A stretch of 64,000 nt of DNA, from assembly GCA_044224495.1 (NCBI GenBank), contig JBGAKG010000005.1, forward strand, positions 172,711 to 236,710, in the 5' to 3' direction. This stretch comes from Polyangiaceae bacterium. GTDB lineage: Bacteria; Myxococcota_A; Polyangia; Polyangiales; Polyangiaceae. This document shows, piece by piece, positions 1 through 64,000 of the stretch (positions are counted from its first letter, which is position 1; the number at the start of each line of letters is the position of its first letter). The notes below the pieces were generated by a model. It ran no database searches, was not told where the DNA came from, and was given only the letters and a program-made list of their open reading frames with translations. A program made the position numbers and the translations under genes.

Positions 1-1
1 T

Positions 2-807
2 GGCTGCGAGCCGCCTCCGCAGGGGCCCCGCTCGATGCTGAACTACAGCGCGGAGGGCAAGCGCGCCTACGACACCGCGATGGTCGAGTTCCAGGCGCAC
101 AACTGGCTCGAGGCGCAGGAGCTCTTCCGCGAGGTCAAGCGCCGCTACGGGCAGTCGAAGTGGGCACGTCTCGCCGAGCTCCGCATCGCCGACGCCGACT
201 TCGAGCAGGAGAAGTTCCCCGAGGCGCTCCGCGGCTACAAGCAGTACATCCACGACCACAAGTCGGACGTGGAAGAGGTCGAGTACGCCCGCGCGCGCGC
301 GGCCGAGGCCCAGTACCGCGAGATCTCGGACGCGATCTTCCTCCCCGCGCAGGAAGAGCGCGACCAAGCCTCCGCGCTCGACTCCTACAAGGAGCTGAAC
401 CAGTTCCTCCACGACTACCCGGCGTCGAAGCAGTCGGCGCGCGTGTGTGGCTTGCTCGAGGACGTGACCGCGCGCCTGGTCCGCCACGAGCTCAGCGTCG
501 CGCGCTTCTACCTGCAGCGCGACAACTTCGACGCGGCCGTGCTGCGTGCGCAGTACGCGATCCGCAACTACGCGACGAACGAGGGCTGCGACCGGGTGCC
601 GAACATCGAGCACCTGCGCCCCGCGCAGGAGTTCGGGCTCGTCCCGGACGCGATGCTGCTCCTCGGCGAGACCTACTTGAAGATGCGGCGCGACAACGAC
701 GCGGCGGCGGCGTTCCAAGCGCTCCTCGGGCGTTACCCGCAGAGCACGCTCGGCGAGCAGGCTCGCGGCTACCTCGACGAGATCGGGCGCCGGAAGACGA
801 AGGGCAC

Positions 808-811
<4 letters not shown>
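2..811 (+). CDS. TPR-repeat outer membrane assembly lipoprotein, BamD/YfiO-like; 5' end lies upstream of the window
   Basis: ORF 35..811 has no signal peptide at its first Met, so the true start is upstream. TPR-like periodicity, for example YKQYIHDH...AEAQYREI...[14 protein letters not shown]...[12 protein letters not shown], typical of BamD. The stop overlaps the next start (GTGA at 808-811). Confidence 0.5.
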
Positions 812-2301
<1,490 letters not shown>

Positions 2302-2302
2302 C

Positions 2303-3091
2303 GTGCTGGGGCGCGAGCTTCGGCGCAGCGGGGCAGCCCCCTGCCTGCTCGCGTTCCACGGCTTCGGCGGGAGCCCCAACGAGCTCCAGCCGATGCTCGA
2401 TCGCGTGCACGACGCGGGCTTTGCCGTTCGCGCGCCGCTCCTGCCGGGGCACGGCACGTCCGTGGCGGAGCTCCAAGACCGCACCTTCGCGGAGTGGCTC
2501 GGCGCGGCGCGGACCGAGCTCGCCGACGCGCGCGCAGCGCACGGCTCGGTGGTGGTGCTCGGGTTCTCGATGGGGAGCCTCGTCGCGATGGAGCTCGCGC
2601 TCGATCCGGGCGCGGCCGGCGGCGTGGTCGGGCTCGTCGTGCTCGGCAACGCGCTCCGCCTCAGCGGGCCCCTCCGGGCGGCGTTCGGGGCGCTCGAGCG
2701 CTTCGGCCTCCGTGCTCCCCGCGTGCTGGTGCCGAAGCCGCGCCCCGCGGACATGGTCGATCGCGAGGCGGCGAAGCAGCTCGGGAACTACGCGAGCCAC
2801 CCGCTCCGCGCGGCGCAGGAGGTCTTTCGCGCGGGGCGGAAGACGCTGGCGCGGATCGGGGAGCTCACCGTGCCGACGCTCGTCGTCCACGGCGCGAAGG
2901 ATCACGTCTGTCCGGTCGAGAACGCCTACGAGCTCGCGCGCCGGATCCCCCACGCGACGCTCAGCCTGCACGCGAACAGCGCGCACGTGGTGGCGGCGGA
3001 TTTGGATCGCGATGCGGTGGCGCGCGACGTGGTCGCGTTCGTGCGCGCGCGCGCGGACGAGCTGCCTCAGCGGCGGCCGGTCGAGCCGTAG
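2303..3091 (+). CDS. alpha/beta hydrolase (esterase/carboxylesterase-like)
   Basis: Nucleophile elbow GFSMGS, preceded by AFHGFGGSP. C-terminal HGAKDHVCP...H acid/His pattern. 262 aa. GTG start. Confidence 0.75.
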   Translation: MLGRELRRSGAAPCLLAFHGFGGSPNELQPMLDRVHDAGFAVRAPLLPGHGTSVAELQDRTFAEWLGAARTELADARAAHGSVVVLGFSMGSLVAMELALDPGAAGGVVGLVVLGNALRLSGPLRAAFGALERFGLRAPRVLVPKPRPADMVDREAAKQLGNYASHPLRAAQEVFRAGRKTLARIGELTVPTLVVHGAKDHVCPVENAYELARRIPHATLSLHANSAHVVAADLDRDAVARDVVAFVRARADELPQRRPVEP

Positions 3092-3519
3092 CCGCCCTCG
3101 CCGCGCTTCGTGCGATCGAGCGAGGTGAGCAGCACCACCTCGGCCCGGGCGACCGGCGCGACGATGAGCTGCGCCATCCGCTCGAGCGGCTGAATCGTGA
3201 CCGCTTCGGCGCCGAGGTTGACGAGCAGGACCTCGACCGGCCCGCGGTAGTCGGCGTCGATCGTCCCGGGGGCGTTCAGGACCGTGAGCCCGGTCCGCGC
3301 GGCCAGCCCGGAGCGGGGCCGAATCTGCCCCTCGAAGCCGGCCGGGATCGCCATCGCGAGACCGGTGGGCACGCGGCGCCGCTCGAGCGGCGCGAAGGTC
3401 CAGGGCTCGGCGATGGCGGCGTGGAGGTCGAGCCCCGCGGCCAGATCGGTCTGGTACTTGGGGAGCGGGACTTCCACCGAACCCACCCGGGCGCACGCGA
3501 TGTAGACGTCGGGAACCAT
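3067..3519 (-). CDS. dut: dUTP diphosphatase
   Basis: Conserved dUTPase motifs AAGLDL, RSGLAA and GTIDADYRG; about 150 aa from the internal Met (MVPDVYI). The listed ORF extends to 3570, but the upstream Met lacks support. Confidence 0.85.
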   Translation of the reverse strand: MVPDVYIACARVGSVEVPLPKYQTDLAAGLDLHAAIAEPWTFAPLERRRVPTGLAMAIPAGFEGQIRPRSGLAARTGLTVLNAPGTIDADYRGPVEVLLVNLGAEAVTIQPLERMAQLIVAPVARAEVVLLTSLDRTKRGEGGYGSTGRR

Positions 3520-3536
3520 GGCCCCTCGTCTAGCAG

Positions 3537-5183
3537 ATGCGGGGGGACGCCTGGTACACTGCACCCACATTGACTCAGCAGGCCCCCCCCGTCCGCGTCG
3601 TAGGGCGCTACGCGCTCTACAACGAGATCGCCGCCGGCGGCATGGCGACGGTGCACTTCGGGCGCCTGCTCGGACCGGTCGGCTTCTCGCGTACGGTGGC
3701 GATCAAGCGCCTGCACCCGCAGTTCGCGAAGGATCCCGAGTTCGTCTCGATGTTCCTGGACGAAGCGCGGCTCGCGGCGCGAATCCGGCACCCGAACGTG
3801 GTGCCCACGCTCGACGTCGTGGCGACGCAGGGTGAGCTGTTTCTCGTCATGGAGTACGTCCAGGGCGAGAGCCTGTCGCGGCTCATCCGTACGGCCGCGA
3901 TGGCGCGCCAGCGCATCGCGCCGCGGATCGTCGCCGGCGTGATGTGTGGGGCGCTCCACGGCCTGCACGCCGCGCACGAGGCGAAGAACGAGCGCGGCGA
4001 GCCCCTCAACATCGTCCACCGCGACATCTCTCCGCAGAACGTGCTCGTCGGCAGCGACGGCGTGGCGCGCGTGCTCGACTTCGGCGTCGCGAAGGCGGCG
4101 GGGCGGATCCAGACCACGCGCGAGGGCCAGCTGAAGGGCAAGCTCGCGTACATGTCCCCCGAGCAGATCACGGGGGCCGTCACGCGCCAGACCGACATCT
4201 ACGCGGCGGCGATCGTCCTCTGGGAGGCACTGACCGGTACCCGCCTCTTCTCGGGTGAGAACGAGGCGCAGATCCTGGCGAAGGTGATGGGCGGCAACGT
4301 GAGCCCGCCGAGCCTGCTCGCGCCGGGCCTGCCGCCGGGTCTCGACGGCGTGGTGCTCCGCGGGCTCGCTCGCGAGCCGCTCCAGCGCTGGCAGACGGCG
4401 CGCGAGTTCGCGATCGCGCTCGAGCGCTGCGTCGGCGTCGCGTCGGCAACCGAGATCGGCGAGTGGGTCGAGGGCAATGCTCACTCCGAGCTCGCCAAGC
4501 GCGCGGGCCGCATCGCGGAGATCGAGAGCTCCTCGCCGAACATCGCGCCGGGTGCGCTCGAAGACGCCGTCGCGCAGGTGCAGACCGGCGTCGGGCCCAG
4601 CGGCGCAGCGCCGCTGGCGGCCGATCCGCCGGTCTCGCAAGCTTCGAGCATCTCCGTCGCGCGCCCGCCGGAGCCGAAGAAGGGCGGCAACCCCCTCCTC
4701 TGGATTGGCGGCCTCGGTGCGGGCCTCCTGCTGCTCCTCGCGTTGGGCGTGGCTGGCGTCGCCATCTTCGGCAATCGCACGAAGGGCACCGCGACCGCGA
4801 CGGGCGGCACGGCGACGGCGGCGACCTCCGGCACGACGACGACCGGAGCGACCGCGACGATGGGCGCGACACCCGCAACGGGAACGGGAGCGGGACCGAC
4901 CACGACCGGCGCCGCTTCGGCGGCTCCCCCGGACACGGCCGCGAACGCGAACGCGACGACCGATGGGGGCGCCAAGCCGCTCGCGACCCACACGGGCGGC
5001 GCCACGACGGCCCACCCCATGGGAACGCACACCAGCGCGACGGCGACCGCCACCGCCACTGCGACGGCGACCGCCACCGCGACGGCGACCGCGACGACGA
5101 CGAAACCCGCGACGAACTGCGATCCGCCGTATACGCTCGACGCTTCGGGTCACAAGAAGTGGAAACCCGAGTGCGTGAACTGA
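3537..5183 (+). CDS. Ser/Thr protein kinase with a transmembrane segment and a Thr/Ala/Gly-rich low-complexity C-terminal region
   Basis: Gly-rich loop IAAGGMATV, VAIKRL lysine, HRDISPQNVL catalytic loop, DFG, SPEQ. TM helix LLWIGGLGAGLLLLLALGVAGVAIF. Tail TGTATATGGTATAATSGTT...ATATATATATATATATATATTT. Start uncertain because it is only 18 bp from the divergent dut start. Confidence 0.85.
   Translation: MRGDAWYTAPTLTQQAPPVRVVGRYALYNEIAAGGMATVHFGRLLGPVGFSRTVAIKRLHPQFAKDPEFVSMFLDEARLAARIRHPNVVPTLDVVATQGELFLVMEYVQGESLSRLIRTAAMARQRIAPRIVAGVMCGALHGLHAAHEAKNERGEPLNIVHRDISPQNVLVGSDGVARVLDFGVAKAAGRIQTTREGQLKGKLAYMSPEQITGAVTRQTDIYAAAIVLWEALTGTRLFSGENEAQILAKVMGGNVSPPSLLAPGLPPGLDGVVLRGLAREPLQRWQTAREFAIALERCVGVASATEIGEWVEGNAHSELAKRAGRIAEIESSSPNIAPGALEDAVAQVQTGVGPSGAAPLAADPPVSQASSISVARPPEPKKGGNPLLWIGGLGAGLLLLLALGVAGVAIFGNRTKGTATATGGTATAATSGTTTTGATATMGATPATGTGAGPTTTGAASAAPPDTAANANATTDGGAKPLATHTGGATTAHPMGTHTSATATATATATATATATATATTTKPATNCDPPYTLDASGHKKWKPECVN
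5035..5103 (+). repeat. hexanucleotide (GCGACG/GCCACC-type) tandem repeat encoding (Ala-Thr)n inside the kinase tail
   Basis: Sequence gcgacggcgaccgccaccgccactgcgacggcgaccgccaccgcgacggcgaccgcgacgacg, translating to ATATATATATATATATATATTT. Confidence 0.7.
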
Positions 5184-5201
5184 GCCCGTGAACCGAGAGT
5201 C

Positions 5202-6089
5202 ATGAAGAAGACCTTCCTCCTCCCCGCCCTCCTCGCCGCAGTCGTCGCGCCCCTCGCCACCACGGCCCCCGCTCGCGCCGACGACAAGGCCGAGTGCATC
5301 GCGGCCTCCGAGAAGGCGCAGAGCCTCCGCGACGACAAGCGCTTCAGCCAGACGCGGGAGCTCCTCTTGAGCTGCGCGCGCGAGGTCTGCCCGGCCGTGA
5401 TCAAGAAGGACTGCGCCGAGCAGCTCGCCGACCTCGAGAAGAAGATCCCGAGCGTGGTGCTCGGCGCCAAGGACCACTCCGGCCACGACATCGTCGCGGT
5501 CAAGGTCGCGATCGACGGCAAGCCCGCCGCGGAGTCGCTCGACGGCAAGGCCATCCAGCTCGATCCGGGCGTGCACACGTTCCGCTTCGAGACGGCCGGA
5601 GAAGATCCGGTCGAGCAGAAGGTCGTCGTCGCCGAAGGCGAGCAGAGCCGACCCGTGACCGTGACGTTCGGGCAGCCGGACGGCGGCGGCGGGGGCGAGG
5701 CCAAGCGCGGCGCGCCGATCGCGGGGATCGTCGTCGGCGGCGTCGGGCTCATCGCGGGTGCGGTGCTCGCCCCCATCTTCTGGTCGATGGGGCTGAGCCA
5801 GAAGAAGACGGACGAGTCGCCCGGCGGCTGCGCGCCGGCCGGCGGCGGCCCGGGTTGCAGCGACGAGGAGATCTCGTCGATCCGCACCAAGCTCGTCATC
5901 GGCGACATCATGATGGGCGTCGGGATCGTCGGCATCGCCGTCGGCGCCGTGCTCATCATCACGCACTACACCGGCGGCAAGAGCACGACCGGGCAGGCGC
6001 TCGCCCCGACCCGCACGGCGTTCCAGCCGCACGTCGGCGCGTCGCCCACGCGCGGCGGCGGCTTCGCGACGGTCGGCTTCGAGTTCTGA
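5202..6089 (+). CDS. secreted/membrane-anchored hypothetical protein (signal peptide, two TM helices, Gly-rich linkers)
   Basis: N-terminal signal [26 protein letters not shown]. Cys-rich motif CIAASEKA...[19 protein letters not shown] segments [22 protein letters not shown] and [19 protein letters not shown] purine-rich stretch lies upstream. Confidence 0.6.
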
Positions 6090-6132
6090 GCGCCAGCTGA
6101 CGCACGCGCTCGCCCGTGGTAGCAGGACGCCC

Positions 6133-7683
6133 ATGTCCTCGCGCGACCGTGTTCTCATCCTCGACTTCGGTTCGCAGTACACCCAGCTCATCGCCCGCCG
6201 CATCCGCGAGCAGCGCGTCTACTGCGAGATCCACCCGTGCACGCTCGCGTACGAGAAGATCGTCGAGCTGGCGCCGAAGGCCATCATCCTCTCGGGCGGC
6301 CCCGCCAGCGTCTACGGCGAAGGCGCCCCGACGACGGACCGCCGCATCTTCGACCTCGGCGTGCCGGTGCTCGGCATCTGCTACGGCCTCCAGCTCATCG
6401 CGCACCTCTTGGGCGGCAAGGTCGAGAAGGCGAGCGCACGCGAGTACGGCGCGGCCAAGCTCACCGTCGATCGCACGGAGGGCATCTTCCACCGCTTCGC
6501 CGCCGGCACCGCGATCGACGTGTGGATGTCGCACGGTGACAGCATCAGCGCGATGCCGCCGGGCTTCGTGACCCTCGGCACGTCGGGGAACACGCCCTTC
6601 TGCGCCGCCGCGGATCCGAAGCGCAACATCTGGGGCATCCAGTTCCACCCCGAGGTCGCGCACACGCCGCGCGGGAACGACATCCTCGGCGCGTTCCTCT
6701 TCGACGTCGCCAAGCTCTCTCCCAGCTGGACGCCGGGGAGCTTCACGGAGGAAGCCGTGGCGACCGTCCGCGAGCGCGTGAAGCCGGACGAGAACGTGAT
6801 CTGCGGACTCTCGGGCGGCGTCGACAGCTCGGTCGCCGCGGTGCTGTGTCACCGCGCGCTCGGCGATCGGCTCACGTGCATCTTCGTCGACAACGGGCTC
6901 CTCCGGCAGGGCGAGTTCGAGCAGGTCGTCGCGACCTTCCGCGAGAACTTCCACATGAAGCTCGTCGCGGTGGACGCGAAGGAGCGCTTCCTGAGCGCGC
7001 TCGCGGGCGTCTCGGACCCCGAGACCAAAAGAAAGATCATCGGGCGTGTCTTCATCGAAGTGTTCGACGACGAAGCGAAGCGCGTCCAGAACGCGCGCTG
7101 GTTGGTCCAAGGGACGCTTTACCCCGACGTGATCGAGAGCGTCTCGTTCAAGGGCCCGAGCGCCGTGATCAAGAGCCACCACAACGTCGGCGGCTTGCCC
7201 GAGCGCATGAAGCTCGGCCTGATCGAGCCGCTGCGCGAGCTCTTCAAGGACGAGGTGCGCGCCGCCGGCGAGTCGCTCGGCATGCCGCGCGACATGCTCT
7301 GGCGGCATCCCTTCCCCGGACCGGGGCTCGCGATCCGCTGCCTCGGGGAGGTCACCGCCGCTCGGCTCGCGGTCCTCCGCGCCGCCGACGCGATCGTGAC
7401 CGAGGAGATCCGCGCCGCCGGCCTCTACGACACGATCTGGCAGGCCTTCTGCGTGCTCCTCCCGGTGCGCTCCGTCGGCGTCATGGGCGACGAGCGGACC
7501 TACGAAGAGACGTGCGCGATCCGCGCCGTGAGCTCGGTCGACGGGATGACCGCGGATTGGTCGCTCATCCCCTACGACGTGCTCGGTCGGATCTCGAACC
7601 GCGTGATCAACGAGGTCCGCGGCATCAACCGCGTCGTATACGACATCTCCTCCAAGCCGCCGGCGACGATCGAATGGGAGTGA
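6133..7683 (+). CDS. guaA: GMP synthase (glutamine-hydrolysing)
   Basis: GATase domain ([29 protein letters not shown]) and ATP-PPase P-loop SGGVDSSV. C-terminal dimerisation domain ending TIEWE. 516 aa. Confidence 0.95.
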
Positions 7684-8000
7684 TCCTCTCTCCGGTGCGT
7701 CGGGCGCTGCTGGCGGCCCTCCTCGGCACCACCGTGGCGTGCGCGGCAAAGGCGCCGGTCGAGGCGCCCACGGTGTCCCTCCGGATGACGGGCGGGCCTC
7801 CGGACGCCCGGGTCACGGTGGACGACCAGCTCGTCGGTACGCTCGACGTGGTGGCCGTTCGTGGGGTGGCGATGCCGGTGGGTCAGCACCGCATCAGCGT
7901 GGAGCGCCAAGGGTATTTCCCCTACGACACCCTGGTCGAGGCGAAGGAAGGCCAGGGTCCGGTCAAGCTCGAGGTGAAGCTCGTCCCCGTGCCCGAGTGA
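7674..8000 (+). CDS. PEGA-domain lipoprotein
   Basis: The ATG overlaps the guaA stop (ATGGGAGTGA). Signal plus lipobox [12 protein letters not shown]-like fold signature [14 protein letters not shown]...[34 protein letters not shown]. Confidence 0.6.
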
Positions 8001-8097
8001 CGTCCTTGGCGGCTTTTGCTTGACGAAACGGGCGTTTCGGAGCACAACCCCGCGCCTTCCCCGCAATTTTCCTCGATCCGAATCGGAGTCTCGTTCA

Positions 8098-8261
8098 TGG
8101 CGAATCGTGCAATCTGGAGCGTTCGTAAGCGTCACGAGTGGCTGGCCACCCCGCTGAAGGCCAAGCGCGTGAAGCGCGCGAGCCGCCTCCGCTGCGGGCT
8201 CCAGGACGCGATCGACCGCAAGGGCACCGGCGAGGCCAAGCCCGCCGCGTCCGACAAGTAA
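8098..8261 (+). CDS. small basic hypothetical protein (54 aa)
   Basis: GGAG lies 9 nt upstream of the ATG, in a locally AT-richer intergenic region. MANRAIWSVRKRHEWLATPLKAKRVKRASRLRCGL... No recognisable family. Confidence 0.3.
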
Positions 8262-8271
8262 GCGTCGAGCT

Positions 8272-9189
8272 TCAGAAGCCGCTCTGGGCTTCGTTCCAGT
8301 CCGAGGCGCAGGCCGCCCAGGACATCGTCGCGGTGTTGCGCGCCCAACCGAGGGTGCCCCGCGCGTCCACGAGGATGATGCCGCCCTGCCCGCCGGTCCG
8401 CGCCTGCATGAGCGTGATCGCGGCGCGCGCGGCGTCCTCGGCGGCCATCCCGGTCCGCATCCACTCGATCGCCGTCTTCGCGAGGCAGAGTCGCATCATC
8501 GATTCGCCGTGGCCGGTGTTCGAGCACGCGCCCGCGGCGTCGTCCGCGTAGGTGCCGGCGCCGAGGATCGGGGAGTCCCCCACTCGCCCTGCGCGCTTCA
8601 TGAACATGCCGCCGGTGCTCGTGGCCGCAGCGACCGCGCCGCGTGCGTCGCGCACGACCGCGCCGACGGTGCCGCCCGCGAAGCCCTGCGCGCTGGCGCG
8701 CTTCGCGCGGAGCTCCTCCCACCGGACGCGCACGGCCTCGGTGATCATCGAGCCGTCGGTCACGGCGCGAAAGCCGTGCTCCTCGGCGAAGCGCACGGCG
8801 CCGGCGCTCGCATAGAGGATGTGCCGGCCATCGTCGAGCACCGCGCGCGCGATCGCGATCGGGTTCTTGAATGGAGGGAGCGCGCACACGGCGCCGGCGC
8901 GGAGCGTCGTGCCCTCCATGAGCGAGGCGTCGAGCTCCATCGCGCCGTCCTCGGTGAGGCACGCGCCGGTCCCGGCGTTGAAGCGCGGATCGTCCTCGAG
9001 GACGCGCACGGCGGCCTCGGCCGCTTCGAGCGCGGTGGCGCCGGCGCGGAGCGTTTCGGCGCCGGCTTCGGCGGCGCGCCGACAGCCCTGCGCGTGGCCC
9101 TTGCGCGACTCCTCGGGCACGTCGCCTGCGCCACCGTGGACCAAGATCGAGAACCCGCTGCTCTGTGCCCCGAAGCTCGTGACGCTCAC
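8272..9189 (-). CDS. isoaspartyl peptidase / L-asparaginase (Ntn-hydrolase family)
   Basis: ILVHGGAG N-terminus. Autoproteolytic Thr in GTVGAVV. GAGTYADD, HGESMM motifs. 305 aa. Confidence 0.85.
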   Translation of the reverse strand: MSVTSFGAQSSGFSILVHGGAGDVPEESRKGHAQGCRRAAEAGAETLRAGATALEAAEAAVRVLEDDPRFNAGTGACLTEDGAMELDASLMEGTTLRAGAVCALPPFKNPIAIARAVLDDGRHILYASAGAVRFAEEHGFRAVTDGSMITEAVRVRWEELRAKRASAQGFAGGTVGAVVRDARGAVAAATSTGGMFMKRAGRVGDSPILGAGTYADDAAGACSNTGHGESMMRLCLAKTAIEWMRTGMAAEDAARAAITLMQARTGGQGGIILVDARGTLGWARNTATMSWAACASDWNEAQSGF

Positions 9190-9908
9190 GGTCGCTCACG
9201 ATAGCAAAACGGCGCGACGGCGAGGAGCAACGCCATCGGCACCGCGGTCACGAGCGCGGGGACGAGCGCCTGCGCCGCGAGTTGGAAGAGCACGATCGTC
9301 GGCGCCAGCGCGGCGACCACGAGCGCGCCGCCGCGGAGCCGCCGATCCGGGAACGCACCCGCGACGTGGATCGGGAGCGCGAGCGCAGCGCCGCCGAGCG
9401 ACAGACCGACGGCCCACTTCGCGGCCGCGGGCAGCCCGACCGTGGCGGGAGCGTCGAGCTTGTCGACGCGGACGAGCGAGCCGTCTTGGAGGACCTGCAC
9501 GCCGCGCGAGAGATCGACGAAGCGCTCGCCGTCCCAGACGAGACCGTCGACGGCGACGCGCGGGAAGAACGCGTGCACGTCGGCGTGCGACGACGCGAGC
9601 GCGAGCACCACCAGCGCCAACGCGGGGATGGCCGCCCCCACGACGACCGGCGCGGCGGCCCGCCACGGCGCCGCGCCGAGACCGAAGAGCGCGAGGAGCT
9701 CGCCCCGACGCTGGAGCGTGCGCAGCGTCAGGAGCGTCGCGAGGGCGCTCGCGAGCGGAGCGACGGGGAGCGCGCGCACGAGGCGCTCGGACCACGCGAC
9801 GCCGCCCTCGTCGGTCGCCGCGGACAGCAGCAGCGCGACGGCGAACAGCGCCGCTGAGAGCGCAGCGCTCCCCAAGGCGGTTCGTCGGTCCCACGCCGTC
9901 GGGCGCAT
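9186..9908 (-). CDS. polytopic membrane protein (permease-like, unknown family)
   Basis: Internal Met MRPTAWDRR is followed by about six hydrophobic helices. Its stop overlaps the asparaginase start (ATGA). The longer listed ORF (to 10211) has an Arg-rich, non-protein-like N-terminus. Confidence 0.5.
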   Translation of the reverse strand: MRPTAWDRRTALGSAALSAALFAVALLLSAATDEGGVAWSERLVRALPVAPLASALATLLTLRTLQRRGELLALFGLGAAPWRAAAPVVVGAAIPALALVVLALASSHADVHAFFPRVAVDGLVWDGERFVDLSRGVQVLQDGSLVRVDKLDAPATVGLPAAAKWAVGLSLGGAALALPIHVAGAFPDRRLRGGALVVAALAPTIVLFQLAAQALVPALVTAVPMALLLAVAPFCYRERP

Positions 9909-9947
9909 GCCGAGAAATTGCCCGAGCCGCGCGCGATTTGCTAGCGC

Positions 9948-10481
9948 ATGTGCATGCGCGCCGCGAAGCCCTTGGTGCTGGTCGTCTTGCTCGTGGGGGC
10001 GCTGGCGTGCTCGGGGAAGGACCGCTACCGCCCCGGCGAGGCGCTCGGCACGTTCCGCGTCGACGGCACGCTCACGGCCAACGGGTGCAGCGCGACGGGC
10101 GACGTGCCGAACCCGTGGACGTTCCAGGTCGATCTCGGCCGCGATCCGGGGGTTCTCTATTGGATCCAGGGGGGCGCGCCCGTCTCGGGGCTCATCGATC
10201 CGAACGGGCACGCGACGCTCAGCGTGACCGGTACCACCGAGGTACGAGCCGCCACCCAGCGCACGGCGGGCTGCACGATCGCCCGGACCGACACGTTCGA
10301 CGGGACCATCCCCCGCACGGGAGCGGTCACGGAGTTCACGGGGAAGCTCGGGTACTCGTACGCGGTCGTCGACGGCGATTGCGCGGACCAGATCACCGAG
10401 AACGGCGGTGGTTTCGATGCCCTCCCCTGCACGATCTCGTACGACGTGAAGGGAACGCAGGTAGCGGCGCCGAAGAAGTAG
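9948..10481 (+). CDS. hypothetical lipoprotein
   Basis: Signal peptide plus lipobox LVGALACSG. Several Cys pairs (NGCSATG, AGCTIART, DGDCADQ...LPCTISY). Confidence 0.55.
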   Translation: MCMRAAKPLVLVVLLVGALACSGKDRYRPGEALGTFRVDGTLTANGCSATGDVPNPWTFQVDLGRDPGVLYWIQGGAPVSGLIDPNGHATLSVTGTTEVRAATQRTAGCTIARTDTFDGTIPRTGAVTEFTGKLGYSYAVVDGDCADQITENGGGFDALPCTISYDVKGTQVAAPKK

Positions 10482-10529
10482 GTCGCCCCGACGAGCGCCG
10501 GCGCCGCGGGAGCGTTAGACTCGCCGCCG

Positions 10530-11555
10530 ATGGAACACCGAAACCTCGGCACCTCCGGCCTCAAAGTCCCTCTTCTTTGTCTCGGCGCCATGACGTTCGG
10601 CGAAGCCGACGAGAAATCGTTCATGCACAAGATCGGTGCGGACGAGAAGACATCGTTCGCGATCATGAGCCGCGCCCTCGAGCACGGCGTGAGCTTCATC
10701 GACACCGCCGACGTCTACGGCCAGGACGGGCTCTCCGAGCGCGTCGTCGGCGCGTGGATGAGCGAGACGAAGACGCGCGACAAGGTGATCCTCGCGACGA
10801 AGTTCCGCTTCCGGATGGGCGAAGGGCCGAACGGAACCGGGGCGTCACGCCTCCGGATCGTGCGCGCGGTCGAGGACAGCCTGCGCCGCCTGAAGACGGA
10901 CCGGATCGATCTCTACCAAATCCACATGCAGGACATCGACACGCCGGAGGAAGAGACCCTCCGCGCGCTCGACGATCTCGTGCGCGCAGGCAAGGTCCTC
11001 TACCTGGGCGCGAGCAACTACGCCGCGTACCGCCTCACCGACAGCCAGTGGATCTCGAAGACCGAGCACCTCGAGCGCTTCGTCGGGCTCCAGATGCAGT
11101 ACAGCCTGCTCGTGCGCGATCTCGAGCGCGAGCACGTGCCGCTCTGCCAGAAGTTCGGTCTCGGCATCTTGCCGTGGTCGCCGCTCGCGGGCGGCTTCCT
11201 CTCCGGCAAGTACCAGCGGAACCAGCCGCCCCCGCCCGGCGTTCGGCTCGAGAAGTGGCGCGAGCGCTTCGCAGAGTACGACAGCGAGCGCGGCTGGCGC
11301 ACGCTCGACGCCGTGAACGCGATCGCGAAGGAGCGCAGCACCACGCCGTCGGCGGTCGCTCTCGCGTGGCTCCTCGCGAAGCCCGCGGTCACGTCGGTCA
11401 TCTTCGGCGCGCGCTCGATCGAGCAGCTCGACGACAACCTGAAGGCGGCGGAGCTCCGCCTGAGCCCGGCGGACGTGAAGATGCTCGACGACGCGAGCGC
11501 CTTCGACGTCGGCTACCCCTACAAGTTCATCGCCAACATCCAGAAGCGCTGGTGA
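10530..11555 (+). CDS. aldo/keto reductase
   Basis: AKR family signatures GTSGLKVPLLCLGAMTFG, IDTADVYG, DLYQIHMQD, LGASNY, ILPWSPLAGG. 341 aa. Confidence 0.9.
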   Translation: MEHRNLGTSGLKVPLLCLGAMTFGEADEKSFMHKIGADEKTSFAIMSRALEHGVSFIDTADVYGQDGLSERVVGAWMSETKTRDKVILATKFRFRMGEGPNGTGASRLRIVRAVEDSLRRLKTDRIDLYQIHMQDIDTPEEETLRALDDLVRAGKVLYLGASNYAAYRLTDSQWISKTEHLERFVGLQMQYSLLVRDLEREHVPLCQKFGLGILPWSPLAGGFLSGKYQRNQPPPPGVRLEKWRERFAEYDSERGWRTLDAVNAIAKERSTTPSAVALAWLLAKPAVTSVIFGARSIEQLDDNLKAAELRLSPADVKMLDDASAFDVGYPYKFIANIQKRW

Positions 11556-11566
11556 GTGGGGCCGCG

Positions 11567-12793
11567 ATGTCGGCAGCCGTCTACGCGTTCGGCCCGTTCC
11601 ACCTCGAGGTCGATGAGCGAAGACTGGTGCGCGACGGAGCCGTGGTGCCGCTCACGGCGAAGTCCTTCGAGCTCCTGCAGGTGCTGGTCGAGGGAGCCGG
11701 GACCCTCTTGAAGCAGCAGGCGCTGATCGAACGACTCTGGCCGGACGTCGTCGTCGATGCGAACAACCTGCCGTACACGATGAGCCTCGTCCGCAAGGCG
11801 GTAGCGAACGCGCCGGGGGTCGTCATCGAGACGGTACGCGGTCAGGGATACCGCCTCGTCGCCGACGTGGAGTTGCTGCGCTCCCCCTCGCGCGAACGAA
11901 CGCCCGCCACCGAGGTGGACCAGCAAATTCGGTTCTGTACGTCGAGCGACGGCGCGCGCCTCGCGTATGCCGTTCTCGGAGAAGGACCACCGGTGGTGAA
12001 GGCGGCGAGCTGGCTGAGCCACCTCGAGATGGATCGCGCGGGGCCGATGTGGCGGCACTGGCTCGCCTTCTTCGGAGGCCGCGGAGCGGGCTCGTTCGTT
12101 CGCTACGACTCGCGTGGAAACGGCCTCTCCGATCGGAGCCCTCCTCGCATCGCCTTCGAGGACCTCGTCGACGATCTCGCCGCAGTCTTCGACGCGGCCG
12201 AGATCGAGCGTGCGCCGGTGCTCGGGATCTCCCAGGGCGCCGCCGCCGCAGTCGCCTACGCCGCACGCCACCCGGAGCGCGTCAGCGCGCTGATCCTCGT
12301 CGGAGGTTGCGCTCGAGGCTGGCGGGTGAAGAACCATGCTCGCTTGACGGAGCGCTTCGAGGCATTGATGGCGCTGATGCGGCAGGGCTGGGGCGGGAGG
12401 AACGCCGCCTTTCGTCAGCTGTTCACCACCTCGTTTTTTCCTCAGGCACCGAAGGACCAGATGGAGTGGTTCAACGAGCTCCAGCGCCGAACGGCGTCGC
12501 CGGAGAACGCGGCCGCCATTCTCTCCGCCTTGGGTGACGTCGACATCCGCTCGGACATGAAGCGAATCGACGTCCCCACGATCGTGCTCCACTCTCGGGA
12601 GGACGCCGTCGTTCCGATGTCGGATGGCATCGAGCTCGCGAGTGGGATCCGCGGGGCGCGGTTCGTCCCGATCGAGAGTCCCAACCACGTGTTGCTCGCG
12701 GAGGAACCGGGTTGGGAGCGCTTCACGAGAGAGGTCGACGCCTTCTTGCGGGACGTCCCCGGCAAAGGAAGACCTCAGGTCGATCCAAGGTAG
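11567..12793 (+). CDS. transcriptional regulator: N-terminal OmpR/CadC-type winged-helix DNA-binding domain fused to an alpha/beta hydrolase domain
   Basis: N-terminus YAFGPFHLEVDERRLVRDGAVVPLTAKSFELLQVLVE...VRGQGYRL (winged helix). C-terminal alpha/beta hydrolase with GISQGA nucleophile elbow and HSREDAVVP...NH. Confidence 0.75.
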   Translation: MSAAVYAFGPFHLEVDERRLVRDGAVVPLTAKSFELLQVLVEGAGTLLKQQALIERLWPDVVVDANNLPYTMSLVRKAVANAPGVVIETVRGQGYRLVADVELLRSPSRERTPATEVDQQIRFCTSSDGARLAYAVLGEGPPVVKAASWLSHLEMDRAGPMWRHWLAFFGGRGAGSFVRYDSRGNGLSDRSPPRIAFEDLVDDLAAVFDAAEIERAPVLGISQGAAAAVAYAARHPERVSALILVGGCARGWRVKNHARLTERFEALMALMRQGWGGRNAAFRQLFTTSFFPQAPKDQMEWFNELQRRTASPENAAAILSALGDVDIRSDMKRIDVPTIVLHSREDAVVPMSDGIELASGIRGARFVPIESPNHVLLAEEPGWERFTREVDAFLRDVPGKGRPQVDPR

Positions 12794-12834
12794 ACCAAAG
12801 GCTTTCGGGAGAGCGGCTTCGTACGGTGTCGCTC

Positions 12835-13782
12835 ATGACACTCGCGACTGCGGGGAAGCGTTGGCTCTCCGTCCTCGGCTACGGGCTCGTGACCCGCACG
12901 CTCTTCGGCGCGGAGACGCCCCCGCGGACGATGCGCGCGCGCTTCGAGCGATGGGCCTCCGCCTCGCGCCAGGCGATGCAGAAGAAGTTTCCCGGGCTTG
13001 AGATCACCAGCCACACCGCGGCGCGGGACGGAGACGGCGGGACGCTCGCGATCGAGTCGGTCTGCGCCGTGGAGGCGCCGCGCTGCGCGCTCCTCCACCT
13101 CCACGGCGGCGCGTTCGTGATGGGCTCGGCGCGGACATACCGAAATCGGGCGATGCGGATGAGCTTCCGCTGCGACGCCGAGGTCTTCGTCCCCGAATAT
13201 CGCCTCGCCCCCGAGCACCCCTACCCGGCGGCGCTCGAGGACGTCCTCTGCGCCTATCGCTGGCTGCGCGCGCATCGTCCGCGCACGCCGATCATCGTGA
13301 CCGGCGACTCGGCGGGAGGGGGCCTCGGCTTGAGCCTCGTCGTCGAGCTCCGCGATCGAGGGGAGCCGCCGCCCGCAGCTGCGGTGCTCCTCTCGCCGTG
13401 GACCGATCTCTCCGTGTCGGGTCGCTCCGTCGACGAGAACGAGGGGAAGGATCGGTGGCTGAGCCGCCGTCACCTCGAGACGTGGGCGCGCTACTACGCC
13501 GGCGAAACCGATCGACGCGCGCCGCTGCTCTCGCCCCTCTTCGCCGACTTGAAGGCTCTGCCGCCGCTCCTCCTCCTCGCGGGAGAGCACGAGGTACTCC
13601 TCGACGATGCGAAGCGCGTCGTCGAGATCGCGGCGCGATGCGGCACGGACGCGCGCCTCCTCGTCGGCAGCGGCATGCAGCACGATTGGCCGTTGACGCT
13701 GCCGTGGCTCACCGAGAGCCGTGCTGCCTGGCGCGCCATCCGCTCGTTCGTCGACGAGCACACCGCCCCGAAGACTTCGTGA
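12835..13782 (+). CDS. alpha/beta hydrolase fold-3 esterase/lipase (Aes/HSL family)
   Basis: HGGAF oxyanion motif. GDSAGG nucleophile. C-terminal DxL...H. The internal Met MTLATAG is preferred over the longer Arg-rich extension. Confidence 0.8.
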   Translation: MTLATAGKRWLSVLGYGLVTRTLFGAETPPRTMRARFERWASASRQAMQKKFPGLEITSHTAARDGDGGTLAIESVCAVEAPRCALLHLHGGAFVMGSARTYRNRAMRMSFRCDAEVFVPEYRLAPEHPYPAALEDVLCAYRWLRAHRPRTPIIVTGDSAGGGLGLSLVVELRDRGEPPPAAAVLLSPWTDLSVSGRSVDENEGKDRWLSRRHLETWARYYAGETDRRAPLLSPLFADLKALPPLLLLAGEHEVLLDDAKRVVEIAARCGTDARLLVGSGMQHDWPLTLPWLTESRAAWRAIRSFVDEHTAPKTS

Positions 13783-13791
13783 CGGGAGATC

Positions 13792-13867
13792 TGGAGCGGG
13801 ACACGGGATTCGAACCCGCGACATCCAGCTTGGGAAGCTGGCACTCTACCAACTGAGTTAGTCCCGC
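13792..13867 (-). tRNA. tRNA-Gly (anticodon CCC)
   Basis: Reverse complement GCGGGACTAACTCAGTTGGTAGAGTGCCAGCTTCCCAAGCTGGATGTCGCGGGTTCGAATCCCGTGTCCCGCTCCA. Cloverleaf with anticodon loop TTCCCAA, T-loop GGTTCGAATCC, encoded CCA. Confidence 0.9.
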
Positions 13868-13911
13868 GAACCATCGCCGCGACCGCTCTCGGTCCTCGAC
13901 GTACGGCTTAG

Positions 13912-13953
13912 GTACCGAAAAAAAGACGGCCCGGCGAGCATTTTTTGCTCGCC
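13912..13953 (-). terminator. rho-independent terminator-like hairpin (11-bp GC stem plus 7-T run on the minus strand)
   Basis: Plus strand reads aaaaaaagacgg-CCCGGCGAGCAtttttTGCTCGCCGGG. On the minus strand the hairpin is followed by TTTTTTT. Confidence 0.5.
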
Positions 13954-14443
13954 GGGCACGTCGACGTGGGTTCTGGGCTCCGTTTGTCGCGGCTACGCCG
14001 CTACCGGTCCCACCGACGTCCAACGCTCGCTCACTCGAGAATGCATGCGTCCGCGGGAGGCGCGCCAGAGGTCACGCATCGAGCGTGGCCTCCGCCGCCA
14101 GCTGGCGCGGGGGTCGCATGGGCCACCAGAGTGGAGCGGTCGATCACTGCTAGGACGTCAGCTCCCGGTTGGAGCCACTGGTACTATGCATGATCCTAGA
14201 CCTCCTCCGGACGTGCCGGCACCCGCAGAAAACGAGGGGGCGAACCCCACGCGGAGATGCGGGTGTTTCCTGAAATGGGGACGGAGCTCACGCCCCGCCA
14301 CGACGTTGCCCCGTTCGTAGGGGTGCTCCCCCACCGGACCAGCCCGGGAAGTCCCGAACGCGGCGTCATGAGACGAAGGTAACACCCCATTTCGGACAGC
14401 GCCACCGGCTGAGCCATCCGATTCCTCGTCAGCGACGGAAGCA

Positions 14444-15937
14444 ATGGAACGATCGCGCACCGTGCCTTACTCTCGATCGAGACAGATGGTGGAGGCGGAA
14501 CGAAGCGGGCGGATGCATCTCCTCGTCGTCGAAGACGACGCCATGACGCGCAGGCTCCTGCGCGCGTGGTTGGAGCCGATGGGTTACGACGTCACCGACG
14601 TGGCGAGCGGCACCGCTGCGCTCGCGCAACCGCTCGATGCGATCGACGCGGTGTGTCTCGACCTCGGCTTGGACGACATGCCCGGGTACGACGTGCTGAA
14701 GCACCTCCGCGCCCACGCGCCCGACGTGCCCGTGATCGTGGTCACCGCGGAGTCCACCCTCGACACCGTCGTGCAAGTCATCCGCGCCGGCGCCTACGAC
14801 TACGTCACGAAGCCGATCGAGTCGGAGCACCTGCGGGTCGTCCTCGATCGCGCGATCGAGCACACGTCCCTCACGCGGCGCGTGCGCGACCTCGCCCGCC
14901 AGCTCAGCGAACGTGCACCTCTACTCATCGGCGAGTCGTCGGTGATGCGCGCGCTGCGCGGGAAGATCAGCCGCATCCTCCAGAGCGACGTCGCCGTCTG
15001 TGTCTTCGGCGAGAGCGGCACCGGCAAGGAGCTCGTCGCGCGTACGATCCACGCCGACGGGCGCCGCGCCAACGGGCCCTTCGTCGCCGTGAACTGCGCG
15101 ACGATCCCCGAGAACCTCCAGGAGTCGGAGCTCTTCGGTCACGAGCGCGGCGCGTTCACCGGCGCGACCGGGACGCACCGCGGGTGCTTCGAGCGCGCGG
15201 AGGGCGGCACCCTCTTCCTCGACGAGCTCGGTGAGATGAGCCTCGGCACGCAGGCAAAGCTCCTCCGCACGCTCCAGGAGCGCACGATCCGCCGCGTCGG
15301 CGGCAGCGCCGACATCAAGGTCAACGTCCGCATGGTGTGCGCGACGCACCGCAACCTCGAAGAAGAGGTGAAGAAGGGGAAGTTCCGCGAGGACCTCTAC
15401 TTCCGGCTCATGGTCTTCCCGATCGAGGTCCCTCCCCTGCGCGATCGCGTCGACGACATCCCGCTCCTCGTCGCGCACTTCATGAAGATGCTCCGCGCGG
15501 ACGTCGGGCGGGAGCACGACCGCATCTCGCCGACCGCGCTCGAGGCGCTCATGGCGCACAACTGGCCCGGCAACGTGCGCGAGCTCCAGAACGTGATCCA
15601 CCGCGCGATGCTCACGTGCGAGACCGACGAGCTCGACATCCCCGATCTCCCGCCGGCCATCCAGCGCCACGTGCTCCCCGACCTCCCGAAGGTGCCCGTG
15701 GCCGAGAGCGGCGCCGCGCCCGCGAGCGCGCCGCCGGGCCGCCTGCCGACGCTCGACCTGCGCCGGCTCGAGGAGATCGCGGTCCGCGAAGCACTCGCGC
15801 AGACCGACATGCACATGGGCAAAGCCGCCAAGCTCCTCGGTGTCGGGCGGTCCACGCTCTACCGGCGTCTCCTCGAGATGGGCATCATCGCCAAGGGCGA
15901 AGGCGACGGGGAGAAGGCCAAGGGCGAGGGCCCGTGA
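14444..15937 (+). CDS. sigma54-dependent response regulator (NtrC family)
   Basis: Receiver HLLVVEDD...D. Walker [27 protein letters not shown] at C-terminus. The true start may be the internal Met MHLLVVEDD (about 14511). Confidence 0.9.
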   Translation: MERSRTVPYSRSRQMVEAERSGRMHLLVVEDDAMTRRLLRAWLEPMGYDVTDVASGTAALAQPLDAIDAVCLDLGLDDMPGYDVLKHLRAHAPDVPVIVVTAESTLDTVVQVIRAGAYDYVTKPIESEHLRVVLDRAIEHTSLTRRVRDLARQLSERAPLLIGESSVMRALRGKISRILQSDVAVCVFGESGTGKELVARTIHADGRRANGPFVAVNCATIPENLQESELFGHERGAFTGATGTHRGCFERAEGGTLFLDELGEMSLGTQAKLLRTLQERTIRRVGGSADIKVNVRMVCATHRNLEEEVKKGKFREDLYFRLMVFPIEVPPLRDRVDDIPLLVAHFMKMLRADVGREHDRISPTALEALMAHNWPGNVRELQNVIHRAMLTCETDELDIPDLPPAIQRHVLPDLPKVPVAESGAAPASAPPGRLPTLDLRRLEEIAVREALAQTDMHMGKAAKLLGVGRSTLYRRLLEMGIIAKGEGDGEKAKGEGP

Positions 15938-17814
15938 CTGCGGGAGGCGACGAGCGCTTCCTCCGCGCCGTCCTCCGCCAGACGGGGGCGGTCCTCGCGC
16001 AGGACGCTCGCGGGACGATCCGCTTCGCGAGTGACGGGCTCCGCGGCTCGCTCGGCGTCTCCGATCCGGCCGCGCTCGTCGGTGACTCGATCGAGGCGCT
16101 CGTCCCGCTCCTGCGCGGCAACGCCGGCGCCGCGTTCGTCGAGCGCGCGCACGCGCAGATGGCGGGCGGAAAGCACGCCGCGGACGAGCTCCTCTTCGAC
16201 GACAAGCGCATCGTCCGCTTCGACTACACGCCGCTCCGCGATCAGGACGGGACGATCCTCGGTCACCGCTGGTCGTTCGGCGAGCCCATCGCGCGGAAGA
16301 GCGGCGAGTTCGAGCGCGCGCAGGACGGCTTCGTCGCCGCCGTCAGCCACGAGCTCCGCTCCCCGCTCCACGTCATGCTCGGCGTCACCGAGATGCTCCT
16401 CGAGCGCGCGCGTGATCCGGGCGATCGCGAGCTGATCGAGACGCTCCTCCGCTCGGGCCGCAGCCAGCTCAACATCCTGAACGACCTGCTCGACTTCTCG
16501 AAGTTCGGGTCGGGGAACTTCGAGCTCGCGCCGCGCGTGTTCCGCCCTGCCGACGTCGTGCGCGACTGCCTGAAGGGCGTCGACAGCGTCGCCGAGCGCA
16601 AGGGGCTGACCGCCCAGGCGGAGATGCGGAGCGATCTCGAGCAGCTCGCGTTCGGCGATCCCGACCGCATCCGCCAGGTCCTCACGAACCTCCTCACCAA
16701 CGCGGTGAAGTTCACGGAGCAGGGCGGCGTCATCGTGCGCGCGAAGCTCGAGGCCGGCTCCACCGGCTCCACGTTGCGGGTCGACGTCTTCGACTCCGGC
16801 GTCGGCGTTCCGCCCGAAGAGGCCTCCAACCTCTTCCAATCGTTCCGCCAAGGCACGAGCGGCAAGCGCAAGCGCGGCGGCACCGGCCTCGGGCTCTACC
16901 TCTCGCGCCAGCTCGCCATCACGATGGGCGGCGACGCGGGGTACACGCCCAACCCGCGCGGCGGCTCGGTCTTCTGGTTCACCGTTCGGCTCGGCCCCGT
17001 CCCCGCCGGCTACGTGCCGGCGCCCCCGCCACGCCCGAGCGTCTTCATCCCGCAGTCGCGGCGCAAGGGCGCGACGGTGCTGCTCGTCGAAGACACCGAT
17101 GCCAGCCGCCTCTGGGCGCGGCGCGTCTTCGAGTCGCACGGCTACTCCGTGATCGAGGCGCGCGACGGGCTCGAAGCGATCGAGGTGCTCGGCAAGACCG
17201 TGCCCGACGTCGTGATCATGGACTGGAACATGCCGCTCCTCGATGGGCGAGAGGCGACACGCCGCATCCGCAAGCTCCCCGGCGCCGCGTCGAGCGTGCC
17301 CATCCTCGGCCTCACCGCGAGCGCGCTCGCCACCGACCGCGACGAGTGCCTGAGCGCCGGGATGAACGCGTGCCTCTTCAAGCCGATCTCGGCGAAGGCC
17401 CTCCTTCGTCAGGTCGACGATCTGGTCTCGCGCGAGAAGGCGCCTCCGTCCGTCCCCGCCGAGCCCGACGTCTCGATCAAGACCGGCGAGCCCTACCTCG
17501 GGTTGCCCCCGAAGGTGTTCGCGGAGCTCGTCGACCTGTTCGTCGCCGACTCCACGCGCTGCATCGAGCAGACGTCGGCCGCCTTGAGCCGCGGCGACCG
17601 CGGCGCGCTCCAGCGTGCGCTCCACGCGCTCGCCGGGCTTTCGGGGAACCTGCGCCAGGCGAAGCTCTACGCGTTGACGCGCTCGCTCGAGCAAGCGCTC
17701 AAGGTGGGGGCCGACCTCAAGGAGATCGCCGAGCGCATCCCCGAGCTCACGCGCGCGCGCGAAGCGGCCGAGGACAGCCTGCGCGCGGACCAGACCAAGG
17801 CGCTCGCGACCTGA
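15934..17814 (+). CDS. hybrid sensor histidine kinase (PAS - HisKA - HATPase - receiver - HPt)
   Basis: The GTG start overlaps the upstream stop (GTGA). H-box AAVSHELRSPL. N/G boxes NLLTNAVKFT, GGTGLGLYLS. Receiver VLLVEDTD...VIMDWNMP. C-terminal HPt-like region with HALAGLSGNL. Confidence 0.85.
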   Translation: MTAGGDERFLRAVLRQTGAVLAQDARGTIRFASDGLRGSLGVSDPAALVGDSIEALVPLLRGNAGAAFVERAHAQMAGGKHAADELLFDDKRIVRFDYTPLRDQDGTILGHRWSFGEPIARKSGEFERAQDGFVAAVSHELRSPLHVMLGVTEMLLERARDPGDRELIETLLRSGRSQLNILNDLLDFSKFGSGNFELAPRVFRPADVVRDCLKGVDSVAERKGLTAQAEMRSDLEQLAFGDPDRIRQVLTNLLTNAVKFTEQGGVIVRAKLEAGSTGSTLRVDVFDSGVGVPPEEASNLFQSFRQGTSGKRKRGGTGLGLYLSRQLAITMGGDAGYTPNPRGGSVFWFTVRLGPVPAGYVPAPPPRPSVFIPQSRRKGATVLLVEDTDASRLWARRVFESHGYSVIEARDGLEAIEVLGKTVPDVVIMDWNMPLLDGREATRRIRKLPGAASSVPILGLTASALATDRDECLSAGMNACLFKPISAKALLRQVDDLVSREKAPPSVPAEPDVSIKTGEPYLGLPPKVFAELVDLFVADSTRCIEQTSAALSRGDRGALQRALHALAGLSGNLRQAKLYALTRSLEQALKVGADLKEIAERIPELTRAREAAEDSLRADQTKALAT

Positions 17815-17827
17815 GGCGTGACGGCGG

Positions 17828-18325
17828 GTGACGCGGTTTGAAGCGACGCCCCACGCGTGCCAGGATGTGCGCGTGCGCCTCGGCATCGCCGTGCTCCTGC
17901 TGCTCACCGCGTGCTCCAGCGGCGCCACGACGTCCCCTCCCCCGGCGACGAAGTTCTGCGCGGCGGACCCTCGGGTCAGCTCCTTCCGGATCGGCACCAC
18001 GGCGACCGGCGCCGCGGGCACGATGAAGGTCGAATTGACCGGCGCGACCCCGAGCGACATCGCCCAGGGAACGAACGAGTGGACGCTCCTCGTGACGTCG
18101 CCCACCGGCGCCCCGCTCGATGGGCTGACCCTCGCGGTCAAGCCCACGATGCCCGACCATGGCCATGGGAGCTCCGTCGTGCCGACGGTGACGGCGCTCG
18201 GGGGCGGTCGCTATCGCGCGAGCGAGCTCAGCCTCCCGATGCGCGGCGTGTGGAGCATCGCCGTGCAGGCGACCGGGAGCGTGAACGACTCGGCCACGTT
18301 CGTGTTCTGCGTCGACGGAAGCTGA
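17828..18325 (+). CDS. YtkA/CtaK-like periplasmic lipoprotein (putative copper chaperone)
   Basis: Lipobox LLLTACSS. Met/His motif KPTMPDHGHGSSVVPTV. Paralogous to 62808..63260. Start could be a downstream GTG. Confidence 0.6.
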   Translation: MTRFEATPHACQDVRVRLGIAVLLLLTACSSGATTSPPPATKFCAADPRVSSFRIGTTATGAAGTMKVELTGATPSDIAQGTNEWTLLVTSPTGAPLDGLTLAVKPTMPDHGHGSSVVPTVTALGGGRYRASELSLPMRGVWSIAVQATGSVNDSATFVFCVDGS

Positions 18326-18329
18326 GCGC

Positions 18330-19727
18330 TCACGGCACGCAGCGGTAGCCGCCGGCGCTCTTGGCCCAGTGGAGCTTCGTGCTCGCGAGCTCGAACGTGG
18401 GCATCGTCGCGCGGTACGAGGCGGCGAGATCGCCGGACGCAATCAGCTCGTCGAGCACCTCGAGCCCGATCGGGATGATCCGCACGCGCATCGTCACGTC
18501 GTCCGTCTCGGGCGGCACGTCGAAGGTCCGCGTGACCGAGTGCACGTACCCGGGATCGGTCGGAACGTTGGTCACCGCGGGCGGGAGTTGCTCCACCGTC
18601 GCCGAGAACGCATCCCACAAGAAGTGCACCGGCTGCTTCGCTTCGTTCAGGAGCGACTCCGTCAGCAGCCAGGTGCCGCCCGCGCTCGTGACCGCGGTGC
18701 CGTCGGGCACGACGCCGAAGCTCGCGACCTCGGTCCCGTTCGCGCGCGCCACCAGCTCGAGCCACGCACGCCGATCGTGGAGCGCCCCCGAGGGGAAGCC
18801 GTGGCCCGCGAACGCGTCGTCGAGCGTCACCGCGACCGACGTCTTCCCCTGCGGTGGCGAGACGCACAGCTTCGCCACCAACGTTCCGTCCAGCGCGCGT
18901 TGGACCGCGTCGCGCTGCGCGGTCGCCTCGGGGAACGGGACGAGCGCGACGTCCACCGCGGCCATCGCGTGGTCGTGGATCCGCCGCGACGGTGCGCCGG
19001 AGACCTCGGCGGCGAGCCCCACGCGGCCGGGCATGTGACACCCCGGGCACGTCAGCCGCACCTTCGGATCGTCGTGCGCGTAGACGCTCCCGCGCCACTC
19101 GGCGAACGTACGCTCCACGTCGAAGCCGTGGCCGTTGCGCACGTCGTGACACGACCCGCATGGCGCCGAAGATGCCCCGTTCTCACCATCGAACGCGGCG
19201 CTGCCCGTGCTCGCGTGCGGCGCGCCCGCCATCGGCTCCGCGAGCGGTCCGCGCATCGTGCCGTCCTTGCCGAACGTGAGCGCGGCGTTGTGATCGCCTT
19301 CCACGCTCGCGATCGTGTGGCACGAGAAACACGTCACGCCGCGCGACCACTTCGGCAACGCGGGGAGGTTCGTCGCGTCGCTCGAGAGCCCTTCGCTCCG
19401 CGCGACCGGAGCATGGCACCCGAGGCAGAGATCCTTCGGCCCACCGCCCTCGCGCTGGAAGCGCGCGTTCATCGCGACGAAGATCGGATCCTCCGCCGCG
19501 TACGCATGCATGCTGCCGGACCACTCGCGAAACGCACCCGGGTGGCAGCCCTTGCACTGCTCCGGATCGAGGAGCTGAGCGCGCGTGAGCTGCGGCGTCG
19601 CCGGTGCTTCGGTGCTGCAGCTCGTCGTCGCGATCGACGTGGACGATCCGAGCGCGCACGCGAGCGCGATGCCGACGAGCATGCCCCCGCGTCCGTGACC
19701 GACACGATCCACGCGCCCAGAGTTCAT
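18330..19727 (-). CDS. pentaheme c-type cytochrome lipoprotein
   Basis: Five CxxCH motifs (CKGCH, CLGCH, CFSCH, CGSCH, CPGCH). Lipobox LACALGSS. Paralogous to 53246..54994 (shared ERTFxEWR and CHMP motifs). Confidence 0.8.
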   Translation of the reverse strand: MNSGRVDRVGHGRGGMLVGIALACALGSSTSIATTSCSTEAPATPQLTRAQLLDPEQCKGCHPGAFREWSGSMHAYAAEDPIFVAMNARFQREGGGPKDLCLGCHAPVARSEGLSSDATNLPALPKWSRGVTCFSCHTIASVEGDHNAALTFGKDGTMRGPLAEPMAGAPHASTGSAAFDGENGASSAPCGSCHDVRNGHGFDVERTFAEWRGSVYAHDDPKVRLTCPGCHMPGRVGLAAEVSGAPSRRIHDHAMAAVDVALVPFPEATAQRDAVQRALDGTLVAKLCVSPPQGKTSVAVTLDDAFAGHGFPSGALHDRRAWLELVARANGTEVASFGVVPDGTAVTSAGGTWLLTESLLNEAKQPVHFLWDAFSATVEQLPPAVTNVPTDPGYVHSVTRTFDVPPETDDVTMRVRIIPIGLEVLDELIASGDLAASYRATMPTFELASTKLHWAKSAGGYRCVP

Positions 19728-19793
19728 CGTTCAGATCTGAAATGCAAATCGCTCACGAGTGAAACGCTCACGCCATGACGCGCACTCGTCGAT

Positions 19794-19809
19794 GTGGACG
19801 CGCGTCCAC
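19794..19809. promoter_or_regulatory. perfect 16-bp palindrome GTGGACGCGCGTCCAC (operator-like) in a divergent promoter region
   Basis: Seen directly in the sequence. A related imperfect copy GTGAACGCGCGTCGAC lies at 19884..19899. The region 19728..19993 has lower GC than the flanks. Confidence 0.45.
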
Positions 19810-19883
19810 ACCGTGCGGCTGTGCCACGGTCGCGCAGTACGCTTAAGGTACGAAGATCGTGTACGAAATCTCGTTCGCGCACT

Positions 19884-19899
19884 GTGAACGCGCGTCGAC
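19884..19899. promoter_or_regulatory. second ACGCGCGT-core palindrome (imperfect copy)
   Basis: GTGAACGCGCGTCGAC shares the core GxACGCGCGTCx with the site at 19794. Confidence 0.35.
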
Positions 19900-19993
19900 G
19901 CTCCATCCGACGACACATGCGAGCGCACACGTGCGCACGAGCGGGAACACTCGCGGTCGATGAGCCACACGCACGTTCCTTTCTCGCGGCGCG

Positions 19994-20587
19994 ATGACGA
20001 ATTCGGGTTGCAAGTTTCTCGCTCATCGACTTTTGATGACGCTCATCATGCTCGAGCTCGTAGCAAGTTGGCTCGTGTCGGCGATGATCGCGTGGGTCCC
20101 CCTGCAGCGTGACGCCGACCGCGCCCGATACGACAGCATGGCGAAGGACATCGTCGCCGTCGCTTTCGACGAGACCGAAGAGCCGGTGTTCGCCGGCGAG
20201 CTCGGTCGTGCGAAGACCGCGCTCCTCATGGCGTCGATCGCCAGCTTCGAGAGCGGCTATCGCGCCGACGTGGACGACGGTCGAACGACCGGTGACCACG
20301 GACAGTCCTTTTGCATCATGCAAATACGCGTCGGCGCCGGCAAAACCGGCGAAGGCTGGACCGGTCAGGATCTGATCAAGGATCGCCAGAAGTGCCTCCG
20401 GGCCGCGCTCCATCGGATCCGCATCAGCTTCAACTGGTGCAAGGACCACGCGGTCGACGACCGCCTCGCCGGCTACACCGTCGGCACGTGCCGCGACAAC
20501 GAGCACCTGTCGCGTGACCGTGTCCAGCGCGCGAAGGCGTACTTCGGTCGCGCGCCGTTCACGCCGCCGGACGATCTCGTTCCTTGA
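19994..20587 (+). CDS. membrane-anchored lytic transglycosylase-like (SLT/lysozyme-like) protein
   Basis: N-terminal TM LIMLELVASWLVSAMIAWV. SLT-like catalytic region FESGYRAD...GDHGQSFCIMQIR and AYFGRAP. Its stop overlaps the next start (4 bp). Confidence 0.5.
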   Translation: MTNSGCKFLAHRLLMTLIMLELVASWLVSAMIAWVPLQRDADRARYDSMAKDIVAVAFDETEEPVFAGELGRAKTALLMASIASFESGYRADVDDGRTTGDHGQSFCIMQIRVGAGKTGEGWTGQDLIKDRQKCLRAALHRIRISFNWCKDHAVDDRLAGYTVGTCRDNEHLSRDRVQRAKAYFGRAPFTPPDDLVP

Positions 20588-21660
20588 GCGAGCTCACCGC
20601 ACAGCTCGAGCGCGCGCTTCTCCGTGAGCTCGCGCTCGAGTGGCGGCGCGTGAACGCGAGCTACTTCAAGGACGCGATGCGTCCGCCGACGGTGATGCTC
20701 GTCCCGGCCGAGGGCATCCTCGGGCGGTGGGAGAACGCGACGCGCACGCTCGCGATCTCGCGTCCCTTCGTCCTGTCCGCCGGCTGGGGTGCCGTCGTCG
20801 AGGTCGTGAAGCACGAGATGGCGCATCAGTACGTCAGCGAGGTGCTGAAGATCGAGGACGAGACGCCGCACGGGCCCGCGTTCCGCGACGTGTGTCGCCG
20901 GCTCGGCATCGACGGCGCCGCGCGCGGCGTGCCCGCGGCGACCCCGACCGATGCCGCGGAGGCACGCGCCGTCGAGCGGATCGCCAAGTTGCTCGCGCTC
21001 GCGGAGAGCCCGAACCAGCATGAGGCCGAAGCCGCGATGGCGGCCGCGCAGCGCTTGATGCTGAAGCACAACCTCGAGCAGCGCGCGGCGGCGTCGCAGC
21101 TTCCCTACGGCTTCCGGCACCTCGGGAAGCCGTCGGGGCGCGTGGGCGAGGCGGAGCGCTTGCTCGCCGCGCTCCTCGGGCGTCACTTCTTCGTGCAGGT
21201 GATCTGGGTGCCCGTCTATCGCGCGCGAGAGGGAAAGCGCGGCAGCGTGCTCGAGATCTGCGGGACCGAGGCCAACCTCGCGATGGCCGAGTACGTCCAC
21301 GCCTACCTGCTCCACACCGCCGAAGAGCTCTGGGCCGCGCACAAACGCGCGCGCGGGATCAAAGGCGATGCCGAGCGGAGAACCTACCTCGCCGGCGTCA
21401 TGGCCGGCTTCGCGGAGAAGCTCGTGCGGCAGGAAGCCGCGCACGAGCGCGAGGGGCTCGTCTGGGTCCGCGACGCGGACCTCGAGGGCTACTACCGGCG
21501 CCGCCACCCGTACGTGCGGAACGTTCGCTACGGCGGGCAGCGCCGCACGGAGACCTTCTCGCGCGGGCGCGAGGCGGGACAGAGCATCGTGCTGCGCAAG
21601 CCCGTCGGCGGCGCCGCGACCGCGCGCGGGAACCTCCTCGGCCCCGGCCCGCGCCGCTGA
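20584..21660 (+). CDS. SprT-like zinc metalloprotease domain protein with a DUF2786-like segment
   Basis: HEMAHQ zincin motif in an SprT-like context (VMLVPAEGILGRWEN...LAISRP). DUF2786-like region IAKLLALAESPNQHEAEAAMAAAQRLMLKHNL. Confidence 0.65.
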   Translation: MSELTAQLERALLRELALEWRRVNASYFKDAMRPPTVMLVPAEGILGRWENATRTLAISRPFVLSAGWGAVVEVVKHEMAHQYVSEVLKIEDETPHGPAFRDVCRRLGIDGAARGVPAATPTDAAEARAVERIAKLLALAESPNQHEAEAAMAAAQRLMLKHNLEQRAAASQLPYGFRHLGKPSGRVGEAERLLAALLGRHFFVQVIWVPVYRAREGKRGSVLEICGTEANLAMAEYVHAYLLHTAEELWAAHKRARGIKGDAERRTYLAGVMAGFAEKLVRQEAAHEREGLVWVRDADLEGYYRRRHPYVRNVRYGGQRRTETFSRGREAGQSIVLRKPVGGAATARGNLLGPGPRR

Positions 21661-21682
21661 CTTTTCTGCTACGAACGCGGGC

Positions 21683-23761
21683 ATGCGCCTTCGTACCCGC
21701 ACGGCTCCGTTCGCCCTCGCCCTCGTGCTCGCCCTCCCCTTCGTCGCGCGGGGCTCCGCGCATGCCGACGAAGGCATGTGGCCGTACGACATGGTGCCCA
21801 AGGAGAAGATCCTCAAGGACCACGGCGTGAGCGTGAGCGACGCGATGCTCGACCGCCTGCGCCAAGCCACCGTGCGCCTCTCGAGCGGCGGCACGGGCTC
21901 CTTCGTCTCGGGCCAGGGGCTGATCCTCACGAACCACCACGTCGCGTCCGACTGCATCGCGAAAATCGCTTCGGCGCAGCACAACTACATGGACGAGGGC
22001 TTCCTCGCCGCGAAGGACGGCGGCGAAGCGCGCTGCCCCGATCTCGCCGCCGACGTGCTCGTCTCGATGAGCGACGTCACGCCGCGCGTGAAGGGCGTGC
22101 GCAAGGACGGCATGAACGACGCCGACGCGAACGTCGCGATGAAGGCGGAGATGGGCAAGATCGAGAAGGAGTGCTCCGAGAAGGGGCAGCCCGCGCCGCG
22201 CTGCGAGGTCGTGACGCTCTACGCCGGCGGCAAGTACGTCCTCTACACGTACAAGCGCTACACGGACCTGCGCCTCGTCTTCGCGCCCGAGGCGACGATC
22301 GCGTTCTTCGGCGGCGACCCCGACAACTTCACCTACCCGCGCTTCGACCTCGACATGGCCCTGTTCCGCGCCTACGAGGGCGACAAGCCCGCGACCCCGG
22401 CCGCGTTCCTCAAGTGGAACGAAGGTGGCGCGAAGGACGGCGAGACCGTCTTCGTCAGCGGGAACCCCGGCGCGACCGGGCGGCTGCAGCCCTTCGCGCA
22501 GCTCGAGCGCCTGCGCGACACCGTCTACCCGTGGGTGATCGCGTCGCTCGTCCGCGAGCGGGATCTCCTGAAGGGGCTCTCCACGCAGGGCAAGGAGTAC
22601 GAGCGCGAGGCGCGGGAGCCGATCTTCGGCGTCGAGAACGGGATCAAGGCGCTCACCGGCTACCTCGGTGGGCTCAAGGATCCGGCGCTCATGAAGAAGA
22701 AGCAGACCGACGAGGCCGCGCTCCAGAAGGGCATCGACGCGGACCCCAAGCTCAAGGCCACCTTCGGCACCACCTTCGCCGACGTGAAGAAGGCCCAGGA
22801 CCGCCTCGGTGCCATCTACGCGAAGTACGCCACGCTCGAGCGCGGCAGCTCCTCGACGCTGATGGGCTTCGCGCGCACGCTCGTGCGTCTCGCGGCCGAG
22901 AAGCCCCTCCCGAGCGAGAAACGGCTCCGCGAGTACCGCGACGCGAACCTCGAGGAGGTCGAGCGCGAGCTCCTCTCGAGCGCGCCCGTCTACGGCGCGG
23001 TCGAGGTCGTGCTGGTCCGCGCGTGGCTCGAGCAAGCCCAGCGCGTGCTCCCCGCGAGCCAGCTCGCGCCGTTCCTCCGCGGCGAGTCGCCCGAGCGCGC
23101 CGCCCAGCGCATGGTCTCCGAGTCGAAGCTCTCCGACGTCTACGCGCGGCGCAGCCTTCTCTCCGGTGGCGCCGCCGCCGTCGCCGCCTCGGACGATCCG
23201 TTCGTGCAGCTCGCGCGCGCGATGGACCCGGACGCGCGCGCCATCCGCACGACCTACGAGTCCGACGTGGAGGCGCCGATGCGGAAGCTCGGCTCCGATC
23301 TCGCGCAGCTCCAGTTCGCCGTCCGCGGCTCGTCCGCGCCGCCGGACGCGACGTTCACGCTCCGCCTCTCGATCGGGATCGTGAAGGGGTACACCGAGAA
23401 GGGTCGCGCGATCCCGTTCGCGACCGACTTCGCCGGGATGTACGCGCACGCGACGGGGACGGACCCGTTCAAGCTCCCGCCGGCGTGGCTCGCCAAGAAG
23501 GACGCGTTGACGAAGACCACCAAGCTCAACTTCGTCTCCACGAACGACATCATCGGCGGCAACAGCGGCAGCCCGGTGACGAACGCGCAAGGCGAGCTCG
23601 TCGGGCTGATCTTCGACGGCAACCTCTCCTCGCTCCCGAACCGCTTCGTCTACCGCGAGGAGACCGAGCGCGCCGTCAGCGTCGACACCGCCGGCATGAC
23701 GGAGGCGCTCCTGAAGATCTACGGCGCCGACTCCATCGTGAAGGAGCTGCGCGGCAACTGA
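21683..23761 (+). CDS. S46 family serine peptidase (dipeptidyl-peptidase 7/11-like)
   Basis: Signal peptide, then the family-typical DEGMWP start. His in LTNHHVASDC. Catalytic Ser GGNSGSPV. 692 aa. Confidence 0.85.
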   Translation: MRLRTRTAPFALALVLALPFVARGSAHADEGMWPYDMVPKEKILKDHGVSVSDAMLDRLRQATVRLSSGGTGSFVSGQGLILTNHHVASDCIAKIASAQHNYMDEGFLAAKDGGEARCPDLAADVLVSMSDVTPRVKGVRKDGMNDADANVAMKAEMGKIEKECSEKGQPAPRCEVVTLYAGGKYVLYTYKRYTDLRLVFAPEATIAFFGGDPDNFTYPRFDLDMALFRAYEGDKPATPAAFLKWNEGGAKDGETVFVSGNPGATGRLQPFAQLERLRDTVYPWVIASLVRERDLLKGLSTQGKEYEREAREPIFGVENGIKALTGYLGGLKDPALMKKKQTDEAALQKGIDADPKLKATFGTTFADVKKAQDRLGAIYAKYATLERGSSSTLMGFARTLVRLAAEKPLPSEKRLREYRDANLEEVERELLSSAPVYGAVEVVLVRAWLEQAQRVLPASQLAPFLRGESPERAAQRMVSESKLSDVYARRSLLSGGAAAVAASDDPFVQLARAMDPDARAIRTTYESDVEAPMRKLGSDLAQLQFAVRGSSAPPDATFTLRLSIGIVKGYTEKGRAIPFATDFAGMYAHATGTDPFKLPPAWLAKKDALTKTTKLNFVSTNDIIGGNSGSPVTNAQGELVGLIFDGNLSSLPNRFVYREETERAVSVDTAGMTEALLKIYGADSIVKELRGN

Positions 23762-23830
23762 CGCGCGCGAGTCGCGAGAGACCGCGAGAGCTCGCGAGCG
23801 ATCGCGGGATGGAGTGACGGCGATCCATGC

Positions 23831-25339
23831 GTGCATAATGCAAAAGGGTCACGCCGCCGCTCCGGTTTTCGAGTAGGCTGGAGTGAGATGGTGGCGCCGC
23901 ACGGGAAACCCGAGCCGCCGGATCTCGCGGAGGGAACCCGGCTCCTCGACCGCTACGTGATCGTCGATCGCGTGGCGGGCGGCGGCATGGCCTCCATCTA
24001 CCGCGCCCACGACGAGCGCCTCCGTCGCATCGTGTGTGTGAAGCTGCTCCGAACGATCCTGGAGCTCGGCAGCACTGAGGGGAACGCCGTCTATCAGGCG
24101 ACCTACTCGCACTTCCTCCAAGAGGCGCTCGCCCTTTCGCGCCTGCGTCACCCGAACACGCTCACGATCTACGACTTCGGTTACCTCGAGGAGAACGGGC
24201 GCCCGTTCCAGATCTCGGAGTTCCTCGACGGCGGCAACCTCGAAGAGCACGTGAAGGCGCACGGCCCGCTCCACCCGCAGGACGCGCTCGCGATCCTCGA
24301 TCCGATCGGCGGCGCCATCGTCGAGGCGCACGGCGCGCGCATCATCCACCGCGACATCAAGCCGTCGAACATCCTCTTCGGGCGCGTCGGCGCGTCGCTC
24401 GTGCCGAAGCTCGCCGATTTCGGGATCGCGCACTCGCGCCCGGCGCGCCGTTCTTCGCTCGGCGACCCGGCGGAAGAAGAGTCGGTGAGCCTCGTCAGCC
24501 TGTTCTCGCCGCGCTGGGCCGCCCCCGAGCAGCTCGCGGGCGCGTCGTCGGGCCCCGCGACCGACATCTACTCGTTCGCGCTCCTGACCCACTACATGCT
24601 CACCGGCGCCATGATGTTCCCCGGGCGCGAGGTGCGCGCGACGTTCCCCGAGCGCATCCTGGGCGACACGCTCGTCGGCCGCCGCATCGCGGAGACGAAC
24701 ACGCCGGAGGGCGCGCGTGCGGCCCTCGTCCGCGCCATCCGTGCGGTCCCCGAGCAGCGCACGCCCACCATCGAGGCGTTCCTCCGGGAGCTGCGGGACG
24801 GCTTGCTCCCCACCGCGCCGGTCTCGCTCCGTCCGCCGCCCGAGCCTTCGTCGGCCACGATGTCGGGTCAAGTCCCACCTCCGCCTGCACCCTCGAGCCG
24901 CAGCCTGCCCGAGTCGGGGGAGCGCCCCATCCACGCGCGACGGCCGCCGCGGGTCGTCGAGGTGGACGAGCGCCTGGACCTCGTCGTGGCGACCCCCACG
25001 ACGCAGGAGGCCCGTTTCCGCGTCACCATCGTGCCGAGCGCGGAGGGGGGCTACCGCCTCAACGTGAAGGGGCTGAACTGCTTCGTGATGCGGGAGAACC
25101 GGCCGACCCCCGCGGTGGTGGTCGATCAGGACGAGACCCTCACGCTCGTCTCGAGCGCGCGCGAAAATTGGGGCCGGATCACCCTTCTCTTCGGCGCCGT
25201 GCGGGGCGACTCCCGCGTGTTTCTGGTGGACGGTGGTGAGCTTTTGCTACCCTTGTCCCAAGCGCGTCGCGCGGCGGCCGTCCACGTGGAACGGACGGGG
25301 GAGCTCGTCCTCCTTTGCCAGCGGGCGAGCGGAGCGTGA
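23831..25339 (+). CDS. Ser/Thr protein kinase with a C-terminal FHA-like/unknown domain
   Basis: VAGGGMASIYRA Gly loop, VCVKLL, HRDIKPSNIL, DFG, APEQ. Alternative start MVAPHGK at 23888. The stop overlaps the next kinase start (TGATG). Confidence 0.85.
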   Translation: MHNAKGSRRRSGFRVGWSEMVAPHGKPEPPDLAEGTRLLDRYVIVDRVAGGGMASIYRAHDERLRRIVCVKLLRTILELGSTEGNAVYQATYSHFLQEALALSRLRHPNTLTIYDFGYLEENGRPFQISEFLDGGNLEEHVKAHGPLHPQDALAILDPIGGAIVEAHGARIIHRDIKPSNILFGRVGASLVPKLADFGIAHSRPARRSSLGDPAEEESVSLVSLFSPRWAAPEQLAGASSGPATDIYSFALLTHYMLTGAMMFPGREVRATFPERILGDTLVGRRIAETNTPEGARAALVRAIRAVPEQRTPTIEAFLRELRDGLLPTAPVSLRPPPEPSSATMSGQVPPPPAPSSRSLPESGERPIHARRPPRVVEVDERLDLVVATPTTQEARFRVTIVPSAEGGYRLNVKGLNCFVMRENRPTPAVVVDQDETLTLVSSARENWGRITLLFGAVRGDSRVFLVDGGELLLPLSQARRAAAVHVERTGELVLLCQRASGA

Positions 25340-27195
25340 TGCAGAACAAACCCGAGGTCCCCCCGTCGTCTGCGCCGTCGTCGAGCGAGATCACGCTCAC
25401 CGGCGAAACCGGGCAAGCCGCCCCGGCGGATCCGGGGACGGGCCCGCGCCCGGCGCCCCCCCCGATGCGGCCTCGGCCTCCCCTCGCCCGTCCGGCCACG
25501 CCCACGGCCTTCGAGCCCATCGGGCACGGCGCTTCGGCGTCCGCCGCGGCCGCACCCCGTCCCGCGGAGACGCCCGCCACGTTCGTGCCGAGCACGGCGC
25601 CGCCTCCGGTGCAGCCGCAACCGAGCTACGCGCCGCCCCCCGTTTCGGCAGCCCCGCCGCCGGCCGCTGCGATTCGCGCCGACATCGGTCATCAACCGCA
25701 GCTCCGCCAGCGGCCGGCGCCCACCCACGTCCTCCGATCGCGGGCCTATGCGTTCGTGCTCGACGAGCACGGACTCCCGATCGAGCTCGGCTCCGGTCGC
25801 TTCGCGAAGGCGTACCTCGGCGAAGAGCGTTGGCTCGAGTCGAAGACGGACTTCCGGCGCTCCGTCGTCATCAAGATCCTCCAGAAGGGCGTCAGCGAAG
25901 AAGACATGATGCGCTTCCAGATGGAGAAGGAGCTCCTGGAGCGCGTCCAGGGGCACCCGAACATCATCCGTCTCCACGCCAGCGGCGAAGGCAACGACGG
26001 CGACTTCATCCCGGCGTCGATTCGCGACTCGGTCGAGCCCGAGTACATGATCCTCGAGCGCCTCGACATGTCGCTCGAAGAGCGGCTGAAGGGCTCGCGC
26101 ACGCGCGGCCAGAAGGAAGACCTCCTCGCGTCGCCGATGCAGGAGCGCATGTTCCGCGTGCTCGACTACATGATCCCGATCGCCTCGGCGATCGAGTACG
26201 CGCACCTCGTCCGCAACATCTGCCACCGCGATCTGAAGCCGGCGAACATCCTGATCGGGCTCCCCGATCCGGGCCTCCGCGGCTCCCAGCTCGAGGTGCG
26301 CCTCGCCGACTTCAACGTCGCGAAGCTCCACGACGAGGAAGTCAGCATCCAGATGACGCAGCTCCGCTCCGTGCCGGGCACGCTCTTCTTCCAGAGCCCG
26401 GAGCAGGAGACGAACATCCTCGAGCTGCTCGTGAACGTCGCGCAGGGCTCGCCCGAGATCGAGTACTTCGAGGATTTCTACATCCAGATCGCCAAGAACG
26501 ACACGTTCTCGCTCTTCAACCGCGGCGAGCAGTACCCGATCCTCTACGCCGACCGCACGCGCAAGCGCATCATGCTCGCGCGCCCGTACCGCGGCCCGAA
26601 CGAGAGCAACGTGCGCGCGCGCATCCAGAAGAGCGTCGGCCGCCCGGCGGACATCTACTCGCTCGGCGCGACGTTCTACTATTTGATCTCGGGCGCCTAC
26701 GCGAACCCGAAGACCCTGTACGACACGTTCCACAAGTTCATCGAGTACGAGCGCGCGGAGGAATCGAACACGATCGAGTCGTACCTCGCGCACGAGTACG
26801 GGGTCATCAACTCGCTCCGCGCGCCGAAGACCGAAGGCGGCGTCGAGGTCGCGCCGGCCGATCGCTTCTTCTCGTACAAGCACTACCTGGACGGGAACGG
26901 CGAGCTCATCGACCCGCACGTGATGAAGATCATCGCGAAGTGCATGATCCGGAACAAGCCGGACAGCTACTGCCAGTCGCACGAGATCGACACGCGCGGC
27001 ATCACCGATCTGGTGAACGACCTGATCGAGCTCTACACCATCTTCGGCGTGCACCCGGCCGCGCGCCCCCCGCAGCTCGGGCGCAGCCTGGGCCGCCCCG
27101 GCGGCAAGAAGCTCGCAAAGAGCCTCGACCGCTTCGGCAGCCGCCTGAAGTGGTGGTGGATCACGTTGATGAACAAGTTGCGGGGCCGGCGCTAG
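25339..27195 (+). CDS. Ser/Thr protein kinase with a Pro-rich N-terminal region
   Basis: About 120 aa Pro/Ala-rich N-terminus (PRPAPPPMRPRPPLARP...), then a kinase: LGSGRFAKAY, VVIKIL, HRDLKPANIL, DFNVAK, SPEQ. ATG 25339 overlaps the upstream TGA. Confidence 0.85.
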   Translation: MQNKPEVPPSSAPSSSEITLTGETGQAAPADPGTGPRPAPPPMRPRPPLARPATPTAFEPIGHGASASAAAAPRPAETPATFVPSTAPPPVQPQPSYAPPPVSAAPPPAAAIRADIGHQPQLRQRPAPTHVLRSRAYAFVLDEHGLPIELGSGRFAKAYLGEERWLESKTDFRRSVVIKILQKGVSEEDMMRFQMEKELLERVQGHPNIIRLHASGEGNDGDFIPASIRDSVEPEYMILERLDMSLEERLKGSRTRGQKEDLLASPMQERMFRVLDYMIPIASAIEYAHLVRNICHRDLKPANILIGLPDPGLRGSQLEVRLADFNVAKLHDEEVSIQMTQLRSVPGTLFFQSPEQETNILELLVNVAQGSPEIEYFEDFYIQIAKNDTFSLFNRGEQYPILYADRTRKRIMLARPYRGPNESNVRARIQKSVGRPADIYSLGATFYYLISGAYANPKTLYDTFHKFIEYERAEESNTIESYLAHEYGVINSLRAPKTEGGVEVAPADRFFSYKHYLDGNGELIDPHVMKIIAKCMIRNKPDSYCQSHEIDTRGITDLVNDLIELYTIFGVHPAARPPQLGRSLGRPGGKKLAKSLDRFGSRLKWWWITLMNKLRGRR

Positions 27196-27214
27196 ACGCC
27201 ACAAGCCGAATACG

Positions 27215-27328
27215 AACCACGGAACAGGAATGGGAACGCGGATCGCGGAACGGTGAAGCGAGCTCCGCGTTCGGGTCCCGCGTCCCGCGTTCCCGATCCC
27301 GTTCCGTGTTCCCTGTTCGTCTTTTTCT
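27215..27328. terminator. extended imperfect inverted repeat between convergent genes (putative bidirectional terminator)
   Basis: cgaaccacggaacaggaatgggaacgcggatcg...cgttcccgatcccgttccgtgttccctgttcg, followed by TCTTTTTCTCTC on the plus strand. Lies between the kinase stop (27195) and the panB stop (27330). Confidence 0.45.
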
Positions 27329-27329
27329 C

Positions 27330-28268
27330 TCAGTGACGAATCGGCGACCCCACGTCGTCCGTAATCTCCGGCGCGCTGGGCCTCGCCTCGACGACCGCCG
27401 GCAGCTCTGGCCTCGAGTCGTCCGCGCGATTCGGCTTGTACGTGTGTTCCTTCGAGGGGAACTCGCCGCTCCGCACTTCCTTCACGTACGTGCTCACCGC
27501 CGTCTTGGCCGCTTCGCCCAGCTCGGCGAAGCGCTTCGCGAACTTCGGCGTGTGCCCGAGCGACAGACCGAGCAAGTCGGTACAGACGAGGACTTGCCCG
27601 TCGCACGCGACCCCCGCGCCGATGCCGATCGTCGGGATCCGCAGCGTCGCCGTGATGCGCGTGGCCACGTCGGGCGGGATCGCCTCGAGCACCACCGCGA
27701 ACGCACCGGCAGCTTCGACCGCGAGCGCGTCGCGGAGGAGTTGCTCCGCCGCGCCTTCGCCGCGGCCCTGCACCTTGAACCCACCCAGCGCGTGAACGCT
27801 CTGCGGCGTGAGCCCGACGTGACCCACGACCGGGATCCCCGCCCGCACGATCCGGTGGATGTGCTCGGCGAACGCCTCCCCACCCTCCAGCTTGACGCTC
27901 TCGAACGCGCCGTCCTTCATGAGCTTGCCAGCGCTCTCGACCGCCTGGACCGCCGACACCTGGTACGACATGAAGGGCATGTCGCCGACGACGTGCGCAT
28001 GGGTCGCCCCGCGGCCGACCGCGCGCCCGTGGTACGCGATCTCGTCGAGGGTGACGGGGATCGTGTTGGAGAGGCCCTGGACGACCATCCCGAGGGAGTC
28101 CCCCACCAGGATCATGTCCACGCCCCCCTCGTCCACGATCCGCGCCATCGTGTAGTCGTAGGCGGTGACCATCGCGATGGCCTCCGCACCGTGGGCGACC
28201 TTGCGATCGCGGAGCTCGGGGACGGTGACTTTGCGCGCCCTGTTGGGGGGCGCTGCCGGGCTGTACAT
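27330..28268 (-). CDS. panB: 3-methyl-2-oxobutanoate hydroxymethyltransferase
   Basis: MVTAYDY, ILVGDSLGMV, GIGAG..CDGQVLV motifs of KPHMT. 312 aa with a C-terminal extension. Confidence 0.9.
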   Translation of the reverse strand: MYSPAAPPNRARKVTVPELRDRKVAHGAEAIAMVTAYDYTMARIVDEGGVDMILVGDSLGMVVQGLSNTIPVTLDEIAYHGRAVGRGATHAHVVGDMPFMSYQVSAVQAVESAGKLMKDGAFESVKLEGGEAFAEHIHRIVRAGIPVVGHVGLTPQSVHALGGFKVQGRGEGAAEQLLRDALAVEAAGAFAVVLEAIPPDVATRITATLRIPTIGIGAGVACDGQVLVCTDLLGLSLGHTPKFAKRFAELGEAAKTAVSTYVKEVRSGEFPSKEHTYKPNRADDSRPELPAVVEARPSAPEITDDVGSPIRH

Positions 28269-28371
28269 GCTCTACCTCCGGTCGACGCCTGAAAGGTCGC
28301 CGCCAATGACTCCACCGTAGTTCGGGTTCCGAGGCGTGTCCACGGCCCGAAAGTAGTCTAAGCTGCCACCC

Positions 28372-28809
28372 GTGGCGTACCGCCTCGGTCTTCGACCGCT
28401 CCCCGCAGCAATTCTCCTGGGGTTCTCGTGCCTTGTCGCAGGGTGCGATCGTCCTCCGTCCGACGGCATCCGTGAGTGGACCCCGCAGGACCACGATCAT
28501 TTGGACCAGCAGGAGCAGCAGGGGGCCGCAGCCCCCAGCAGCGAAGAGGACAAGCGCGCGATGATCATCGAAGCCGCCTGGGCCCAGAACTGCGCGGCCT
28601 GCCACGGCGCCATCGGGCACGGCGACGGCCCCAACGGCGCGCTCGTGAAGGCGCCCGACCTCACCCGCCCCGACTGGCAGGCGAAGGTGACCGACGAGGA
28701 GATCGCGACGCGCATCCGCGAGGGCAAAGGCCTGATGCCCAAGTTCGACCTGCCGCCCGAGACCGTCGCCGGCCTCGTGGTCCGCATCCGCGCGACGAAG
28801 GGGCGCTGA
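28372..28809 (+). CDS. class I c-type cytochrome lipoprotein (monoheme)
   Basis: Lipobox LVAGC. Single CAACH heme-binding motif with a downstream Met (GLMPKF) as candidate sixth ligand. Confidence 0.7.
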   Translation: MAYRLGLRPLPAAILLGFSCLVAGCDRPPSDGIREWTPQDHDHLDQQEQQGAAAPSSEEDKRAMIIEAAWAQNCAACHGAIGHGDGPNGALVKAPDLTRPDWQAKVTDEEIATRIREGKGLMPKFDLPPETVAGLVVRIRATKGR

Positions 28810-28813
28810 CGCG

Positions 28814-29215
28814 ATGAGCCGGCGCCGCCCGATCCTGGTCGTGCTGTTCGTGCTCGCGCTCGGTGGCTACTGGTTCCTCTCCCCTCACCTCCCGAAGGAT
28901 CAATCCGTGAACGTCGTCCTCGGTGACGATGCGGCGGGGATCCAAGACGTGACGCTCCGCTACGTCGCGCACGGCGAGGCCGAGACCGCGCGCGAAGCCA
29001 CGTTCCACTTCGATCACGCCCCGCGCGTGGTCCATCACGAGCCCCGCCTGCCCGACGGCGACTACGATCTCTCGATCGAGCTCCGCGGCGGAGCGCCCGC
29101 GCTCAGCGCGCACGTCGATCGGCGCGTGAGCCTGAGCGGCGGTGCCACGACGAGCGTGGACGTGTCCGAGACGCGCCTCGCCGGCCTCGCCTCCGTCGAA
29201 GGGAGCGCGCCTTGA
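28814..29215 (+). CDS. membrane-anchored hypothetical protein
   Basis: N-terminal TM ILVVLFVLALGGYWFL. Its stop overlaps the start of the next gene. No recognisable family. Confidence 0.4.
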   Translation: MSRRRPILVVLFVLALGGYWFLSPHLPKDQSVNVVLGDDAAGIQDVTLRYVAHGEAETAREATFHFDHAPRVVHHEPRLPDGDYDLSIELRGGAPALSAHVDRRVSLSGGATTSVDVSETRLAGLASVEGSAP

Positions 29216-30546
29216 CCGACGGACCGATCGCCACCCGCGCCGCCACGCCGGGCCTCGACGCCGGCTCGAACCTCGTCGTCAGCATCCTCAGCGGTGCGCG
29301 GAAGGGTCACAAGCAGCCGCTCGGCGAGCGCTGCACGATCGGCAAGTCGAACGAGAACGACCTCGTCCTCCCCGACGACACCGTGTCGCGGCGCCACTGC
29401 GAGCTCATCCGCGAAGGCTCGTCGATCCGGGTCCGCGATCTCGACTCCACCAACGGCGTCCGCGTCGACGGCACGCGCGTGAAGGACGCTCTCCTCTCGC
29501 CCGGCGCCGTGCTGCGCGTCGGCGAGGTCGAGATCGCGCTTCGCCCCGCCGAGCGTCGACCCGAGGTGCTCCCGAGCGAACGGACCAACTTCGGCGGCGC
29601 GCTCGGCGAGAGCCTCGCGATGCGCACGATCTTCGGCGTGCTCGAGCGCATCGCTCCGACCGATGCGACGGTGCTGCTCCTCGGCGAGACGGGCACCGGC
29701 AAGGACGTCCTCGCCCGCGCGCTCGTCGCCGAAGGGCCGCGCAAGAGCGGCCCGTTCGTCGTCGTCGACTGCGGCGCGGTGAGCTACTCGCTCATCGAGA
29801 GCGAGCTCTTCGGCCACGAACGCGGCGCGTTCACCGGCGCGGTCGCGGCGCGCCAGGGCGCGTTCGAGCTCGCGCACGGCGGCACGGTGTTCCTCGACGA
29901 AATCGGCGACCTCCCGCTCGACGTCCAACCGAAGCTCCTGCGCGTGCTCGAGACGAAGGAGTTCCGCCGCGTCGGTGGCAACAAGCCGCTCCGGAGCGAC
30001 GCGCGCGTCATCGCAGCGACCAAGCGCGACCTCGACCGCGAGGTGAAGGCGGGGAAATTCCGCGAGGACCTCTTCTTCCGCCTCGCCGTCGTCCCGGTCA
30101 CGGTCCCTCCCCTCCGCCAGCGGCGCGAGGACGTCGCGATGATCGCCAAGCACATCCTCGCCGCGGCCGGCGCCGACTTCACGCTCGAACCGGACGCGCT
30201 CGCCGCCCTCGCCGCCCACGATTGGCCGGGCAACGTGCGCGAGCTCCGCAACGTCCTCGAGCGCGCGGTCTACATGGCGCGCGCGACGGGCACGTTCGAT
30301 CTCGGGACGCTCGCGCTCGGCGGCGGCGGCGAAGGCTCCGGCGCCTTCCACTTCGAGGCCGAGCACAGCTACCGCGAGACACGCACGCGCTTCGAGCAGG
30401 AGTTCGAGCGCCGCTACGTGCGCTGGCTCCTCGCCCGCCATCAAGGCAACGTGAGCGCCGCCGCGCGCGAGGCGCGGATGGACCGCAAGCACCTCAGCGA
30501 TCTCGCCAAGAGGCACGGGCTCCGCGGCGGCGACGAAGACGACTGA
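29212..30546 (+). CDS. FHA-domain sigma54-dependent transcriptional activator
   Basis: N-terminal FHA ([22 protein letters not shown]...STNGVRVDG). AAA+ sigma54 domain [24 protein letters not shown]-terminal HTH. Confidence 0.85.
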
Positions 30547-30554
30547 TTACGGCC

Positions 30555-31205
30555 TCAAGCCGTCGTCCCGAGGTCGTACACGCTGCGGATGCGGGCGAAC
30601 TTCTGCTCGAACTCGATGTTGAGGTCCTTCAGCAGGCCGGTGTGCATGTCGACGACGCACCCGTGCACCACCGGCGTGCCCTTCGTGAGGTACGCGCGCT
30701 GGAACGCGGCCGTCTTGATGACGTTCACGCACTGCTCTTCGACGTTGAGCTCGACCAAGCGGCGGTAACGCGCGGCTTCGTCCTTGATCGACTCGAGCTC
30801 CTCGTAGTGCGTGCGGTAGACGTCGCGGATCGTGCGGAGCCACGGGTTCAAGACGCCGAGGTCCTTCGGCTGGAGCGCCGCGCGCACGCCACCGCACTCG
30901 TAGTGCCCGCACACCACGATGTACTTCACGTCGAGGTAGACGATCGCGTACTCGATGACGCTGAGCGAGCTCAGGTCGGTCGCCGGGACGATGTTCGCGA
31001 TGTTGCGGTGGATGAAGACCTGACCGGGCTGTGCCCCCATCAGGTCCTCCGCGGTCACGCGGCTGTCGGAGCAGCCGATGTAGAGGACCTCGGGGTACTG
31101 CCCCTTGGCCAGGCGGTCGAAGTACTCCGGATCTTGGGCGGTCTTCTTGTTCGCCCAGATGCGGTTGTTCTCGAAGAGCTGTTCGAAGGTGAGCGAGGGC
31201 GGCAT
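30555..31205 (-). CDS. beta-class carbonic anhydrase
   Basis: CSDSR and HxxCGG (VVCGHYECGG) zinc-ligand motifs. Start taken at MPPSLTFEQLF. The listed ORF extends to 31286. Confidence 0.85.
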   Translation of the reverse strand: MPPSLTFEQLFENNRIWANKKTAQDPEYFDRLAKGQYPEVLYIGCSDSRVTAEDLMGAQPGQVFIHRNIANIVPATDLSSLSVIEYAIVYLDVKYIVVCGHYECGGVRAALQPKDLGVLNPWLRTIRDVYRTHYEELESIKDEAARYRRLVELNVEEQCVNVIKTAAFQRAYLTKGTPVVHGCVVDMHTGLLKDLNIEFEQKFARIRSVYDLGTTA

Positions 31206-31443
31206 CGGCGCGGGAGCATAGTCCGAACTCCCCGCGCCGACGCCACTAACGCAGCGGTCAGCTCGACCGATCCTGGCTCGGGACATCCTTCCATTCGAGC
31301 AGCGGCAGCGTGATGACCGCGGCGGGACCGCCGCCCTGCACCTTGAAGCCGAAGAACGACGCGTTCACGCGAGGAAGGCCGACGGTGGGTAGGTCCTCGC
31401 GGTCCGGCAAGCTGGCATCAGCCGTCACGGTGCTAGGAACCGC

Positions 31444-32877
31444 TCAGGGGAAGACGACGTTCGCCGGCGTCGGCGAGCACTGCCCGACCTGGCAGTTCAC
31501 CGTCCCGGCATCGGCCCCGCGGCCGAGCTCGCCGTCGCCGTTGTAGCCCCAGCACTGGATCGCGCCGCCCTCGAGGAGCACGCACGTGTAGCCCGTGCCG
31601 AAGTTGTTGAGGTTCGCGCCGCCAGTGCCGATCGCGATGGCCTTGCCGCCGACCTTCACCTCGGTCGGGACCGTGATCGGGTTCGGGTTGTAGCCGCCGT
31701 CCGCGCCCGGCCCGGCTTGGCCGCCGCTGTTGCGGCCCCAGCAGAAGACGAGCCCGTCCGTGGTGATCGCGCACGTGTGCGCGTTCGACGCCGCGACCTG
31801 CGTCGCGAGCTTGCCGGTGCCGAGGGGAACCGCGAACGGCAGGTTGCTGTTGCCGCCCGTCGTGCCACGACCGAGCTGGCCGTAGTCGTTCAAGCCCCAG
31901 CAGAGCACCTGGCCGGTCTTGTTGACCGCGCAGGCGTGCGCCTCGCCGGCGGCGACCTGCACGATGTCGGAGAGCTGCGGGATCGCCGCCGGCGTCGTGT
32001 CGACTTGCTGGCCCGTCGTGCGCGCGAGCGCGTTGTTGGTGTTGCGGCCCCACGAGAGCACGGTGCCGTTGGTGAGGAGCGCGAGACCGAACTCCGAACC
32101 GATCGCGCCGCTCGAGACCATCGCCCCGCCGTCGCCGAGGAGGATCTTGCCGGGCGGCGATGCGCCGTTCGGGAACCCGCCGCGGCCGTTCGCGCCGTCC
32201 GCGTTGGAGCCCCAGCACACCATGTCCGTGCCGACGATGGCGCAGCTGTTGAAGTTGTTCGAGGTGGTGAGCGACGACGTCGTCACGCCCGAGACCGCGA
32301 GCGGCGACGGGTGCGGAACGTTGTCGAACGCGGCCGCGCCGGCGTCGGTCGTCTGGCCGAGCTGCGCGCTCGAGTTGACGCCCCAGCAGAACGTGCCCGC
32401 CGCCGTGCGCGCGCACGTGTGGCCGGCGGTGGTGTAGACGGTGCCCGCGCTCACGCCGAGGACGCCGCTCAGGCCCGTGACCGAGACGGGTGCGTTCTGC
32501 GCCGAGCCGTCGAAGCCCGCGTCGGCCGCGACGCCGAGCTGCCCGCCCGCGTTGGCGCCCCAGCAGCGCACCGTCCCATCCTTGATGAGGGCACACGCGT
32601 GGTGGCCGCCGACGGCGAGCCCGACGACGCACGGGTTGGAGGTGCAGAGCGGCCCTGCGTCGACGACGACCGGAACGTCCGGAGCAGCGTCGTCGGGCGG
32701 CGGTGGGTTGTTGACGTCGTTGTTCGTGGTGCCGTCGTTCGTCGTCACCACGTCGTCCGTGGTGCCTCCGTCGTTCGCCGGCGTGTCGGTGTCGCCACCG
32801 CACGCTTGGAAGAAGCCCGCGCACGCCGCGAGCACCACCGAACCCGTCGCCAAGAACAAAGTCTTTTTCTGCCGCAT
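31444..32877 (-). CDS. RCC1-repeat (beta-propeller) lipoprotein
   Basis: Lipobox LAACAG. Repeated HxCAL...G.V.CWG.N..GQLG units (seven or more). GGAGGG RBS upstream of the Met at 32877. Confidence 0.75.
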   Translation of the reverse strand: MRQKKTLFLATGSVVLAACAGFFQACGGDTDTPANDGGTTDDVVTTNDGTTNNDVNNPPPPDDAAPDVPVVVDAGPLCTSNPCVVGLAVGGHHACALIKDGTVRCWGANAGGQLGVAADAGFDGSAQNAPVSVTGLSGVLGVSAGTVYTTAGHTCARTAAGTFCWGVNSSAQLGQTTDAGAAAFDNVPHPSPLAVSGVTTSSLTTSNNFNSCAIVGTDMVCWGSNADGANGRGGFPNGASPPGKILLGDGGAMVSSGAIGSEFGLALLTNGTVLSWGRNTNNALARTTGQQVDTTPAAIPQLSDIVQVAAGEAHACAVNKTGQVLCWGLNDYGQLGRGTTGGNSNLPFAVPLGTGKLATQVAASNAHTCAITTDGLVFCWGRNSGGQAGPGADGGYNPNPITVPTEVKVGGKAIAIGTGGANLNNFGTGYTCVLLEGGAIQCWGYNGDGELGRGADAGTVNCQVGQCSPTPANVVFP

Positions 32878-33043
32878 GAGGCCCTCCGATGCCGAACCAA
32901 GCTCGACCATTCGAGGAGCCGCGCCCGCGCGGCCCACTCCTCATGGAGAGTACACGCACTTTCGCCACGCGGCCCAGCGCCCCGCAGCGCTCGGGCGAAG
33001 ATGCCGGTGACGGGAGAAAAAACCGCCGCCGCTGAACGCGCCC

Positions 33044-34309
33044 TCAGAAGCCGACGTTCATGCCGATGTTGAGCAGCCACGCGCGCGCGTTCGAGATGTT
33101 GCTCCCGCCGAGCGTGTAGTCGAGGTACTCGAACTGCATCACGTTGGCCGAGGCCACCGCCTTGAAGTCGTTCATGAACCCGAGCAGCCGCTTCCCCGTC
33201 GCGACTGCGCCGTACGTGAACGAGAGCCCGCCGAGGATGCTGTAGAACGGCGAGAGCTCGCGGTCGCCCGTGAAGTACTGCCCCTTCGGACCGAGCGGCG
33301 GATCGCCGCCGGAGTAGTCGTCGCTCCAGAAGAGCGCGCCGCGCTGCATGTAGAAGCGCCCGCGCAGCCCGATGCGGAAATGCTCGCCGAAGTACTTCTC
33401 GAACTCGGCCTCGCCCGTCCCGGAGAGGACGTCCCACGTGTCCCAGTAGCCGCGCAGGCCGAGCCGGAGGGCCGCCTTCAGCGGCTTCAGATAGAAGTTG
33501 CCGCGCGCCTGGATCGAGTGGCGCGCGCGATTGTCGGGGTGGTGCTCCTGCGCCTGGAGCCCCTGCCCGAGGATGATCGCGCGGTACGGGTTCGACTGGA
33601 ACCCGTTCACGATCTGGAGCGTGTAGAGGAGCTGCGTCTGGAACACGGGCGACCACGCCTGCGACCACGAGCCCTGGAGGTTGTCGATGTTGAGCGGCCG
33701 CGACGGGCGCGTCGGATCGTCCGTGAAGCAGCCCGTCGAGCTCGCGAGCGCGCTCCGAAGCGCGGGGAGCGCGTTCGGGTTCTGCAGCGTGTCGCACACC
33801 TTGTCGAAGTTGTGCGCGTAGTCGATCTGGAGCTGCGTGTTGTGCTCGAAGAGCTCGGTGCGCGCGAAGACGTTGAACGAGTGCGACTTGTAGTCGTTCT
33901 CGGTCGAGTACGCGTAGCCGCCACCGAAGCTGGTGTTGTCCTTCTTGAAGGCGAGGTTGCCGGTGCCGACGTTGCGGAAGTCCTTCACGCTCGCCGTCGA
34001 GATGACGTCGGCCGCGGGCTGCGTTGCCTTGTAGGCCGCGCCCGCTTTGGTCTTCACGCTGGCGCCGGAGACGACGTCGGCTTCCCACCCGCCGCTCACG
34101 GTGAGCCAGTTCCACGGCGTGGCCGTGAGCGTCGCCGAGGGCGTGTAGACGAACATCTCGGTGCGGAACGGCTTCTCGTAATAGATGCCGTGGGTCGTGT
34201 TGAACGACACGACTTGGGCGCTCGCGCTCCGCGGCGCCGCGAGCGCGATGCCTGCCGCGACGAACGACGCGGCGGCGAAGCGGAGGCCTCGCTTCAGTTG
34301 CACCCGCAC
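33044..34309 (-). CDS. outer-membrane beta-barrel protein, DUF3570-like
   Basis: Signal peptide ...SASAQ. Alternating amphipathic beta-strands. C-terminal ...LNIGMNVGF with terminal Phe. Co-located with a DUF4266-like lipoprotein. Confidence 0.65.
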   Translation of the reverse strand: MRVQLKRGLRFAAASFVAAGIALAAPRSASAQVVSFNTTHGIYYEKPFRTEMFVYTPSATLTATPWNWLTVSGGWEADVVSGASVKTKAGAAYKATQPAADVISTASVKDFRNVGTGNLAFKKDNTSFGGGYAYSTENDYKSHSFNVFARTELFEHNTQLQIDYAHNFDKVCDTLQNPNALPALRSALASSTGCFTDDPTRPSRPLNIDNLQGSWSQAWSPVFQTQLLYTLQIVNGFQSNPYRAIILGQGLQAQEHHPDNRARHSIQARGNFYLKPLKAALRLGLRGYWDTWDVLSGTGEAEFEKYFGEHFRIGLRGRFYMQRGALFWSDDYSGGDPPLGPKGQYFTGDRELSPFYSILGGLSFTYGAVATGKRLLGFMNDFKAVASANVMQFEYLDYTLGGSNISNARAWLLNIGMNVGF

Positions 34310-34515
34310 CCTCCACCGCTCACGCCGCCGCCGCCGAAGGAGCCTTCGCGGTTGTCGACGGCGTGGCGCACCTGACCGGCGACCTGCGGGTCACCTTCGA
34401 ACTGCATGACCGGGTCCGCGAGGATGGCGCGATCCTGCGGCTTCACCGTCACGCACGAAGCGCTGGCGAGCCCGAGGAGAAGGGTGCCGAGGACGAGGAG
34501 CGCGGATTTCGTCAT
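34294..34515 (-). CDS. small lipoprotein, DUF4266-like (73 aa)
   Basis: MTKSALLVLGTLLLGLASASCVTVKPQDRAILADPVMQFEG...GGGCGCN. Hidden inside a longer spurious ORF (34294..35322). Confidence 0.55.
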   Translation of the reverse strand: MTKSALLVLGTLLLGLASASCVTVKPQDRAILADPVMQFEGDPQVAGQVRHAVDNREGSFGGGGVSGGGCGCN

Positions 34516-34523
34516 GACGGACC

Positions 34524-35330
34524 TCAAAAGTAGACTCCCAGGCCGGCGGTGATCGTCTGCGCGTTCGCATACGACTCCGGCGTGAAGATGGTCATGTTCG
34601 AGCCCTCGAGCCGGACGAGGATGCGGTTGCGGAGCGCGAAGAGGAAGCCGCCGCCCGCGCGCGCGACGAAGCTGTCCGTTCGCTTGAGCACGAACGAGTC
34701 CGCGTTCGGGAAGACGCTGAGGCCTCCGACGCCCAATCCCAAAAAGGGACAGAGCGCCCAGCGCGGAAAAAGATAGACGGTCGCCCCGCCACCGTAGACG
34801 AGCTGCGCGCCGTCGGCGGTGAGGCCGTCGCCGACGAACGCCTCGAGGCTCAACGTGGGATCGAGCACGAGCTGGGGGCGCGCCTCGACGTAGCCGTACC
34901 AACGCGTCGTGCCGTCGGCGATGGGGATGTGCAGCACGCCCGCCATGAGCGCGAGCCCGGCGTGCGCGCCGGTGAGCGGCGGCGGCGCGAAGAACCCGGG
35001 GCGCGAGACGCCCTTGTCCTCGCCGTCCTTCACGCTGAAGGGCTCGACCTGCTCGCCCATCGCGTAGGCGGTGCGGCCGTCGGGCAAGAGCACGCGGAGC
35101 CAGAAGCCGTTGCCCTGGCGCCCGTCGATCGCGAACGTCTCGCCGCGCTTCGCGCTGTAGATGACGCGGAACGAGACGCCCGGACCCGTACGAAGGTCCG
35201 CCGTGTCCACGACGATGCGCGCGTACGCGTCGACCTGAGGCTCGTCCGCGGCAGCGGCGGTGCGCGCGACGAACGACGGGAGAGATGTCGAGAGGAGCGC
35301 GATCAACGCGCCGCCGAGCCATCGCCTCAT
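34524..35330 (-). CDS. SH3b-like domain protein with a C-terminal OMP-like beta segment
   Basis: Signal peptide MRRWLGGALIALLSTSLPSFVARTAAA. SH3b-like region YARIVVDTADLRTGPGVSFRVIYSAKRGETFAI...GFWLRV. C-terminal ...AGLGVYF. Start overlaps the upstream stop (ATGA). Confidence 0.55.
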   Translation of the reverse strand: MRRWLGGALIALLSTSLPSFVARTAAAADEPQVDAYARIVVDTADLRTGPGVSFRVIYSAKRGETFAIDGRQGNGFWLRVLLPDGRTAYAMGEQVEPFSVKDGEDKGVSRPGFFAPPPLTGAHAGLALMAGVLHIPIADGTTRWYGYVEARPQLVLDPTLSLEAFVGDGLTADGAQLVYGGGATVYLFPRWALCPFLGLGVGGLSVFPNADSFVLKRTDSFVARAGGGFLFALRNRILVRLEGSNMTIFTPESYANAQTITAGLGVYF

Positions 35331-35944
35331 GGTTTCTGGGCCCATTGGCGGATGACGTCGACCACCGCGTCGTCCTTCGCGTAGACGGAGCCGCCGTTGA
35401 CCTGGGGATGCGCGGTGGTGCTGGTCGGGCGGACGTAGATCGCAGCGGTGAGGTAGTCCCGGCTCATCTGGAGCGAGACCGAGGTGTAGTTGGACTTCGC
35501 GGGGCTGCCGAGGCTCACGGCGGACGTCGGCTTCCCGCCCGCGCAGTCCACCGGCGGGTGGTTCTGGAGCGGCATGCCGCTGACCGCGGCCGAGTTGTAG
35601 TGGCAGCCGGTGTTCGACCCTTGGAGATCGCCGCAGCCCTTGCCGAAGATCAGCTTGGGCTCGACCTCGCAGTAGAAGAAGTCTTCGTTGAAGGTCTGGT
35701 TGGGCACGATGAACGTCTCGCCCGGATCGACCGTCGTGCACGCCGCAGAGACCGCCGCGGCCAGGATGCCGGCGCCGACGACGAGGGTCGGGAGTCGGTT
35801 CGCGAGCTTGCCTCCGCCAGAGCGCACGAACTGGACGATACCCGCCTTTCCGCCACGCCTGCAACTCCGAGCAGTTGGCTCGTGGCATTCTGCCCGCGGA
35901 ACCGCGTCCCGCGGCCCGCGCGATTGCGTGTAGAGCGCATGCAA
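35327..35944 (-). CDS. hypothetical lipoprotein
   Basis: Signal plus lipobox AAAVSAACTTV. Cys-rich mature part. Start uncertain (possibly GTG at VRSGGG). Confidence 0.45.
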   Translation of the reverse strand: MHALYTQSRGPRDAVPRAECHEPTARSCRRGGKAGIVQFVRSGGGKLANRLPTLVVGAGILAAAVSAACTTVDPGETFIVPNQTFNEDFFYCEVEPKLIFGKGCGDLQGSNTGCHYNSAAVSGMPLQNHPPVDCAGGKPTSAVSLGSPAKSNYTSVSLQMSRDYLTAAIYVRPTSTTAHPQVNGGSVYAKDDAVVDVIRQWAQKP

Positions 35945-36164
35945 TGGCCAAGCGTTTCGCGGGGTTCCAAGGTAGGTGCGCTGCGCACCAAACGTGCATC
36001 GATGGCGGCACGGTGACGAATTCCACTTGCATAAGTTCCTTCGCGGTTGCTACGAAGTTTCCCGTCCCCTCGGGGTGTCGTATCTTATCTTACATGTATG
36101 GTGAAGGTGTGACCCAGCCGAGTAGCAGCAGCGGCGGGCGTCCCTTCCCCGACCAGGAGACGAC

Positions 36165-36356
36165 ATGAAGCTCGCCCCGTTTTTTCTCGCTGCCCTCGCC
36201 CCCGTCGCCGTTGCCGGCTGGTCGGGAGCATTCCTCGGTCACTTCGCAGTCCTCGCGGTGACGCTCGGCATCTTCTTCGGCACGCTCTCGCTGAACCGCA
36301 AGAAGGCGGCGGCGCCGGCGCTCGAAGGCGACGCGGCCACCACCAAGCGCGCCTGA
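36165..36356 (+). CDS. small membrane protein (63 aa)
   Basis: GGAGA RBS lies 6 nt upstream. Two hydrophobic segments FFLAALAPVAVAGW and FAVLAVTLGIFFGTL. Confidence 0.45.
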   Translation: MKLAPFFLAALAPVAVAGWSGAFLGHFAVLAVTLGIFFGTLSLNRKKAAAPALEGDAATTKRA

Positions 36357-36441
36357 GCGCGTCAGGATCGGACGGGCGCGCCTACGAGCGCGCTTGCGCG
36401 CGGCAGGATTCCTGCGCTAGACCGTCTGTCCTCATCTCAAC

Positions 36442-36516
36442 GGGCGCATAACTCAGCGGTAGAGTGCATCCTTCACACGGATGAAGTCACAGGTTCAAAT
36501 CCTGTTGCGCCCACCA
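36442..36516 (+). tRNA. tRNA-Val (anticodon CAC)
   Basis: GGGCGCATAACTCAGCGGTAGAGTGCATCCTTCACACGGATGAAGTCACAGGTTCAAATCCTGTTGCGCCCACCA. Anticodon loop TTCACAC. Encoded CCA. Confidence 0.9.
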
Positions 36517-36579
36517 AATTCCTAGAGGCTCTCGTTGTAGACGCGGCGAGGCCTTCCCGGCGTCGAGGACGTGCACGAG

Positions 36580-36670
36580 GGACGTGGACGAGGACGTCTG
36601 ATCGAGCAGGGGCTACGACGACGACTACGGCCACGAGTAGGGGGGACGTGGACGTCTGGTCGAGGACGAG
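36580..36670. repeat. imperfect direct repeats immediately 3' of tRNA-Val
   Basis: GGGACGTGGACGAGGACGTCTGATCGAG (36580..) and GGGACGTGGACGTCTGGTCGAGGACGAG (36643..), plus reiterated GAGGACG units. Confidence 0.4.
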
Positions 36671-36690
36671 CTTCCCCGAGGACGAGGACG

Positions 36691-39600
36691 TCAGCCGCGC
36701 AGGGCGTCTGCGTCTCGTAGGGCTTCGGTGAGGGCCACGGGGTCGAGCTCGCTGACGCGCGCGTTGGCGCGGAGCGCTCCCGTCGTCTGCTCCCCGGCGT
36801 GCTTCAGATTGCTGATCTCGAAGCCTGGGCTCACGGGGAGCACGAGCTCGACGTCCCCCCGGAGCGCCCAGACGTAGCTCGTGACGTGGCCCGGCGAGCT
36901 CCGCCGCCAGCCGCGGGCCTCGAGCATGCCCAGCACCTTCGTCGCCGCGACCTTCACGCCGGCCGTGCGCTGGAGCTCCTTGCCGGCGCGCTCCTTCGCC
37001 GTGAGCTCGGGCACCCCGCGGCCGAGCTGCGGGAACGGCTGCAGGAGCTCGTAGTCCGCGAAGAGCTTCGACCACGCGTCGAGCTCGTCGACGGCGGGGT
37101 GCGCGAGGCGCACCGTGGCCTTGGCGGGGAGCTTCCACGCGCGATCGCGCGCGTCCGCCAGCGTGCCGTCCTCGGCGACGCGGAACGCGGTCGCGGTCCC
37201 CTTCCCTCCGTCGGCGATCCAGACGAGCCGCCGCGCGAGGTGCCGGAGCAGGCGATGACCCGCGAGCCGCTCCGCGAAGTCCGCCGCGCTCCAGCTCCGC
37301 CCCGTCACCATCGCGCGCTCGAGCCGCTTCAGCTGCCGATCGGCGAGCTGCTCGAGATCGGCGCGGAGCGTGTCCCACTTCTCCTTCGCGACCGCGGCCT
37401 TCTTCGCGTCGTCGTCCTTCGTCGCGCGCGGCAGGCCCTTCTGCACGGTGCCTCCCGCATCGCGCACGATCGGGGCCAGTTGCTCGTCCAGCGTGACCAC
37501 GAAGGTGCGCTTGCCGAAGTCGAGCTTCAACGTCCCGTCCTCGTCGAGCGAGGTCCAATCGCCGACCGTCCGATCGCCGAGCTCGTCGCTCGTGAGCCCC
37601 CGCGCGGCCGCCGCCGCTTCGAGCGCGCTCGCGGCTTCGGTCCGGAGCGCGTCGTAGCGCGTCGTCTCGGCGATGTGTGCAAGGTGCAACAACGCGAAAT
37701 CGGTCGCGAGCGCGCCCAGCGCATGGCACGCGCGGATGGCCTTCGCTTGGTTCTTCCGCGCCCACTCGCGCGCGAGCGTCGCGAGGCGCCGCGCCGAAGC
37801 CTCGCTCGGGAAATGCAGGATCGCGTTCAGCATCCAGTCCTGGCGGCCCGGAGCATCGGCCGTGACCCACTGCTCGAACAGCTCGAGGGCGAGGTCGCCG
37901 AGCGACGCGGCCGTGCACGCGTCGCGCACGAGCGCGAGCCCGGCGTACGGAGGATCGAGCGCGCTCACCTGGAGCATCTCGACCAGCGCGGCGACGGCGT
38001 CGTCCGGGAGCGCGCCGCCCCCGTTCGCGAGCACGGGCGGGAGACGCTTCGGGCGCAGGAAGGACGGTAGCTTCGGCGTCCCCGCACCGAGCGCGAGCGG
38101 ATCGCGGGCGAGGAGCGCCTCGACGACCGCGAGCGCCTTCGCCCCGTAGGCCTTGGCCGCCTTCCGGATCGCAGCGCTCTCGCTGCGCTCCGCGAGGTAC
38201 GCGAGAACGTCCTCGGCGTCGCTGCGCGGGTCCCCCGGCTCGCCGACCGCATCCGGCACGAGGCCCAGCGCGCCGATCAGCGCGTTCTCGCGGAACCACG
38301 CGAGCGCGCGCCGCCGCCCTTTGGCGCGCTGCGCCGCACGAGCCAGGGCGGGCGCGATGCCGGGGGCGACGAAGCGCGTCGCGAGGTCGAGGTAGAGCGG
38401 CCCCTCTTCGTAGTCGAGCCACTTGACCCAGTTGCGCCGCGCGAAGCCAGGGAGCGCGGCGAGCCCGAAGCGCGCGAAGATGCCCTCGACGTCGCGCGCG
38501 TGCGCGGTGTGCTCGTTCCACGCCCAGAGCGCGTCGCCCGTGGGGACCTCGAGGTACGAGAAGCCACCGGCCGGCTCGCGGTGGTGCATGAAGTCGACGT
38601 ACGCGAAGCTCTTCTCGAGCACCGCGGTGCGCCAGGCGGCGTGCTCCTGCTTCGTCATGGGACGCACGTTGGGCGGCGGCTCCGGGATCGGCGGCTGGCG
38701 GACGACGTGCGGCGCCGGCGCGCCGACCTTCTTGGGATCGAGCATCGCGAGCCCCGCGACCACGACGACCTCGCGCGCGAGCTTCTTGCGCCACGGGCGG
38801 TCGACGAGGACGCTCGGCACCGCGGACGACTTCGCGACCTTCGTGGGCTTCGCGTGTTTGGCGTCGTCGCCGAGGGCGCGCGCGGTCGCCTTCGCGAGCT
38901 TGCTCTTTCCGCTCGTGCTGGCGGCGGCGCGCAGCGCGCCCCCGAGCTCCGGGTGATCGGCGAAGTACGCGAGGACGATCGGCGCGAGGAGCGGGTGGTC
39001 GGCCCACTTCGCGAGCTCGGCTGCGGCGGCCGGCGAGACGAGGCACGCGAGCGCGGTCGCGATCTCGCGCGGGGGCGTCTTCAGGAGCGGGCCGTAGCCC
39101 GGCTTCTTCAGCACTTCGGGGAGCGCCGCTCCGAGGACGGCAATCGCGTCGGCCTCGGGCAGCGCGCACACGAGATCGACCGCTTGTCGGGCGATGGCGT
39201 GCGCGTTCGCGACGCGGCGAACGAGCTCCGCCGTCGGGGTCGTCGAGAAGAGGAAGCTCGCGTCGTTCCCGCGCCGCGCGCCGGGCGTCGCGGCGGGCCA
39301 GCTCGCCCAGTCTTCCCCGCCCCACCGCTCGTCGGGGGACGCCCACGCGAGCCGCGCCCGCCGAGGCAAGTCGAGCTCTGCCCGCCGCGCGGCGACGAAC
39401 GCTCGGGCGCGGGCGTAAGCGGCATCGTCGAGCGCGCAGACGAGGTTGCGGAGCGCGGGCCGCGGGCGCGTGCCGCTCTGAACGTCGCTCAGAGCCTCGT
39501 CGACGTAGACGGCCTGGGTCCAGGAACCCTTCGAGAAGAGCTGAAGCTGGTCGGTCCGCAACGCGACGGTAATCGCGTCCACGGCGGAGCGTGCGTGCGC

Positions 39601-40005
39601 GATCAGCGGGAGCAGGTGCACGTCGCCCGTCACGCGTTCGAGCATCTTCTCCGCGATCGCGAGCACCTCGAGGTCGGCGGCGACGACGTGCGCGAGCGGC
39701 TGCTTCGCGTCGGGCTCGCGGGTGAGGAACGCCTGCGCCGCGGCGCGTGCGCCAGCGAGCTTGCCCGACGTGAGCTCGATGCCCTTGGCGTAGATCTCGG
39801 ACTGGAGGCGCCCGCCGTACTTCGCGGTGCGGTACGTCTTCGCGAGCTTCTGGGCGAGGCGCACGGCGCCTTTCGCGTCGAGCGCCTCCGCCGATCCGGC
39901 GATCGATCGACGAGGGCGGAGCGACTTGCGGGCTTCGGCGGTGAGCTGGAGCATCGCGGCGAGGATATTCGTCGCGTGCTCCCCCGTCGCGCGGTAAGAA
40001 GCCAC
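36691..40005 (-). CDS. very large DUF4132-domain protein (MolR/YehI-like), 1104 aa
   Basis: C-terminal about 200 aa resemble DUF4132 (...FGKRTFVVTLDEQLAPIVRDAGG...RLVWIADGG...AFRVAEDGTLADA). Long alpha-helical Ala/Leu-rich body. Start may be an internal Met. Confidence 0.6.
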   Translation of the reverse strand: MASYRATGEHATNILAAMLQLTAEARKSLRPRRSIAGSAEALDAKGAVRLAQKLAKTYRTAKYGGRLQSEIYAKGIELTSGKLAGARAAAQAFLTREPDAKQPLAHVVAADLEVLAIAEKMLERVTGDVHLLPLIAHARSAVDAITVALRTDQLQLFSKGSWTQAVYVDEALSDVQSGTRPRPALRNLVCALDDAAYARARAFVAARRAELDLPRRARLAWASPDERWGGEDWASWPAATPGARRGNDASFLFSTTPTAELVRRVANAHAIARQAVDLVCALPEADAIAVLGAALPEVLKKPGYGPLLKTPPREIATALACLVSPAAAAELAKWADHPLLAPIVLAYFADHPELGGALRAAASTSGKSKLAKATARALGDDAKHAKPTKVAKSSAVPSVLVDRPWRKKLAREVVVVAGLAMLDPKKVGAPAPHVVRQPPIPEPPPNVRPMTKQEHAAWRTAVLEKSFAYVDFMHHREPAGGFSYLEVPTGDALWAWNEHTAHARDVEGIFARFGLAALPGFARRNWVKWLDYEEGPLYLDLATRFVAPGIAPALARAAQRAKGRRRALAWFRENALIGALGLVPDAVGEPGDPRSDAEDVLAYLAERSESAAIRKAAKAYGAKALAVVEALLARDPLALGAGTPKLPSFLRPKRLPPVLANGGGALPDDAVAALVEMLQVSALDPPYAGLALVRDACTAASLGDLALELFEQWVTADAPGRQDWMLNAILHFPSEASARRLATLAREWARKNQAKAIRACHALGALATDFALLHLAHIAETTRYDALRTEAASALEAAAAARGLTSDELGDRTVGDWTSLDEDGTLKLDFGKRTFVVTLDEQLAPIVRDAGGTVQKGLPRATKDDDAKKAAVAKEKWDTLRADLEQLADRQLKRLERAMVTGRSWSAADFAERLAGHRLLRHLARRLVWIADGGKGTATAFRVAEDGTLADARDRAWKLPAKATVRLAHPAVDELDAWSKLFADYELLQPFPQLGRGVPELTAKERAGKELQRTAGVKVAATKVLGMLEARGWRRSSPGHVTSYVWALRGDVELVLPVSPGFEISNLKHAGEQTTGALRANARVSELDPVALTEALRDADALRG

Positions 40006-40008
40006 CTC

Positions 40009-40485
40009 GTGTCACTCACCTACGCCGACCCGCACCGCGATTGCACGACCGCCCGCTGGCGCAACGGCCTCATCGTGATCTGGACCGGACAGGTGACCGT
40101 CAGCGCGCTCCAGAAGCTCGACGAGTTCGGGCAGACGATCGTGCCGGAGCACTTCCGCTACTACACCGTGTCCGTGAACCCGAACGGGCTCCCGTTCCCC
40201 GACGCGGAGGCGCGCGCGTTCGCGGGCAAGATCGTCAAGGAGCGCGAGAAGCACGTGCTCGTCGCGATCACCGTGCTCGAAGGCAGCGGCCTCTTCGCCA
40301 CCGCGGGGCGCGCGATCTTGAAGGCGATCTTCGCGCTGTCCGGCGGGCGCGCGAAGAACGTCGTGTGTCGCGACCTGCGCGAGGCGGCGCGCGAGCTCGC
40401 TCCGCTGGTCGAGCCGGCGGCCACCACGGCCGAGGTGCTCGAGCAGCTCGAGGCCGTGCGCCGGCACGCGACGCGGGGCGCTTGA
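40009..40485 (+). CDS. hypothetical protein (158 aa, GTG start)
   Basis: The protein-like composition is confined to the last 477 nt of a long antisense ORF. The start sits 4 bp from the divergent DUF4132 start, so one of the two starts is probably wrong. Confidence 0.35.
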   Translation: MSLTYADPHRDCTTARWRNGLIVIWTGQVTVSALQKLDEFGQTIVPEHFRYYTVSVNPNGLPFPDAEARAFAGKIVKEREKHVLVAITVLEGSGLFATAGRAILKAIFALSGGRAKNVVCRDLREAARELAPLVEPAATTAEVLEQLEAVRRHATRGA

Positions 40486-40554
40486 TCGGTTGATCTGCGT
40501 CAACCCGCGCGCACGAGGACCTGCGCCGGCGCGGGGGCGTGCGATACTCGAGCG

Positions 40555-42000
40555 ATGAGGGCCTTTCTTTTCGCGGGCGCGGCGGCGCTCGCCGCGATGG
40601 TTTCGTTCGTCCCGGATGCGCGCGCGTGCGGCGGTTGCTTCCACGAGCCGCCCAACCCGAACGAGACGCCGAGCTTGGTCGTCGATCATCGGATGGCGCT
40701 CTCCATCTCGAAGACCCAGACGATCCTCTGGGACCAGGTCCGCTACGCCGGCAATCCGGCCGAGTTCGCGTGGGTTCTCCCCGTGCGGCCGGGGACCGAC
40801 GTCGAGGTCGGGCGCGACGAGTTCCTGAGTGCACTCGAGTCTGCGACCGCACCGACGATCGCTCCGCCGATCGTGCAGTGCTACTACCCGCCGCCCCCGC
40901 AGCAGAGCGGCGGTGGGGGTGGGTTCGGCTGCGGCGCCTCGTCCGCGAGCGATTTCCCGACCAGCTTCGGCGGCGCCGATGCCGGCACCGCGTTCGACGC
41001 GAGTGCGCCGCTCAACGGGGTCGACGTCACCCAGAAGGTCGTCGGTCCCTACGAGACCGCGATCCTCCACTCGACGAGCGGACAGGCGATCTCCGACTGG
41101 CTCACGACGCACGGGTTCGTGATCCCGAGCTCGATCGATCCGATCATTGCATATTACACCAACCTCGGCCTCGACTTCGTCGCCGTGCGCCTTCGTCCCG
41201 ACGTCGGGATCCGCGCGATGCAGCCGATCCGGATCGTGTCGCCCGGCGCCGACGGAACGCTGCCGCTCCGCATGGTCTCGGCCGGCATCGGCGCGACGGT
41301 CGGGCTCGAGCTCTTCGTCGTGAGCGAAGGCCGCTACGAGGCGATGAACTTCGCCAACGCGCTCGTCGATCCCAAGTCGGTGAAGTGGGACGGTGCGAAC
41401 GCCCGCTCGAACTACTCCCAGACGTTCGATGCGCTCGCCCGGAGCAACCCGAACGGCACCTGGATCACGGAGTACGCCGGAGCCGCGTTCAACGCCGTCA
41501 GCGCCCGCTATCGGCAGGCCTGCGGGCAGCTCGGGTTCATCCCTCAGGCGTGCGCCTCCGATGGTGGCGTCTCCGATGGCGGCGTCTCCGAGGGCGGCGC
41601 CGACGGGGGGACCAAGGATGCGGGTGGATGCGTCGAGTACGTGTCCGCGTGCAAGGTCTTCGACGACGACCAGCGCGCGACCGATGGGATGTACCCGTCG
41701 CAGATCCAGGTAACGCGCCTCCGGACGAACCTCCCCGCCGCCGCGCTCGCCAACGACTTGAAGGTCGGTGCGGCGACGTCGCAGGCACCGGTCGCATCGC
41801 TCATCCAGACGACCGAGTTCACGGACTCGACCTGGAACCCGTGCCCCGGCGGCTCCACCACGCCCTACCCCGCTCAAGACCCCGGCGACGGCTGTGCTGC
41901 CTCGGGCGCGGGCGCGAACGGCGTGACGGTCGGCGGGCTCGGGGCGCTCGCGCTCGCAGCGCTCCTCCGTCGTCGCCGGCGCTTCAACGCGCGGCCGTGA
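40555..42000 (+). CDS. secreted protein with a MYXO-CTERM-like C-terminal sorting signal
   Basis: Signal peptide ending ...ARACGGCF. C-terminus DGCAASGAGANGVTVGGLGALALAALLRRRRRFNARP (conserved Cys, Gly-rich, TM helix, Arg cluster). Confidence 0.7.
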   Translation: MRAFLFAGAAALAAMVSFVPDARACGGCFHEPPNPNETPSLVVDHRMALSISKTQTILWDQVRYAGNPAEFAWVLPVRPGTDVEVGRDEFLSALESATAPTIAPPIVQCYYPPPPQQSGGGGGFGCGASSASDFPTSFGGADAGTAFDASAPLNGVDVTQKVVGPYETAILHSTSGQAISDWLTTHGFVIPSSIDPIIAYYTNLGLDFVAVRLRPDVGIRAMQPIRIVSPGADGTLPLRMVSAGIGATVGLELFVVSEGRYEAMNFANALVDPKSVKWDGANARSNYSQTFDALARSNPNGTWITEYAGAAFNAVSARYRQACGQLGFIPQACASDGGVSDGGVSEGGADGGTKDAGGCVEYVSACKVFDDDQRATDGMYPSQIQVTRLRTNLPAAALANDLKVGAATSQAPVASLIQTTEFTDSTWNPCPGGSTTPYPAQDPGDGCAASGAGANGVTVGGLGALALAALLRRRRRFNARP

Positions 42001-43033
42001 GCTTGCGCTGGGGGGCCATCCGCGCGTCGAGCCAGCGCGCGATCGCGGCGACGGCCTCGTCCTCCTTCAAGAGCAACGCGAAGTGCCCCGCGTCGAGCTC
42101 GACGTAGGTGCCCGCAGAGCGATGGGCATACGCCGCCACGATCGACGCAGAGACCATGGCGTCGCGCTTGCCCTGCACGCAGAGGACCGGGATCCCGGGC
42201 GCCGACGCGGCCGGAGACGCGCCGGAGATCGCCACGAAGCCCTCGAACGTCCCCTTCGCGAAGCGCGGGAGCAACAGGCTCGCCCCGATCCCGCCGTTCG
42301 AGAGGCCCGCGAGCACGAAGTGACGGACACCGCGCGCACGGAGGCGATCGACCACGTCGCGCAGGGTCGCTTCGCCGGCGTCGCTCCACCAGTCACCGAC
42401 CCACCGCGTCGACGGGCACACGGTCGCCATGCCCGCGCGCTGCGCCGCGAGGGAGACCTCCCAGCACGGCAGCGCGAAGCTCCCCGCGTAGCCGTGGAGG
42501 AAGACGACGACGCCGTCGGCGTGCTCGACGTCGCCGATCTCGATCTCGTCGTCCGCGGCCGGGCCCTGCAGGCCGAGGTACGTGGCGAGCACGGGCGACG
42601 GCGCATCACCCTCGGCGTGGCGCATGCGCGCGTACGCGTCGGACATCTTCTCCGGCAGCACCGCGATGTCCGGATCAGTCATGAAGTGCGTGAGGCGGAT
42701 CGTGCGCGCGGCCGAGACGGAGAGGTCCTCCTCGTCGACGAGGCGATCCACGACGCGCGGGCTGCCCCCACTTCCGGTGTGCATCGTCAGCGACTCGCCG
42801 CGTGCCGCCGTCGCCACGCGAACCGCCATCGTGAGCGCGATCGCGGCGGCGCTGCCGAGCGCGAGCCGCTTCGCCCACGGGCGCGCGCTCTTGGCGCCGG
42901 CGATCGTGAGGGCGAGGAGTGACAGTGCGTACGCGATACCGGACCACGTCCCCGGCGACGTCAGGACGAAGAGAAAGAACAGCGCTGCGGGGAGCGCGAG
43001 CACGCCGCACAGGAAACGCCCGAGGGTTCGCAT
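41984..43033 (-). CDS. membrane-anchored alpha/beta hydrolase
   Basis: Two N-terminal TM helices. GLSNGG nucleophile elbow. C-terminal Asp/His (DAGHFAL). Confidence 0.65.
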   Translation of the reverse strand: MRTLGRFLCGVLALPAALFFLFVLTSPGTWSGIAYALSLLALTIAGAKSARPWAKRLALGSAAAIALTMAVRVATAARGESLTMHTGSGGSPRVVDRLVDEEDLSVSAARTIRLTHFMTDPDIAVLPEKMSDAYARMRHAEGDAPSPVLATYLGLQGPAADDEIEIGDVEHADGVVVFLHGYAGSFALPCWEVSLAAQRAGMATVCPSTRWVGDWWSDAGEATLRDVVDRLRARGVRHFVLAGLSNGGIGASLLLPRFAKGTFEGFVAISGASPAASAPGIPVLCVQGKRDAMVSASIVAAYAHRSAGTYVELDAGHFALLLKEDEAVAAIARWLDARMAPQRKLTAAR

Positions 43034-43108
43034 GAGCCCAAGCTAAGCCGGCCCTCTCCTGCTTGCGGGCAGCGTCGGCGCGAGTGGTCGCGCGCCGACG
43101 GCGAGCGG

Positions 43109-43906
43109 TCAGGGGCACCGCTTTTCGGTCGGGACCGCGCGCAGGCCGCTGAGATCGACGGAGATCGTGACGCGGGTCTCGATCTCGGAGCCGTGGTCGC
43201 CGCACGTCGCTTCCACCAGCTCCACCGGGAGCTTGCCCTTCACCTTCTCCCAGTCGCCGGCGCGCTCGAGGACGAGCGGCTCGCCCGGCTTGTCGGCCGT
43301 CCCGAACGCGTGGAGCTTGGGGTTCCGCTTGTCGATCCCGAGGACCACGCTCTGGACGTGCCCGCACGCGGGCGCGGCCACCGGCAACACGAACTCGGTC
43401 GCGCGGCCGTCGTGATCGTAGTCGCCGAAGGCGATGAGCGGCGCGAGCTCTCGCGCTTGGAGGTCGGCGAGCGGCGGCGCCTTCAGCGCCTTCTGCTCGG
43501 CCGGCGTCGGCGCCCAGCGGCGCAGCTTCGCGTCGTGATCCTCGAAGAGCGGGTCGAGGTGCATCCGATCCTCGGGCTCGCCCGGGCGGCTCCGCACGAG
43601 ATCGAGATCGCCGACCTCACCGAAGCCGAACGGAGCGCACGGGCACGACGCGAGCGCCTCGTCGCCCATGCAGGTCGGCGCGGCCGGGCGGATCCACTCG
43701 AGGCGCCAGGTCTCCTTCACGCCGTCGATCTCGATCGTCTTCTCCTCGCGCAGGACCGCGGTCGACTCGGGGGCAGCTGCCTCGACCGGATCGGGCGCGG
43801 GCGGCGCCGAGGCCTCGACCGCGGCCGGAACCGGCGGGCGGTCCTTCGAGCAAGCGGCGAGGAGCACGAGCGCGAGGGCGACAGGACGAACGGAGCACCA
43901 GCCCAT
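43109..43906 (-). CDS. hypothetical lipoprotein
   Basis: Internal Met MGWCSVRPVALALVLLAACS lipobox. Cys pairs (CPCAPFGF, ACGH, TCGDHG). Confidence 0.55.
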   Translation of the reverse strand: MGWCSVRPVALALVLLAACSKDRPPVPAAVEASAPPAPDPVEAAAPESTAVLREEKTIEIDGVKETWRLEWIRPAAPTCMGDEALASCPCAPFGFGEVGDLDLVRSRPGEPEDRMHLDPLFEDHDAKLRRWAPTPAEQKALKAPPLADLQARELAPLIAFGDYDHDGRATEFVLPVAAPACGHVQSVVLGIDKRNPKLHAFGTADKPGEPLVLERAGDWEKVKGKLPVELVEATCGDHGSEIETRVTISVDLSGLRAVPTEKRCP

Positions 43907-43955
43907 CGGGCGCGAGCATAGCGCGCGCGGGACGCGGGGGAAGCGCGCTGCTACG

Positions 43956-44453
43956 ATGTCGCCGTCCGTGGCCAAGAAGCTCTCCCTCCCCCTCTTCGAC
44001 GACATCACCCGCGCCGCCGGAGCGGCTCCGACGCTCGCCCGGGCGCGCCAGAAGCTCGGCGGCACCGGCACGACCGACGCGCGGGCGGGCACCCCGGTCC
44101 GCGACGGGACGGGGGCGATCGGGATCGTCCTCTATGCGGCGGGCGACGAGCTGGACGTGCTCGTCGGGAGCGGCGGCGTCGTCCGCCGCAGCACCGTCGC
44201 CCAGTGGTCCACCGTCGAGGCGGTCCCGAGCGAGCTCAGCACGGTCGCCGACTCCGTCGCGCGCTTCGCCCGGCTCCGCGAGGGCGATCGGGTAGGCTTC
44301 ACCCTCCCCGCGAGCCGCGGGAGCAACCGCGGCGAGGGCCTGCTGTTCGAGAAGTGTCGCTACGGGGCGCTCGTCGCGCGCGACGATCGCTCGATCGTCG
44401 CGGTCGGGTACAAGAGCCTCGCCGCCGTGCCGATGGAGAGTCGACTGTCGTGA
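43956..44453 (+). CDS. hypothetical protein (165 aa)
   Basis: Protein-like composition. Its stop overlaps the ygiQ-like GTG start (GTGA). Confidence 0.45.
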
Positions 44454-46405
44454 GCGCGGTCACCCAACTTCGAAGGTCTGCCCAGGGCGGAGCCGCCTGG
44501 GATCGCAAGGCGTTCCTGCCGACCACGCGCGAGGAGATGGAGGCGCGCGGCTGGGACCAGCTCGACGTCCTCATCGTGACGGGCGACGCCTACGTCGATC
44601 ACCCGGCGTTCGGCCCGATCCTGGTCGCGCGCTTCCTCGAAGGCCGCGGCTTCAAGGTCGGCGTCATCGCCCAACCGCGGTGGGACTCGCCCGAGGATCT
44701 CCAGCGCCTCGGCACGCCGCGCCTCTTCGTCGGCGTGAGCGCGGGCAACCTGGACTCGATGCTCAACAAGCTCACCGCGCAGAAGAAGATGCGCGGCGAA
44801 GATCAGTACTCGCCGGCGGGCAAGACGGAGATGCGCCCGAACCGCGCGAGCATCGTCTATTCGAACCTCTGTCGGCAGGCGTTCCCGGGAGTACCGATCG
44901 TGCTCGGCGGGATCGAGGCGTCGCTCCGCCGGATCGCGCACTACGACTACTGGAGCGATCAAGTCCGCCGCAGCGTTCTCCTCGACGCGAAGGCGGATCT
45001 CCTCGTCTTCGGCATGGGCGAGCACGCGGCGTGGGAGATCGCGCGCCGGCTCGCGGCGGGCGAGCGCGTCTCGGCGCTCGGCGACGTGCGCGGCACCGCC
45101 CACGCGCTCAAGAACAAGGCGGCGTGGGAGCCCATCCTCGCGCGCGAGAGCCGCTTCACGACCGACGGCGGCGTGGTCGTCCTCCCCTCGTACGACGAGG
45201 TCGCGAAGGACAAGAAGGCGTTCGCGAAGATGTCGCGGATGTTCCAGTACGAGACGAACGCCCACAACGGGCGCCCGCTCTTGCAGGTCCACGGCAACGA
45301 AGCCGTCTACTTCAACCCGCCGGGGCTGCCGCTCGTCGAGGCGGAGATGGACGCGCTCTACGACCTGCCCTTCCAGCGCCGGCCCCACCCGATCTACGGC
45401 GGCGAGCGCATCCCCGCGTACGAGACGGTGAAGGACTCGATCGTCACGATGCGCGGCTGCTTCGGTGGCTGCACGTTCTGCTCGATCACGGAGCACGAGG
45501 GCCGCATCATCCAGAGCCGGAGCGAGGACAGCGTGCTGCGCGAGGTCCGGCGCTTGACCCGGATGGAGGGCTTCCGCGGGGTTCTGTCGGACGTCGGCGG
45601 TCCGACCGCCAACATGTACAAGATGCGGTGCAAGGACGAGACGACCGAGCACGCGTGCCGGCGCCTCTCCTGCGTGCACCCGGGCATCTGCGAGAACTTG
45701 GTGACGGACCACGCCCCGCTCGTCTCGCTCCTGAAGAAGGTGCGCTCGGAGAAGGGCATCAAGAAGGTCTTCGTCGCGAGCGGCGTGCGGTACGACCTCG
45801 CCGAGCGCAGCCCCGAGTTCATCCGCGAGCTCGCCGAGCACCACACCGGCGGCCAGCTCTCCGTCGCGCCGGAGCATACCGATCCGGACGTGCTCTCGAA
45901 GATGAAGAAGCCCCCCGTCGACAGCTACGAGCGCTTCGCGCAGGCGTTCTGCCAGGCGAGCGACGACGCGGGGAAGGAGCAGTACCTCGTCCCCTACTTC
46001 ATCAGCGGTCACCCAGGCTCGACGTTGAAGGACACCGTCGCGCTCGCGCTGTGGCTCAAGGAGCGCGGGATGCGGCCGCGCCAGATCCAGGACTTCATCC
46101 CGACGCCGATGGCGATGGCGACGACGATGTACTGGACCGGCATCGACCCGTTCACCGGGAACGACGTGTATACTGCACGTGATTTGCGCGAGAAGAAGAT
46201 GATGAAGGCCCTGCTCTTCTACTGGGACGAGCAGCACTGGCCCCTCGCGCGCGAGGCGCTCCGGAAGGCCGGGCGGGCGGACCTGATCGGTCGCGGTGCC
46301 CATTGCCTCGTGCCGCCCGAGTGGGCCGAGGGGGGTCGCGGCGCGCGCGGCATGGGCGAGCGCGGGCCCGCGCGCGGGCGCACGGGGCCCAGCCGGCGGC
46401 GCTGA
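44450..46405 (+). CDS. ygiQ: YgiQ-family (UPF0313) radical SAM protein
   Basis: N-terminus [34 protein letters not shown] closely matches the YgiQ family. CxxxCxxC cluster [12 protein letters not shown]. 651 aa. Confidence 0.88.
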
Positions 46406-46457
46406 GCTCGCCGAGCACGCCGGACGGGCGTGGTGGGCGCGTGGTACGCTGCGTCCG

Positions 46458-47117
46458 ATGCAAGGCAACGGCTACCCGCCCGGCGGCTATCCCCCTGGTG
46501 CACCTCCGCCGCAAGGCTACGGTCAACCGCAACAGCCGCAGGGCTACGGCCAACCGCAACAGCCGCAGGGCTACGGTCAGCCGCAACAGCCGCAAGGCTA
46601 CGGCCAACCGCAACAGCCGCAGGGCTACGGTCAACCGCAACAGCCGCAGGGCTACGGTCAACCGCAGCAAGGCTACGGTCAGCCGCAATCGCCGCAGGGC
46701 TACGGCCAGCCGCAGCAAGGCTACGGTCAGCCGCAATCGCCGCAGGGCTACGGCCAGCCGCAGCAAGGCTACGGCCAGCCCCCTCCGGGGTATGGTCCGC
46801 AGGCCTACGGCCAAGCGCCGCCCTACGGCTACGGCGGCGCGCCGATGGCCCCCTACGCGGGCGGCGGCATGATGCCTGGCGCTTGGAGCGGCTTCGGCTG
46901 CCCGCGCTGCGGGAGCCAGCACGTCTACCAGCCGAGCTTCACGTGGTGGGGTGGGATGATCGGCCCGAAGATCCTGAACCACACCGTCTGCAACGGGTGC
47001 GGGTTCGGTTACAACGGGAAGACGGGCTCGAGCAACGCGACGGGCATCGGCATCTACATCGGCGTCGTGCTGCTACTCGTCTTCCTCTTGATGGGTCTCC
47101 GCATCGCCGCTGGCTGA
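46458..47117 (+). CDS. low-complexity repeat protein (QGYGQPQQP)n with a C-terminal zinc-ribbon and a TM helix
   Basis: About 12 Q-G-Y-G-Q-P repeats. CPRCGS...CNGCGF Cys4. Terminal [20 protein letters not shown]. Confidence 0.6.
46511..46790 (+). repeat. 27-nt tandem repeat (cagggctacggtcaaccgcaacagccg-like, about 9 to 10 copies)
   Basis: Directly visible near-identical 27-mers. Later copies lose 9 nt. Confidence 0.8.
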
Positions 47118-47738
47118 CGCGCTCGGCAGCACGGCCAAGAGCCGCCGCCACAGCTCGTCCCGCCCGGCGCCCGTCTCGGCGCTGAAGCCGACGACGCGAA
47201 CGCCCGCGTTGCGACTGAGCGCCGCGAGCTCCGGCTTCTGCTTCGAGCCCGGCAGCTTGTCGAGCTTCGTCGCGACGACCACGAGCGGCTTGTCGGTCTG
47301 CTCCCAGAACTCGATGAGCTCGCGATCGTCGTCCTCGATCCCGCGCCGCACGTCGACGAGCAGCACCAGCGCCGCGAGCGCTTCGCGCTTCAGGAGGTAG
47401 CCCTCGATCATCGGGCCCCACGATTCTTTCTCGCCCTTCGAGCGCGATGCGAACCCGTAGCCCGGCAGGTCGGTGACGACGAGCGAGCGCACCTCGCCCT
47501 TCACCTTGAGCTTCGCCTCGAAGAGGTTCAGCTGGCGCGTGCAACCCGGCGTGCGGCTCGTGCGGACCAGCTTCTTTCGCGCCAGGAGCGCGTTGAGCAG
47601 GCTCGACTTGCCGACGTTCGAGCGCCCCGCGAAGGCAATCTCGGGGAGCGTGGCCTCGGGCAGCCCGCGTGCCTGGGTCGCCGCCGCAAGGAACGCAGCG
47701 TGCGTGACGAGGTGGAGCGGAGTGGCGGCGGCCGACAT
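47073..47738 (-). CDS. engB: ribosome biogenesis GTP-binding protein YihA/EngB
   Basis: G1 [15 protein letters not shown]3 DLPGYG. G4 TKLDK. 221 aa. 3' end overlaps the convergent repeat-protein gene by 45 nt. Confidence 0.8.
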
Positions 47739-47764
47739 GGCGGGGTTGATAGCACTCTTTCCGC

Positions 47765-49297
47765 TCAGTTCACCTGCCGCGTTCGCCCCTCCCAGTAGGG
47801 CGCGCGGAGGAGGAACTTCTGCAGCTTGCCGGTCGCCGTCCGGACGAGCTCCGGCCGCAGCTCGATCGAGGTGGGACACTTGTAGTGTGCAAGGTTCGCG
47901 CGACAGTGGGCGATGAGCTCCACCTCGGTCGCGGTCGCCCCCGCCCGGAGCACCACGAGCGCCTTCACCGTCTCGCCCCACTTCTCGTGGGGGACGCCGA
48001 TCACGGCGACCTCGGCGACGGAGGGATGATGGGCGAGGCAGTCCTCGACCTCGATCGACGACACGTTCTCGCCGCCGCTGATGATGACGTCCTTCTTGCG
48101 ATCCGAGATGGAGAGGTAGCCTTCGTCGTCGAGCACGCCACCGTCGCCGGTGTGGAACCACCCGTCCTGGAGCGCCGTCGCCGTCGCTGTGTCGTCCTGC
48201 CAGTAGCGATCGAGGACGACGTTCGAGCGCGCGAGGATCTCGCCGTGCTCGTCCACCTCGACCTCGACACCGACGACGGGCGCCCCCGCGCGGCCGAGCC
48301 GCTGCGCGCGCTCGGCCGGCGAAAGCGCGTCCGTCTCGGCGCGACCGCGGTTCATCGTCAGGAGCGGCGAGGTCTCGGTCAGGCCGTAGATCTGGAGGAA
48401 CTCCCAGCCGAGCTCGGTCTCGACGCGCTCGATCGTCTTCGTCGGCGGCGGCGCACCGGCGACGACGATGCGGGTCTTCCCGCGCCCCGGGATCGGTCCT
48501 TTCCACGTGGCCGCCGCGTCGAGGACCGCCGCGACGACGGCCGGCGCGCCGCAGATCAACGTGACGCCGTGCGCTTCGACGCGCCGGAGGAGCTCGGCCC
48601 CGTCGACCTTGCGCAAGACGACCTGCTTCACGCCCATCGCCGCGGTCGTGAACGGCATCCCCCACCCGTTCGCGTGAAACGTCGGGAGCACGTGCAGGTA
48701 GACGTCGCGATCGGACACGCTCGCGTGCCAGCCGAACGTGGTCGCGTTGACCCAGAGGTTGCGGTGGGTGAGGCAGACGCCCTTCGGCCGCGCGGTGGTT
48801 CCGCTCGTGTAGTTCAGCGTCGCGACGTCGCCCTCGTCGAGCTCGACTGCGCGCGCGGAGCCTGGGTGAAGGAAGAGCGCGGCGTCCGCGCGCTCGTCGA
48901 GCGGGAACCGGTGCTCGCACTTCACGGCCTCGAGGCTCTCGTCGAGCTCCGGATCGACGAGCAGCACGCGCGCGCCGGAGTGGCCGGCGATGTACTCGAC
49001 CTCGTGCGGGTGCAGGCGGAAGTTGATCGGAACGAGAATCCGTCCGGCGGCCGTCACGCCGTGGAGGGCGGCGACGAAGCGCGCGGCGTTCTGGGACACG
49101 ATCGCGACGCGCTCGCCGGGACCGACGCCGAGCGCATCGAGCCCGGCGCCGACGGCCGCCGCTCGCGTGGCGAGCTCGCGGTAGGTGATCGGACCCCACG
49201 CGCCGGGGCGACCGGGCTCGTCGACGAGAGCGATGCGATCGCCGTGAACGAGCGCACCGCGGCGCAGGAAGTCACGGGTGGTCAGCGGGACGTGCAT
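47765..49297 (-). CDS. AMP-dependent acyl-CoA synthetase/ligase
   Basis: YTSGTTARPKGV AMP-binding motif. GLTET. Hinge SDRKKDVIISGGENV. Start at the internal Met MHVPLTTRDF. The upstream part of the long ORF is Arg-rich junk. Confidence 0.85.
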   Translation of the reverse strand: MHVPLTTRDFLRRGALVHGDRIALVDEPGRPGAWGPITYRELATRAAAVGAGLDALGVGPGERVAIVSQNAARFVAALHGVTAAGRILVPINFRLHPHEVEYIAGHSGARVLLVDPELDESLEAVKCEHRFPLDERADAALFLHPGSARAVELDEGDVATLNYTSGTTARPKGVCLTHRNLWVNATTFGWHASVSDRDVYLHVLPTFHANGWGMPFTTAAMGVKQVVLRKVDGAELLRRVEAHGVTLICGAPAVVAAVLDAAATWKGPIPGRGKTRIVVAGAPPPTKTIERVETELGWEFLQIYGLTETSPLLTMNRGRAETDALSPAERAQRLGRAGAPVVGVEVEVDEHGEILARSNVVLDRYWQDDTATATALQDGWFHTGDGGVLDDEGYLSISDRKKDVIISGGENVSSIEVEDCLAHHPSVAEVAVIGVPHEKWGETVKALVVLRAGATATEVELIAHCRANLAHYKCPTSIELRPELVRTATGKLQKFLLRAPYWEGRTRQVN

Positions 49298-49320
49298 GGC
49301 CCGCAGCGTAGACGCGAACG

Positions 49321-50040
49321 TCAGGCTTCGTCGATCGCGGCGAGGCGCTCGATGGCGTCGGGCGCCGCGATTCGGAACCCCGCTTCCTCGGTCAGGATGA
49401 CCCCCGTCTTGTGCCAGCGGCTCAGGACGCGCGTCGCCGACTCGGGCGTCGTCCCGACGAGGGACGCGAGGTCGGAGCGCGACAGCGCGAGCGGGACCAT
49501 CACGTCTCCATCGTCCAGCTCGTCGCCGAAGCGCTCCGCGAGGTGGAGGAAGAGCGTCGCGAGTCGGTTCTCCACCTGCCCGGCACCGAGGATCCGGATG
49601 GTGCTCTGCAACGCGAGGTTGTGCTCGGCGAGCGACTGGTTGATCGCGTGAGCGATCGTCGTGTCGCGGAGCATGGCTTCGAGCAGCGCCCCCCGCTCGA
49701 TCCACAGGAGCTCCGCGAGCTCCGTGGCGACGACGGCGTCCGCCGGGTACGGGCGCCCGCGCACGACCGCCGCGTCACCGACGCTCTCGTGGGGACCGAA
49801 GATGCCGAGGATCGACGCGCGCCCGCTGCGGAGCGGCGCGGCGACCTTCACGACGCCGCTCGCGATCACCGAGAGCTCGCGCGCTTCGTCGCCGGCGCGC
49901 CAGAGGAGCTCGCCGCGCGCATGCCGACTCCGTCGGCTCGAACGTCCCAGCTCGGCGAGCGACGAGGCCTCGAGCGCCCCGAACACGCGCGAGACTCGGA
50001 GGATCTTCTGCGCACTCTCCACCCGTCCATCCGACACCAT
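49321..50040 (-). CDS. Crp/Fnr-family transcriptional regulator
   Basis: cNMP-binding-like beta-roll, then HTH LSRSDLASLVGTTPESATRVLSRW. Start ambiguous (Met at 50076, 50052 or 50040). Confidence 0.75.
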   Translation of the reverse strand: MVSDGRVESAQKILRVSRVFGALEASSLAELGRSSRRSRHARGELLWRAGDEARELSVIASGVVKVAAPLRSGRASILGIFGPHESVGDAAVVRGRPYPADAVVATELAELLWIERGALLEAMLRDTTIAHAINQSLAEHNLALQSTIRILGAGQVENRLATLFLHLAERFGDELDDGDVMVPLALSRSDLASLVGTTPESATRVLSRWHKTGVILTEEAGFRIAAPDAIERLAAIDEA

Positions 50041-50135
50041 GCTCCTCTTCATGCCGTCGCACGCAGGATTGTGCACTGACGCACGTCATCGCCCCCTTCG
50101 AAGGTGCACGGCACGCTGACGGTGGAGGTTCCGCC

Positions 50136-53100
50136 ATGCGTGCTCGTCCCGCTCTCGCGGTGCTCGTCGTCGCGCTCGCCGCCGCCGTGGCTCCCCAGCT
50201 CGCGTGCAGCTCCCACGACGTGCCGCAAGCCACCTACTTCGAGCGTGTCGTCTCGCCCGTGCTCCAGACGAGCTGCGCGCGGTCACCGACCGGCTCCGGC
50301 TGCCACGTCAGCGACGCGCGCGGCAACGCGTTCGGCAACCTCGACGTCACGAGCTTCGCGAACCTGAACAAGCGGCGGGACTTGCTCGCGACCTACGGTC
50401 CCTACCGACAGCCGAGCTTCCTCCTCAAGGTCATCCCGGAGCAGGAGATCGGGCTGCGGAGCTTCGACGGCACCGCGACCACGGTCCGGAGCGACGTGCG
50501 CCACACCGGCGGCTCGGTCTTCGACCCCAGTGCTTCGGGCTACCTCGTGCTCGCGCGTTGGATCGAGAACGGCGCGACCGAGAACAACAACGGGATCCGG
50601 ACCGTCCCCGTCGCCTCCGATCCGTGCTCGAGCACGGTGCCCGCCACGCCCGGCTTCGATCCGACGAAGGACCCGACGACCCCCGACTGGCCGACCTTCC
50701 GCGACACGGTGAACGCGCCCCTCGCGAACCGCTGCGGAGCGGGAAGCTGCCACGGCAACCCGATGAACGAGCTGTACCTGACCTGCGGCACGACGCCCGA
50801 GCAGACCCGGTTCAACTACTTCGCCGCCGTCGACTACCTCGGGAGCAGCCCCGATCAGTCGGAGCTCGTTCGGCGCCCGCTCGCGCAGACGTTCGGAGGC
50901 TCGTTCCACGAAGGCGGCGTCGTCTTCGAGACCTCGAGCGATCCCGACCTCGTCGCGCTCGAGGCGTGGGCCGAAAAGCACGGACCGCTCGTCGTCCCCG
51001 ACTTGGGGCCCGGCTTTTCGTACTTCGCGCGCCGCGTCCAGCCGGTGCTCGTGCGGAAGGGCTGCCTCCAGCTCCAGTGCCATTCGTCCTCGAGCTTCCA
51101 CGACTACCGGCTCCGCGGCGGTGCCGGCGGGAGCTTCTCGTTCTCGGCGACGCGCAAGAACTACGAGCTCAGCCTCGCTCAGCTCGCGCTCGAGAGCGAC
51201 GACCCGCGCGCGAGCAGGCTCGTGCGGAAGAACCTGTTCCGACCGGAGCTCGGAGGCGTCGGGATCGTCCATCGCGGCGGCCCCCTCTTCGAGGATCTCG
51301 GGAAAGATCCCGCCGTCGGGAGCTCGTGCGACGGCAAGGGATGGGACCTGGACGGTGGGAGCCTCGACACGATCCCCGCCTTCTGCATCGTCCGCGAGTG
51401 GCTGCGTCGCGAGCGCACCGCGCGGCCCGTCGCGCCGTGGACCGGCGTCGCCTTCGTCCGGCGCGCGCTCTCGAGCGCGCCCGATCGCCTCCAGGACTTC
51501 GACCTCTACCGACCCGGGAGCGATCTCCGTCTCGTCGACGTGCAGGTCGACGGAAGTGGCGCCGTCACCCTCGCGAACGAGCGCTCGGTGACGACGAGCT
51601 GCGGGCTCGATCCTTCGACCGCCGACATTCGCCGACCGGCCGTGTCGTGGGATGCGAAGCGGATCGCGTTCGCCGCCCGCGCTTCGGCGGGCGCGCCGCT
51701 CCGGATCTACGAGCTCGCAGCGGACGGGAGCGGTTGTACGCTCCACGCCGGCATCGGCACCGCGCCGCCGAGCGGCAACGGGCTCCCGATCCACGACTTC
51801 GATCCCAGCTTCGGGCCGCCCGATGGCAACGGTGTCGCCCCGATCGTCTTCGCGTCGACGCGCGGCAACCTCGACTCGACCCCGTACGACTACACCGGCC
51901 CCCAACGCACGCCGGCGGACCCGACGAAGCCGAACGCCGACCTCTACGTCTACGAGGCCGACCCGAAGAAGCCGGGCTCGTTCCGCATCCGGCAGCTCAC
52001 CTTCCTCCTCGACCTCGAGCGGCAGCCCGCCTTCATGGCGGACGGGCGCGTCATCTTCACGATCGAGAAGCGCCTCCCCGGGTTCCACCAGCTCGCCCTC
52101 CGTCGCATCAACCTCGACGGCGGCGACTACCACCCGCTCTTCGGCCAACGCGGGAGCGTGGGCTTCCACGCCGTGTCCCAGGTCGTGCAGCTCCCCGACA
52201 AGAACTTCGCCGCCATCTTCGCGGACCACGGTGTCCCCCATCGCGGCGGAACGCTCGGCGTGGTGAACCGCACGATCGGCGTCGACTTCGGCAGCACCGA
52301 CGCCGCGGACTATCCGCTCGATCCCGCGCTCGCGACGGGCACCTCGACGAAGCAACCGAGCCCGGCCTTCTTCCTCCACTCGCTGCGGATCGTCGACCCT
52401 GCCGTCACCGGTCGCGCGAACGTCGGCACGGCGGGCTTCTTTGCGTCGCCGGCGCCGCTCCCCGACGGGAGGATCCTCGCGAGCTTCGCCGCCGCGAGCG
52501 ACGCCGTGAGCTTCACCGGCGACTACGACGTCGTCATCGTCGACCCGAGCACCGGCGCGCGAACGCCGCTCCTCGGCGCTCCCGGCGTCGCCGACATCGA
52601 GGCGGTCGCCATCTACGGGCGCCCCATCCGCAAGGTCTACGCGTCGGCGCCATCGGAGCCGAACGCGTACGGCATGGACGAGACGCGCTCGACCGCCGAC
52701 ATCACGCTCCACGACGCGCCGACGATCCTCGCCCTCATGCTGCAGAACACGCCGGCGGGGCGCTCGGTCGACCCCGACGTTCGGTCACTGCGCTTGTTCG
52801 AGGAGCTCCCGCCTCCGCTGGAGGTCTCGAGCTTCGACCTCGGCGGGGCGAACGTCGTGACGGATGCATGGGGCAAGGTCTACGTGCGGCGCCGCTTGAT
52901 CGGGGCGGTGCCGATCGAGAGCGACGGCTCGGCACGCTACCTCGTCCCCGGCGGGCTCCCGCTCGCGCTCGAGGTCCCCGAGACCCCGATGTCGACGACG
53001 GCGAAGCTCCCGCGCTTCGTGAACGAGCACCTGATGTTCACGCCGGGAGAGTCCGTCCACGAGGCGTTCCCGCACGGCTTCTTCGACGGGTTCTGCGGGC

Positions 53101-53249
53101 AATGCCACGGCGCGACGAGCGGGCGGCCGCTCGACGCCGCGATGAAGCCCGACATCTTCTCCGGCGCCTCGCGCACGATCGCCGCCGGGCGGCCCGCGAC
53201 GAACCTGAACCTTGCTCCCGCGAGCCGCGGCGCTCCGGTCGGGCCATGA
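50136..53249 (+). CDS. large (1037 aa) lipoprotein with a single C-terminal CxxCH, unknown family
   Basis: Lipobox LACSS. One CxxCH (CGQCHGA) near the C-terminus. Stop overlaps the downstream cytochrome start (ATGA). Confidence 0.6.
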   Translation: MRARPALAVLVVALAAAVAPQLACSSHDVPQATYFERVVSPVLQTSCARSPTGSGCHVSDARGNAFGNLDVTSFANLNKRRDLLATYGPYRQPSFLLKVIPEQEIGLRSFDGTATTVRSDVRHTGGSVFDPSASGYLVLARWIENGATENNNGIRTVPVASDPCSSTVPATPGFDPTKDPTTPDWPTFRDTVNAPLANRCGAGSCHGNPMNELYLTCGTTPEQTRFNYFAAVDYLGSSPDQSELVRRPLAQTFGGSFHEGGVVFETSSDPDLVALEAWAEKHGPLVVPDLGPGFSYFARRVQPVLVRKGCLQLQCHSSSSFHDYRLRGGAGGSFSFSATRKNYELSLAQLALESDDPRASRLVRKNLFRPELGGVGIVHRGGPLFEDLGKDPAVGSSCDGKGWDLDGGSLDTIPAFCIVREWLRRERTARPVAPWTGVAFVRRALSSAPDRLQDFDLYRPGSDLRLVDVQVDGSGAVTLANERSVTTSCGLDPSTADIRRPAVSWDAKRIAFAARASAGAPLRIYELAADGSGCTLHAGIGTAPPSGNGLPIHDFDPSFGPPDGNGVAPIVFASTRGNLDSTPYDYTGPQRTPADPTKPNADLYVYEADPKKPGSFRIRQLTFLLDLERQPAFMADGRVIFTIEKRLPGFHQLALRRINLDGGDYHPLFGQRGSVGFHAVSQVVQLPDKNFAAIFADHGVPHRGGTLGVVNRTIGVDFGSTDAADYPLDPALATGTSTKQPSPAFFLHSLRIVDPAVTGRANVGTAGFFASPAPLPDGRILASFAAASDAVSFTGDYDVVIVDPSTGARTPLLGAPGVADIEAVAIYGRPIRKVYASAPSEPNAYGMDETRSTADITLHDAPTILALMLQNTPAGRSVDPDVRSLRLFEELPPPLEVSSFDLGGANVVTDAWGKVYVRRRLIGAVPIESDGSARYLVPGGLPLALEVPETPMSTTAKLPRFVNEHLMFTPGESVHEAFPHGFFDGFCGQCHGATSGRPLDAAMKPDIFSGASRTIAAGRPATNLNLAPASRGAPVGP

Positions 53250-54994
53250 CCCGCTGGCGCGAGCGAGCCACGCTCGTCCTCACCGCCACGCTCCTCGGCG
53301 CCGGTACGGCAGGCGCCGCGTGCTCCAGCGACGACGAGCTCGCGCCGGGGAGCGATGCCGGGAGCGACGTCTTCGTCGAGGCGCAAGACGACCCGACGAC
53401 CGAGCTCGGGCCGTCGACGGATGGGGGCGACGCCGAAGGCCCGATCGATCTCGAGGACTTTCACGTTCCCGGCACGCAGATCGGCGACGTCCCCTGGGCG
53501 GCGCTGCTGCGACCGTCCGACTGCACGTCGTGCCACGGCGCAACGACGACGCCCGCCGCCCCCGGGCCCACCTGGTCGGCGAGCTTGATGTCGGTCGCAG
53601 GAAAGGACCCGCTCTTCTACGCGCAGCTCGCGACCGCGAATCAGGACGTCCCCGGGGTCGGCTACTACTGCCTGCGCTGCCACGTCCCCGCGTCGATCGT
53701 GACGGGCAACGCCGCGATCCCGAGCGGAAAGGTCCTCTCGAACTACGATCGCGACGGAGTCAGCTGCCACTTCTGTCACATGATGGTCGACCCGACGCTG
53801 CCGGATGCGGCCCCGAGCCAGGACGCACCGATCCTGGCAGCGCTCGCCGATCGGCCGTCCCATTTTGGTAACGCGCAGTTCGTCCTCGATCCCGGCGGGC
53901 TCCGGCGCGGTCCCTACGTCGACGCCGCTGCGCTGCACCCCTACACGTCTTCGCCCTTCTTCCGGCGGAGCGAGCTGTGCGGGACGTGTCACGACGTGGG
54001 GAACCCGGCCGTCCCCGCGACGGATGCCGGCTTCGCCTACGATCCTCCCAAGCAGCGCGCCGCGAACCCCGACCCGGTCGCGCAGTTCCCGCTCGAGCGC
54101 ACCTTCTCCGAGTGGCGCGCCTCCGCGTTCGCCGACGGCGGCGTCGACATGGGCGGGCGCTTCGGCGGGGCCGACGGCGGCGTCGTCTCGACGTGCCAGG
54201 ACTGCCACATGCCGGTCGAGACGTCGCAGGGCTGCATCTTCGGCCCGAGCCGGACGGATCTGAGGCGCCACGACTTCGCGGGCGCATCGGCGTGGGTGCT
54301 CGACATCGTGTCCCTTCGCGAGGGGGCCAACGTCGATCAACCCGCCCTCGCGCGCGGCCACACCAATGCGGTCGCGATGCTGCAGCGCGCGGCCACGCTC
54401 ACGGTCTCGAAGAACGGGGCGCAGGTGGTCGTCCGGGTCACCAACGAGAGCGGGCACAAGCTCCCGACGGGCCACATCGAGGGGCGCCGCGTCTTCCTCG
54501 AGGTCAAGTTCACCGACGGCGCCAACGCGGTGCTCACCCACCACGGGCGCTGGAACCCGGCGACGGGAGATCTCGAAGGCGCGCCGACGACCGTGTTCGA
54601 GATGGAGATCGGGCTCAGCCCCACCGCCGCGAAGCTCACCGGCCTGCCCGCCGGCCCGACCACGCACATGTCGCTCGCCGACGTGGTCGTCTCGGACAAT
54701 CGCATCCCGCCGCGGGGCTTCAGCAACGTGGCGTTCGGTGCCGTCGGTGCGGGCGCCGTCGGTGCGACGTACGCCGACGGCCAGCACTGGGCCGACGTCC
54801 CGTTCGCGATCCCGAACGGCGCGACGAAGGTCGAGGTTCGGTTGCTCTACCAGACCGTGACGCGCGAGTACGTCGAGGCGCTCGCGAAAGGGAACAAGAC
54901 CGACGGTTGGGGAACGGAGCTCCAGAGCTTGTGGCTCGCGACGGGTCGTGCGCCGCCGATCGAGATGGCGTCCACCCAGCTCTCCCTCCCGTGA
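53246..54994 (+). CDS. pentaheme c-type cytochrome lipoprotein (paralog of 18330..19727)
   Basis: Lipobox GAACSS. CTSCH, CLRCH, CHFCH, CGTCH, CQDCH. Shares RTFSEWR and CHMP motifs with the other cytochrome. Confidence 0.8.
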   Translation: MTRWRERATLVLTATLLGAGTAGAACSSDDELAPGSDAGSDVFVEAQDDPTTELGPSTDGGDAEGPIDLEDFHVPGTQIGDVPWAALLRPSDCTSCHGATTTPAAPGPTWSASLMSVAGKDPLFYAQLATANQDVPGVGYYCLRCHVPASIVTGNAAIPSGKVLSNYDRDGVSCHFCHMMVDPTLPDAAPSQDAPILAALADRPSHFGNAQFVLDPGGLRRGPYVDAAALHPYTSSPFFRRSELCGTCHDVGNPAVPATDAGFAYDPPKQRAANPDPVAQFPLERTFSEWRASAFADGGVDMGGRFGGADGGVVSTCQDCHMPVETSQGCIFGPSRTDLRRHDFAGASAWVLDIVSLREGANVDQPALARGHTNAVAMLQRAATLTVSKNGAQVVVRVTNESGHKLPTGHIEGRRVFLEVKFTDGANAVLTHHGRWNPATGDLEGAPTTVFEMEIGLSPTAAKLTGLPAGPTTHMSLADVVVSDNRIPPRGFSNVAFGAVGAGAVGATYADGQHWADVPFAIPNGATKVEVRLLYQTVTREYVEALAKGNKTDGWGTELQSLWLATGRAPPIEMASTQLSLP

Positions 54995-56028
54995 ACGGCG
55001 ATCGCACCCGAAGCGCGATCCGCGGATGGCTCACCGCGTGCGCCGTCCTCACGGCGGCGATGATCCTCCTCGGCGGGCTCACACGGCTCACCCGCGCCGG
55101 CCTCTCGATCACGACGTGGGATCCGGTGATGGGAGCGCTCCCTCCCCTCGATCACGGAGCGTGGGAGCACGCGTTCGAGCTCTATCGCTCGTCCCCCGAA
55201 GGGCGGCTCCGCGCCGACGCGATGGACCTCGGCGCGTTCCAGCACATCTACTGGATCGAGTGGGCACACCGCCTGCTCGGACGTGCGCTCGCGGTGGTGC
55301 TGTTCGGTCCGCTCGTCGTCTTCGCTGCGCGGCGCAGCCTCCCGCGCACGGTCACGCTCCGCCTCGGGCTGGTGTTCGTCGCGGGCGGGGTCCAGGCCCT
55401 GCTCGGCTGGCTCATGGTCCAGAGCGGGCTCGTCGATGCCCCGCACGTCAGCCCGTACCGCTTGGCGGGGCACTTCACGCTCGGCGTCGCGCTCTTCGTG
55501 GCCATGCTCTGGAGCGCATTCGACGCGTGGGCGACGGACGCTGCCGTCGTCGAGCGCACGCCGGCGCGCCTCCGGCTCCTCGCTTTCGTCGCCGGTGCCA
55601 ACGCATTCGCCCTCCTCGTCTGGGGCGCGCTGATGGCGGGGCACCACGCCGGGCTCGTCTTCTCCGACTTTCCGATGATGGGCGGCCGAGTCGTGCCGAG
55701 CGGCGCCTTCGCGAACGGCTCGCTCGGGGGCGCTGCGGTCGGCGACGCGATCACGGTCCACTTCATCCATCGCATGCTCGCGTTCGCGCTCGTCGCCCTC
55801 GCCGGCGCCCTGGTCGTCGTCTCGCGCAGCGCGCCGGTGGCGCCGACGACGCGGCGCTGGGCCCTCGTCGTGCTCGCAGCCGTGCTCGTTCAGCTCGCGC
55901 TCGGCGCCGCGACGGTGATGACCCACGTGCCGCTCGCGCTCGCGTCCGCTCATCAAGCCGGCGCGCTGTTCGTCGTCTTCGCGCTGACGGGCCTCGTGCG
56001 TCGTACCAGCGCCGGGCCTGCACTATAG
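54991..56028 (+). CDS. ctaA: heme A synthase (COX15/CtaA, type 2)
   Basis: Eight TM helices. Conserved His motifs WAHRLLGR and IHRMLAF. GTG start overlaps the upstream stop. Confidence 0.8.
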   Translation: MNGDRTRSAIRGWLTACAVLTAAMILLGGLTRLTRAGLSITTWDPVMGALPPLDHGAWEHAFELYRSSPEGRLRADAMDLGAFQHIYWIEWAHRLLGRALAVVLFGPLVVFAARRSLPRTVTLRLGLVFVAGGVQALLGWLMVQSGLVDAPHVSPYRLAGHFTLGVALFVAMLWSAFDAWATDAAVVERTPARLRLLAFVAGANAFALLVWGALMAGHHAGLVFSDFPMMGGRVVPSGAFANGSLGGAAVGDAITVHFIHRMLAFALVALAGALVVVSRSAPVAPTTRRWALVVLAAVLVQLALGAATVMTHVPLALASAHQAGALFVVFALTGLVRRTSAGPAL

Positions 56029-56081
56029 CTACGTGATCCGCGTCATGGCAGCGCGCGTCGCCGTGCGCGAAGGTCGAAGCG

Positions 56082-57767
56082 ATGATGCTCGCGGCCCTCG
56101 AGAGCGACCGACCTGCTCCGCGCGCGCAGGGCACGATCGTCGAAGCGCTCGCGGCCGCTGCGGCCGCAGATGCGCCGCTGGCGACGTTCCACGGCGGGAG
56201 CGCCGGCCCGACCGTGCTGGATGCGCGGGCCACGTTCGCGCGGGCGAACGCCTGGGCCCAGCGCCTCGTTGCGCGCGGCGTCCGGCGGGGCGACCGCGTC
56301 GTGATCCTGGTCCCCACCGGACCCACGTTCGTCGCGGCGTTGCTCGGCGCGATGATGGCGGGTGCCGCCGCCGTTCCGCTCGCGACGCCGCTGACCTTCG
56401 GCTCGGTGGAGCCGTTCCTGCGCAACCTGGGGCCGATCCTCCTCTCGGCGGATGCCCGCGCGCTCGTCACGACGCCGCGCGTGCTCGGGACGCTCGCGTC
56501 GCACCGCGGCAGCCTCCACGTCCCGACCGCCGTCCTCGTCGATGGCGACGAGCCTTCGCCTGAACCGCGTCCGCTCCCGAGCGTCGACCCCCAAGACACG
56601 GCCCTCATCCAGTACACGTCGGGGACGACCGGGTTGCCGAAGGGCGTCGTCATCTCGCACCGCGCGCTCGTCGCCAACGCCGCGTCGATCGCCGAGGGTC
56701 TCGGGCTCGACGCGCGGGACGTCGGCGTCAGCTGGCTCCCGCTCTTCCACGACATGGGCCTGGTCGGCGTCCTGCTCACGGCCGTGTGTCACCCCTACGC
56801 GCTGCACCTCGCCGCGCCCGAGTACTTCGCGATGGGTGCCGAGCGCTGGCTCCACCTCATCGCTCGGGTCGGCGCGACCATCACCGCCGCCCCCAATTTC
56901 GCGTACCAACGCTGCGTGGCGCGCGCGGCGCGGCTCGAAGGCGTCCGCCTGGATGCGCTGCGGCTCGCCTTGAACGGCGCCGAGCCGGTCCACGCCGAGA
57001 CGCTTCGTCGGCTCGCCGCCACGCTCGCCCCGCACGGCTTCGCGCCGACCGCATCCCTCCCCGTCTACGGGATGGCCGAGTGCACGCTCGCGGTGACGTT
57101 CGCCGACCGCGGCGCGCCCCACGCGTTGAAGCTCGACCGTGGCGGGCTCGAGCGCGAAGGAATCGCCTGCGCCAGCACGGCGCCCGAGGCGCGCGAGGTC
57201 GTGAGCGTCGGGCGCCCGGTCGCCGGAGCCGCGATCCGCGTCGTCGACTCGGGACGCGCCACGGTCCCCAACGGGCGCGTCGGGCGGATCCTCGTGCGCT
57301 CTCCCTCGCTGATGGACGGCTACTTCCGCAACGAAGCGGCCACGCGCGCCGTCCTCGCCGACGGGTGGCTCGACTCCGGCGATCTCGGCTTCGTCGCGGA
57401 CGGTCAGCTCTACGTGACGGGACGCGCGAAGGACGTCGTGATCCAGGGCGGACGCAACATCGACCCCCACGACGTCGAGCGAACGCTCGAGACGGAGTGC
57501 GGGCTCCGCCCCGACAGCGTCGTCGCGTTCGGCGTTTCCGATTCCAGCGTCGCGACGGAGCGGCTCGTGCTGGTCGTCGAGGCGAAACCGACGGAGGAGG
57601 AACGCTCTGACGCGCGCGCCCGCGAGCTCCGGGGCGCCGTCCTCGCCGCGCTCGGCGCACGGATCGACGAGGTGATCTTCGTCGCGCTCGGGTCGATCCC
57701 CCGCACCACGAGCGGCAAGCCGCGCCGCGCCGAGTGCGCGCGCCTCCACGCGGAGGCGCGTTCGTGA
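56082..57767 (+). CDS. fatty acyl-AMP ligase / AMP-dependent synthetase (FAAL-like)
   Basis: YTSGTTGLPKGV. LPLFHDMGL. YGMAE. GDLG...GRAKD. SGKPRR C-terminus. This motif set is typical of FAAL/FadD32-type loaders. Confidence 0.85.
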   Translation: MMLAALESDRPAPRAQGTIVEALAAAAAADAPLATFHGGSAGPTVLDARATFARANAWAQRLVARGVRRGDRVVILVPTGPTFVAALLGAMMAGAAAVPLATPLTFGSVEPFLRNLGPILLSADARALVTTPRVLGTLASHRGSLHVPTAVLVDGDEPSPEPRPLPSVDPQDTALIQYTSGTTGLPKGVVISHRALVANAASIAEGLGLDARDVGVSWLPLFHDMGLVGVLLTAVCHPYALHLAAPEYFAMGAERWLHLIARVGATITAAPNFAYQRCVARAARLEGVRLDALRLALNGAEPVHAETLRRLAATLAPHGFAPTASLPVYGMAECTLAVTFADRGAPHALKLDRGGLEREGIACASTAPEAREVVSVGRPVAGAAIRVVDSGRATVPNGRVGRILVRSPSLMDGYFRNEAATRAVLADGWLDSGDLGFVADGQLYVTGRAKDVVIQGGRNIDPHDVERTLETECGLRPDSVVAFGVSDSSVATERLVLVVEAKPTEEERSDARARELRGAVLAALGARIDEVIFVALGSIPRTTSGKPRRAECARLHAEARS

Positions 57768-58774
57768 AGCGCGCCGTCGTCGTCGGGGGAACGGGGTTCA
57801 TCGGCCTTCACGTCGTCGATGCGCTGCTCGCCGGAGGCTGGACCGTGCGCGCGACGCGTCGCCCCTCGTCGCCGACGCTCCTGCTCCGGCGCCGCCCGGT
57901 CGAGCTCGTCCACGCGGATCTCGACGACGAGGCGTCGCTCGAGCGCGCGTTCGACGGCGCGGACGCGGTCTTCCTCGCGGGCGCGTACTACCCCCGCTAC
58001 TCGCTGGAGCTCGCCGGTGCCGTCGAGCGCGGAACGGCGCAGCTCCGGCGCGCATGTACCGTCGCGCGCAAGGCCGGCGTCGCGCGCCTGATCTACAGCT
58101 CGTCGGTCGCCGTCCTCGGCCCCGGAGCGAGCGTCGCCACCGAAGCGGACGTCGGCGAGCCCGATCCGCGCGAGGGCGTGTACCCGACCGTAAAGAAGAC
58201 GATGGAACGGGAGCTCGACCGCGCGCGCGACGCGGGCCTCTCCGCGACCTCGCTCCTGCTCGGCGGGTGCATCGGCCCTTGGGATCTCCGCCTCGGCACG
58301 GGCGGGTTCGTCGCCGCGCTCCTCGCCGGCGCGCCCCTCCGGTGGACCGACGGGCTCGTCCACCTCGTCGCCGTGTCCGATGCCGCACGCGCCCATGTCG
58401 CCGCGGTCGGGAGCGACGCCCCGCGCTACCTCGTCGCCGGCAAGAGCCTCCGCGTCGCCGAGCTCGTCGCGATGGTCGTCGAGCGCCACGGCGCCGCGCA
58501 CCCGGGCGATCCGGTCTCGCTCGCCTCCGCCCGCGAGCTCGCGACGCGGAGCGAAGCCGCCGCCGCCCCGCGCCGCCGCCGCGTCACCCTCCCGCGCGAG
58601 CTCGTCGACATCGTCGCGCTCGGTCGCCCGATCTCGACCCAGCTCGCCGAGCGGGATCTGGATCTCCGCTGGACCCCCCTCGAGGCGGCGCTCGACGCGT
58701 TCGTCGCGTGGCTCATCCGGCACCGCTACGTCCCCCGAATCCCCGCCTCCAGGAGTGATCACAATGTCGTCTGA
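57764..58774 (+). CDS. NAD(P)-dependent epimerase/dehydratase-family (extended SDR) oxidoreductase
   Basis: Rossmann GGTGFIG. YxxxK (YPTVKK). GTG start overlaps the FAAL stop. Confidence 0.8.
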   Translation: MKRAVVVGGTGFIGLHVVDALLAGGWTVRATRRPSSPTLLLRRRPVELVHADLDDEASLERAFDGADAVFLAGAYYPRYSLELAGAVERGTAQLRRACTVARKAGVARLIYSSSVAVLGPGASVATEADVGEPDPREGVYPTVKKTMERELDRARDAGLSATSLLLGGCIGPWDLRLGTGGFVAALLAGAPLRWTDGLVHLVAVSDAARAHVAAVGSDAPRYLVAGKSLRVAELVAMVVERHGAAHPGDPVSLASARELATRSEAAAAPRRRRVTLPRELVDIVALGRPISTQLAERDLDLRWTPLEAALDAFVAWLIRHRYVPRIPASRSDHNVV

Positions 58775-59048
58775 ACCGGCCACCACGTCGATCCGCGGGC
58801 GCATGCGCGCGCTCGTCGCCGAGATCCTCGAGATCGAGCAAGACCGCATCGAGCCGCAGAGCCGCCTCCGCGAGGATCTCGGCATGGACTCGCTCGGGAG
58901 CCTCGAGATGCTCTCCACGATCAGCGAGCAACTCGACGTGCACCTCGAGATCGAGGAGGCGATGGACATCGTCACGTTCGACGACGCCTGCCGCTTCGTC
59001 GAACGACAGCTCCCCGAAGCCAGGGTGGTCCATGAGCACCGCGCCTGA
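58764..59048 (+). CDS. acyl carrier protein (stand-alone)
   Basis: AGGAG RBS lies 9 nt upstream. Phosphopantetheine site DLGMDSL. 94 aa. Confidence 0.8.
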   Translation: MSSEPATTSIRGRMRALVAEILEIEQDRIEPQSRLREDLGMDSLGSLEMLSTISEQLDVHLEIEEAMDIVTFDDACRFVERQLPEARVVHEHRA

Positions 59049-60537
59049 CCCGGCGTTCGAGCTCGCGCGTCAGGTCGCCCGCTGGTGCACCGCCCACGTC
59101 GATGCGGCCGCGCTCGAGGCCGGGGGCGAGATTCCGGGTCGGCTCCTCGACGGGCTCGCCGCGCTCGGCCTGTTCGCGATGACGCTCCCCGCGAAGCACG
59201 ACGGCGCGGAGCTGGGATTGGCCTCCGCCTGCCACGTCGTGGAGGAGCTCGCGCGTCACGATCGCTCCGTTGCGACGACCGTCGGCCTGCACGCGGGGCT
59301 GGGCACGCAAGCGGTGGTCCGCGGCGCACGGCCCGAGCTGGGCGCGGCGTGGCTGCCGCGCCTGGCGAGCGGGGCCGCGATTGGGGCGTTCGCCGCGACC
59401 GAGGCCGGTGCCGGCTCGGATCTCATGAGCATCCGGACTGCCCTCATCGACGATGGGAACGAGCTCTACCTCGACGGCGAGAAGAGCTACGTCACCAACG
59501 CCCGCTACGCGGGCTGCTTCACCGTCCTCGCGCGGCGCGGACCGCGCGGACACTCGCTCGTCCTCGTCCCGCGCAGCGCGGCCGGGATCACGATCGGGCC
59601 GGAGGAGTCGAAGCTCGGCTTGCGCGCGTCGTCGACTGCGACCGTACGCTTCGACGCCGTTCGCCTCCCGCGTCACCACGTGCTCGGCGCCGATGGCCGC
59701 GGGCTCGAGCTCGCCTATCAGGTGCTCGGCTGGGGGCGAACGATGATGGCGGCCGGATGCACCGGGACGGCGCGGGCCGCCTTGGCGGCGACGCTCGATC
59801 ACGTCGACCACCGCCGGCAGTTCCGCCGCTCGCTCTTGTCGTTCCCCGCCGTCCAGCTCCAAGTGGCGGAGATGGCGGCGCTGACCGAGGCGTCACGCGC
59901 CTTCGTGCGACGAGTCGCGACGACCCTCGATCGCGGCACCGATGCCGAGATGCTCTCGATGGCGCTCAAGGTCTTCGCGAGCGAACAAGCGTTTCGCGCG
60001 TGCGACACCGCGATCCAGCTCCACGGAGCGCTCGGCGTCATCGAGCCCGTCGGGGTCGCGCGCCTCCTCCGCGACTGCCGCGTCACTCGGATCTTCGAGG
60101 GCGCGAACGACGTGCTTCTGGTCCGCCTCGCGACGGCGCGCCTCGCGACCGCGGCGCCGCTCGAGCGCGCGAACGCCAGCGTCGGGCGCGACGAGGCCGC
60201 GCATCTCCACCGCATGGCCGACGCGATCGACGCCGCTACCGCGGACGTGCGGCGGCGAATGGGCTTCGCCGCCGTGACCCGCCAGGCGACGCTCGTCGGG
60301 CTCGCGCGGGCCGAGCTCGCGTACCAGGCGGCGCTCGCGCTCGCGCTCGATCCGCCGCGCGACGAGGATCTCGCCGCGGTCGGGATCGCTGCGCTCGAGC
60401 GCGACGCGCATGTCGCGCTCGAGTCGCTCGACGCCGCCGAAGCGACCGCCGTCCGCGCGGACCGCATCTGCAACCGCCTCCGCAGCGCACCCGCCGGAGG
60501 CACGGCTGCGGCGCCGCTCACCGAGAGGACCGCATGA
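59032..60537 (+). CDS. acyl-CoA/acyl-ACP dehydrogenase family protein
   Basis: ACAD fold signatures (ATEAGAGSD, YVTNA, catalytic-base region IFEGANDV). Extra C-terminal about 110 aa. Start overlaps the ACP stop. Confidence 0.8.
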   Translation: MSTAPDPAFELARQVARWCTAHVDAAALEAGGEIPGRLLDGLAALGLFAMTLPAKHDGAELGLASACHVVEELARHDRSVATTVGLHAGLGTQAVVRGARPELGAAWLPRLASGAAIGAFAATEAGAGSDLMSIRTALIDDGNELYLDGEKSYVTNARYAGCFTVLARRGPRGHSLVLVPRSAAGITIGPEESKLGLRASSTATVRFDAVRLPRHHVLGADGRGLELAYQVLGWGRTMMAAGCTGTARAALAATLDHVDHRRQFRRSLLSFPAVQLQVAEMAALTEASRAFVRRVATTLDRGTDAEMLSMALKVFASEQAFRACDTAIQLHGALGVIEPVGVARLLRDCRVTRIFEGANDVLLVRLATARLATAAPLERANASVGRDEAAHLHRMADAIDAATADVRRRMGFAAVTRQATLVGLARAELAYQAALALALDPPRDEDLAAVGIAALERDAHVALESLDAAEATAVRADRICNRLRSAPAGGTAAAPLTERTA

Positions 60538-61841
60538 CCCCCGACCGCCGGCGAAGAGTCCGCTTCGTCTACCCCAAGTTCTCGCGCCACGCGGAGGCTC
60601 ACCCCGAGCTCCTCGACGCGGTCCCGTGCAACGAGTACTTCGGTCCACCGTCGCTCGGCATCGCCTGCCTCGCCGCGGTCACGCCGCCGGAGTGGGAGCT
60701 CGACTTCCGCGACGATCGCCTCGAAGACGTCGGCCTCGACGACGACGTCGATCTCGTTGCCATCTCGTGCTTCACCCCCTCCGCGACACGCGCGCTCGAG
60801 CTCGCAGACGCGTTCCGCGCGCGCGGACGCAAGGTCGTGATGGGTGGGATCTTCCCGACGATGGTCCCCCACGAGGCCGAGGCCCACGCCGACGCCGTCG
60901 TCCTCGGCGAGGGAGAAAGCGTGTGGCCGACCGTCCTCGCCGATGCCGCGCGCGGCAGCCTCCAGCGCCGCTACCAGGCGACGAGCGCCGTCGACCTCGC
61001 GACGCTCCCGCAACCGCGGATCGACCTCTACGTGAACAAGGAAGGCCGCTCCTTCGCGCCCGACGACTACCCGGTCCAGACGTCGCGCGGCTGCCCGCTC
61101 GCGTGCTTCGCCTGCGCCATCCCCGGCGTGATGGGGAAGAAGATGCGCTACTACCCCGTCGAGCACGTCGTCGAGCAGCTCGACCGGCTCGGGAGCTTCG
61201 GGAAGCTCGGCTCGCTCACGGAGGACACGACCTTCTTCCCGGTCGCGGCGAAGCACCTCGAGGCGATCCTCGACGCCATCCACGCGCGCGGAACCCCTGC
61301 CTCGGTCAGCTACCTCGGCGTGAGCATGCCGATGATCCTCGCGACCCCAGCGGCGCGCCTCCGGCGCATGCGCGACGCCGGCATCCGCATGTTCTACCTC
61401 GTGGGCGGGTTCGACGACGTCACCATGAACGCGTTCTCCGGGACCGACGCTCGCGCCCACGGGCGCGCAGTCGATGCGATCGCGAAGGCCCACGACCACG
61501 GCATCGAGCCCTACACGTCGTTCCTCGTCGGGAACGACGGCGACGACGAAGGCGTCTTCGATCGGATGCTCGAGTTCGCCAACGCGACCAAGATCGCGAA
61601 GGCGGAGTTCGCGATCCTCACGCCCTACCCTGGGACGCCCGTCTACGGGCGGCTCGCGAAGGAGGAGCGCATCCTCACGCGCCGCTGGTCGCTCTACAAC
61701 GACGCCAACGTCGTGTTCCGCCCGGCGAAGATGACGCCCGAGCGTCTGCTCGCGGGCTACCTCTACCTGTGGCGGGAGTTCTACCGCTCGCGCCAGGAGC
61801 TGCGCGAAGCCGGCCGCGAGGCGCGGACGATTCAGTTCTGA
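60534..61841 (+). CDS. B12-binding-domain radical SAM protein (class B)
   Basis: N-terminal B12-binding Rossmann (DLVAISCFT...VVMGGIFPT). CxxxCxxC (SRGCPLACFAC). ATG overlaps the ACAD stop (ATGA). Confidence 0.8.
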   Translation: MTPDRRRRVRFVYPKFSRHAEAHPELLDAVPCNEYFGPPSLGIACLAAVTPPEWELDFRDDRLEDVGLDDDVDLVAISCFTPSATRALELADAFRARGRKVVMGGIFPTMVPHEAEAHADAVVLGEGESVWPTVLADAARGSLQRRYQATSAVDLATLPQPRIDLYVNKEGRSFAPDDYPVQTSRGCPLACFACAIPGVMGKKMRYYPVEHVVEQLDRLGSFGKLGSLTEDTTFFPVAAKHLEAILDAIHARGTPASVSYLGVSMPMILATPAARLRRMRDAGIRMFYLVGGFDDVTMNAFSGTDARAHGRAVDAIAKAHDHGIEPYTSFLVGNDGDDEGVFDRMLEFANATKIAKAEFAILTPYPGTPVYGRLAKEERILTRRWSLYNDANVVFRPAKMTPERLLAGYLYLWREFYRSRQELREAGREARTIQF

Positions 61842-61858
61842 GCGCGCTGCGGAGCTCT

Positions 61859-62836
61859 TCAATGCGGCGGGCAACCGCAGTCCGGCGTCGTCGGGTGCAT
61901 CGGGCACGAGCTCGGGCGTCCCCACGCCCACACGACGCCCATCGTCCCGCCGAACGCCGTCGGCTCGTTCTGCCCGAGGCCTTCGACGTGGGGCGTCCAC
62001 GACGCACCGAGCGTGAGCCGCAGGCCCCGCCCGAGCGGAAACGCGGCCGACACGCCGACGGTCGAACGCGCGGTCGCGGAGCCGTCGACGGACTCGCCCT
62101 CCTGCGCGGCGGCGAGCGAAGCTTCGTAGCCGACCGTCGCCCCTACCGACACTCCGCGCCCGAGCGACCAGCCGACGGCCGCGAACGTCGCGAAGAGCGG
62201 ACCGAGCCGCGTGCTCACCCCACGGACGTCGCGCGCTCCACGGAGCGCGATCGTCCCGCTCAGGCTCACGAACACGGGGCCGAACGCCTGCTCGAGCGCG
62301 AGGCCGTTCTCCCACTGCACCACGCCCACGCCCGTGGCGTCCGTCGCGAGCGGGCGATGCGCGGCATCGGCGGCGACGCCGGTCGGCAACACCAGCGACG
62401 AGAGCACTTGGATCCGGGGCACGCCCTTCGTCGTACCAAGTTGGGACAGCGTCCAGCGAGAGCCGACACGCACGTCCCCGAGCCCGCCTCCGACGTCGCT
62501 CGCTCCGCCGGCCTGGCGAATCGTCTCGACGAGCGGGAGCGAGAGCGACAGCTCCGCGCGGCTCCACGGCGCCCAGCCGATCACCAAGCGCTGGCTCAGA
62601 TCGACCTCCCGTGAGCCCTCGGACGGAGCGCGAAAGCTCCGATCCGCGCCCCACGAGCCGGTCACCGCCGACGCCGACGCAACGAGCCCGACGAGCGCGT
62701 CCTCGTTCGGCTGGAGGCGCGTCGGGGCGAAGCCGCTCGGGCTCGCGCAGCACGCCTGGGCAGCTGCCAGACGCGGCACGAGCAGGAGCGCGAGGCCGAG
62801 GAGCGCGCTAGCGCACGTCGAGGACGATCGTCGCAT
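61859..62836 (-). CDS. secreted hypothetical protein
   Basis: Signal peptide ALLGLALLLVPRLAAAQA. Beta-rich Gly/Ser/Val composition. Cys-rich C-terminus CPMHPTTPDCGCPPH. Confidence 0.5.
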   Translation of the reverse strand: MRRSSSTCASALLGLALLLVPRLAAAQACCASPSGFAPTRLQPNEDALVGLVASASAVTGSWGADRSFRAPSEGSREVDLSQRLVIGWAPWSRAELSLSLPLVETIRQAGGASDVGGGLGDVRVGSRWTLSQLGTTKGVPRIQVLSSLVLPTGVAADAAHRPLATDATGVGVVQWENGLALEQAFGPVFVSLSGTIALRGARDVRGVSTRLGPLFATFAAVGWSLGRGVSVGATVGYEASLAAAQEGESVDGSATARSTVGVSAAFPLGRGLRLTLGASWTPHVEGLGQNEPTAFGGTMGVVWAWGRPSSCPMHPTTPDCGCPPH

Positions 62837-63260
62837 CTTCGTTCATGCTCCCGCCGAGGTGCGTGTGGAGCTCCCACGTCCCCGCCATGTAGAGGCTCAC
62901 CTCGTGCGCCACGTAGACCCCGCCGCCCATCGGTTCGACCGTCGGGTGGACCGAGGAGCCGTGGCCATGCGCCGGCATCATCGGGGTCAGCTCGATCGCC
63001 AACCCATCCATCGCGACGCCGTCGGCCCCGGTCACCGTCAGCTCGACCATGTTCACGCCGACCTGGGGCGGCTGGGGCGACGTTCGGACGGCGACCGTGC
63101 ACGCACCGCCGCTCGAGGTCACGCGCGCGTAGGTCGGCCCCGAGAACGTCGCCGCGGGGGTCGCCGCCGAGCTGCAGGCGAGCACCGCCGCCAGGGCCAT
63201 GGCGCCGAGCGGACGGAGCGGACGGAGCGGACGGAGGAAGAAGCCCAGCGAGGTAGCCAT
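62808..63260 (-). CDS. YtkA/CtaK-like periplasmic lipoprotein (putative Cu chaperone; paralog of 17828..18325)
   Basis: Lipobox AAVLACSS. Motif TPMMPAHGHGSSVHPTV. Signal n-region LRPLRPLRPL is encoded by a 9-nt tandem repeat. Confidence 0.6.
   Translation of the reverse strand: MATSLGFFLRPLRPLRPLGAMALAAVLACSSAATPAATFSGPTYARVTSSGGACTVAVRTSPQPPQVGVNMVELTVTGADGVAMDGLAIELTPMMPAHGHGSSVHPTVEPMGGGVYVAHEVSLYMAGTWELHTHLGGSMNEDATIVLDVR
63207..63236 (-). repeat. 9-nt tandem repeat (gagcggacg)x3 within the lipoprotein signal-peptide coding region
   Basis: Plus strand reads gagcggacggagcggacggagcggacggagg, translating on the minus strand to (LRP)n. Confidence 0.7.
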
Positions 63261-63343
63261 GCCCGAGACTTTGCGTCCGGGGTCGCCCGGGGGCGATGAC
63301 GTCCGTCAGGGCGGCCCCCGCCGACCGGGCCTACGGAGGAGTC

Positions 63344-64000
63344 ATGGTCCCGCTCGTCATGCTGCGCCGCCCGCCCCGACAGGCCGGGCCCGGCGCTCCG
63401 TCGCCGTCGAGCCCCTCTGCGGGCGACGGCGTACCCGTCTTCCGGCTCGGTTTCCGCCCCTTCTTCCTGGCCGCGGGGGCGTTCGCCATCGTCGTGGTCC
63501 CGCTCTGGCTCCTGGTCTGGAGCGGGCGCGTCTCCCTCCCCTCCACCGCGACCGTACCGACCAACTGGCACGCCCACGAGATGGTGTTCGGCTTCACGGG
63601 CGCCGTGATCGCCGGGTTCCTGCTCACCGCGGTCCGCAACTGGACGAATCGGCCCACCCCGAGCGGCGCTCCTCTCGCCGGGCTCGTCCTGCTCTGGGCC
63701 CTCGGCCGGATCGGGCTCCTGGTCGACGGTCTCCTCCCCCACGCCCTCGTCGCCACCGTCGACGTGGCCTTCTTTCCCGCCGTCGCCCTCGCGGTCGGGC
63801 GCCCGATCGCGAGCGCCCGAAACTGGCGGAACCTGGGCTTCGTCCCTCTCCTCCTGGCGCTCGCCGCGGCCGACGTCGTCTTCCACGTCGTCCCCACGTG
63901 GTCGCTCCGCGTCACGCGCAGCGCGCTCGACGTGGTGCTCGTGATCGTCGCCGTCGTCGGTGGGCGCGTCATCCCCTCGTTCACGGAGAGCGCGCTCGGC
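63344..64000 (+). CDS. nnrS: NnrS-family heme-copper membrane protein; 3' end lies beyond the window
   Basis: GGAGGAG RBS. FRLGFRPFFLAAGAFAIVVVPLWLLVW...NWHAHEMVFGF...AGFLLTAVRNWT matches NnrS N-terminal helices. Not in the ORF list because there is no stop before the window end. Confidence 0.7.
   Translation, partial: MVPLVMLRRPPRQAGPGAPSPSSPSAGDGVPVFRLGFRPFFLAAGAFAIVVVPLWLLVWSGRVSLPSTATVPTNWHAHEMVFGFTGAVIAGFLLTAVRNWTNRPTPSGAPLAGLVLLWALGRIGLLVDGLLPHALVATVDVAFFPAVALAVGRPIASARNWRNLGFVPLLLALAAADVVFHVVPTWSLRVTRSALDVVLVIVAVVGGRVIPSFTESALG

Follow-up and report, generated by a model that had tools for sequence, protein, structure and literature searches.

A YtkA-like lipoprotein and a pentahaem cytochrome form a conserved, sometimes fused pair in Myxococcota, suggesting a periplasmic haem-to-copper redox step

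The YtkA-like lipoprotein YtkA_A and the pentahaem c-type cytochrome CytA are, as judged from comparative sequence analysis, probably functionally coupled: their genes remain adjacent in varied genomic contexts and in both relative orientations, and they also occur as natural fusions. Because the pair is conserved and sometimes fused, it suggests an undescribed periplasmic haem-to-copper redox step in myxobacteria. A literature search returned no relevant report of a YtkA protein paired with a multihaem cytochrome.

The stretch of DNA analysed here, referred to as the window, is 64 kb long. The four open reading frames with which the analysis started, two YtkA-like lipoproteins and two pentahaem cytochromes, are all present where the initial annotation placed them, and an HMM scan of the six frames of the window found no further copies of either family. 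The initial annotation had read these genes as one lipoprotein-cytochrome module present twice. The window instead holds two separate two-gene units, YtkA_A with CytA and YtkA_B with the predicted outer-membrane protein OMP325; the annotation logic is thereby corrected, as CytA and CytB are not interchangeable copies. The features discussed are the following.

14444-15937, + strand: sigma-54-type response regulator (Pfam)
about 15940-17814, + strand: PAS/HisKA/receiver/Hpt hybrid kinase (Pfam)
17828..18325, + strand: YtkA_A, PF13115 lipoprotein (alignments, AF2 model, fold search)
18330..19727, - strand: CytA, pentahaem c-type lipoprotein cytochrome (five CxxCH, Pfam Cytochrome_C554, match to PDB 5ze8)
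49321..50085, - strand: Crp/FNR-family regulator, transcribed away from the operon Big1037-CytB-CtaA
50136..53249, + strand: Big1037, 1037-aa lipoprotein with two Cx4CH and one CxxCH
53246..54994, + strand: CytB, paralogous pentahaem lipoprotein cytochrome, middle gene of Big1037-CytB-CtaA
54991..56028, + strand: CtaA/COX15 haem A synthase (Pfam COX15-CtaA, E = 4e-85)
61859..62836, - strand: OMP325, predicted outer-membrane beta-barrel (alignment, weak Pfam match)
62808..63260, - strand: YtkA_B, second YtkA-like lipoprotein (PF13115, alignments)
63296..64000, + strand: NnrS-family membrane protein (Pfam NnrS, E = 1.7e-58), truncated by the window end

YtkA_A and CytA are convergent, as had been noted initially, and their stop codons are 4 bp apart. 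Convergent transcription is unusual for co-expressed partners, and scans around the two genes for sigma-70 promoters, terminators and the sigma-54 consensus gave nothing above chance. It could be supposed that the adjacency is inherited gene order without functional meaning, as convergent genes are not co-transcribed and the closest relatives have the whole neighbourhood of the pair in common with the window. However, among 81 non-redundant Myxococcota loci from GTDB, 44 have a CytA homologue no more than 500 bp from the gene of YtkA_A type (34 convergent, 10 on the same strand), and 8 further loci have one at a distance of up to about 6 kb. Many of the loci with this adjacency have no other gene in common with the window, so that the adjacency is kept where nothing else matches, and it is kept in both relative orientations. 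At least two natural CytA-YtkA_A fusion proteins, P0289 (649 aa) and P0398 (634 aa), already contradict a mere inheritance of gene order, which we regard as extremely improbable; the identity of P0289 is 39% with CytA (E = 2e-99) and 44% with YtkA_A (E = 9e-30). In about a third of the related YtkA loci, the flanks contain no cytochrome. The genes for the sigma-54-type regulator and the hybrid kinase end 58 bp upstream of YtkA_A; this linkage is kept in close relatives only (synteny in L001, L004, L010 and L090), and the two proteins are therefore considered possible local regulators.

Both lipoproteins belong to the YtkA-like family. The PF13115 gathering score of 25.9 is passed by YtkA_A (43.3 bits, E = 6e-11) and YtkA_B (42.5 bits, E = 1e-10), the two proteins are 41% identical to each other (BLASTP E = 7e-25), and they have in common the MPxHGHGS motif, VKPTMPDHGHGSSVVPTV in YtkA_A and LTPMMPAHGHGSSVHPTV in YtkA_B, that had been quoted for both at the outset. 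The true start of YtkA_A is likely the GTG at 17873, from which a product of 150 aa is obtained that matches the one in public assemblies (P0001, L090). The lipobox reads LLTA-C29 in YtkA_A and VLA-C in YtkA_B, and its Cys is kept in 150 of 171 relatives. Among 171 diverged representatives Met108 and His113 are invariant (171/171 each), Trp142 is found in 170, Met138 in 169 and His111 in 165, with Met in the remaining six. The initial annotation had named two findings that would speak against it, lipoproteins that do not score to the YtkA-like family and His/Met residues that vary among orthologs; given the PF13115 scores and this conservation, neither applies. YtkA_B has the same MPxHGHGS...MxGxW motif without the Cys pair of YtkA_A, Cys44 and Cys161, which covary in the alignments and probably form a disulfide.

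The conserved residues Met108, His111, His113, Met138 and Trp142 make up a putative copper site. The AF2 model of YtkA_A (pLDDT 86.6) finds its best solved fold in CrdA of the Helicobacter pylori CrdAB-CzcBA copper resistance system (9ll2/9ll4, apo and Ag-bound; Foldseek E = 2e-5, TM 0.65 on target), followed by the copper proteins FetP/P19/FtrA, CopC and PcoC. CrdA is also the best match of the YtkA sequence profile (hmmsearch E = 6.6e-6) and has its metal loop at the same place (MP...M.G.W): Met108, His111 and Met138 align to CrdA Met69, Met72 and Met99, which lie within a Met cluster proposed as a Cu(I) site (PMC9182242). The CrdA ligands are all Met (MMxEMPGMxxM), with no His, whereas the YtkA_A motif MPDHGHGS has His at two positions.

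Genomic neighborhoods of related loci repeatedly contain copper genes. The recurrent neighbours include a Cu P1B-ATPase (7 loci), an MNIO bufferin/HvfB-type maturase (6 loci), bufferins being protective against copper stress (PMC11626156), and a third YtkA-like His-rich lipoprotein (10 loci), besides His/Cys-rich lipoproteins, a RegB/RegA-like kinase and regulator (9 loci) and TonB receptors (9 loci). In the window itself, no copper genes are found in the surroundings of YtkA_A and CytA. Fold, motif and gene neighbours point to a copper role for the YtkA proteins, in line with the copper link proposed initially, and they make copper the probable ligand of YtkA_A.

Other metals can be bound by His2Met2 sites as well, and in P19/FetP-type proteins copper is a cofactor in iron handling. 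YtkA_A might carry a fixed copper cofactor of the P19/FetP/FtrA kind and work with the haem chain in reducing Fe(III) or oxidising Fe(II) for uptake, a reading in keeping with the TonB-dependent receptors that recur nearby and with FetP, P19, FtrA and HftA as the next-best folds after CrdA (E from 2e-3 to 2e-2). These P19/FetP-type matches are weak, however (RMSD 7-8 A), while the match to CrdA is found at the level of sequence as well as of fold; an FTR1/EfeU-type permease was not found among the recurrent neighbours, and the specific neighbours are copper genes. We consider a role in iron handling very unlikely.

The true start of CytA is likely the ATG at 19682. The protein contains exactly five CxxCH motifs, as does CytB, it matches Pfam Cytochrome_C554, and its lipobox Cys, Cys37, is kept in all 46 homologues. 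It matches PDB 5ze8 both in sequence (E = 1.8e-11 and 3e-16, profile) and in fold (448 columns, E = 6e-17), the latter being its sole significant fold match and extending over the full length. The fold is thus that of the Thermochromatium tepidum c552/ExtKL ('PHC') type with a C-terminal Ig-like domain. CytA resembles c552 and the PHCs (ExtKL, Gsu2801 and PHCs of cable bacteria) in its five CxxCH motifs, fold, Ig-like domain and GHxxPxG motif; it is 19% identical to c552 and differs from it in being a lipoprotein. To our knowledge, neither c552 nor the PHCs have been described with a YtkA partner. Six conserved His occur in the homologue alignment besides those of the CxxCH motifs, and these residues, the five motifs and the 5ze8 fold suggest that CytA is a pentahaem electron wire. 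Cys288 and Cys463 are likely a structural pair. A pentahaem nitrite reductase of the NrfA type was ruled out, as all five motifs are CxxCH and there is no CxxCK; Pfam Cytochrom_C552 gives E = 0.068 for CytB and no match for CytA.

The PHC fold also includes an enzyme, the Geobacter polysulfide reductase MccSep/ExtKL, in which the active site is situated between the Ig-like domain and haem 2 (bioRxiv 10.1101/2025.11.18.688581), and haem 2 of CytA may be an open catalytic haem. CytA could then act on a small inorganic substrate containing sulfur, nitrogen or a metalloid, with YtkA_A as its dedicated copper-insertion chaperone or as an auxiliary or substrate-binding subunit. The ERTFxEW and GHxxPxG motifs that frame the MccSep site are kept in CytA and align with it, chaperone genes often adjoin those of their clients, and MccA is an example of a multihaem enzyme that needs copper (PMC7558416, table of cuproenzymes). 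However, MccSep Cys239, the distal ligand of its haem 2, corresponds to CytA Thr207 (ERTFAEW), conserved in 45 of 46 homologues, and the catalytic Sec325 to Ala315 (GHGFPSG-A), where CytB has His (GHKLPTG-H). MccSep-type chemistry is thereby ruled out for CytA, and NCBIfam ExtKL scores reach 27-33 bits against a cut-off of 250. Moreover, the six conserved non-motif His would be enough to give each of the five haems bis-His ligation. Outside the haem motifs and Cys288/Cys463, CytA showed no conserved cluster of Cys or Met fit for copper, and a permanent fusion is easier to reconcile with a working partner than with a factor needed once for assembly. That CytA is such an enzyme appears unlikely.

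CytA and CytB show 29% identity across 351 residues (E = 3e-20) and have the ERTF(A/S)EW and CHMP motifs in common, as described initially for the two pentahaem cytochromes, and CytB belongs to a different and far more widespread orthologous group. CytB was rejected as the partner of YtkA_B: the two genes are separated by about 8 kb with unrelated genes between them, and no YtkA gene occurs within 8-10 kb of the CytB homologue in any of four related loci. Within its operon, CytB overlaps both flanking genes by 4 nt, Big1037 through ATGA and the GTG start of CtaA through GTGA, the latter suggesting translational coupling. A Big1037 homologue (59% identity) adjoins the CytB homologue in another locus (L093), where a Crp/FNR-family regulator also stands beside the CytB homologue. 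An assignment of Big1037 as hydrazine synthase alpha was rejected, as its scores of 18.9 bits (NCBIfam, cut-off 800) and 16.7 bits (Pfam, cut-off 26.6) fall far short, with matches that span about 33 residues each.

The conserved partner of YtkA_B is the OMP325 barrel, not CytB or NnrS. The two genes form an operon in which YtkA_B comes first and the start of OMP325 overlaps its end by 29 nt, and in 16 related loci a YtkA_B-type gene is immediately followed by an OMP325-type gene. The mature N-terminus of OMP325 is Q-A-C-C-A with a Cys-Cys that is invariant in the alignment; the protein encoded in the window carries an additional C-terminal tail, GRPSSCPMHPTTPDCGCPPH, and the match to Pfam Phenol_MetA_deg is weak (E = 0.025). 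The arrangement parallels that of CrdA, a predicted lipoprotein encoded beside the outer-membrane protein CrdB, although the OMP325 barrel is not of the CrdB type and no RND pump is found beside it. The initial annotation had placed YtkA_B next to NnrS, and an NnrS-family gene is indeed its divergent neighbour in the window, but the adjacency is not conserved: NnrS occurs within the flanks of 1 of 85 related loci and does not adjoin a YtkA_B-type gene there. The link between NnrS and YtkA_B was rejected on this ground, and NnrS is probably not part of the YtkA_B system.

These observations bear on the original idea of a CtaK-like CuA chaperone set, in which two copies of a chaperone and a cytochrome would supply copper and haem to haem-copper proteins, for example cytochrome oxidase or NnrS. 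Bacillus subtilis CtaK (YtkA) and the YtkA domain of YcnJ belong to the same PF13115 family as both lipoproteins and, like them, pair an anchored position outside the cytoplasm with conserved His and Met; both aid CuA assembly (PMC9145763, PMC13344008). His118 of CtaK is functionally required; among the YtkA-like relatives analysed here, His and Met are near-invariant. The 4-nt overlap of CytB with a haem A synthase and the divergent NnrS gene would also fit such a set. So would the RegB/RegA-like genes found between copper-chaperone-like genes in 9 related loci, which recall the Rhodobacter gene arrangement regB-senC-regA (prrBCA), although the chaperone is YtkA-like instead of Sco and the RegB/RegA-like pair is absent from the window. 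Against this reading stand the separation of CytB from YtkA_B, the absence of YtkA neighbours in the four CytB-homologue loci and the unconserved position of NnrS. Furthermore, no cox, sco or PCuAC gene adjoins either YtkA gene in the window, where the partners are a pentahaem cytochrome or an outer-membrane barrel, and the His-rich C-terminal tail of CtaK (-EEEHSHHH) is absent, YtkA_A ending in FCVDGS and YtkA_B in VLDVR. The efflux ATPase, bufferin maturase and outer-membrane barrel resemble copper homeostasis more than oxidase assembly. We conclude that family membership holds while orthology to CtaK and a specific role in CuA assembly are not supported, and that an oxidase assembly set is distinctly unlikely.

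We tentatively favor a different reading, to which we would give somewhat less than an even chance: YtkA_A and CytA would be a periplasmic haem-to-copper electron-transfer pair, with YtkA_B and OMP325 as a second unit, within a myxobacterial copper-handling set. It rests on family membership, fold, residue conservation, adjacency and fusion, and copper-related neighbours; from these we infer that the ligand is copper, that electrons are transferred and which way they flow, and that OMP325 serves as a channel. YtkA_A would be a CrdA/CtaK-type beta-sandwich binding one copper ion through the loop residues Met108, His111 and His113 together with Met138 and Trp142, and CytA a pentahaem wire of the c552/ExtKL fold that has an Ig-like domain. 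CytA would dock with YtkA_A, the two forming a single polypeptide in some species. Electrons would move between the haem chain of CytA and the copper on YtkA_A, most likely reducing Cu(II) to Cu(I), which could then be passed on to Cu(I) chaperones, to exporters or to the assembly of cuproenzymes; the opposite direction, oxidation of Cu(I) for detoxification, may also be possible. YtkA_B would be a second copper-carrying lipoprotein serving OMP325 as an outer-membrane channel with an N-terminal Cys-Cys.

A more specific proposal, possible but doubtful, is that YtkA_A and CytA are a dedicated periplasmic haem-based cupric reductase-chaperone pair. CytA would draw electrons from the respiratory chain and reduce Cu(II) on the YtkA domain, from which Cu(I) would go on to exporters, to the outer-membrane barrel system or to the assembly of cuproenzymes. 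Redox modules tied to copper trafficking, precedents for the electron-transfer reading in general, are known, such as the cupric reductase CcoG (FixG) of ccoGHIS, encoded with FixH/CcoH, and the archaeal CopZ of A. fulgidus, which is fused to an Fe-S domain and reduces Cu(II) (PMC7558416). CcoG and CopZ use Fe-S clusters on the cytoplasmic side, whereas YtkA_A and CytA would rely on periplasmic c-type haems. The YtkA domain has a relative in FixH, to which the YtkA_B-type protein of one related locus (L014) gives a weak match (E = 0.071).

How extracytoplasmic Cu(II) is reduced to Cu(I) is poorly understood. As of a 2025 JBC paper, CtaK was the sole YtkA domain investigated experimentally, and that of YcnJ has since been tested genetically (2026; PMC13344008). 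The YtkA-PHC pairing offers a testable hypothesis that joins copper reduction, YtkA domains and PHC cytochromes, and culturable carriers exist in Labilithrix luteola (DSM 27648, locus L052, on NZ_CP012333.1 at about 10.23-10.25 Mb) and Minicystis rosea. We know of no member of the c552/PHC family other than MccSep with a known function. If the cupric reductase proposal is true, YtkA_A and CytA would constitute the first description of a specific cupric reductase in the bacterial periplasm, and would provide the first physiological role for a non-MccSep member of this cytochrome family.

Two lipoprotein and cytochrome sets had been read in the initial annotation as a duplicated copper/haem delivery module. 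The four open reading frames on which this reading is based are real, and their coordinates, the five CxxCH motifs in each cytochrome and the shared motifs all hold:

YtkA_A, 17828-18325, + strand, small YtkA-like lipoprotein (PF13115, 43.3 bits)
CytA, 18330-19727, - strand, cytochrome with five CxxCH motifs
CytB, 53246-54994, + strand, cytochrome with five CxxCH motifs
YtkA_B, 62808-63260, - strand, small YtkA-like lipoprotein (PF13115, 42.5 bits)

Both lipoproteins exceed the Pfam gathering score for PF13115 (25.9 bits), which bears out their proposed assignment to the YtkA-like family. In the pairwise alignments that the annotation had called for, the lipoproteins are 41% identical (E 7e-25) and have MP(D/A)HGHGSS in common, and the cytochromes are 29% identical across 351 residues (E 3e-20) and share ERTF(A/S)EW and CHMP. 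No extra YtkA or cytochrome copies were found in the window using HMMs built from both families. The G+C content of the window is 70.7% and its nearest public relatives are MAGs of Polyangiaceae and other Myxococcota; proteins identical to CytA and CytB (P0023, P0143) are present in a public NCBI contig.

The YtkA_A and CytA stop codons are separated by 4 bp. For comparison we took 80 loci from GTDB contigs (one genome per species) by the pattern MP[DA]HGHGS, nearly all labelled Myxococcota or (delta)proteobacterial MAGs, added nine loci via protein look-ups, and used the window proteins as queries against the whole set. A CytA homologue lies at most 500 bp from a YtkA_A-type gene in 44 of 81 non-redundant loci (34 convergent as in the window, 10 on the same strand), and within about 6 kb in a further eight YtkA_A-type loci. 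Since many of these loci (e.g. L005, L006, L009) contain no other window gene, the adjacency is more than inherited synteny. Searching 1.84 billion representatives by profile also recovered two proteins, P0289 (649 aa) and P0398 (634 aa), in which a Gly/Asp-rich linker connects an N-terminal CytA-type pentahaem lipoprotein with a YtkA_A-type domain at the C-terminus (P0289 matches CytA with E 2e-99 and YtkA_A with E 9e-30); P0331 is a fragment across the same junction. These fusions contradict the view that the adjacency is without meaning, and together with its retention in both orientations they are strong evidence that YtkA_A and CytA physically work together.

The tail-to-tail order is itself kept (window 18325-18330 and 34 related loci, gaps of ~4-190 bp), which is unusual among functionally linked genes. 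No terminators were detected between the two genes, and the gap leaves no space for separate ones. A 197-aa protein without a family match and a SprT-like/DUF2786/DUF7168 protein (window 19994-21660) accompany the pair only in close relatives (L001, L002, L004, L010, L012; 64-93% identity).

The AF2 model of YtkA_A (mean pLDDT 86.6, beta-sandwich core mostly >90) has as its best solved match the Helicobacter pylori copper resistance protein CrdA, in apo and Ag-bound forms (Foldseek E 2e-5), which is also reached by sequence profile (E 6.6e-6). The next matches are the copper proteins FetP/P19/FtrA, CopC and PcoC. Rival readings, less likely than the copper redox role proposed below, are a P19/FetP-like iron role for the pair and CtaK-type oxidase assembly. 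CrdA Met69, Met72 and Met99, part of a Met cluster proposed as a Cu(I) site (PMC9182242), align to YtkA_A M108, H111 and M138. The prediction that the H/M residues are conserved in relatives holds among 171 representatives differing by at least 50%: M108 and H113 occur in 171/171, P109 and M138 in 169, W142 in 170 and H111 in 165. All six exceptions at H111 are Met, a swap that would be expected of a Cu(I) ligand. Cys44 and Cys161 covary (148 representatives have both, 19 have neither) and probably form a disulfide; YtkA_B lacks the pair.

CytA is a lipoprotein whose lipobox Cys37 is found in 46/46 homologues. Its AF2 model (pLDDT 88.9) has a single significant PDB match, the Thermochromatium tepidum pentahaem cytochrome c552 (5ze8; E 6e-17, 448 columns), and six conserved His beyond the haem motifs would permit every one of the five haems to be bis-His ligated. 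A further, less likely rival reading is that CytA acts as an enzyme which YtkA_A serves as chaperone or subunit. The c552 fold family also takes in Geobacter ExtKL and the cable-bacteria 'PHC' cytochromes (PMC11976967). ExtKL has since been described as the polysulfide reductase MccSep, with Cys239 as a ligand of haem 2 and Sec325 as the catalytic residue (bioRxiv 10.1101/2025.11.18.688581). In a profile alignment to 9wt8/9wt9, CytA has Thr207 (in ERTFAEW) and Ala315 (GHGFPSG-A) at these positions, and is therefore not an MccSep-type enzyme; CytB has His at the Sec325 position.

ORFs of the related loci were called anew and clustered by all-against-all BLAST, and recurrent neighbours were named by Pfam and NCBIfam:

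Third YtkA-like lipoprotein with a His-rich segment, 10 loci (Pfam YtkA E 6.4e-7)
PSCyt1-domain protein upstream of CytA, 9 loci (Pfam PSCyt1 E 1.8e-9)
RegB/PrrB-like kinase and RegA/PrrA-like regulator, 9 loci (E down to 4e-75 and 2e-55)
TonB-dependent receptors, 9 loci (NCBIfam TonB-siderophore E 1.1e-17)
Copper P1B-ATPase, 7 loci (TIGR01511 E 1.8e-169)
MNIO bufferin/HvfB-type maturase, 6 loci (E 1.7e-83)
Small His/Cys-rich lipoproteins, 5 loci (without family match)

This set supports copper as the metal handled. The two-component genes lie between YtkA genes in L032, L042, L053, L061, L078, L079 and others, resembling Rhodobacter regB-senC-regA, where such genes are arranged around a Sco copper chaperone. 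Bufferins are copper-chelating peptides, protective under copper stress (PMC11626156).

YtkA_B is coupled to a different partner:

OMP325, 61859-62836, - strand, 325-aa predicted outer-membrane beta-barrel, co-directional with and overlapping YtkA_B (weak Phenol_MetA_deg match)

In 16 related loci the gene directly downstream of a YtkA_B-type gene encodes a barrel homologue, and this pair is often 1-4 kb from a YtkA_A/CytA pair (L016, L036, L042, L048, L053 and others); in the window, 45 kb separates the two units. Cys-Cys is invariant at the mature N-terminus across the barrel family, whose members usually end in YAW[YF]. The window barrel (C-terminus, 61859-61921) runs 20 residues beyond this aromatic end (…VVWAW-GRPSSCPMHPTTPDCGCPPH), in a tail rich in Cys, His and Met that is absent from eight homologues, 7/8 of which end in …AW[YFLN]. 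The N-terminal LRPLRPLRPL of YtkA_B is encoded by three tandem copies of the 9-bp unit GAGCGGACG (63207-63233). The NnrS gene (Pfam E 1.7e-58) is divergent from YtkA_B; as NnrS occurs in the flanks of only 1/85 loci, this adjacency looks incidental.

A second copy of the module, made up of CytB and YtkA_B, is not supported, since CytB belongs to an orthologous group distinct from that of CytA, lies in its own operon, and has no YtkA gene within 8-10 kb in any of 4 homologous loci. The operon and the gene opposite it are:

50136-56028, + strand at CytB, 1037-aa lipoprotein, CytB and haem A synthase, with 4-nt overlaps at both CytB ends (ATGA at 53246, GTGA at 54991)
49321-50085, - strand, Crp/FNR regulator

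The 1037-aa lipoprotein carries two Cx4CH and one CxxCH without a family assignment, and recurs with the regulator beside the CytB homologue of L093. CytB shares 55-60% identity with proteins from Phycisphaerae, Vicinamibacteria and Myxococcota, unusually high for such a protein without assigned function. In L091 (Phycisphaerae contig k141_815264, 1-17845) the CytB homologue has as neighbours Rieske/cytochrome b, another multihaem cytochrome, a B12-radical SAM protein, NnrS-DUF1858, an Rrf2 regulator and a qNOR-type NorB; in the window, too, a B12-radical SAM gene (60537-61841) and NnrS lie no more than 10 kb from CytB. These two cases hint at an NO-related context for the family. The B12-binding radical SAM enzyme (Pfam) is the last of five co-directional genes between CtaA and the barrel (56082-61841); the others, judged from their translations, are an AMP-binding acyl-CoA ligase, an NAD-dependent epimerase/reductase, a small acyl-carrier-like protein and an acyl-CoA dehydrogenase, and the run resembles a cluster for tailoring lipids or secondary metabolites.

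The YtkA-like and pentahaem cytochrome families were both already known; a literature search for a YtkA-multihaem pairing found no description. Beyond the observed families, folds, ligand-like conservation, copper-related neighbours and the YtkA_A-CytA and YtkA_B-barrel couplings, we propose that YtkA_A would bind copper at its Met/His loop and that electrons may be exchanged between this copper and the CytA haem chain. Precedents are the cupric reductase CcoG, which is encoded together with FixH, and an archaeal CopZ that carries a fused Fe-S domain (PMC7558416). Transfer would most plausibly run towards the copper, reducing Cu(II) to Cu(I).

What the first reader, a model, noticed from the sequence alone, without database searches (positions are those of the whole stretch)
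50136..56028. Coupled operon: 1037-aa lipoprotein with a lone C-terminal CxxCH, then a pentaheme cytochrome c lipoprotein, then heme A synthase
All three genes overlap stop to start (ATGA at 53246, GTGA at 54991). Heme A synthase normally sits with cytochrome oxidase subunits (ctaB/ctaCDE). Here it is fused transcriptionally to a periplasmic multiheme cytochrome and a huge single-heme lipoprotein. This suggests an unusual electron-transfer or haem-handling module. The pentaheme protein has a paralog at 18330..19727, also next to a YtkA-like lipoprotein.
Basis: partly seen in the sequence, partly recalled or inferred. Interest (0 to 1): 0.55.

Follow-up and report, generated by a model that had tools for sequence, protein, structure and literature searches.

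The report
Cytochrome operon with haem A synthase
This is a real three-gene operon in a soil myxobacterium that joins a distant relative of the anammox hydrazine-synthase alpha subunit, a five-haem cytochrome and haem A synthase; it shares a regulator binding site with the nitric-oxide stress gene nnrS, but what the two cytochromes do is still unknown.

Summary
Genes A (50136-53249), B (53246-54994) and C (54991-56028) overlap by ATGA and GTGA, and a 76-79 % identical relative keeps the same overlaps.

A is not a plain single-haem protein. Residues 429-1031 are homologous to hydrazine-synthase-alpha-type proteins, and its CxxCH aligns with their first haem motif. The N-terminus carries three related repeats with invariant C-x4/8-CH motifs. 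B is a five-haem cytochrome with the fold of T. tepidum c552. It belongs to a large unnamed family that is about 55 % identical across five phyla. C is a complete Cox15-type haem A synthase.

The exact three-gene order is lineage-specific. The association still recurs in rearranged forms, and with a non-orthologous CtaA.

A palindrome, TGAC-N4-GTCA, occurs twice in 64 kb: upstream of A and between nnrS and a YtkA-like gene. It also precedes A-subclade genes, B, ctaA and nnrS in other lineages.

Best reading: an FNR/DNR-type microoxic/NO regulon. In it, ctaA supplies haem a (known eNOR operons also carry ctaA), and A and B are periplasmic redox partners of unknown substrate. This is a moderately interesting new variant, with no function shown.

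The parts
49321..50076 (-). Crp/Fnr-family regulator, divergent from gene A. The real start is probably near 50040. It has no FNR-type Cys cluster.
   Evidence: Pfam cNMP_binding plus HTH_Crp_2. Orthologues sit next to A in L003, L086, L087, L089 and L156. No N-terminal cysteines in the orthologues. Not close to any solved regulator.
50077..50088 (.). Palindromic box TGACgcacGTCA, 59 bp upstream of the A start codon. Candidate operator of the Crp/Fnr regulator.
   Evidence: One of only two exact copies in 64 kb, against 0.59 expected. The same box lies 51-62 bp upstream of A in five further distinct loci of the A1 clade (L003, L089, L090, L108, L156), 128 bp upstream in L088, and upstream of B-A in L087. 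It is absent upstream of 39 HZS_alpha operons.
50136..53249 (+). Gene A: 1037-aa predicted lipoprotein, an HzsA-like multihaem protein of the 'A1' subclade.
50223..51431 (+). N-terminal region of A (aa 30-432). Three related repeats, each with F..V.P.L...C-x4/8-CH (C47/C56H57, C200/C205H206, C310/C315H316).
   Evidence: Motifs invariant in 50 homologues. hhalign repeat 2 vs 3: 88 %, E 3e-6. Repeat 1 vs 2: 54 %. The motifs align to the second haem motif of HZS_alpha proteins with a 2-residue insertion. The domain is confined to this family, about 410 representatives.
51420..53228 (+). HZS_alpha-homologous part of A (aa 429-1031): beta-propeller plus middle domain.
   Evidence: Foldseek best hit is HzsA 5c2v_A, E 1.8e-18 over 654 columns; the next hit is 3.5e-5. 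Profile vs PDB gives HzsA at E 3e-7. hhalign vs the 760-aa HZS_alpha proteins gives 98.9 %, E 2e-17.
53094..53108 (+). The only canonical CxxCH of A (C987-G-Q-C-H991). Equivalent to the first (alpha-I-type) haem motif of HZS_alpha proteins.
   Evidence: It aligns column for column with CVGCH (540-544) of the 760-aa HZS_alpha protein. Invariant in the family.
53246..54994 (+). Gene B: 582-aa predicted lipoprotein, a pentahaem cytochrome c with C-terminal beta-sandwich domains.
   Evidence: Five invariant CxxCH and an invariant GHKLPTGHIEGRR motif. AF2 pLDDT 87; best PDB fold is 5ze8, pentahaem c552, E 1.9e-13. More than 2200 homologues.
54991..56028 (+). Gene C: Cox15-type haem A synthase (CtaA).
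   Evidence: Pfam COX15-CtaA E 4e-85 over 2-321/322. About eight hydrophobic segments. E90-x-x-H93, H161, H257/H260 and H321 are present.
56034..56045 (.). One-mismatch copy of the box (TGATccgcGTCA), 48 bp upstream of the FAAL gene.
   Evidence: An exact box lies at the same 48-bp distance in L003. On its own, a one-mismatch match is at chance level in the window.
56082..61841 (+). Downstream cluster: FAAL, NAD-epimerase/reductase, ACP, acyl-CoA dehydrogenase, B12-radical SAM. Probably a separate, co-regulated transcription unit.
   Evidence: Pfam and NCBIfam. Same order in L003. The cluster also lies near B, CtaA or NnrS in L008, L019 and L030.
62814..63305 (-). Second YtkA-like lipoprotein gene, divergent from nnrS.
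   Evidence: Pfam YtkA E 1.3e-10; tblastn.
63297..63308 (.). Second exact box, TGACgtccGTCA, between the YtkA-like gene and nnrS.
   Evidence: A box also lies upstream of nnrS in L019 and L030.
63257..64000 (+). nnrS (NnrS protein). The ORF runs off the window end, and the true start lies downstream of the box.
   Evidence: Pfam NnrS E 1.7e-58.
18330..19727 (-). Distant paralogue of B (five CxxCH, GHGFPSG motif), convergent with YtkA-like 17828-18325 (+). No box upstream.

Best explanation
A, B and ctaA form one translationally coupled operon. It belongs to a regulon controlled by the divergently encoded Crp/Fnr-family regulator through an FNR/DNR-type box, (A/C/T)TGAC-N4-GTCA(T/A). The regulator has no Fe-S cysteine cluster, so it is of the DNR/NnrR/FixK kind and not FNR proper. 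The same box sits in front of nnrS in the window, and in front of B, ctaA, nnrS and members of A's own subclade in other Myxococcota, Acidobacteriota, Binatia and Lysobacterales. The operon is therefore most likely induced under microoxic conditions and/or nitric-oxide stress.

Within this response:
- CtaA makes haem a for a haem-copper enzyme induced at the same time. This could be an eNOR-type NO reductase or a haem-a oxidase, and it is encoded outside the window.
- B, a lipid-anchored pentahaem cytochrome in which five His other than the CxxCH histidines are conserved (which haem ligands they supply is untested), acts as a periplasmic electron wire.
- A is the candidate catalytic partner. 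It is anchored to the membrane by a lipid, collects electrons through up to three C-x4/8-CH haem repeats, and has one alpha-I-type haem at the propeller/middle-domain interface, where a small N-oxide (NO or hydroxylamine) or a related small molecule would be turned over.

Shown: the gene structure, the homologies, the recurring synteny and the shared box. Inferred: which regulator binds the box, the inducing signal, haem occupancy of the non-canonical motifs, any A-B contact, the substrate, and the recipient of haem a.
For: Operon:
- 4-bp overlaps, conserved in L003/L004.
- Shine-Dalgarno sequence only before A.
- No terminator or promoter-like site inside the operon.

Regulon:
- There are two exact boxes in 64 kb against 0.59 expected. 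One is 59 bp upstream of A and one lies between nnrS and the YtkA-like gene.
- Across 2.5 Mb of loci the box occurs at 0.028 per kb.
- It lies upstream of A, or of the B-A pair, in 7 of 10 distinct loci of A's own clade. Its position is 51-62 bp from the start codon in the window, L003, L089, L090 and L156 (and in L108, which the tree did not include), 128 bp in L088, and upstream of B-A in L087.
- It lies upstream of 0 of 39 HZS_alpha-HEAT-A operons.
- It lies upstream of B in 19 of the 80 genome loci (none of them among the 52 from Planctomycetota) and in L087, of ctaA in 4 of 9 loci, and of nnrS in 3 of 4.
- In Lysobacterales the box reads TTGAC-N4-GTCAA, the classic FNR/DNR half-site type.
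- A Crp/Fnr gene is adjacent to A in the window, L003, L086, L087, L089 and L156.

N-oxide theme:
- nnrS lies next to B-A in L087.
- nosZDFY plus hemerythrin/ScdA lie next to A in L005, and hemerythrin in L091.
- In Planctomycetota, 16 of 52 B loci carry an Rrf2 regulator. Some also carry hemerythrin, nosZ and a Nar/Nxr-like enzyme.
- ScdA lies beside B and ctaA in Thermoanaerobaculia.

ctaA link:
- The association recurs with a non-orthologous, Bacillus-type CtaA (28 % identity) in L086.
- In L074, B lies near ctaA, DUF420 and a CuA subunit plus a haem-copper subunit I without the cross-link Tyr.

A as an enzyme-like haem protein. B as a wire: c552 fold, with five conserved His besides the CxxCH histidines.
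Against: - No haem-copper oxidase or NOR gene lies in the 64-kb window, so the recipient of haem a is unknown.
- The regulator is not close to any characterised family member. An oxygen signal cannot be told from an NO signal by sequence.
- The A1 clade loci L005 and L091 have no box, and L086 has none upstream of ctaA-A. Most B loci have none either.
- The box centre is only 53.5 bp from the ATG. A class II arrangement (-41.5) would put the transcription start inside the Shine-Dalgarno sequence, so the promoter geometry is unresolved.
- B is about as similar to homologues that have no A nearby (53-58 %) as to those next to A (57-61 %). Its function therefore does not depend on A.
- A-B adjacency was seen in only three arrangements.
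- Haem attachment to C-x4-CH and especially C-x8-CH motifs is unproven here.
- The exact A-B-ctaA order is confined to one narrow lineage.
Confidence: 0.45

Rival explanations
1. The genes are co-regulated neighbours with no shared pathway. A, B and ctaA each serve a separate role and were brought together in this lineage by rearrangement inside a variable 'respiratory island'. The overlaps reflect compaction and not a functional module.
For: The exact order occurs in only one lineage. Gene order is shuffled in L086, L087, L008 and L030. B is highly conserved whether or not A is nearby. A occurs alone in L088, L090 and L091.
Against: The association recurs with a different order and with a non-orthologous CtaA. 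The same box sits in front of A, B, ctaA and nnrS when they are in separate transcription units. ctaA lies within 10 kb of B in 6 of 80 loci, in about four independent lineages. From own reasoning, about 0.2-0.8 % would be expected for a single-copy gene in a 5-10 Mb genome.
Confidence: 0.25
2. This is an oxygen-limitation (FixK/FNR-like) respiratory branch with no link to NO. B and A would carry electrons to a haem-a terminal oxidase whose cofactor supply (ctaA) is raised at low oxygen.
For: The box is of the FNR/FixK half-site type. Copper and oxidase-biogenesis genes lie nearby: YtkA-like twice in the window, a CcoG/NapH-like polyferredoxin beside B in 38 loci, and DUF420 in L074. Many Polyangia are aerobes (own knowledge).
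Against: The neighbours nnrS, nosZ, hemerythrin/ScdA and Rrf2 point to NO and not only to oxygen. The haem-copper enzyme next to B and ctaA in Lysobacterales lacks the cross-link tyrosine needed for O2 reduction (criterion from PMC11214002). From own knowledge, haem-a oxidases are usually repressed, not induced, at low oxygen.
Confidence: 0.15
3. The CtaA-like protein serves here as a membrane dihaem-b electron entry point for B and A. It would replace the NapH/CcoG-like polyferredoxin that accompanies B in other phyla, and would not act as a haem A synthase.
For: Myxococcota B loci lack the polyferredoxin (0 of 10), against 31 of 52 in Planctomycetota. Two unrelated CtaA types sit next to A and B.
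Against: The match to the COX15-CtaA model is full length, and the Glu/His residues expected of an active synthase are all present. There is no precedent for such a role. The eNOR precedent explains the link more simply.
Confidence: 0.05
4. B, possibly with A, is a sulfur-compound reductase of the MccSep/ExtKL kind: five haems plus an Ig-like domain, with polysulfide reduction at a His/Cys-ligated haem.
For: The only NCBIfam hit of B is ExtKL, E 2.4e-8 over residues 311-432. The overall architecture is the same (bioRxiv 10.1101/2025.11.18.688581). B has one nearly invariant unpaired Cys (C330, 47 of 50).
Against: The score of 33 bits is far below the 250-bit cut-off. The motif in the Ig-like domain carries invariant His residues (GHKLPTGH), and no Sec or TGA read-through is involved. 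No sulfur-metabolism genes appear among the conserved neighbours.
Confidence: 0.05
5. A is a genuine hydrazine synthase subunit, indicating anammox-like chemistry.
For: The best structural and profile matches are to HzsA.
Against: Identity is 14 %. The score of 18.9 bits compares with an 800-bit cut-off. There is no Tyr at the position of the alpha-I proximal ligand and no C-terminal alpha-II domain. No beta or gamma subunit gene is adjacent. Non-anammox HzsA homologues already lack the key residues (PMC12758564). The host is a 70 % GC Polyangia-like organism.
Confidence: 0.01

Closest known systems
Hydrazine synthase alpha subunit (HzsA, Kuenenia; PDB 5C2V) and the non-anammox 'HZS_alpha domain' proteins (PF18582; Hagglund et al. 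2025, PMC12758564)
   Same: Residues 429-1031 of A share the beta-propeller plus middle-domain fold (Foldseek E 1.8e-18). They are profile-homologous to 760-aa HZS_alpha proteins (98.9 %). A's CxxCH aligns with their first haem motif. As in the published non-anammox homologues, the Tyr ligand of haem alpha-I is missing.
   Different: A has no C-terminal alpha-II haem domain. Instead it has a family-specific 400-aa N-terminal region of three repeats with C-x4/8-CH motifs. It falls below the Pfam and NCBIfam thresholds. Its partner is not a beta-gamma (propeller plus CCP/MauG-like) protein. The wider A family sits in HZS_alpha-HEAT-A operons, while the window's subclade has lost these and sits with Crp/Fnr, B, ctaA, nnrS or nos genes.
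Pentahaem cytochrome c552 of Thermochromatium tepidum (PDB 5ZE8), with related pentahaem plus beta-sandwich proteins: PtdA (bioRxiv 10.1101/2023.11.21.568154) and MccSep/ExtKL
   Same: Five CxxCH haems are followed by Ig-like beta-sandwich domains carrying a (G/P)HxxPTG motif. 5ZE8 is the only significant PDB fold match (E 1.9e-13), with profile E 3.5e-4.
   Different: Identity is 17 %. B is about 150 residues longer and lipid-anchored. It belongs to its own family, about 55 % identical across phyla, with the invariant motif GHKLPTGHIEGRR. The function of c552 itself is unknown. MccSep's defining Sec/Cys catalytic residue was not located in B's alignment, and its NCBIfam cut-off is not met (33 vs 250 bits).
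eNOR operons that carry ctaA (Murali et al. 2024, PMC11214002)
   Same: Haem A synthase is encoded together with N-oxide respiration genes. Expression is tied to microoxic conditions. A tyrosine-less, CuA-type haem-copper enzyme lies next to ctaA and B in the Lysobacterales loci.
   Different: The window holds no haem-copper enzyme. Here ctaA is translationally coupled to two periplasmic c-type cytochromes and not to NOR subunits.
DNR/NnrR/FNR-type regulons of denitrifiers, with nnrS as a typical member (own knowledge)
   Same: An adjacent Crp/Fnr regulator, a 5-4-5-type palindrome with TTGAC/GTCAA-like half sites, and nnrS among the targets.
   Different: The regulator is not assignable to DNR, NnrR, FixK or FNR by sequence. 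The core in Myxococcota and Acidobacteriota is (A/C)TGAC-N4-GTCAT. The target set (A, B, ctaA, FAAL cluster) has not been described.

Membership tests
Hydrazine synthase alpha (HzsA; NF052339 / PF18582) | Beta-propeller plus middle-domain fold | tested here: met
   Foldseek 5c2v_A E 1.8e-18 over 654 columns. hhalign to HZS_alpha-domain proteins 98.9 %, A 429-1031 vs 32-577.
Hydrazine synthase alpha (HzsA; NF052339 / PF18582) | Score above the curated family thresholds | tested here: not met
   NCBIfam hydrazine_alpha 18.9 bits vs cut-off 800. No Pfam hit at E 0.01.
Hydrazine synthase alpha (HzsA; NF052339 / PF18582) | CxxCH of haem alpha-I in the middle domain | tested here: met
   C987-H991 aligns with CVGCH 540-544 of the HZS_alpha protein. 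Invariant in the family.
Hydrazine synthase alpha (HzsA; NF052339 / PF18582) | Tyr proximal ligand four residues after the motif His, with that His bound to zinc (PMC12758564, PMC12607021) | tested here: not met
   The sequence after H991 is G-A-T-S-G, with no Tyr. The same loss is reported for other non-anammox homologues.
Hydrazine synthase alpha (HzsA; NF052339 / PF18582) | C-terminal bis-His haem alpha-II domain | tested here: not met
   Only 46 residues follow the motif. The alignment ends at position 577 of the 759-aa HZS_alpha protein. Alpha-II-like motifs occur instead in the N-terminal repeats, with 2 extra residues between the cysteines.
Hydrazine synthase alpha (HzsA; NF052339 / PF18582) | Co-encoded beta/gamma (propeller plus dihaem CCP/MauG-like) partner | tested here: not met
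   The neighbours are Crp/Fnr, B, CtaA and FAAL. B has a c552 fold and not a CCP fold. The only other CxxCH ORFs in the window are the B paralogue and a small monohaem cytochrome.
c552-type pentahaem cytochromes (PDB 5ZE8) | Five CxxCH motifs followed by Ig-like domain(s) with an HxxPTG motif | tested here: met
MccSep / ExtKL polysulfide reductase (NF040886) | Score above the curated cut-off | tested here: not met
   33 bits vs 250, matching only residues 311-432.
MccSep / ExtKL polysulfide reductase (NF040886) | Conserved Sec/Cys in the Ig-like domain and a Cys distal ligand of haem 2 | tested here: inconclusive
   B has no in-frame TGA. The Ig-domain motif has invariant His404 and His410. 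One nearly invariant free Cys330 exists, but its equivalence to MccSep C239 could not be established without the MccSep sequence.
Haem A synthase (COX15/CtaA, PF02628) | Full-length match above the gathering score | tested here: met
   286 bits vs 29.9, model positions 2-321 of 322. The alphaproteobacterial equivalog model is below its cut-off (244 vs 550), so C is not that exact subtype.
Haem A synthase (COX15/CtaA, PF02628) | About eight transmembrane helices, with E-x-x-H in TM2 and His in TM4, TM6 and TM8 (residue roles from own knowledge of B. subtilis CtaA) | tested here: met
   E90/H93, H161, H257/H260 and H321, with about eight hydrophobic segments.
Haem A synthase (COX15/CtaA, PF02628) | Conversion of haem o to haem a | not testable with these tools
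   Requires haem analysis of membranes.
FNR/DNR-type (Crp/Fnr) regulon | Adjacent Crp/Fnr regulator, and a palindromic box shared by several target genes | tested here: met
FNR/DNR-type (Crp/Fnr) regulon | N-terminal Cys cluster for a [4Fe-4S] oxygen sensor (FNR proper) | tested here: not met
   No Cys cluster in the window protein or its orthologues.
FNR/DNR-type (Crp/Fnr) regulon | Binding of the regulator to the box, and response to NO or O2 | not testable with these tools
   Needs EMSA or reporter and expression data.

The most novel reading that the evidence does not exclude
A (the HzsA-like, up to four-haem lipoprotein) and B (the pentahaem wire) form a previously unrecognised periplasmic enzyme system for NO or hydroxylamine turnover in non-anammox bacteria. 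It would be a functional cousin of hydrazine synthase, working in aerobic or microaerobic soil Myxococcota. It would be induced through a DNR-like regulator together with nnrS and with haem a synthesis for an eNOR-type reductase.
Probability: 0.15. Interest if true: 0.85.

Novelty: new variant of a known kind. Interest (0 to 1): 0.6.

Why it matters
Both cytochrome families are large and carry no functional name. A has more than 700 homologues. B has more than 2200 and is about 55 % identical across Planctomycetota, Myxococcota, Acidobacteriota, Binatia and Gammaproteobacteria.

Three lines of evidence place them in the under-explored part of the nitrogen cycle that also yielded eNOR and related enzymes:
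- a shared FNR/DNR-type box;
- neighbours such as nnrS, nosZ, hemerythrin/RIC, an Rrf2 regulator and a tyrosine-less haem-copper enzyme;
- repeated linkage to haem A synthase.

If A proves catalytic, it would give a function to the non-anammox relatives of hydrazine synthase, whose role is an open question (PMC12758564). It would also add a periplasmic NO-handling route in aerobic soil bacteria that matter for N2O budgets. Even without that, the box and the gene set give a concrete, testable regulon for Polyangia.

Tried and rejected
- Pfam and NCBIfam on A gave nothing usable.
- A sequence search of B against PDB found nothing. Only the profile and fold searches found c552.
- Exact-sequence look-ups of P0001 and P0021 found no contig.
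- The simple sigma-70 and terminator scan gave no site that could separate ctaA from B, but it is weak for a 70 % GC myxobacterium.
- I looked for A within 10 kb of B in 80 genomes. It was present only in the window's own lineage, so 'A-B is a universal pair' is rejected.
- I looked for the HZS_alpha-HEAT partners of the wider A family, and for a NapH-like polyferredoxin, in the window. Both are absent.
- I looked for haem-copper oxidase or NOR genes in the window. None are present.
- One-mismatch versions of the box occur at chance frequency (19 found vs 18.6 expected). Only the exact box, plus the positionally orthologous site at 56034, is used.
- The regulator could not be assigned to DNR, NnrR, FixK or FNR.
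- The N-terminal repeat domain of A was searched against 1.8 billion representatives. It occurs essentially only in this family, so it gives no functional lead.
- One search was an empty script.

Full report
**1. Observation**

The window is about 70 % GC throughout. The best protein matches come from Polyangia-type Myxococcota: Labilithrix, Pendulispora and Polyangiaceae MAGs.

The three ORFs are as described:
- A: 50136-53249, 1037 aa.
- B: 53246-54994, 582 aa.
- C: 54991-56028, 345 aa.

The junctions read GGGCC-ATGA-CC and CTCCC-GTGA-AC, so each stop codon overlaps the next start by 4 bp. A MAG relative (JBGANF01; loci L003, L004, L006; A 79 %, B 76 %, C 61 % identical) has the same order and the same two 4-bp overlaps in independent gene calls.

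Only A is preceded by a strong ribosome-binding sequence (GGTGGAGG, 50121-50128). No terminator-like or promoter-like site falls between the genes. The alternative starts for C are poor. The next in-frame ATG lies inside the first transmembrane helix, and the next upstream GTG lies 60 nt inside B.

I therefore treat A-B-C as one translationally coupled operon. A 53-nt gap separates C from the next gene.

**2. What the proteins are**

*Gene C.* C is a complete Cox15-type haem A synthase. It matches Pfam COX15-CtaA at E 4e-85 over the whole model. It has about eight hydrophobic segments and carries E90-x-x-H93, H161, H257/H260 and H321.

*Gene B.* B has five CxxCH motifs, all invariant in 50 homologues, and the invariant block N-x-x-GHKLPTGHIEGRR.
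- Its AlphaFold model is confident (pLDDT 87), apart from the linker after the lipobox cysteine.
- The only significant PDB fold match is the pentahaem cytochrome c552 of Thermochromatium tepidum (5ZE8, E 1.9e-13). A profile search supports this (E 3.5e-4), and the two proteins share the HxxPTG motif.
- Five His other than the CxxCH histidines are invariant or nearly so: H231, H342, H404, H410 and H474. Their ligand assignment is untested. One free Cys330 is present in 47 of 50 sequences.
- The family is large, with more than 2200 hits, and about 55 % identical across Planctomycetota, Myxococcota, Acidobacteriota, Binatia and Lysobacterales. Every member is labelled 'hypothetical'.
- The only curated-family hit is a weak partial match to ExtKL (33 bits vs a 250-bit cut-off). 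ExtKL has recently been described as the selenoprotein polysulfide reductase MccSep (bioRxiv 10.1101/2025.11.18.688581).

*Gene A.* A has no Pfam hit. Other evidence links it to hydrazine synthase alpha:
- Its homologues occasionally carry HZS_alpha, Tricorn_N or PD40 labels.
- Its model (pLDDT 75) matches hydrazine synthase alpha (5C2V chain A) at E 1.8e-18 over 654 columns. The next hit is 13 orders of magnitude weaker.
- A family profile finds HzsA in PDB at E 3e-7.
- A local profile-profile alignment against the 760-aa HZS_alpha-domain proteins of related loci gives 98.9 % probability, covering A 429-1031 vs 32-577. It places A's C987-G-Q-C-H991 exactly on their first haem motif, CVGCH.

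A ends 46 residues after this motif, so it lacks the second, alpha-II haem domain. The Tyr that ligates haem alpha-I in anammox HzsA is also absent (feature from PMC12758564).

The first 430 residues consist of three related repeats (hhalign 88 % and 54 %). Each carries F..V.P.L...C-x4-CH, or C-x8-CH in the first repeat. These cysteines and histidines are invariant in the family. The motif aligns with the alpha-II haem motif of HZS_alpha proteins, with two extra residues between the cysteines. C-x4-CH is a known c-haem attachment variant (own knowledge), so A may carry up to four haems. This N-terminal domain is essentially confined to this family.

**3. Synteny**

*The A family.* In 80 metagenome loci, the dominant context is an operon of HZS_alpha (760 aa, two CxxCH), a HEAT-repeat protein and A. 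The window's A belongs to a monophyletic subclade nested within these, which I call A1: window, L003, L088, L005, L089, L156, L090, L086, L091 and L087. This subclade has lost the HZS_alpha-HEAT partners. Its neighbours are instead:
- a Crp/Fnr regulator (window, L003, L086, L087, L089, L156);
- B (window/L003, L086, L087);
- ctaA (window/L003, L086);
- nnrS (L087, and the window 7 kb downstream);
- nosZDFY with hemerythrin/ScdA (L005);
- hemerythrin (L091).

Gene order differs between lineages:
- Window and L003: Crp< >A-B-ctaA.
- L086: Crp> <B, then ctaA>A>.
- L087: nnrS>B>A>Crp>.

The ctaA in L086 is a Bacillus-type CtaA with a CPDWPLC motif, only 28 % identical to the window's Cox15-type enzyme. 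The link to haem A synthase therefore arose at least twice.

*The B family.* In 80 genome loci, A is within 10 kb only in the window's own lineage. ctaA lies near B in four groups:
- a Myxococcales MAG (L008: ctaA...ACP-ACAD-rSAM-B);
- three Thermoanaerobaculia MAGs, where it is adjacent and convergent;
- a Lysobacterales MAG (L074).

In L074, ctaA lies beside DUF420, a CuA subunit and a haem-copper subunit I that reads WAFGHSSQQ and so lacks the cross-link tyrosine.

Unbiased clustering of B's neighbours gave the following:
- a NapH/CcoG-like membrane polyferredoxin in about half the loci (31 of 52 Planctomycetota, 0 of 10 Myxococcota);
- an Rrf2 regulator (16 of 52 Planctomycetota);
- a Nar/Nxr-like molybdoenzyme with a dihaem EB_dh cytochrome;
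- NosD/ABC genes, hemerythrin and ScdA/RIC.

**4. A shared cis-element**

The A-Crp intergenic region contains the palindrome TGACgcacGTCA (50077-50088). The relative L003 has TGACctggGTCA at the same distance from A, within otherwise diverged sequence.

The exact pattern TGAC-N4-GTCA occurs only twice in the 64-kb window, against 0.59 expected. The second copy (63297) lies between the divergent YtkA-like gene and nnrS.

Across all 2.5 Mb of fetched loci the box density is 0.028 per kb. Even so, the box lies in these positions:
- Upstream of A, or of the B-A pair, in 7 of the 10 distinct A1 clade loci. The distance to the start codon is 51-62 bp in the window, L003, L089, L090 and L156 (and in L108, a truncated A1-type locus that the tree did not include), and 128 bp in L088. 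In L087 the box sits upstream of the B-A pair.
- Upstream of none of 39 HZS_alpha operons.
- Upstream of B in 19 of the 80 genome loci, spread over Myxococcota, Acidobacteriota, Binatia and Lysobacterales with none in Planctomycetota, and upstream of B-A in L087.
- Upstream of ctaA in Thermoanaerobaculia and Lysobacterales.
- Upstream of nnrS in 3 of 4 loci.
- Upstream of the FAAL gene in L003.

The window has a one-mismatch copy at the same 48-bp distance from FAAL (56034). One-mismatch copies are otherwise at chance level.

In Lysobacterales the site reads cTTGAC-N4-GTCAAt, the classic FNR/DNR half-site type (classification from own knowledge). The adjacent regulator has cNMP-binding and HTH_Crp_2 domains but no FNR cysteine cluster. 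It is not close to any characterised member of the family.

**5. Interpretation**

The most economical reading is that A-B-ctaA is one operon of a microoxic/NO-responsive regulon, governed by the divergent DNR/NnrR/FixK-like regulator.

[quoted passage not shown] The Lysobacterales loci, where B lies near a boxed ctaA and a tyrosine-less CuA-type haem-copper enzyme, fit this picture.

- B looks like an electron wire.
- A, with an alpha-I-type haem on a propeller scaffold and extra haem repeats, looks like the catalytic or substrate-binding partner.
- In hydrazine synthase the alpha-I haem is the proposed site of hydroxylamine/ammonium comproportionation (PMC12607021), so a small N-oxide substrate is plausible for A.

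All functional steps are inferences: regulator binding, the signal, haem loading of the non-canonical motifs, A-B contact, the substrate and the recipient of haem a.

**6. Caveats and rivals**

- No haem-copper enzyme is encoded in the window.
- Oxygen and NO control cannot be distinguished from sequence.
- Some A1 loci and most B loci lack the box.
- B is conserved independently of A.
- The exact three-gene order is lineage-specific.

The main rivals are:
- co-regulated but functionally separate genes;
- a purely oxygen-limited respiratory branch;
- CtaA acting as a membrane electron-entry protein;
- a sulfur reductase of the MccSep kind;
- a true hydrazine synthase.

The last is excluded for practical purposes by the failed membership features. 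The section on rival explanations weighs the others.

**7. Novelty**

HzsA homologues outside anammox bacteria were described in 2025. Those are alpha subunits paired with fused beta-gamma homologues, mainly in Planctomycetota and Desulfobacterota, and none was reported from Myxococcota in the sections I read (PMC12758564).

As far as the searched literature shows, the following have not been described:
- the A family, with its N-terminal C-x4-CH repeats and its two genomic contexts;
- the B family;
- their shared box with ctaA and nnrS.

I rate this a new variant of known kinds: an HZS_alpha-like haem protein, a c552-like cytochrome, ctaA in an N-oxide context, and an FNR/DNR regulon. Interest is moderate to good.

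Noticed in passing
window 56082-61841 (+); also L003, L008, L019, L030: A cluster of FAAL, NAD-epimerase/reductase, ACP, acyl-CoA dehydrogenase and B12-radical SAM follows ctaA directly. L003 adds an FAD monooxygenase and L030 a ketosynthase. The cluster recurs near B, ctaA or nnrS in other Polyangia loci. L003 has an exact box 48 bp upstream of FAAL, and the window has a one-mismatch copy at 56034. The product is unknown; possibly a lipid made under the same conditions.
   Followed up: partly
window 62814-63305 (-), 63257-64000 (+): A second YtkA-like lipoprotein gene is divergent from nnrS, with the second exact TGAC-N4-GTCA box (63297) between them. From own knowledge, YtkA/CtaK is a copper chaperone for oxidase assembly in Bacillus.
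   Followed up: partly
L001, L002, L092-L165 (about 50 loci): The usual context of the A family in soil Myxococcota is a conserved three-gene operon: HZS_alpha protein (about 760 aa, two CxxCH), HEAT-repeat protein (about 300 aa), and an A homologue. It is entirely uncharacterised and has no TGAC-N4-GTCA box.
   Followed up: partly
L073, L074, L084 (Lysobacterales/Dokdonella): Near B lies a CuA subunit plus a haem-copper subunit I without the cross-link tyrosine (WAFGHSSQQ; the HH and HxH motifs are kept). Beside them are a boxed ctaA, DUF420 and UbiU/UbiV-like genes. This looks like an eNOR-type NO reductase cluster but was not classified phylogenetically.
   Followed up: partly
L007-L085, Planctomycetota loci: B is usually followed by a roughly 600-aa membrane polyferredoxin (Fer4_5, NapH/CcoG-like) with a C-terminal TPR domain. 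It is often accompanied by an Rrf2 regulator, a Nar/Nxr-like molybdoenzyme with its Fe-S subunit, and a dihaem cytochrome c fused to an EB_dh domain.
   Followed up: partly
window 46296-47117 (+): An ORF encodes about a dozen tandem PQGYGQPQQ repeats, followed by a Cys4 zinc-ribbon-like segment and a C-terminal hydrophobic helix.
   Followed up: no
window about 28400-28809 (+): A small predicted lipoprotein with a single CAACH motif, i.e. a class I monohaem cytochrome c.
   Followed up: no
window 14444-17814 (+): A sigma-54-dependent response regulator and a hybrid histidine kinase (PAS, HisKA, HATPase, REC, Hpt) lie directly upstream of the YtkA-like gene (17828-18325) and the convergent B paralogue (18330-19727, minus strand).
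   Followed up: no
window 43922-46405 (+) and L030 4635-6785 (-): A YgiQ-type radical SAM gene lies a few kb from the nnrS/B region in both the window and a Polyangiales MAG. This suggests a larger rearranged syntenic island.
   Followed up: no

Follow-up and report, generated by a model that had tools for sequence, protein, structure and literature searches.

A putative acyl-tailoring cassette built around its own carrier protein is conserved among uncultured Myxococcota

What five overlapping genes for an adenylating ligase, a reductase, a carrier protein, a flavoprotein and a radical enzyme might make together is the question raised by the 64-kb window analysed here (i.e., the whole stretch of DNA). 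The genes, with the names used below, are as follows.

56082..57767, + strand: FAAL, fatty acyl-AMP ligase (561 aa)
57764..58774, + strand: SDR, NADPH-type extended SDR of the cinnamoyl-CoA/dihydroflavonol/aldehyde reductase type (336 aa)
58764..59048, + strand: ACP, stand-alone acyl carrier protein (94 aa)
59032..60537, + strand: ACAD, ACAD-family flavoprotein with a C-terminal extension of ~130 aa (501 aa)
60534..61841, + strand: rSAM, radical SAM enzyme with an N-terminal B12-binding-type domain (435 aa)

A GC3 frame plot supports five + strand genes at 56082-61841 in the frames given by an earlier sequence-only reading, and inspection of the junctions confirmed overlapping starts and stops at the exact positions claimed there: a GTGA overlap at 57764 between FAAL and SDR (GGAGG Shine-Dalgarno sequence upstream), an 11-nt overlap between SDR and ACP (ATG 58764, AGGAG upstream), a 17-nt overlap between ACP and ACAD at ATG 59032, and an ATGA overlap at 60534 between ACAD and rSAM. 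Gene calls for the cassette were identical in a second, independent assembly covering this DNA (locus L001), and overlaps of 1-23 nt also occur between cassette genes in orthologous loci (L083 and L084). Pfam and NCBIfam profile searches showed that all five domain identities had been assigned correctly. No KS, AT, NRPS, Spt or acyltransferase genes were found anywhere in the 64-kb window, which bears out the claim that none lies adjacent, and the cassette itself contains no hydratase, acyltransferase or thioesterase.

Co-conservation was counted across 57 related genomic loci with sufficient flank, and supports the view that the genes form one co-conserved unit. The exact five-gene order occurs in 40 of the 57 loci, and an SDR, ACP or ACAD gene adjoins the rSAM gene in 53. 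Genes around the cassette vary from locus to locus, indicating that the unit consists of these five genes. The identity of each partner follows that of the rSAM (r = 0.65-0.91), with SDR being the most tightly co-evolving partner (r = 0.91). FAAL is the least fixed member: it is missing from ~10 loci, and a FabF-like KS stands in for it at L077-L079. Hence, the acyl chain may in some cases be supplied differently. SDR-ACP-ACAD-rSAM make up the conserved core. Carriers are nearly all uncultured Myxococcota MAGs, and all orthologues found were MAG-derived. One locus labelled 'Kuenenia' (L067) has a GC content of 62% and is probably misbinned.

PDB scores and additional residues identify the ligase as FAAL-type rather than FACS. 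Its best PDB match was E. coli FAAL 3PBK (299 bits) and the top matches were all FAALs, whereas CoA ligases scored ~110 bits with alignments broken at residues 330-360. Relative to the window's own FACS, the protein carries extra residues at ~338-372. Pfam returned PF00501 (225 bits) and left AMP-binding_C unmatched, while the best NCBIfam model was PRK09192 'fatty acyl-AMP ligase' (425 bits, under the cutoff of 600); the MbtM model reached 290 bits against a cutoff of 621. All 48 of 48 orthologues retain the A10 lysine (Lys546). In the ACP (PF00550, 48.8 bits), the phosphopantetheine serine (Ser43, D-S-L) is invariant in 56/56 orthologues.

All three ACAD domains are present in the flavoprotein (Pfam), and its catalytic Glu356 (R-I-F-E-G-A-N) is invariant in 62/62 orthologues. 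Its best PDB matches were human VLCAD and ACAD9 (206 bits). Both are enzymes acting on long chains. Models of carrier-bound pathways scored far lower than their cutoffs (MbtN, 43 bits vs 700; RedW, 184 bits vs 650). The ACAD probably performs a 2,3-desaturation. SDR matched PF01370, NmrA and 3Beta_HSD in Pfam (HpnA TIGR03466, 134 bits, cutoff 368), and its GxxGxxG motif, Tyr140, Lys144 and Arg33 are invariant among orthologues. Foldseek searches with its AF2 model (pLDDT 94) returned Gox2253, cinnamoyl-CoA reductases, CAD2, DFR and a PKS thioreductase domain as top matches, which places the modelled fold nearest the NADPH carbonyl and thioester reductases. This fold is compatible with the reductive release put forward in the sequence-only reading; that SDR is the releasing reductase is something we infer at somewhat short of an even chance.

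The radical enzyme is harder to place. Both of its domains were recognised by Pfam (PF02310, 45 bits vs cutoff 32.1; PF04055, 41.8 bits) and its C187-x3-C191-x2-C194 motif is invariant among orthologues, but no NCBIfam model reached its cutoff (best TIGR04013, 64 bits vs 251; weak BchE and HpnJ matches also seen), including those of characterised B12-rSAMs. More generally, the defining NCBIfam models for HpnA, MbtN, the ladderane-type rSAM and AprD4 were not reached by any cassette protein. The best Foldseek match of the AF2 model (pLDDT 88) was AprD4 (TM 0.73, E 4e-19), which is also one of just two PDB sequence matches, followed by MgmA, TsrM, CysS and TokK; the PDB entry titles of CysS and TokK mention pantetheinylated substrates. 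AprD4 is a diol dehydratase that has a B12-like domain, is not known to use cobalamin and works with an NADPH reductase. Accordingly, methylation is not the default reading for this rSAM, and its assignment as a methylase is tentative, with the odds against it. Relatives in the 37%-39% identity range are fused to a FabF-type KS (P0245 and P0248) or a CrtI-type desaturase (P0276), a sister clade is encoded in operons with KS, ACP, KR, AT and thioesterase genes, and a DAO-type flavoprotein gene follows the rSAM gene in six loci. Together with the KS at L077-L079, this indicates that the clade has been wired repeatedly to ACP/fatty acid synthesis and flavin desaturases, and the fusions link all of the clade with lipid chemistry on an ACP that is coupled to flavin desaturation.

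Taken together, the five genes likely constitute a module for tailoring an ACP-tethered acyl chain. The best overall explanation, to which we assign a probability of roughly 55%, is a self-contained lipid-tailoring module operating around its own ACP in four steps. FAAL would adenylate a free fatty acid, probably one with a long chain, and load it onto the dedicated ACP rather than CoA; the enzyme type at this step is established by its sequence, and the substrate is the presumed part. The VLCAD-like flavoprotein would then strip the 2,3-hydrogens from the chain while it is on the ACP, producing a 2-enoyl-ACP, with operon context suggesting that the substrate is ACP-bound rather than CoA-bound. 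Next, the class-B-type rSAM may act by radical chemistry on the chain, which is still tethered and now desaturated; the likeliest reaction would be cobalamin-mediated C-methylation at or near the activated end, with radical C-C bond formation or rearrangement as alternatives. Lastly, the NADPH-dependent CCR/DFR-like SDR may reduce a carbonyl, either converting the thioester to an aldehyde or acting on a keto or enoyl intermediate. Thioester reduction with aldehyde release would explain the absence of a thioesterase or acyltransferase. The predicted product is a modified fatty acyl compound, aldehyde or alcohol, with C-methylation and reductive release as the putative specific chemistry.

Judging by the genomes that carry the genes, the product appears to be made by numerous uncultured bacteria of the Polyangiales, the Sandaracinaceae and other groups of Myxococcota; it is probably part of the membrane or cell-envelope lipids and not an antibiotic specific to one strain. 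The literature yielded neither a paper describing the cassette nor a characterised pathway with such a layout or the same gene order. If our reading is true, the cassette represents a widespread myxobacterial lipid pathway. The earlier acyl-tailoring proposal is partly supported: it stands in its domains, FAAL-type ligase, single unit and departure from known layouts, with cobalamin binding and methylation by the rSAM, the order of the steps and the product as its putative parts. It missed that FAAL is the least fixed part.

Two alternatives retain the acyl substrate. The rSAM could be a cobalamin-independent, AprD4-like dehydratase or mutase that converts an oxygenated acyl-ACP to a ketone for reduction by the NADPH SDR, much as AprD4 pairs with AprD3 on paromamine. 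The top structural match and the tight co-evolution of rSAM and SDR fit this idea, but we consider it unlikely: the AprD4 family model stayed far under its cutoff (38.8 bits vs 500), the N-terminal domain passes the Pfam B12-binding gathering score, unlike a generic Rossmann domain, B12 methylases follow closely in the fold search, and the cassette has no hydroxylase or hydratase to supply a diol or hydroxy substrate. A similarly low probability is given to a starter-unit factory that hands its modified acyl-ACP to a partner encoded elsewhere in the genome, be it an NRPS, a PKS or an acyltransferase. The FAAL, ACP and ACAD trio is a known scheme, used at the mbt-2 locus and for desaturating lipopeptide tails (partly after the FAAL review PMC11837247), there is no obvious release enzyme, and a KS adjoins the core in L077-L079. 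However, NRPS and modular PKS genes are absent within 10 kb in all ~57 well-flanked loci and from the window, the cassette is single, syntenic and spread over families, unlike strain-specific BGCs, the MbtN score is very low, and the SDR could release the product itself.

Other alternatives draw on the genes that surround the cassette.

49321..50076, - strand: Crp/FNR-family regulator (cNMP_binding, HTH_Crp_2 and Crp domains), divergent from the + strand array
50136-53249, + strand: lipoprotein of 1037 aa with haem-c-like Cys motifs (lipoprotein signal in translation)
53246-54994, + strand: multihaem c-type cytochrome with CxxCH motifs (weak ExtKL-type multihaem match)
54991..56028, + strand: COX15/CtaA-family haem A synthase homologue (PF02628, 286 bits)
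61859-62836, - strand: 325-aa protein with no Pfam match, absent from the sequence-only reading

The three + strand genes 5' of FAAL are likewise overlap-coupled (4 nt between the lipoprotein and cytochrome genes; the ctaA GTG start overlaps the cytochrome stop). This array stops 53 nt before FAAL on the same strand, and hence the transcription unit may comprise eight genes. The flanks named earlier were confirmed, with YtkA-domain protein and NnrS genes downstream, but the haem A synthase gene, while adjacent as claimed, is not a neutral flank, since a CtaA-family gene adjoins the cassette in 13 other loci, mostly co-directional and in at least two positions (on either side), and overlaps the FAAL start by 4 nt in L084. 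CtaA is therefore a possible operon partner, and its pathway membership is uncertain. The lipoprotein recurs near the cassette in nine loci and Crp/FNR-family genes lie within ~7 kb in 18 other loci; the regulator, lipoprotein and cytochrome genes are taken as context, not as pathway members. These neighbours could place the cassette in a haem, respiratory-cofactor or low-oxygen programme under Crp/FNR control, where it would produce or alter a lipid moiety or cofactor required alongside CtaA and cytochromes, or the rSAM could act on a tetrapyrrole like BchE. The weak BchE and HpnJ matches and the AhbD-like SPASM rSAM, NnrS and nos genes nearby fit such readings. We regard this as quite improbable: around three quarters of loci have no nearby CtaA and half have no such marker, an E. 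coli-type FNR box is absent upstream, FAAL, ACP and the VLCAD-like ACAD indicate a fatty acyl substrate, and rSAM relatives are fused to KS or CrtI-type rather than tetrapyrrole enzymes. Nonetheless, the recurring CtaA, Crp/FNR and cytochrome neighbours are a patchy association that a plain lipid pathway does not account for. Very improbable is a catabolic module, in which an unusual carboxylic acid is activated and broken down by beta-oxidation-like steps and the rSAM would eliminate or rearrange a group that blocks them. Ligase, ACAD and dehydrogenase do recall the first steps of beta-oxidation, and a separate FACS is encoded 6 kb upstream, but biosynthetic pathways are marked by an ACP of their own and a FAAL that avoids CoA (PMC11837247), the cassette has no hydratase or thiolase, and the SDR belongs with NADPH-type CCR/DFR-like reductases and not with 3-hydroxyacyl dehydrogenases.

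The lipid-tailoring module resembles several known systems in part. As the sequence-only reading held, its layout departs from PKS, ceramide and elb clusters, and Spt, NRPS and acyltransferase genes are missing next to it. The ceramide cluster (Spt, ACP, acyl-ACP synthetase and CerR) also sets an adenylating enzyme and an extended-SDR reductase beside a dedicated ACP, but its PLP-dependent Spt and ceramide synthase are absent from the window and all related loci, and the cassette has an ACAD and rSAM instead. AprD4/AprD3 likewise pairs a rSAM with an NADPH reductase, but on an aminoglycoside, requiring no carrier protein, FAAL or ACAD. The proposed anammox ladderane set (amxACP, FabF homologues, a phytoene-desaturase-like enzyme and the B12-rSAM TIGR04072; PMC13459092, section 5) similarly brings a flavin desaturase and a B12-type rSAM together with a fatty chain on an ACP in one lipid cluster, and its FabF and CrtI-like partners are the fusion partners of the cassette rSAM's relatives. 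The cassette rSAM, however, scores 55 bits against the TIGR04072 cutoff of 360, and the cassette uses an ACAD desaturase, FAAL loading and an SDR, and occurs in Myxococcota, many probably aerobes, rather than anammox bacteria, for which the ladderane function of the gene set is itself only proposed. In mycobactin mbt-2 (MbtM/MbtL/MbtN) and lipopeptide-tail trios, a stand-alone FAAL also loads a fatty acid on a dedicated ACP, and a C2-C3 double bond is introduced into the tethered chain by an ACAD-family enzyme. The cassette has neither an acyltransferase (MbtK) nor an NRPS, adds a B12-type rSAM and extended SDR, and carries a VLCAD-like ACAD with a C-terminal extension that falls short of the MbtN model, as its FAAL does of the MbtM model. 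Clorobiocin and coumermycin biosynthesis (CloN3-N6 and CouN3-N6) employs an adenylating enzyme, a carrier protein, an ACAD-like dehydrogenase and the B12-rSAM C-methyltransferase CloN6. These convert proline to 5-methylpyrrole-2-carboxylate with no known SDR partner, whereas the cassette has a FAAL as its ligase and an ACAD nearer to VLCAD than to prolyl-PCP dehydrogenases such as RedW, but both share a four-part logic of adenylation, tethering, ACAD-family oxidation and cobalamin rSAM C-methylation, the last being putative in the cassette.

The five genes previously read as one translationally coupled operon lie consecutively on the + strand, in the frames proposed for them, when frames are chosen by a third-position GC (GC3) frame plot. 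Raw ORF lists were full of spurious frames because the GC content of the window is ~72%.

Features of the cassette and its surroundings
13795-13867, - strand: tRNA gene (Rfam)
36442-36513, + strand: tRNA gene (Rfam)
44204-46405, + strand: YgiQ-family radical SAM protein (Radical_SAM_N and DUF3362)
47765-49705, - strand: acyl-CoA synthetase (FACS) with AMP-binding_C, separate from the cassette
49321-50076, - strand: Crp/FNR-family regulator, divergently transcribed from the lipoprotein-cytochrome-ctaA array
54991-56028, + strand: COX15/CtaA, 286 bits
56082-57767, + strand: fatty acyl-AMP ligase (FAAL), 561 aa; GC3 frame plot
57764-58774, + strand: SDR, 336 aa; GC3 frame plot
58764-59048, + strand: ACP, 94 aa; GC3 frame plot
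59032-60537, + strand: ACAD, 501 aa; GC3 frame plot
60534-61841, + strand: B12-domain radical SAM protein (rSAM), 435 aa; GC3 frame plot
61859-62836, - strand: 325-aa secreted protein without a Pfam or NCBIfam match
62808-63260, - strand: YtkA-domain lipoprotein gene, with a 29-nt overlap with the 325-aa protein gene

All four junctions agree with the sequence-only reading: a GTGA overlap joins FAAL and SDR (GGAGG 8 nt 5' of the GTG), SDR and ACP overlap by 11 nt (AGGAG upstream), ACP and ACAD overlap by what proves to be 17 nt, and an ATGA overlap joins ACAD and rSAM (GAGAGGA upstream). Gene calls are identical in an independent assembly of the same DNA (L001), and orthologous operons show the same 1-23-nt overlaps between genes. 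The five domain identities were likewise recovered by Pfam and NCBIfam, the Pfam domains being, in gene order, AMP-binding; Epimerase/NmrA/3Beta_HSD; PP-binding; three ACAD domains; and B12-binding with Radical_SAM.

The flanks also proved to be those described from the sequence: COX15/CtaA precedes the cassette, and the genes for the YtkA-domain protein and NnrS lie beyond it. Three same-strand genes immediately 5' of the cassette, encoding a 1037-aa lipoprotein, a multihaem cytochrome c and CtaA, share mutual 4-nt overlaps, and a 53-nt gap separates the end of ctaA from the FAAL gene. The 64-kb window holds no KS (ketosynthase), AT, NRPS, Spt or acyltransferase gene, in keeping with the claim that none neighbours the cassette. 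The FACS and YgiQ-family genes lie 6-12 kb upstream, and neither is kept beside the cassette at other loci. Homologues of the 325-aa protein occur within ~9 kb of the cassette at four related loci (L003, L053, L059 and L065), and at L003 the YtkA gene again adjoins the homologue. The rest of the window has ordinary myxobacterial content, including several Ser/Thr kinases, sigma-54 activators with FHA domains, and DUF4132. An Rfam scan of the window returned only the two tRNAs and no cobalamin riboswitch or other RNA, and, at 72% GC, searches of 49000-63500 for consensus promoters and terminators yielded no usable result.

The distinction between FAAL and FACS, on which the reading of the first gene depends, was settled in favor of FAAL by alignments to the E. 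coli FAAL structure 3PBK and to the FACS of the window, which show that a FAAL-type insertion is present. The closest solved relative is 3PBK itself (299 bits, end-to-end alignment, gap-free across residues 345-385), followed by FadD23, FadD32, FadD28 and the Legionella FAAL; the top 10 PDB matches are all FAALs (200-299 bits), whereas CoA ligases score ~110 bits and their alignments break at ~330-360. Compared with the FACS encoded at 47765-49705, the cassette ligase has ~24 extra residues at 338-372 (boundaries approximate), the place of the FAAL-specific insertion in the N-terminal domain that is missing from CoA ligases (PMC11837247). The top NCBIfam model was "fatty acyl-AMP ligase" (425 bits, below the cutoff of 600), and an orthologue alignment shows that the A3 motif and Lys546 of the ANL core are conserved. 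The ACP gene, whose product carries the D-S-L serine, sits inside the same overlapping operon in at least 56 loci. On this sequence evidence, the pair is predicted to be a CoA-avoiding ligase beside its own carrier protein.

The ACAD exceeds the cutoffs of PF02771, PF02770 and PF00441, has human VLCAD and ACAD9 as its nearest PDB matches (206 bits), and extends at the C terminus by a segment of ~130 residues. Its catalytic Glu356, within R-I-F-E356-G-A-N, is invariant in 62/62 orthologues; by sequence, the catalytic base is intact. In the SDR, a GxxGxxG motif is accompanied by Tyr140-x3-Lys144, and an invariant Arg33 after the second strand suggests a preference for NADP(H); an active NADPH-type reductase is predicted. 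The folds nearest to the AF2 model (pLDDT 94) are those of the Gluconobacter carbonyl reductase Gox2253, cinnamoyl-CoA reductases, cinnamyl alcohol dehydrogenase 2, dihydroflavonol reductase and a PKS thioreductase domain, and JGI labels the homologues "dihydroflavonol-4-reductase." The named catalytic residues of these rSAM partners are invariant over 48-62 orthologues from related loci.

The rSAM protein carries an invariant cluster motif (C187-x3-C191-x2-C194), matches PF04055 (41.8 versus 29.5 bits) and rSAM cores in fold (TIM-barrel), and has an N-terminal domain that clears the Pfam B12-binding model (PF02310, 45 bits versus a gathering threshold of 32.1). At the sequence level, the SAM-cluster motif is intact and the N-terminal domain is of B12 type. 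No curated NCBIfam family model was reached: the best score was 64 bits against a cutoff of 251 (TIGR04013), followed by the ladderane-type TIGR04072 (55.3 versus 360), the MCR glutamine methylase family (50 versus 360), BchE (47 versus 481) and HpnJ TIGR03471 (41.8 versus 577.6). The AF2 model (pLDDT 88) has AprD4 as its best fold match (TM 0.73), although membership of the AprD4 family (NF033070) was rejected at 38.8 versus 500 bits. The B12-dependent methylases MgmA, TsrM, CysS and TokK follow, and by their PDB titles CysS and TokK were crystallized with pantetheinylated substrates.

Homologues of the rSAM protein fall into more than 1300 protein clusters, the best 120 of which are 62-76% identical to it; all named members among these 120 are Myxococcota, Polyangiales or Sandaracinaceae MAGs. 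A scan of one genome per species yielded 189 loci, of which 80 were kept, and partners were counted by tblastn with the five window proteins at the 57 loci whose sequence extends 4.7 kb or more 5' of the rSAM gene. The exact order FAAL-SDR-ACP-ACAD-rSAM recurs in 40/57 loci, so the proposed co-conservation is borne out, and SDR, ACP or ACAD adjoins the rSAM gene in 53/57. The rSAM gene stands by itself in only two of the 57, and these look like second copies because the same MAG also has a full cassette (L007 with L017; L019 with L016). In some genomes, second copies lacking SDR, ACP and ACAD are 63-66% identical to the rSAM of the window (L010, L018 and L024 are also grouped here) and have unrelated neighbors, such as a beta-helix protein, CheB/CheR and a strictosidine-synthase-like protein.

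Partner identities track that of rSAM (r = 0.91 for SDR, 0.83 for ACP, 0.77 for FAAL and 0.65 for ACAD), which fits joint inheritance, and since flanking genes vary widely between loci, the five genes are the module. FAAL is the most variable member, being missing within the stored flanks at ~10 loci and moved in a few others, and a FabF-like ketosynthase occupies its position in L077-L079. The invariant core, as judged from these comparisons, is SDR-ACP-ACAD-rSAM. A fatty acid hydroxylase-family gene (PF04116) lies directly 3' of rSAM at L002 only (11383-12126; CP064980.1, Myxococcales bacterium, 51% GC). One locus labelled Candidatus Kuenenia stuttgartiensis (L067, DYIT01000192.1) carries FAAL-ACP-rSAM-ACAD at 62% GC. 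Kuenenia has ~41% GC, and this locus, probably a binning error, was dropped as evidence for anammox bacteria.

The clade extends well beyond the cassette. A HMMER search of 1.84 billion representatives (50% clustering) returned 962 proteins at E ≤ 1e-30, with scores showing no sharp drop. Among relatives at 37-39% identity, rSAM is fused to FabF-type ketosynthase domains (P0245 and P0248) or to a CrtI-family phytoene-desaturase-type flavoprotein (P0276), and these fused proteins score 42-71 bits against TIGR04072 (cutoff 360). A sister clade at ~40% identity, mostly from Myxococcota and "Deltaproteobacteria" MAGs, includes an rSAM 5' of two double-KS proteins (L085, 9001-15109) and another with KS, ACP, a GCV_T-like protein, a 4HBT thioesterase, KR and AT (L087, 9001-18600). 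The KS/CrtI-linked relatives, at 37-40% identity, look like a second uncharacterized lipid system of the same clade. At the cassette loci themselves, a DAO-type flavoprotein follows rSAM in six, and a second, non-B12 rSAM lies 3' of the cassette rSAM in 9-11. This second protein (~405 aa, motif CNIYCEGC) belongs to one subclade (e.g., L039 7002-8216, L043, L049, L055, L061, L066, L069 and L071), has weak NirJ2-like and Tes-like matches (~60 bits), and is often followed by a LuxR-type regulator. Across the rSAM clade, then, links to ACP/FAS-type machinery and to a flavin C-C desaturase recur, which is the strongest evidence for an ACP-bound acyl substrate and for desaturation coupled to radical chemistry.

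Respiratory genes recur around the cassette. A CtaA-family gene adjoins it in the window and 13 other loci, in at least two positions and mostly co-directionally: upstream of FAAL (L003, L004 and L012/L084), directly 3' of rSAM (L027, L030, L031, L033 and L041), one gene further past rSAM (L035 and L037), or on the opposite strand (L015, L036 and L055). At L084, the CtaA gene follows nosZ/D/F/Y and shares 4 nt with the start of FAAL. Crp/FNR-family regulators lie within ~7 kb at 18 related loci and in the window, the large cytochrome-like lipoprotein recurs at nine loci, and an AhbD-like TIGR04053 SPASM rSAM occurs at six loci and on the contig of the window just past NnrS. At least one such marker is present in 25 of the 51 loci of ≥15 kb, a lead rather than a statistic, as the loci are phylogenetically related and no background frequency is available. 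This recurrence suggests that the cassette is regulated together with functions in respiration, low oxygen or NO; less likely, it reflects a role in haem or cofactor metabolism.

Several further observations concern these surroundings. Beyond the window end, L001 (7843-10022) encodes the TIGR04053 radical SAM/SPASM protein, related to haem b synthase AhbD (399 versus 395 bits), followed by a 362-aa protein without a family match, a Crp regulator, hemerythrin, cytochrome c and nosF/Y-like ABC genes. Neither the sequence 5' of 50136 nor that 5' of 56082 has an E. coli-type FNR box (TTGAT-N4-ATCAA, ≤2 mismatches). A near-palindrome, TGTGC-N6-GCACG, lies at 50070-50085 in the 59-nt intergenic region between the divergent genes. 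A 450-aa membrane protein 5' of FAAL in six loci was considered as NnrS and dropped, having no Pfam match. About 6 kb past the cassette of L084, 17721-21293 encodes an enoyl-CoA hydratase/HGD-D fusion, a second HGD-D protein and a BcrAD/BadFG-type activator, an architecture resembling the anaerobic plasmalogen/ether-lipid enzymes PlsA/PlsR (Ger).

The chemistry that we infer for the cassette would begin with FAAL placing a long-chain fatty acid onto the ACP, after which the VLCAD-like ACAD would yield a 2-enoyl-ACP. The rSAM would then alkylate the activated chain, with methylation the likeliest reaction, or transform it otherwise, and the CCR/DFR-like SDR would free an aldehyde product or reduce an intermediate of keto or enoyl type; release by reduction would account for the cassette having no thioesterase or acyltransferase. 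A competing reading replaces methylation with deoxygenation or rearrangement by an AprD4-like rSAM. AprD4 shares its architecture with the cassette rSAM, yet lacks cobalamin, and it is a dehydratase paired with an NADPH reductase; this likeness is the main caveat on methylation, and the cassette rSAM may deoxygenate or rearrange the chain instead. We put at roughly one in five the probability that the cassette represents the first case of a route not yet described, in which a preformed fatty acid is reloaded onto a private ACP, desaturated by an oxygen-independent flavoenzyme, and alkylated or cyclized by a cobalamin rSAM that adds a carbon branch or ring, giving methyl-branched or otherwise unusual lipids of uncultured Myxococcota. 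Under this branch-or-ring route, the products could possibly include extra methylation as in environmental branched lipids (e.g., brGDGT-type compounds), and low oxygen or NO may induce the cassette along with haem A synthase and the Crp/FNR regulators. Were the route correct, the relatives fused to KS or CrtI would represent other forms of one chemistry, mechanistically related to the unsolved ladderane problem.

The cassette is compact (five genes, 5.8 kb) and conserved in at least 189 species-level genomes, and its small size and lack of large synthases make it an unusually tractable entry point. All carriers found so far are uncultured. Working out its chemistry would provide the large, unnamed, lipid-associated B12-rSAM clade (the 962 representatives) with its first function, could trace a lipid biomarker to its source among the abundant uncultured Myxococcota of soil and freshwater, and could offer a mechanistic handle on related KS/desaturase/rSAM systems, the ladderane question included.

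Mycobactin MbtM/L/N is a precedent for FAAL-ACP-ACAD logic, and in CloN3-N6 adenylation, a carrier protein and ACAD-like oxidation are followed by the B12-rSAM methylase CloN6. The logic of the cassette parallels both. Membership of several described families was considered and rejected. The ACAD scored 43.5 bits against the MbtN-type acyl-ACP dehydrogenase model (NF037942, cutoff 700) and the SDR 134.5 bits against HpnA (TIGR03466, cutoff 367.65). Model scores and missing partner genes rule out membership of HpnA/HpnJ and, likewise, of OleC/OleD; neither squalene-hopene cyclase nor hpn genes were found in the window. A ceramide cluster (Spt-ACP-ACS-CerR) was rejected as the PLP-dependent Spt gene is missing from the cassette surroundings, upholding the earlier view that the canonical layout does not match, and no aminotransferase-class gene occurs in the window or among the recurrent neighbors of related loci.

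A proposed, unproven set for ladderane synthesis comprises ACP, FabF, a phytoene-desaturase-like enzyme and a B12-rSAM (PMC13459092, section 5), and the rSAM clade has the same three partner types (ACP, FabF and phytoene-desaturase-like); the rSAM of the window falls short of the ladderane family model TIGR04072, and membership was rejected. Lipid-modifying rSAM enzymes are few, namely Tes, Mss, Gms, Grs, Gmm, Cds, HpnH/J/P/R, Jaw5 and the unsolved ladderane enzymes, and a FAAL-loaded acyl-ACP is the substrate of none of those listed in that 2026 review (PMC13459092). Such a cassette is absent from the review and from FAAL surveys (PMC11837247 and PMC12820801). A full-text literature search, with partial coverage of subscription journals and with absence being no proof, also found none. 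All five enzyme families have been described before, as has the FAAL-ACP-ACAD trio as a motif. The novelty lies in the fixed grouping of this trio with a CCR-like SDR and a B12-type rSAM, stand-alone and widely conserved, as a cassette of the carrier-protein-tethered acyl-tailoring class.
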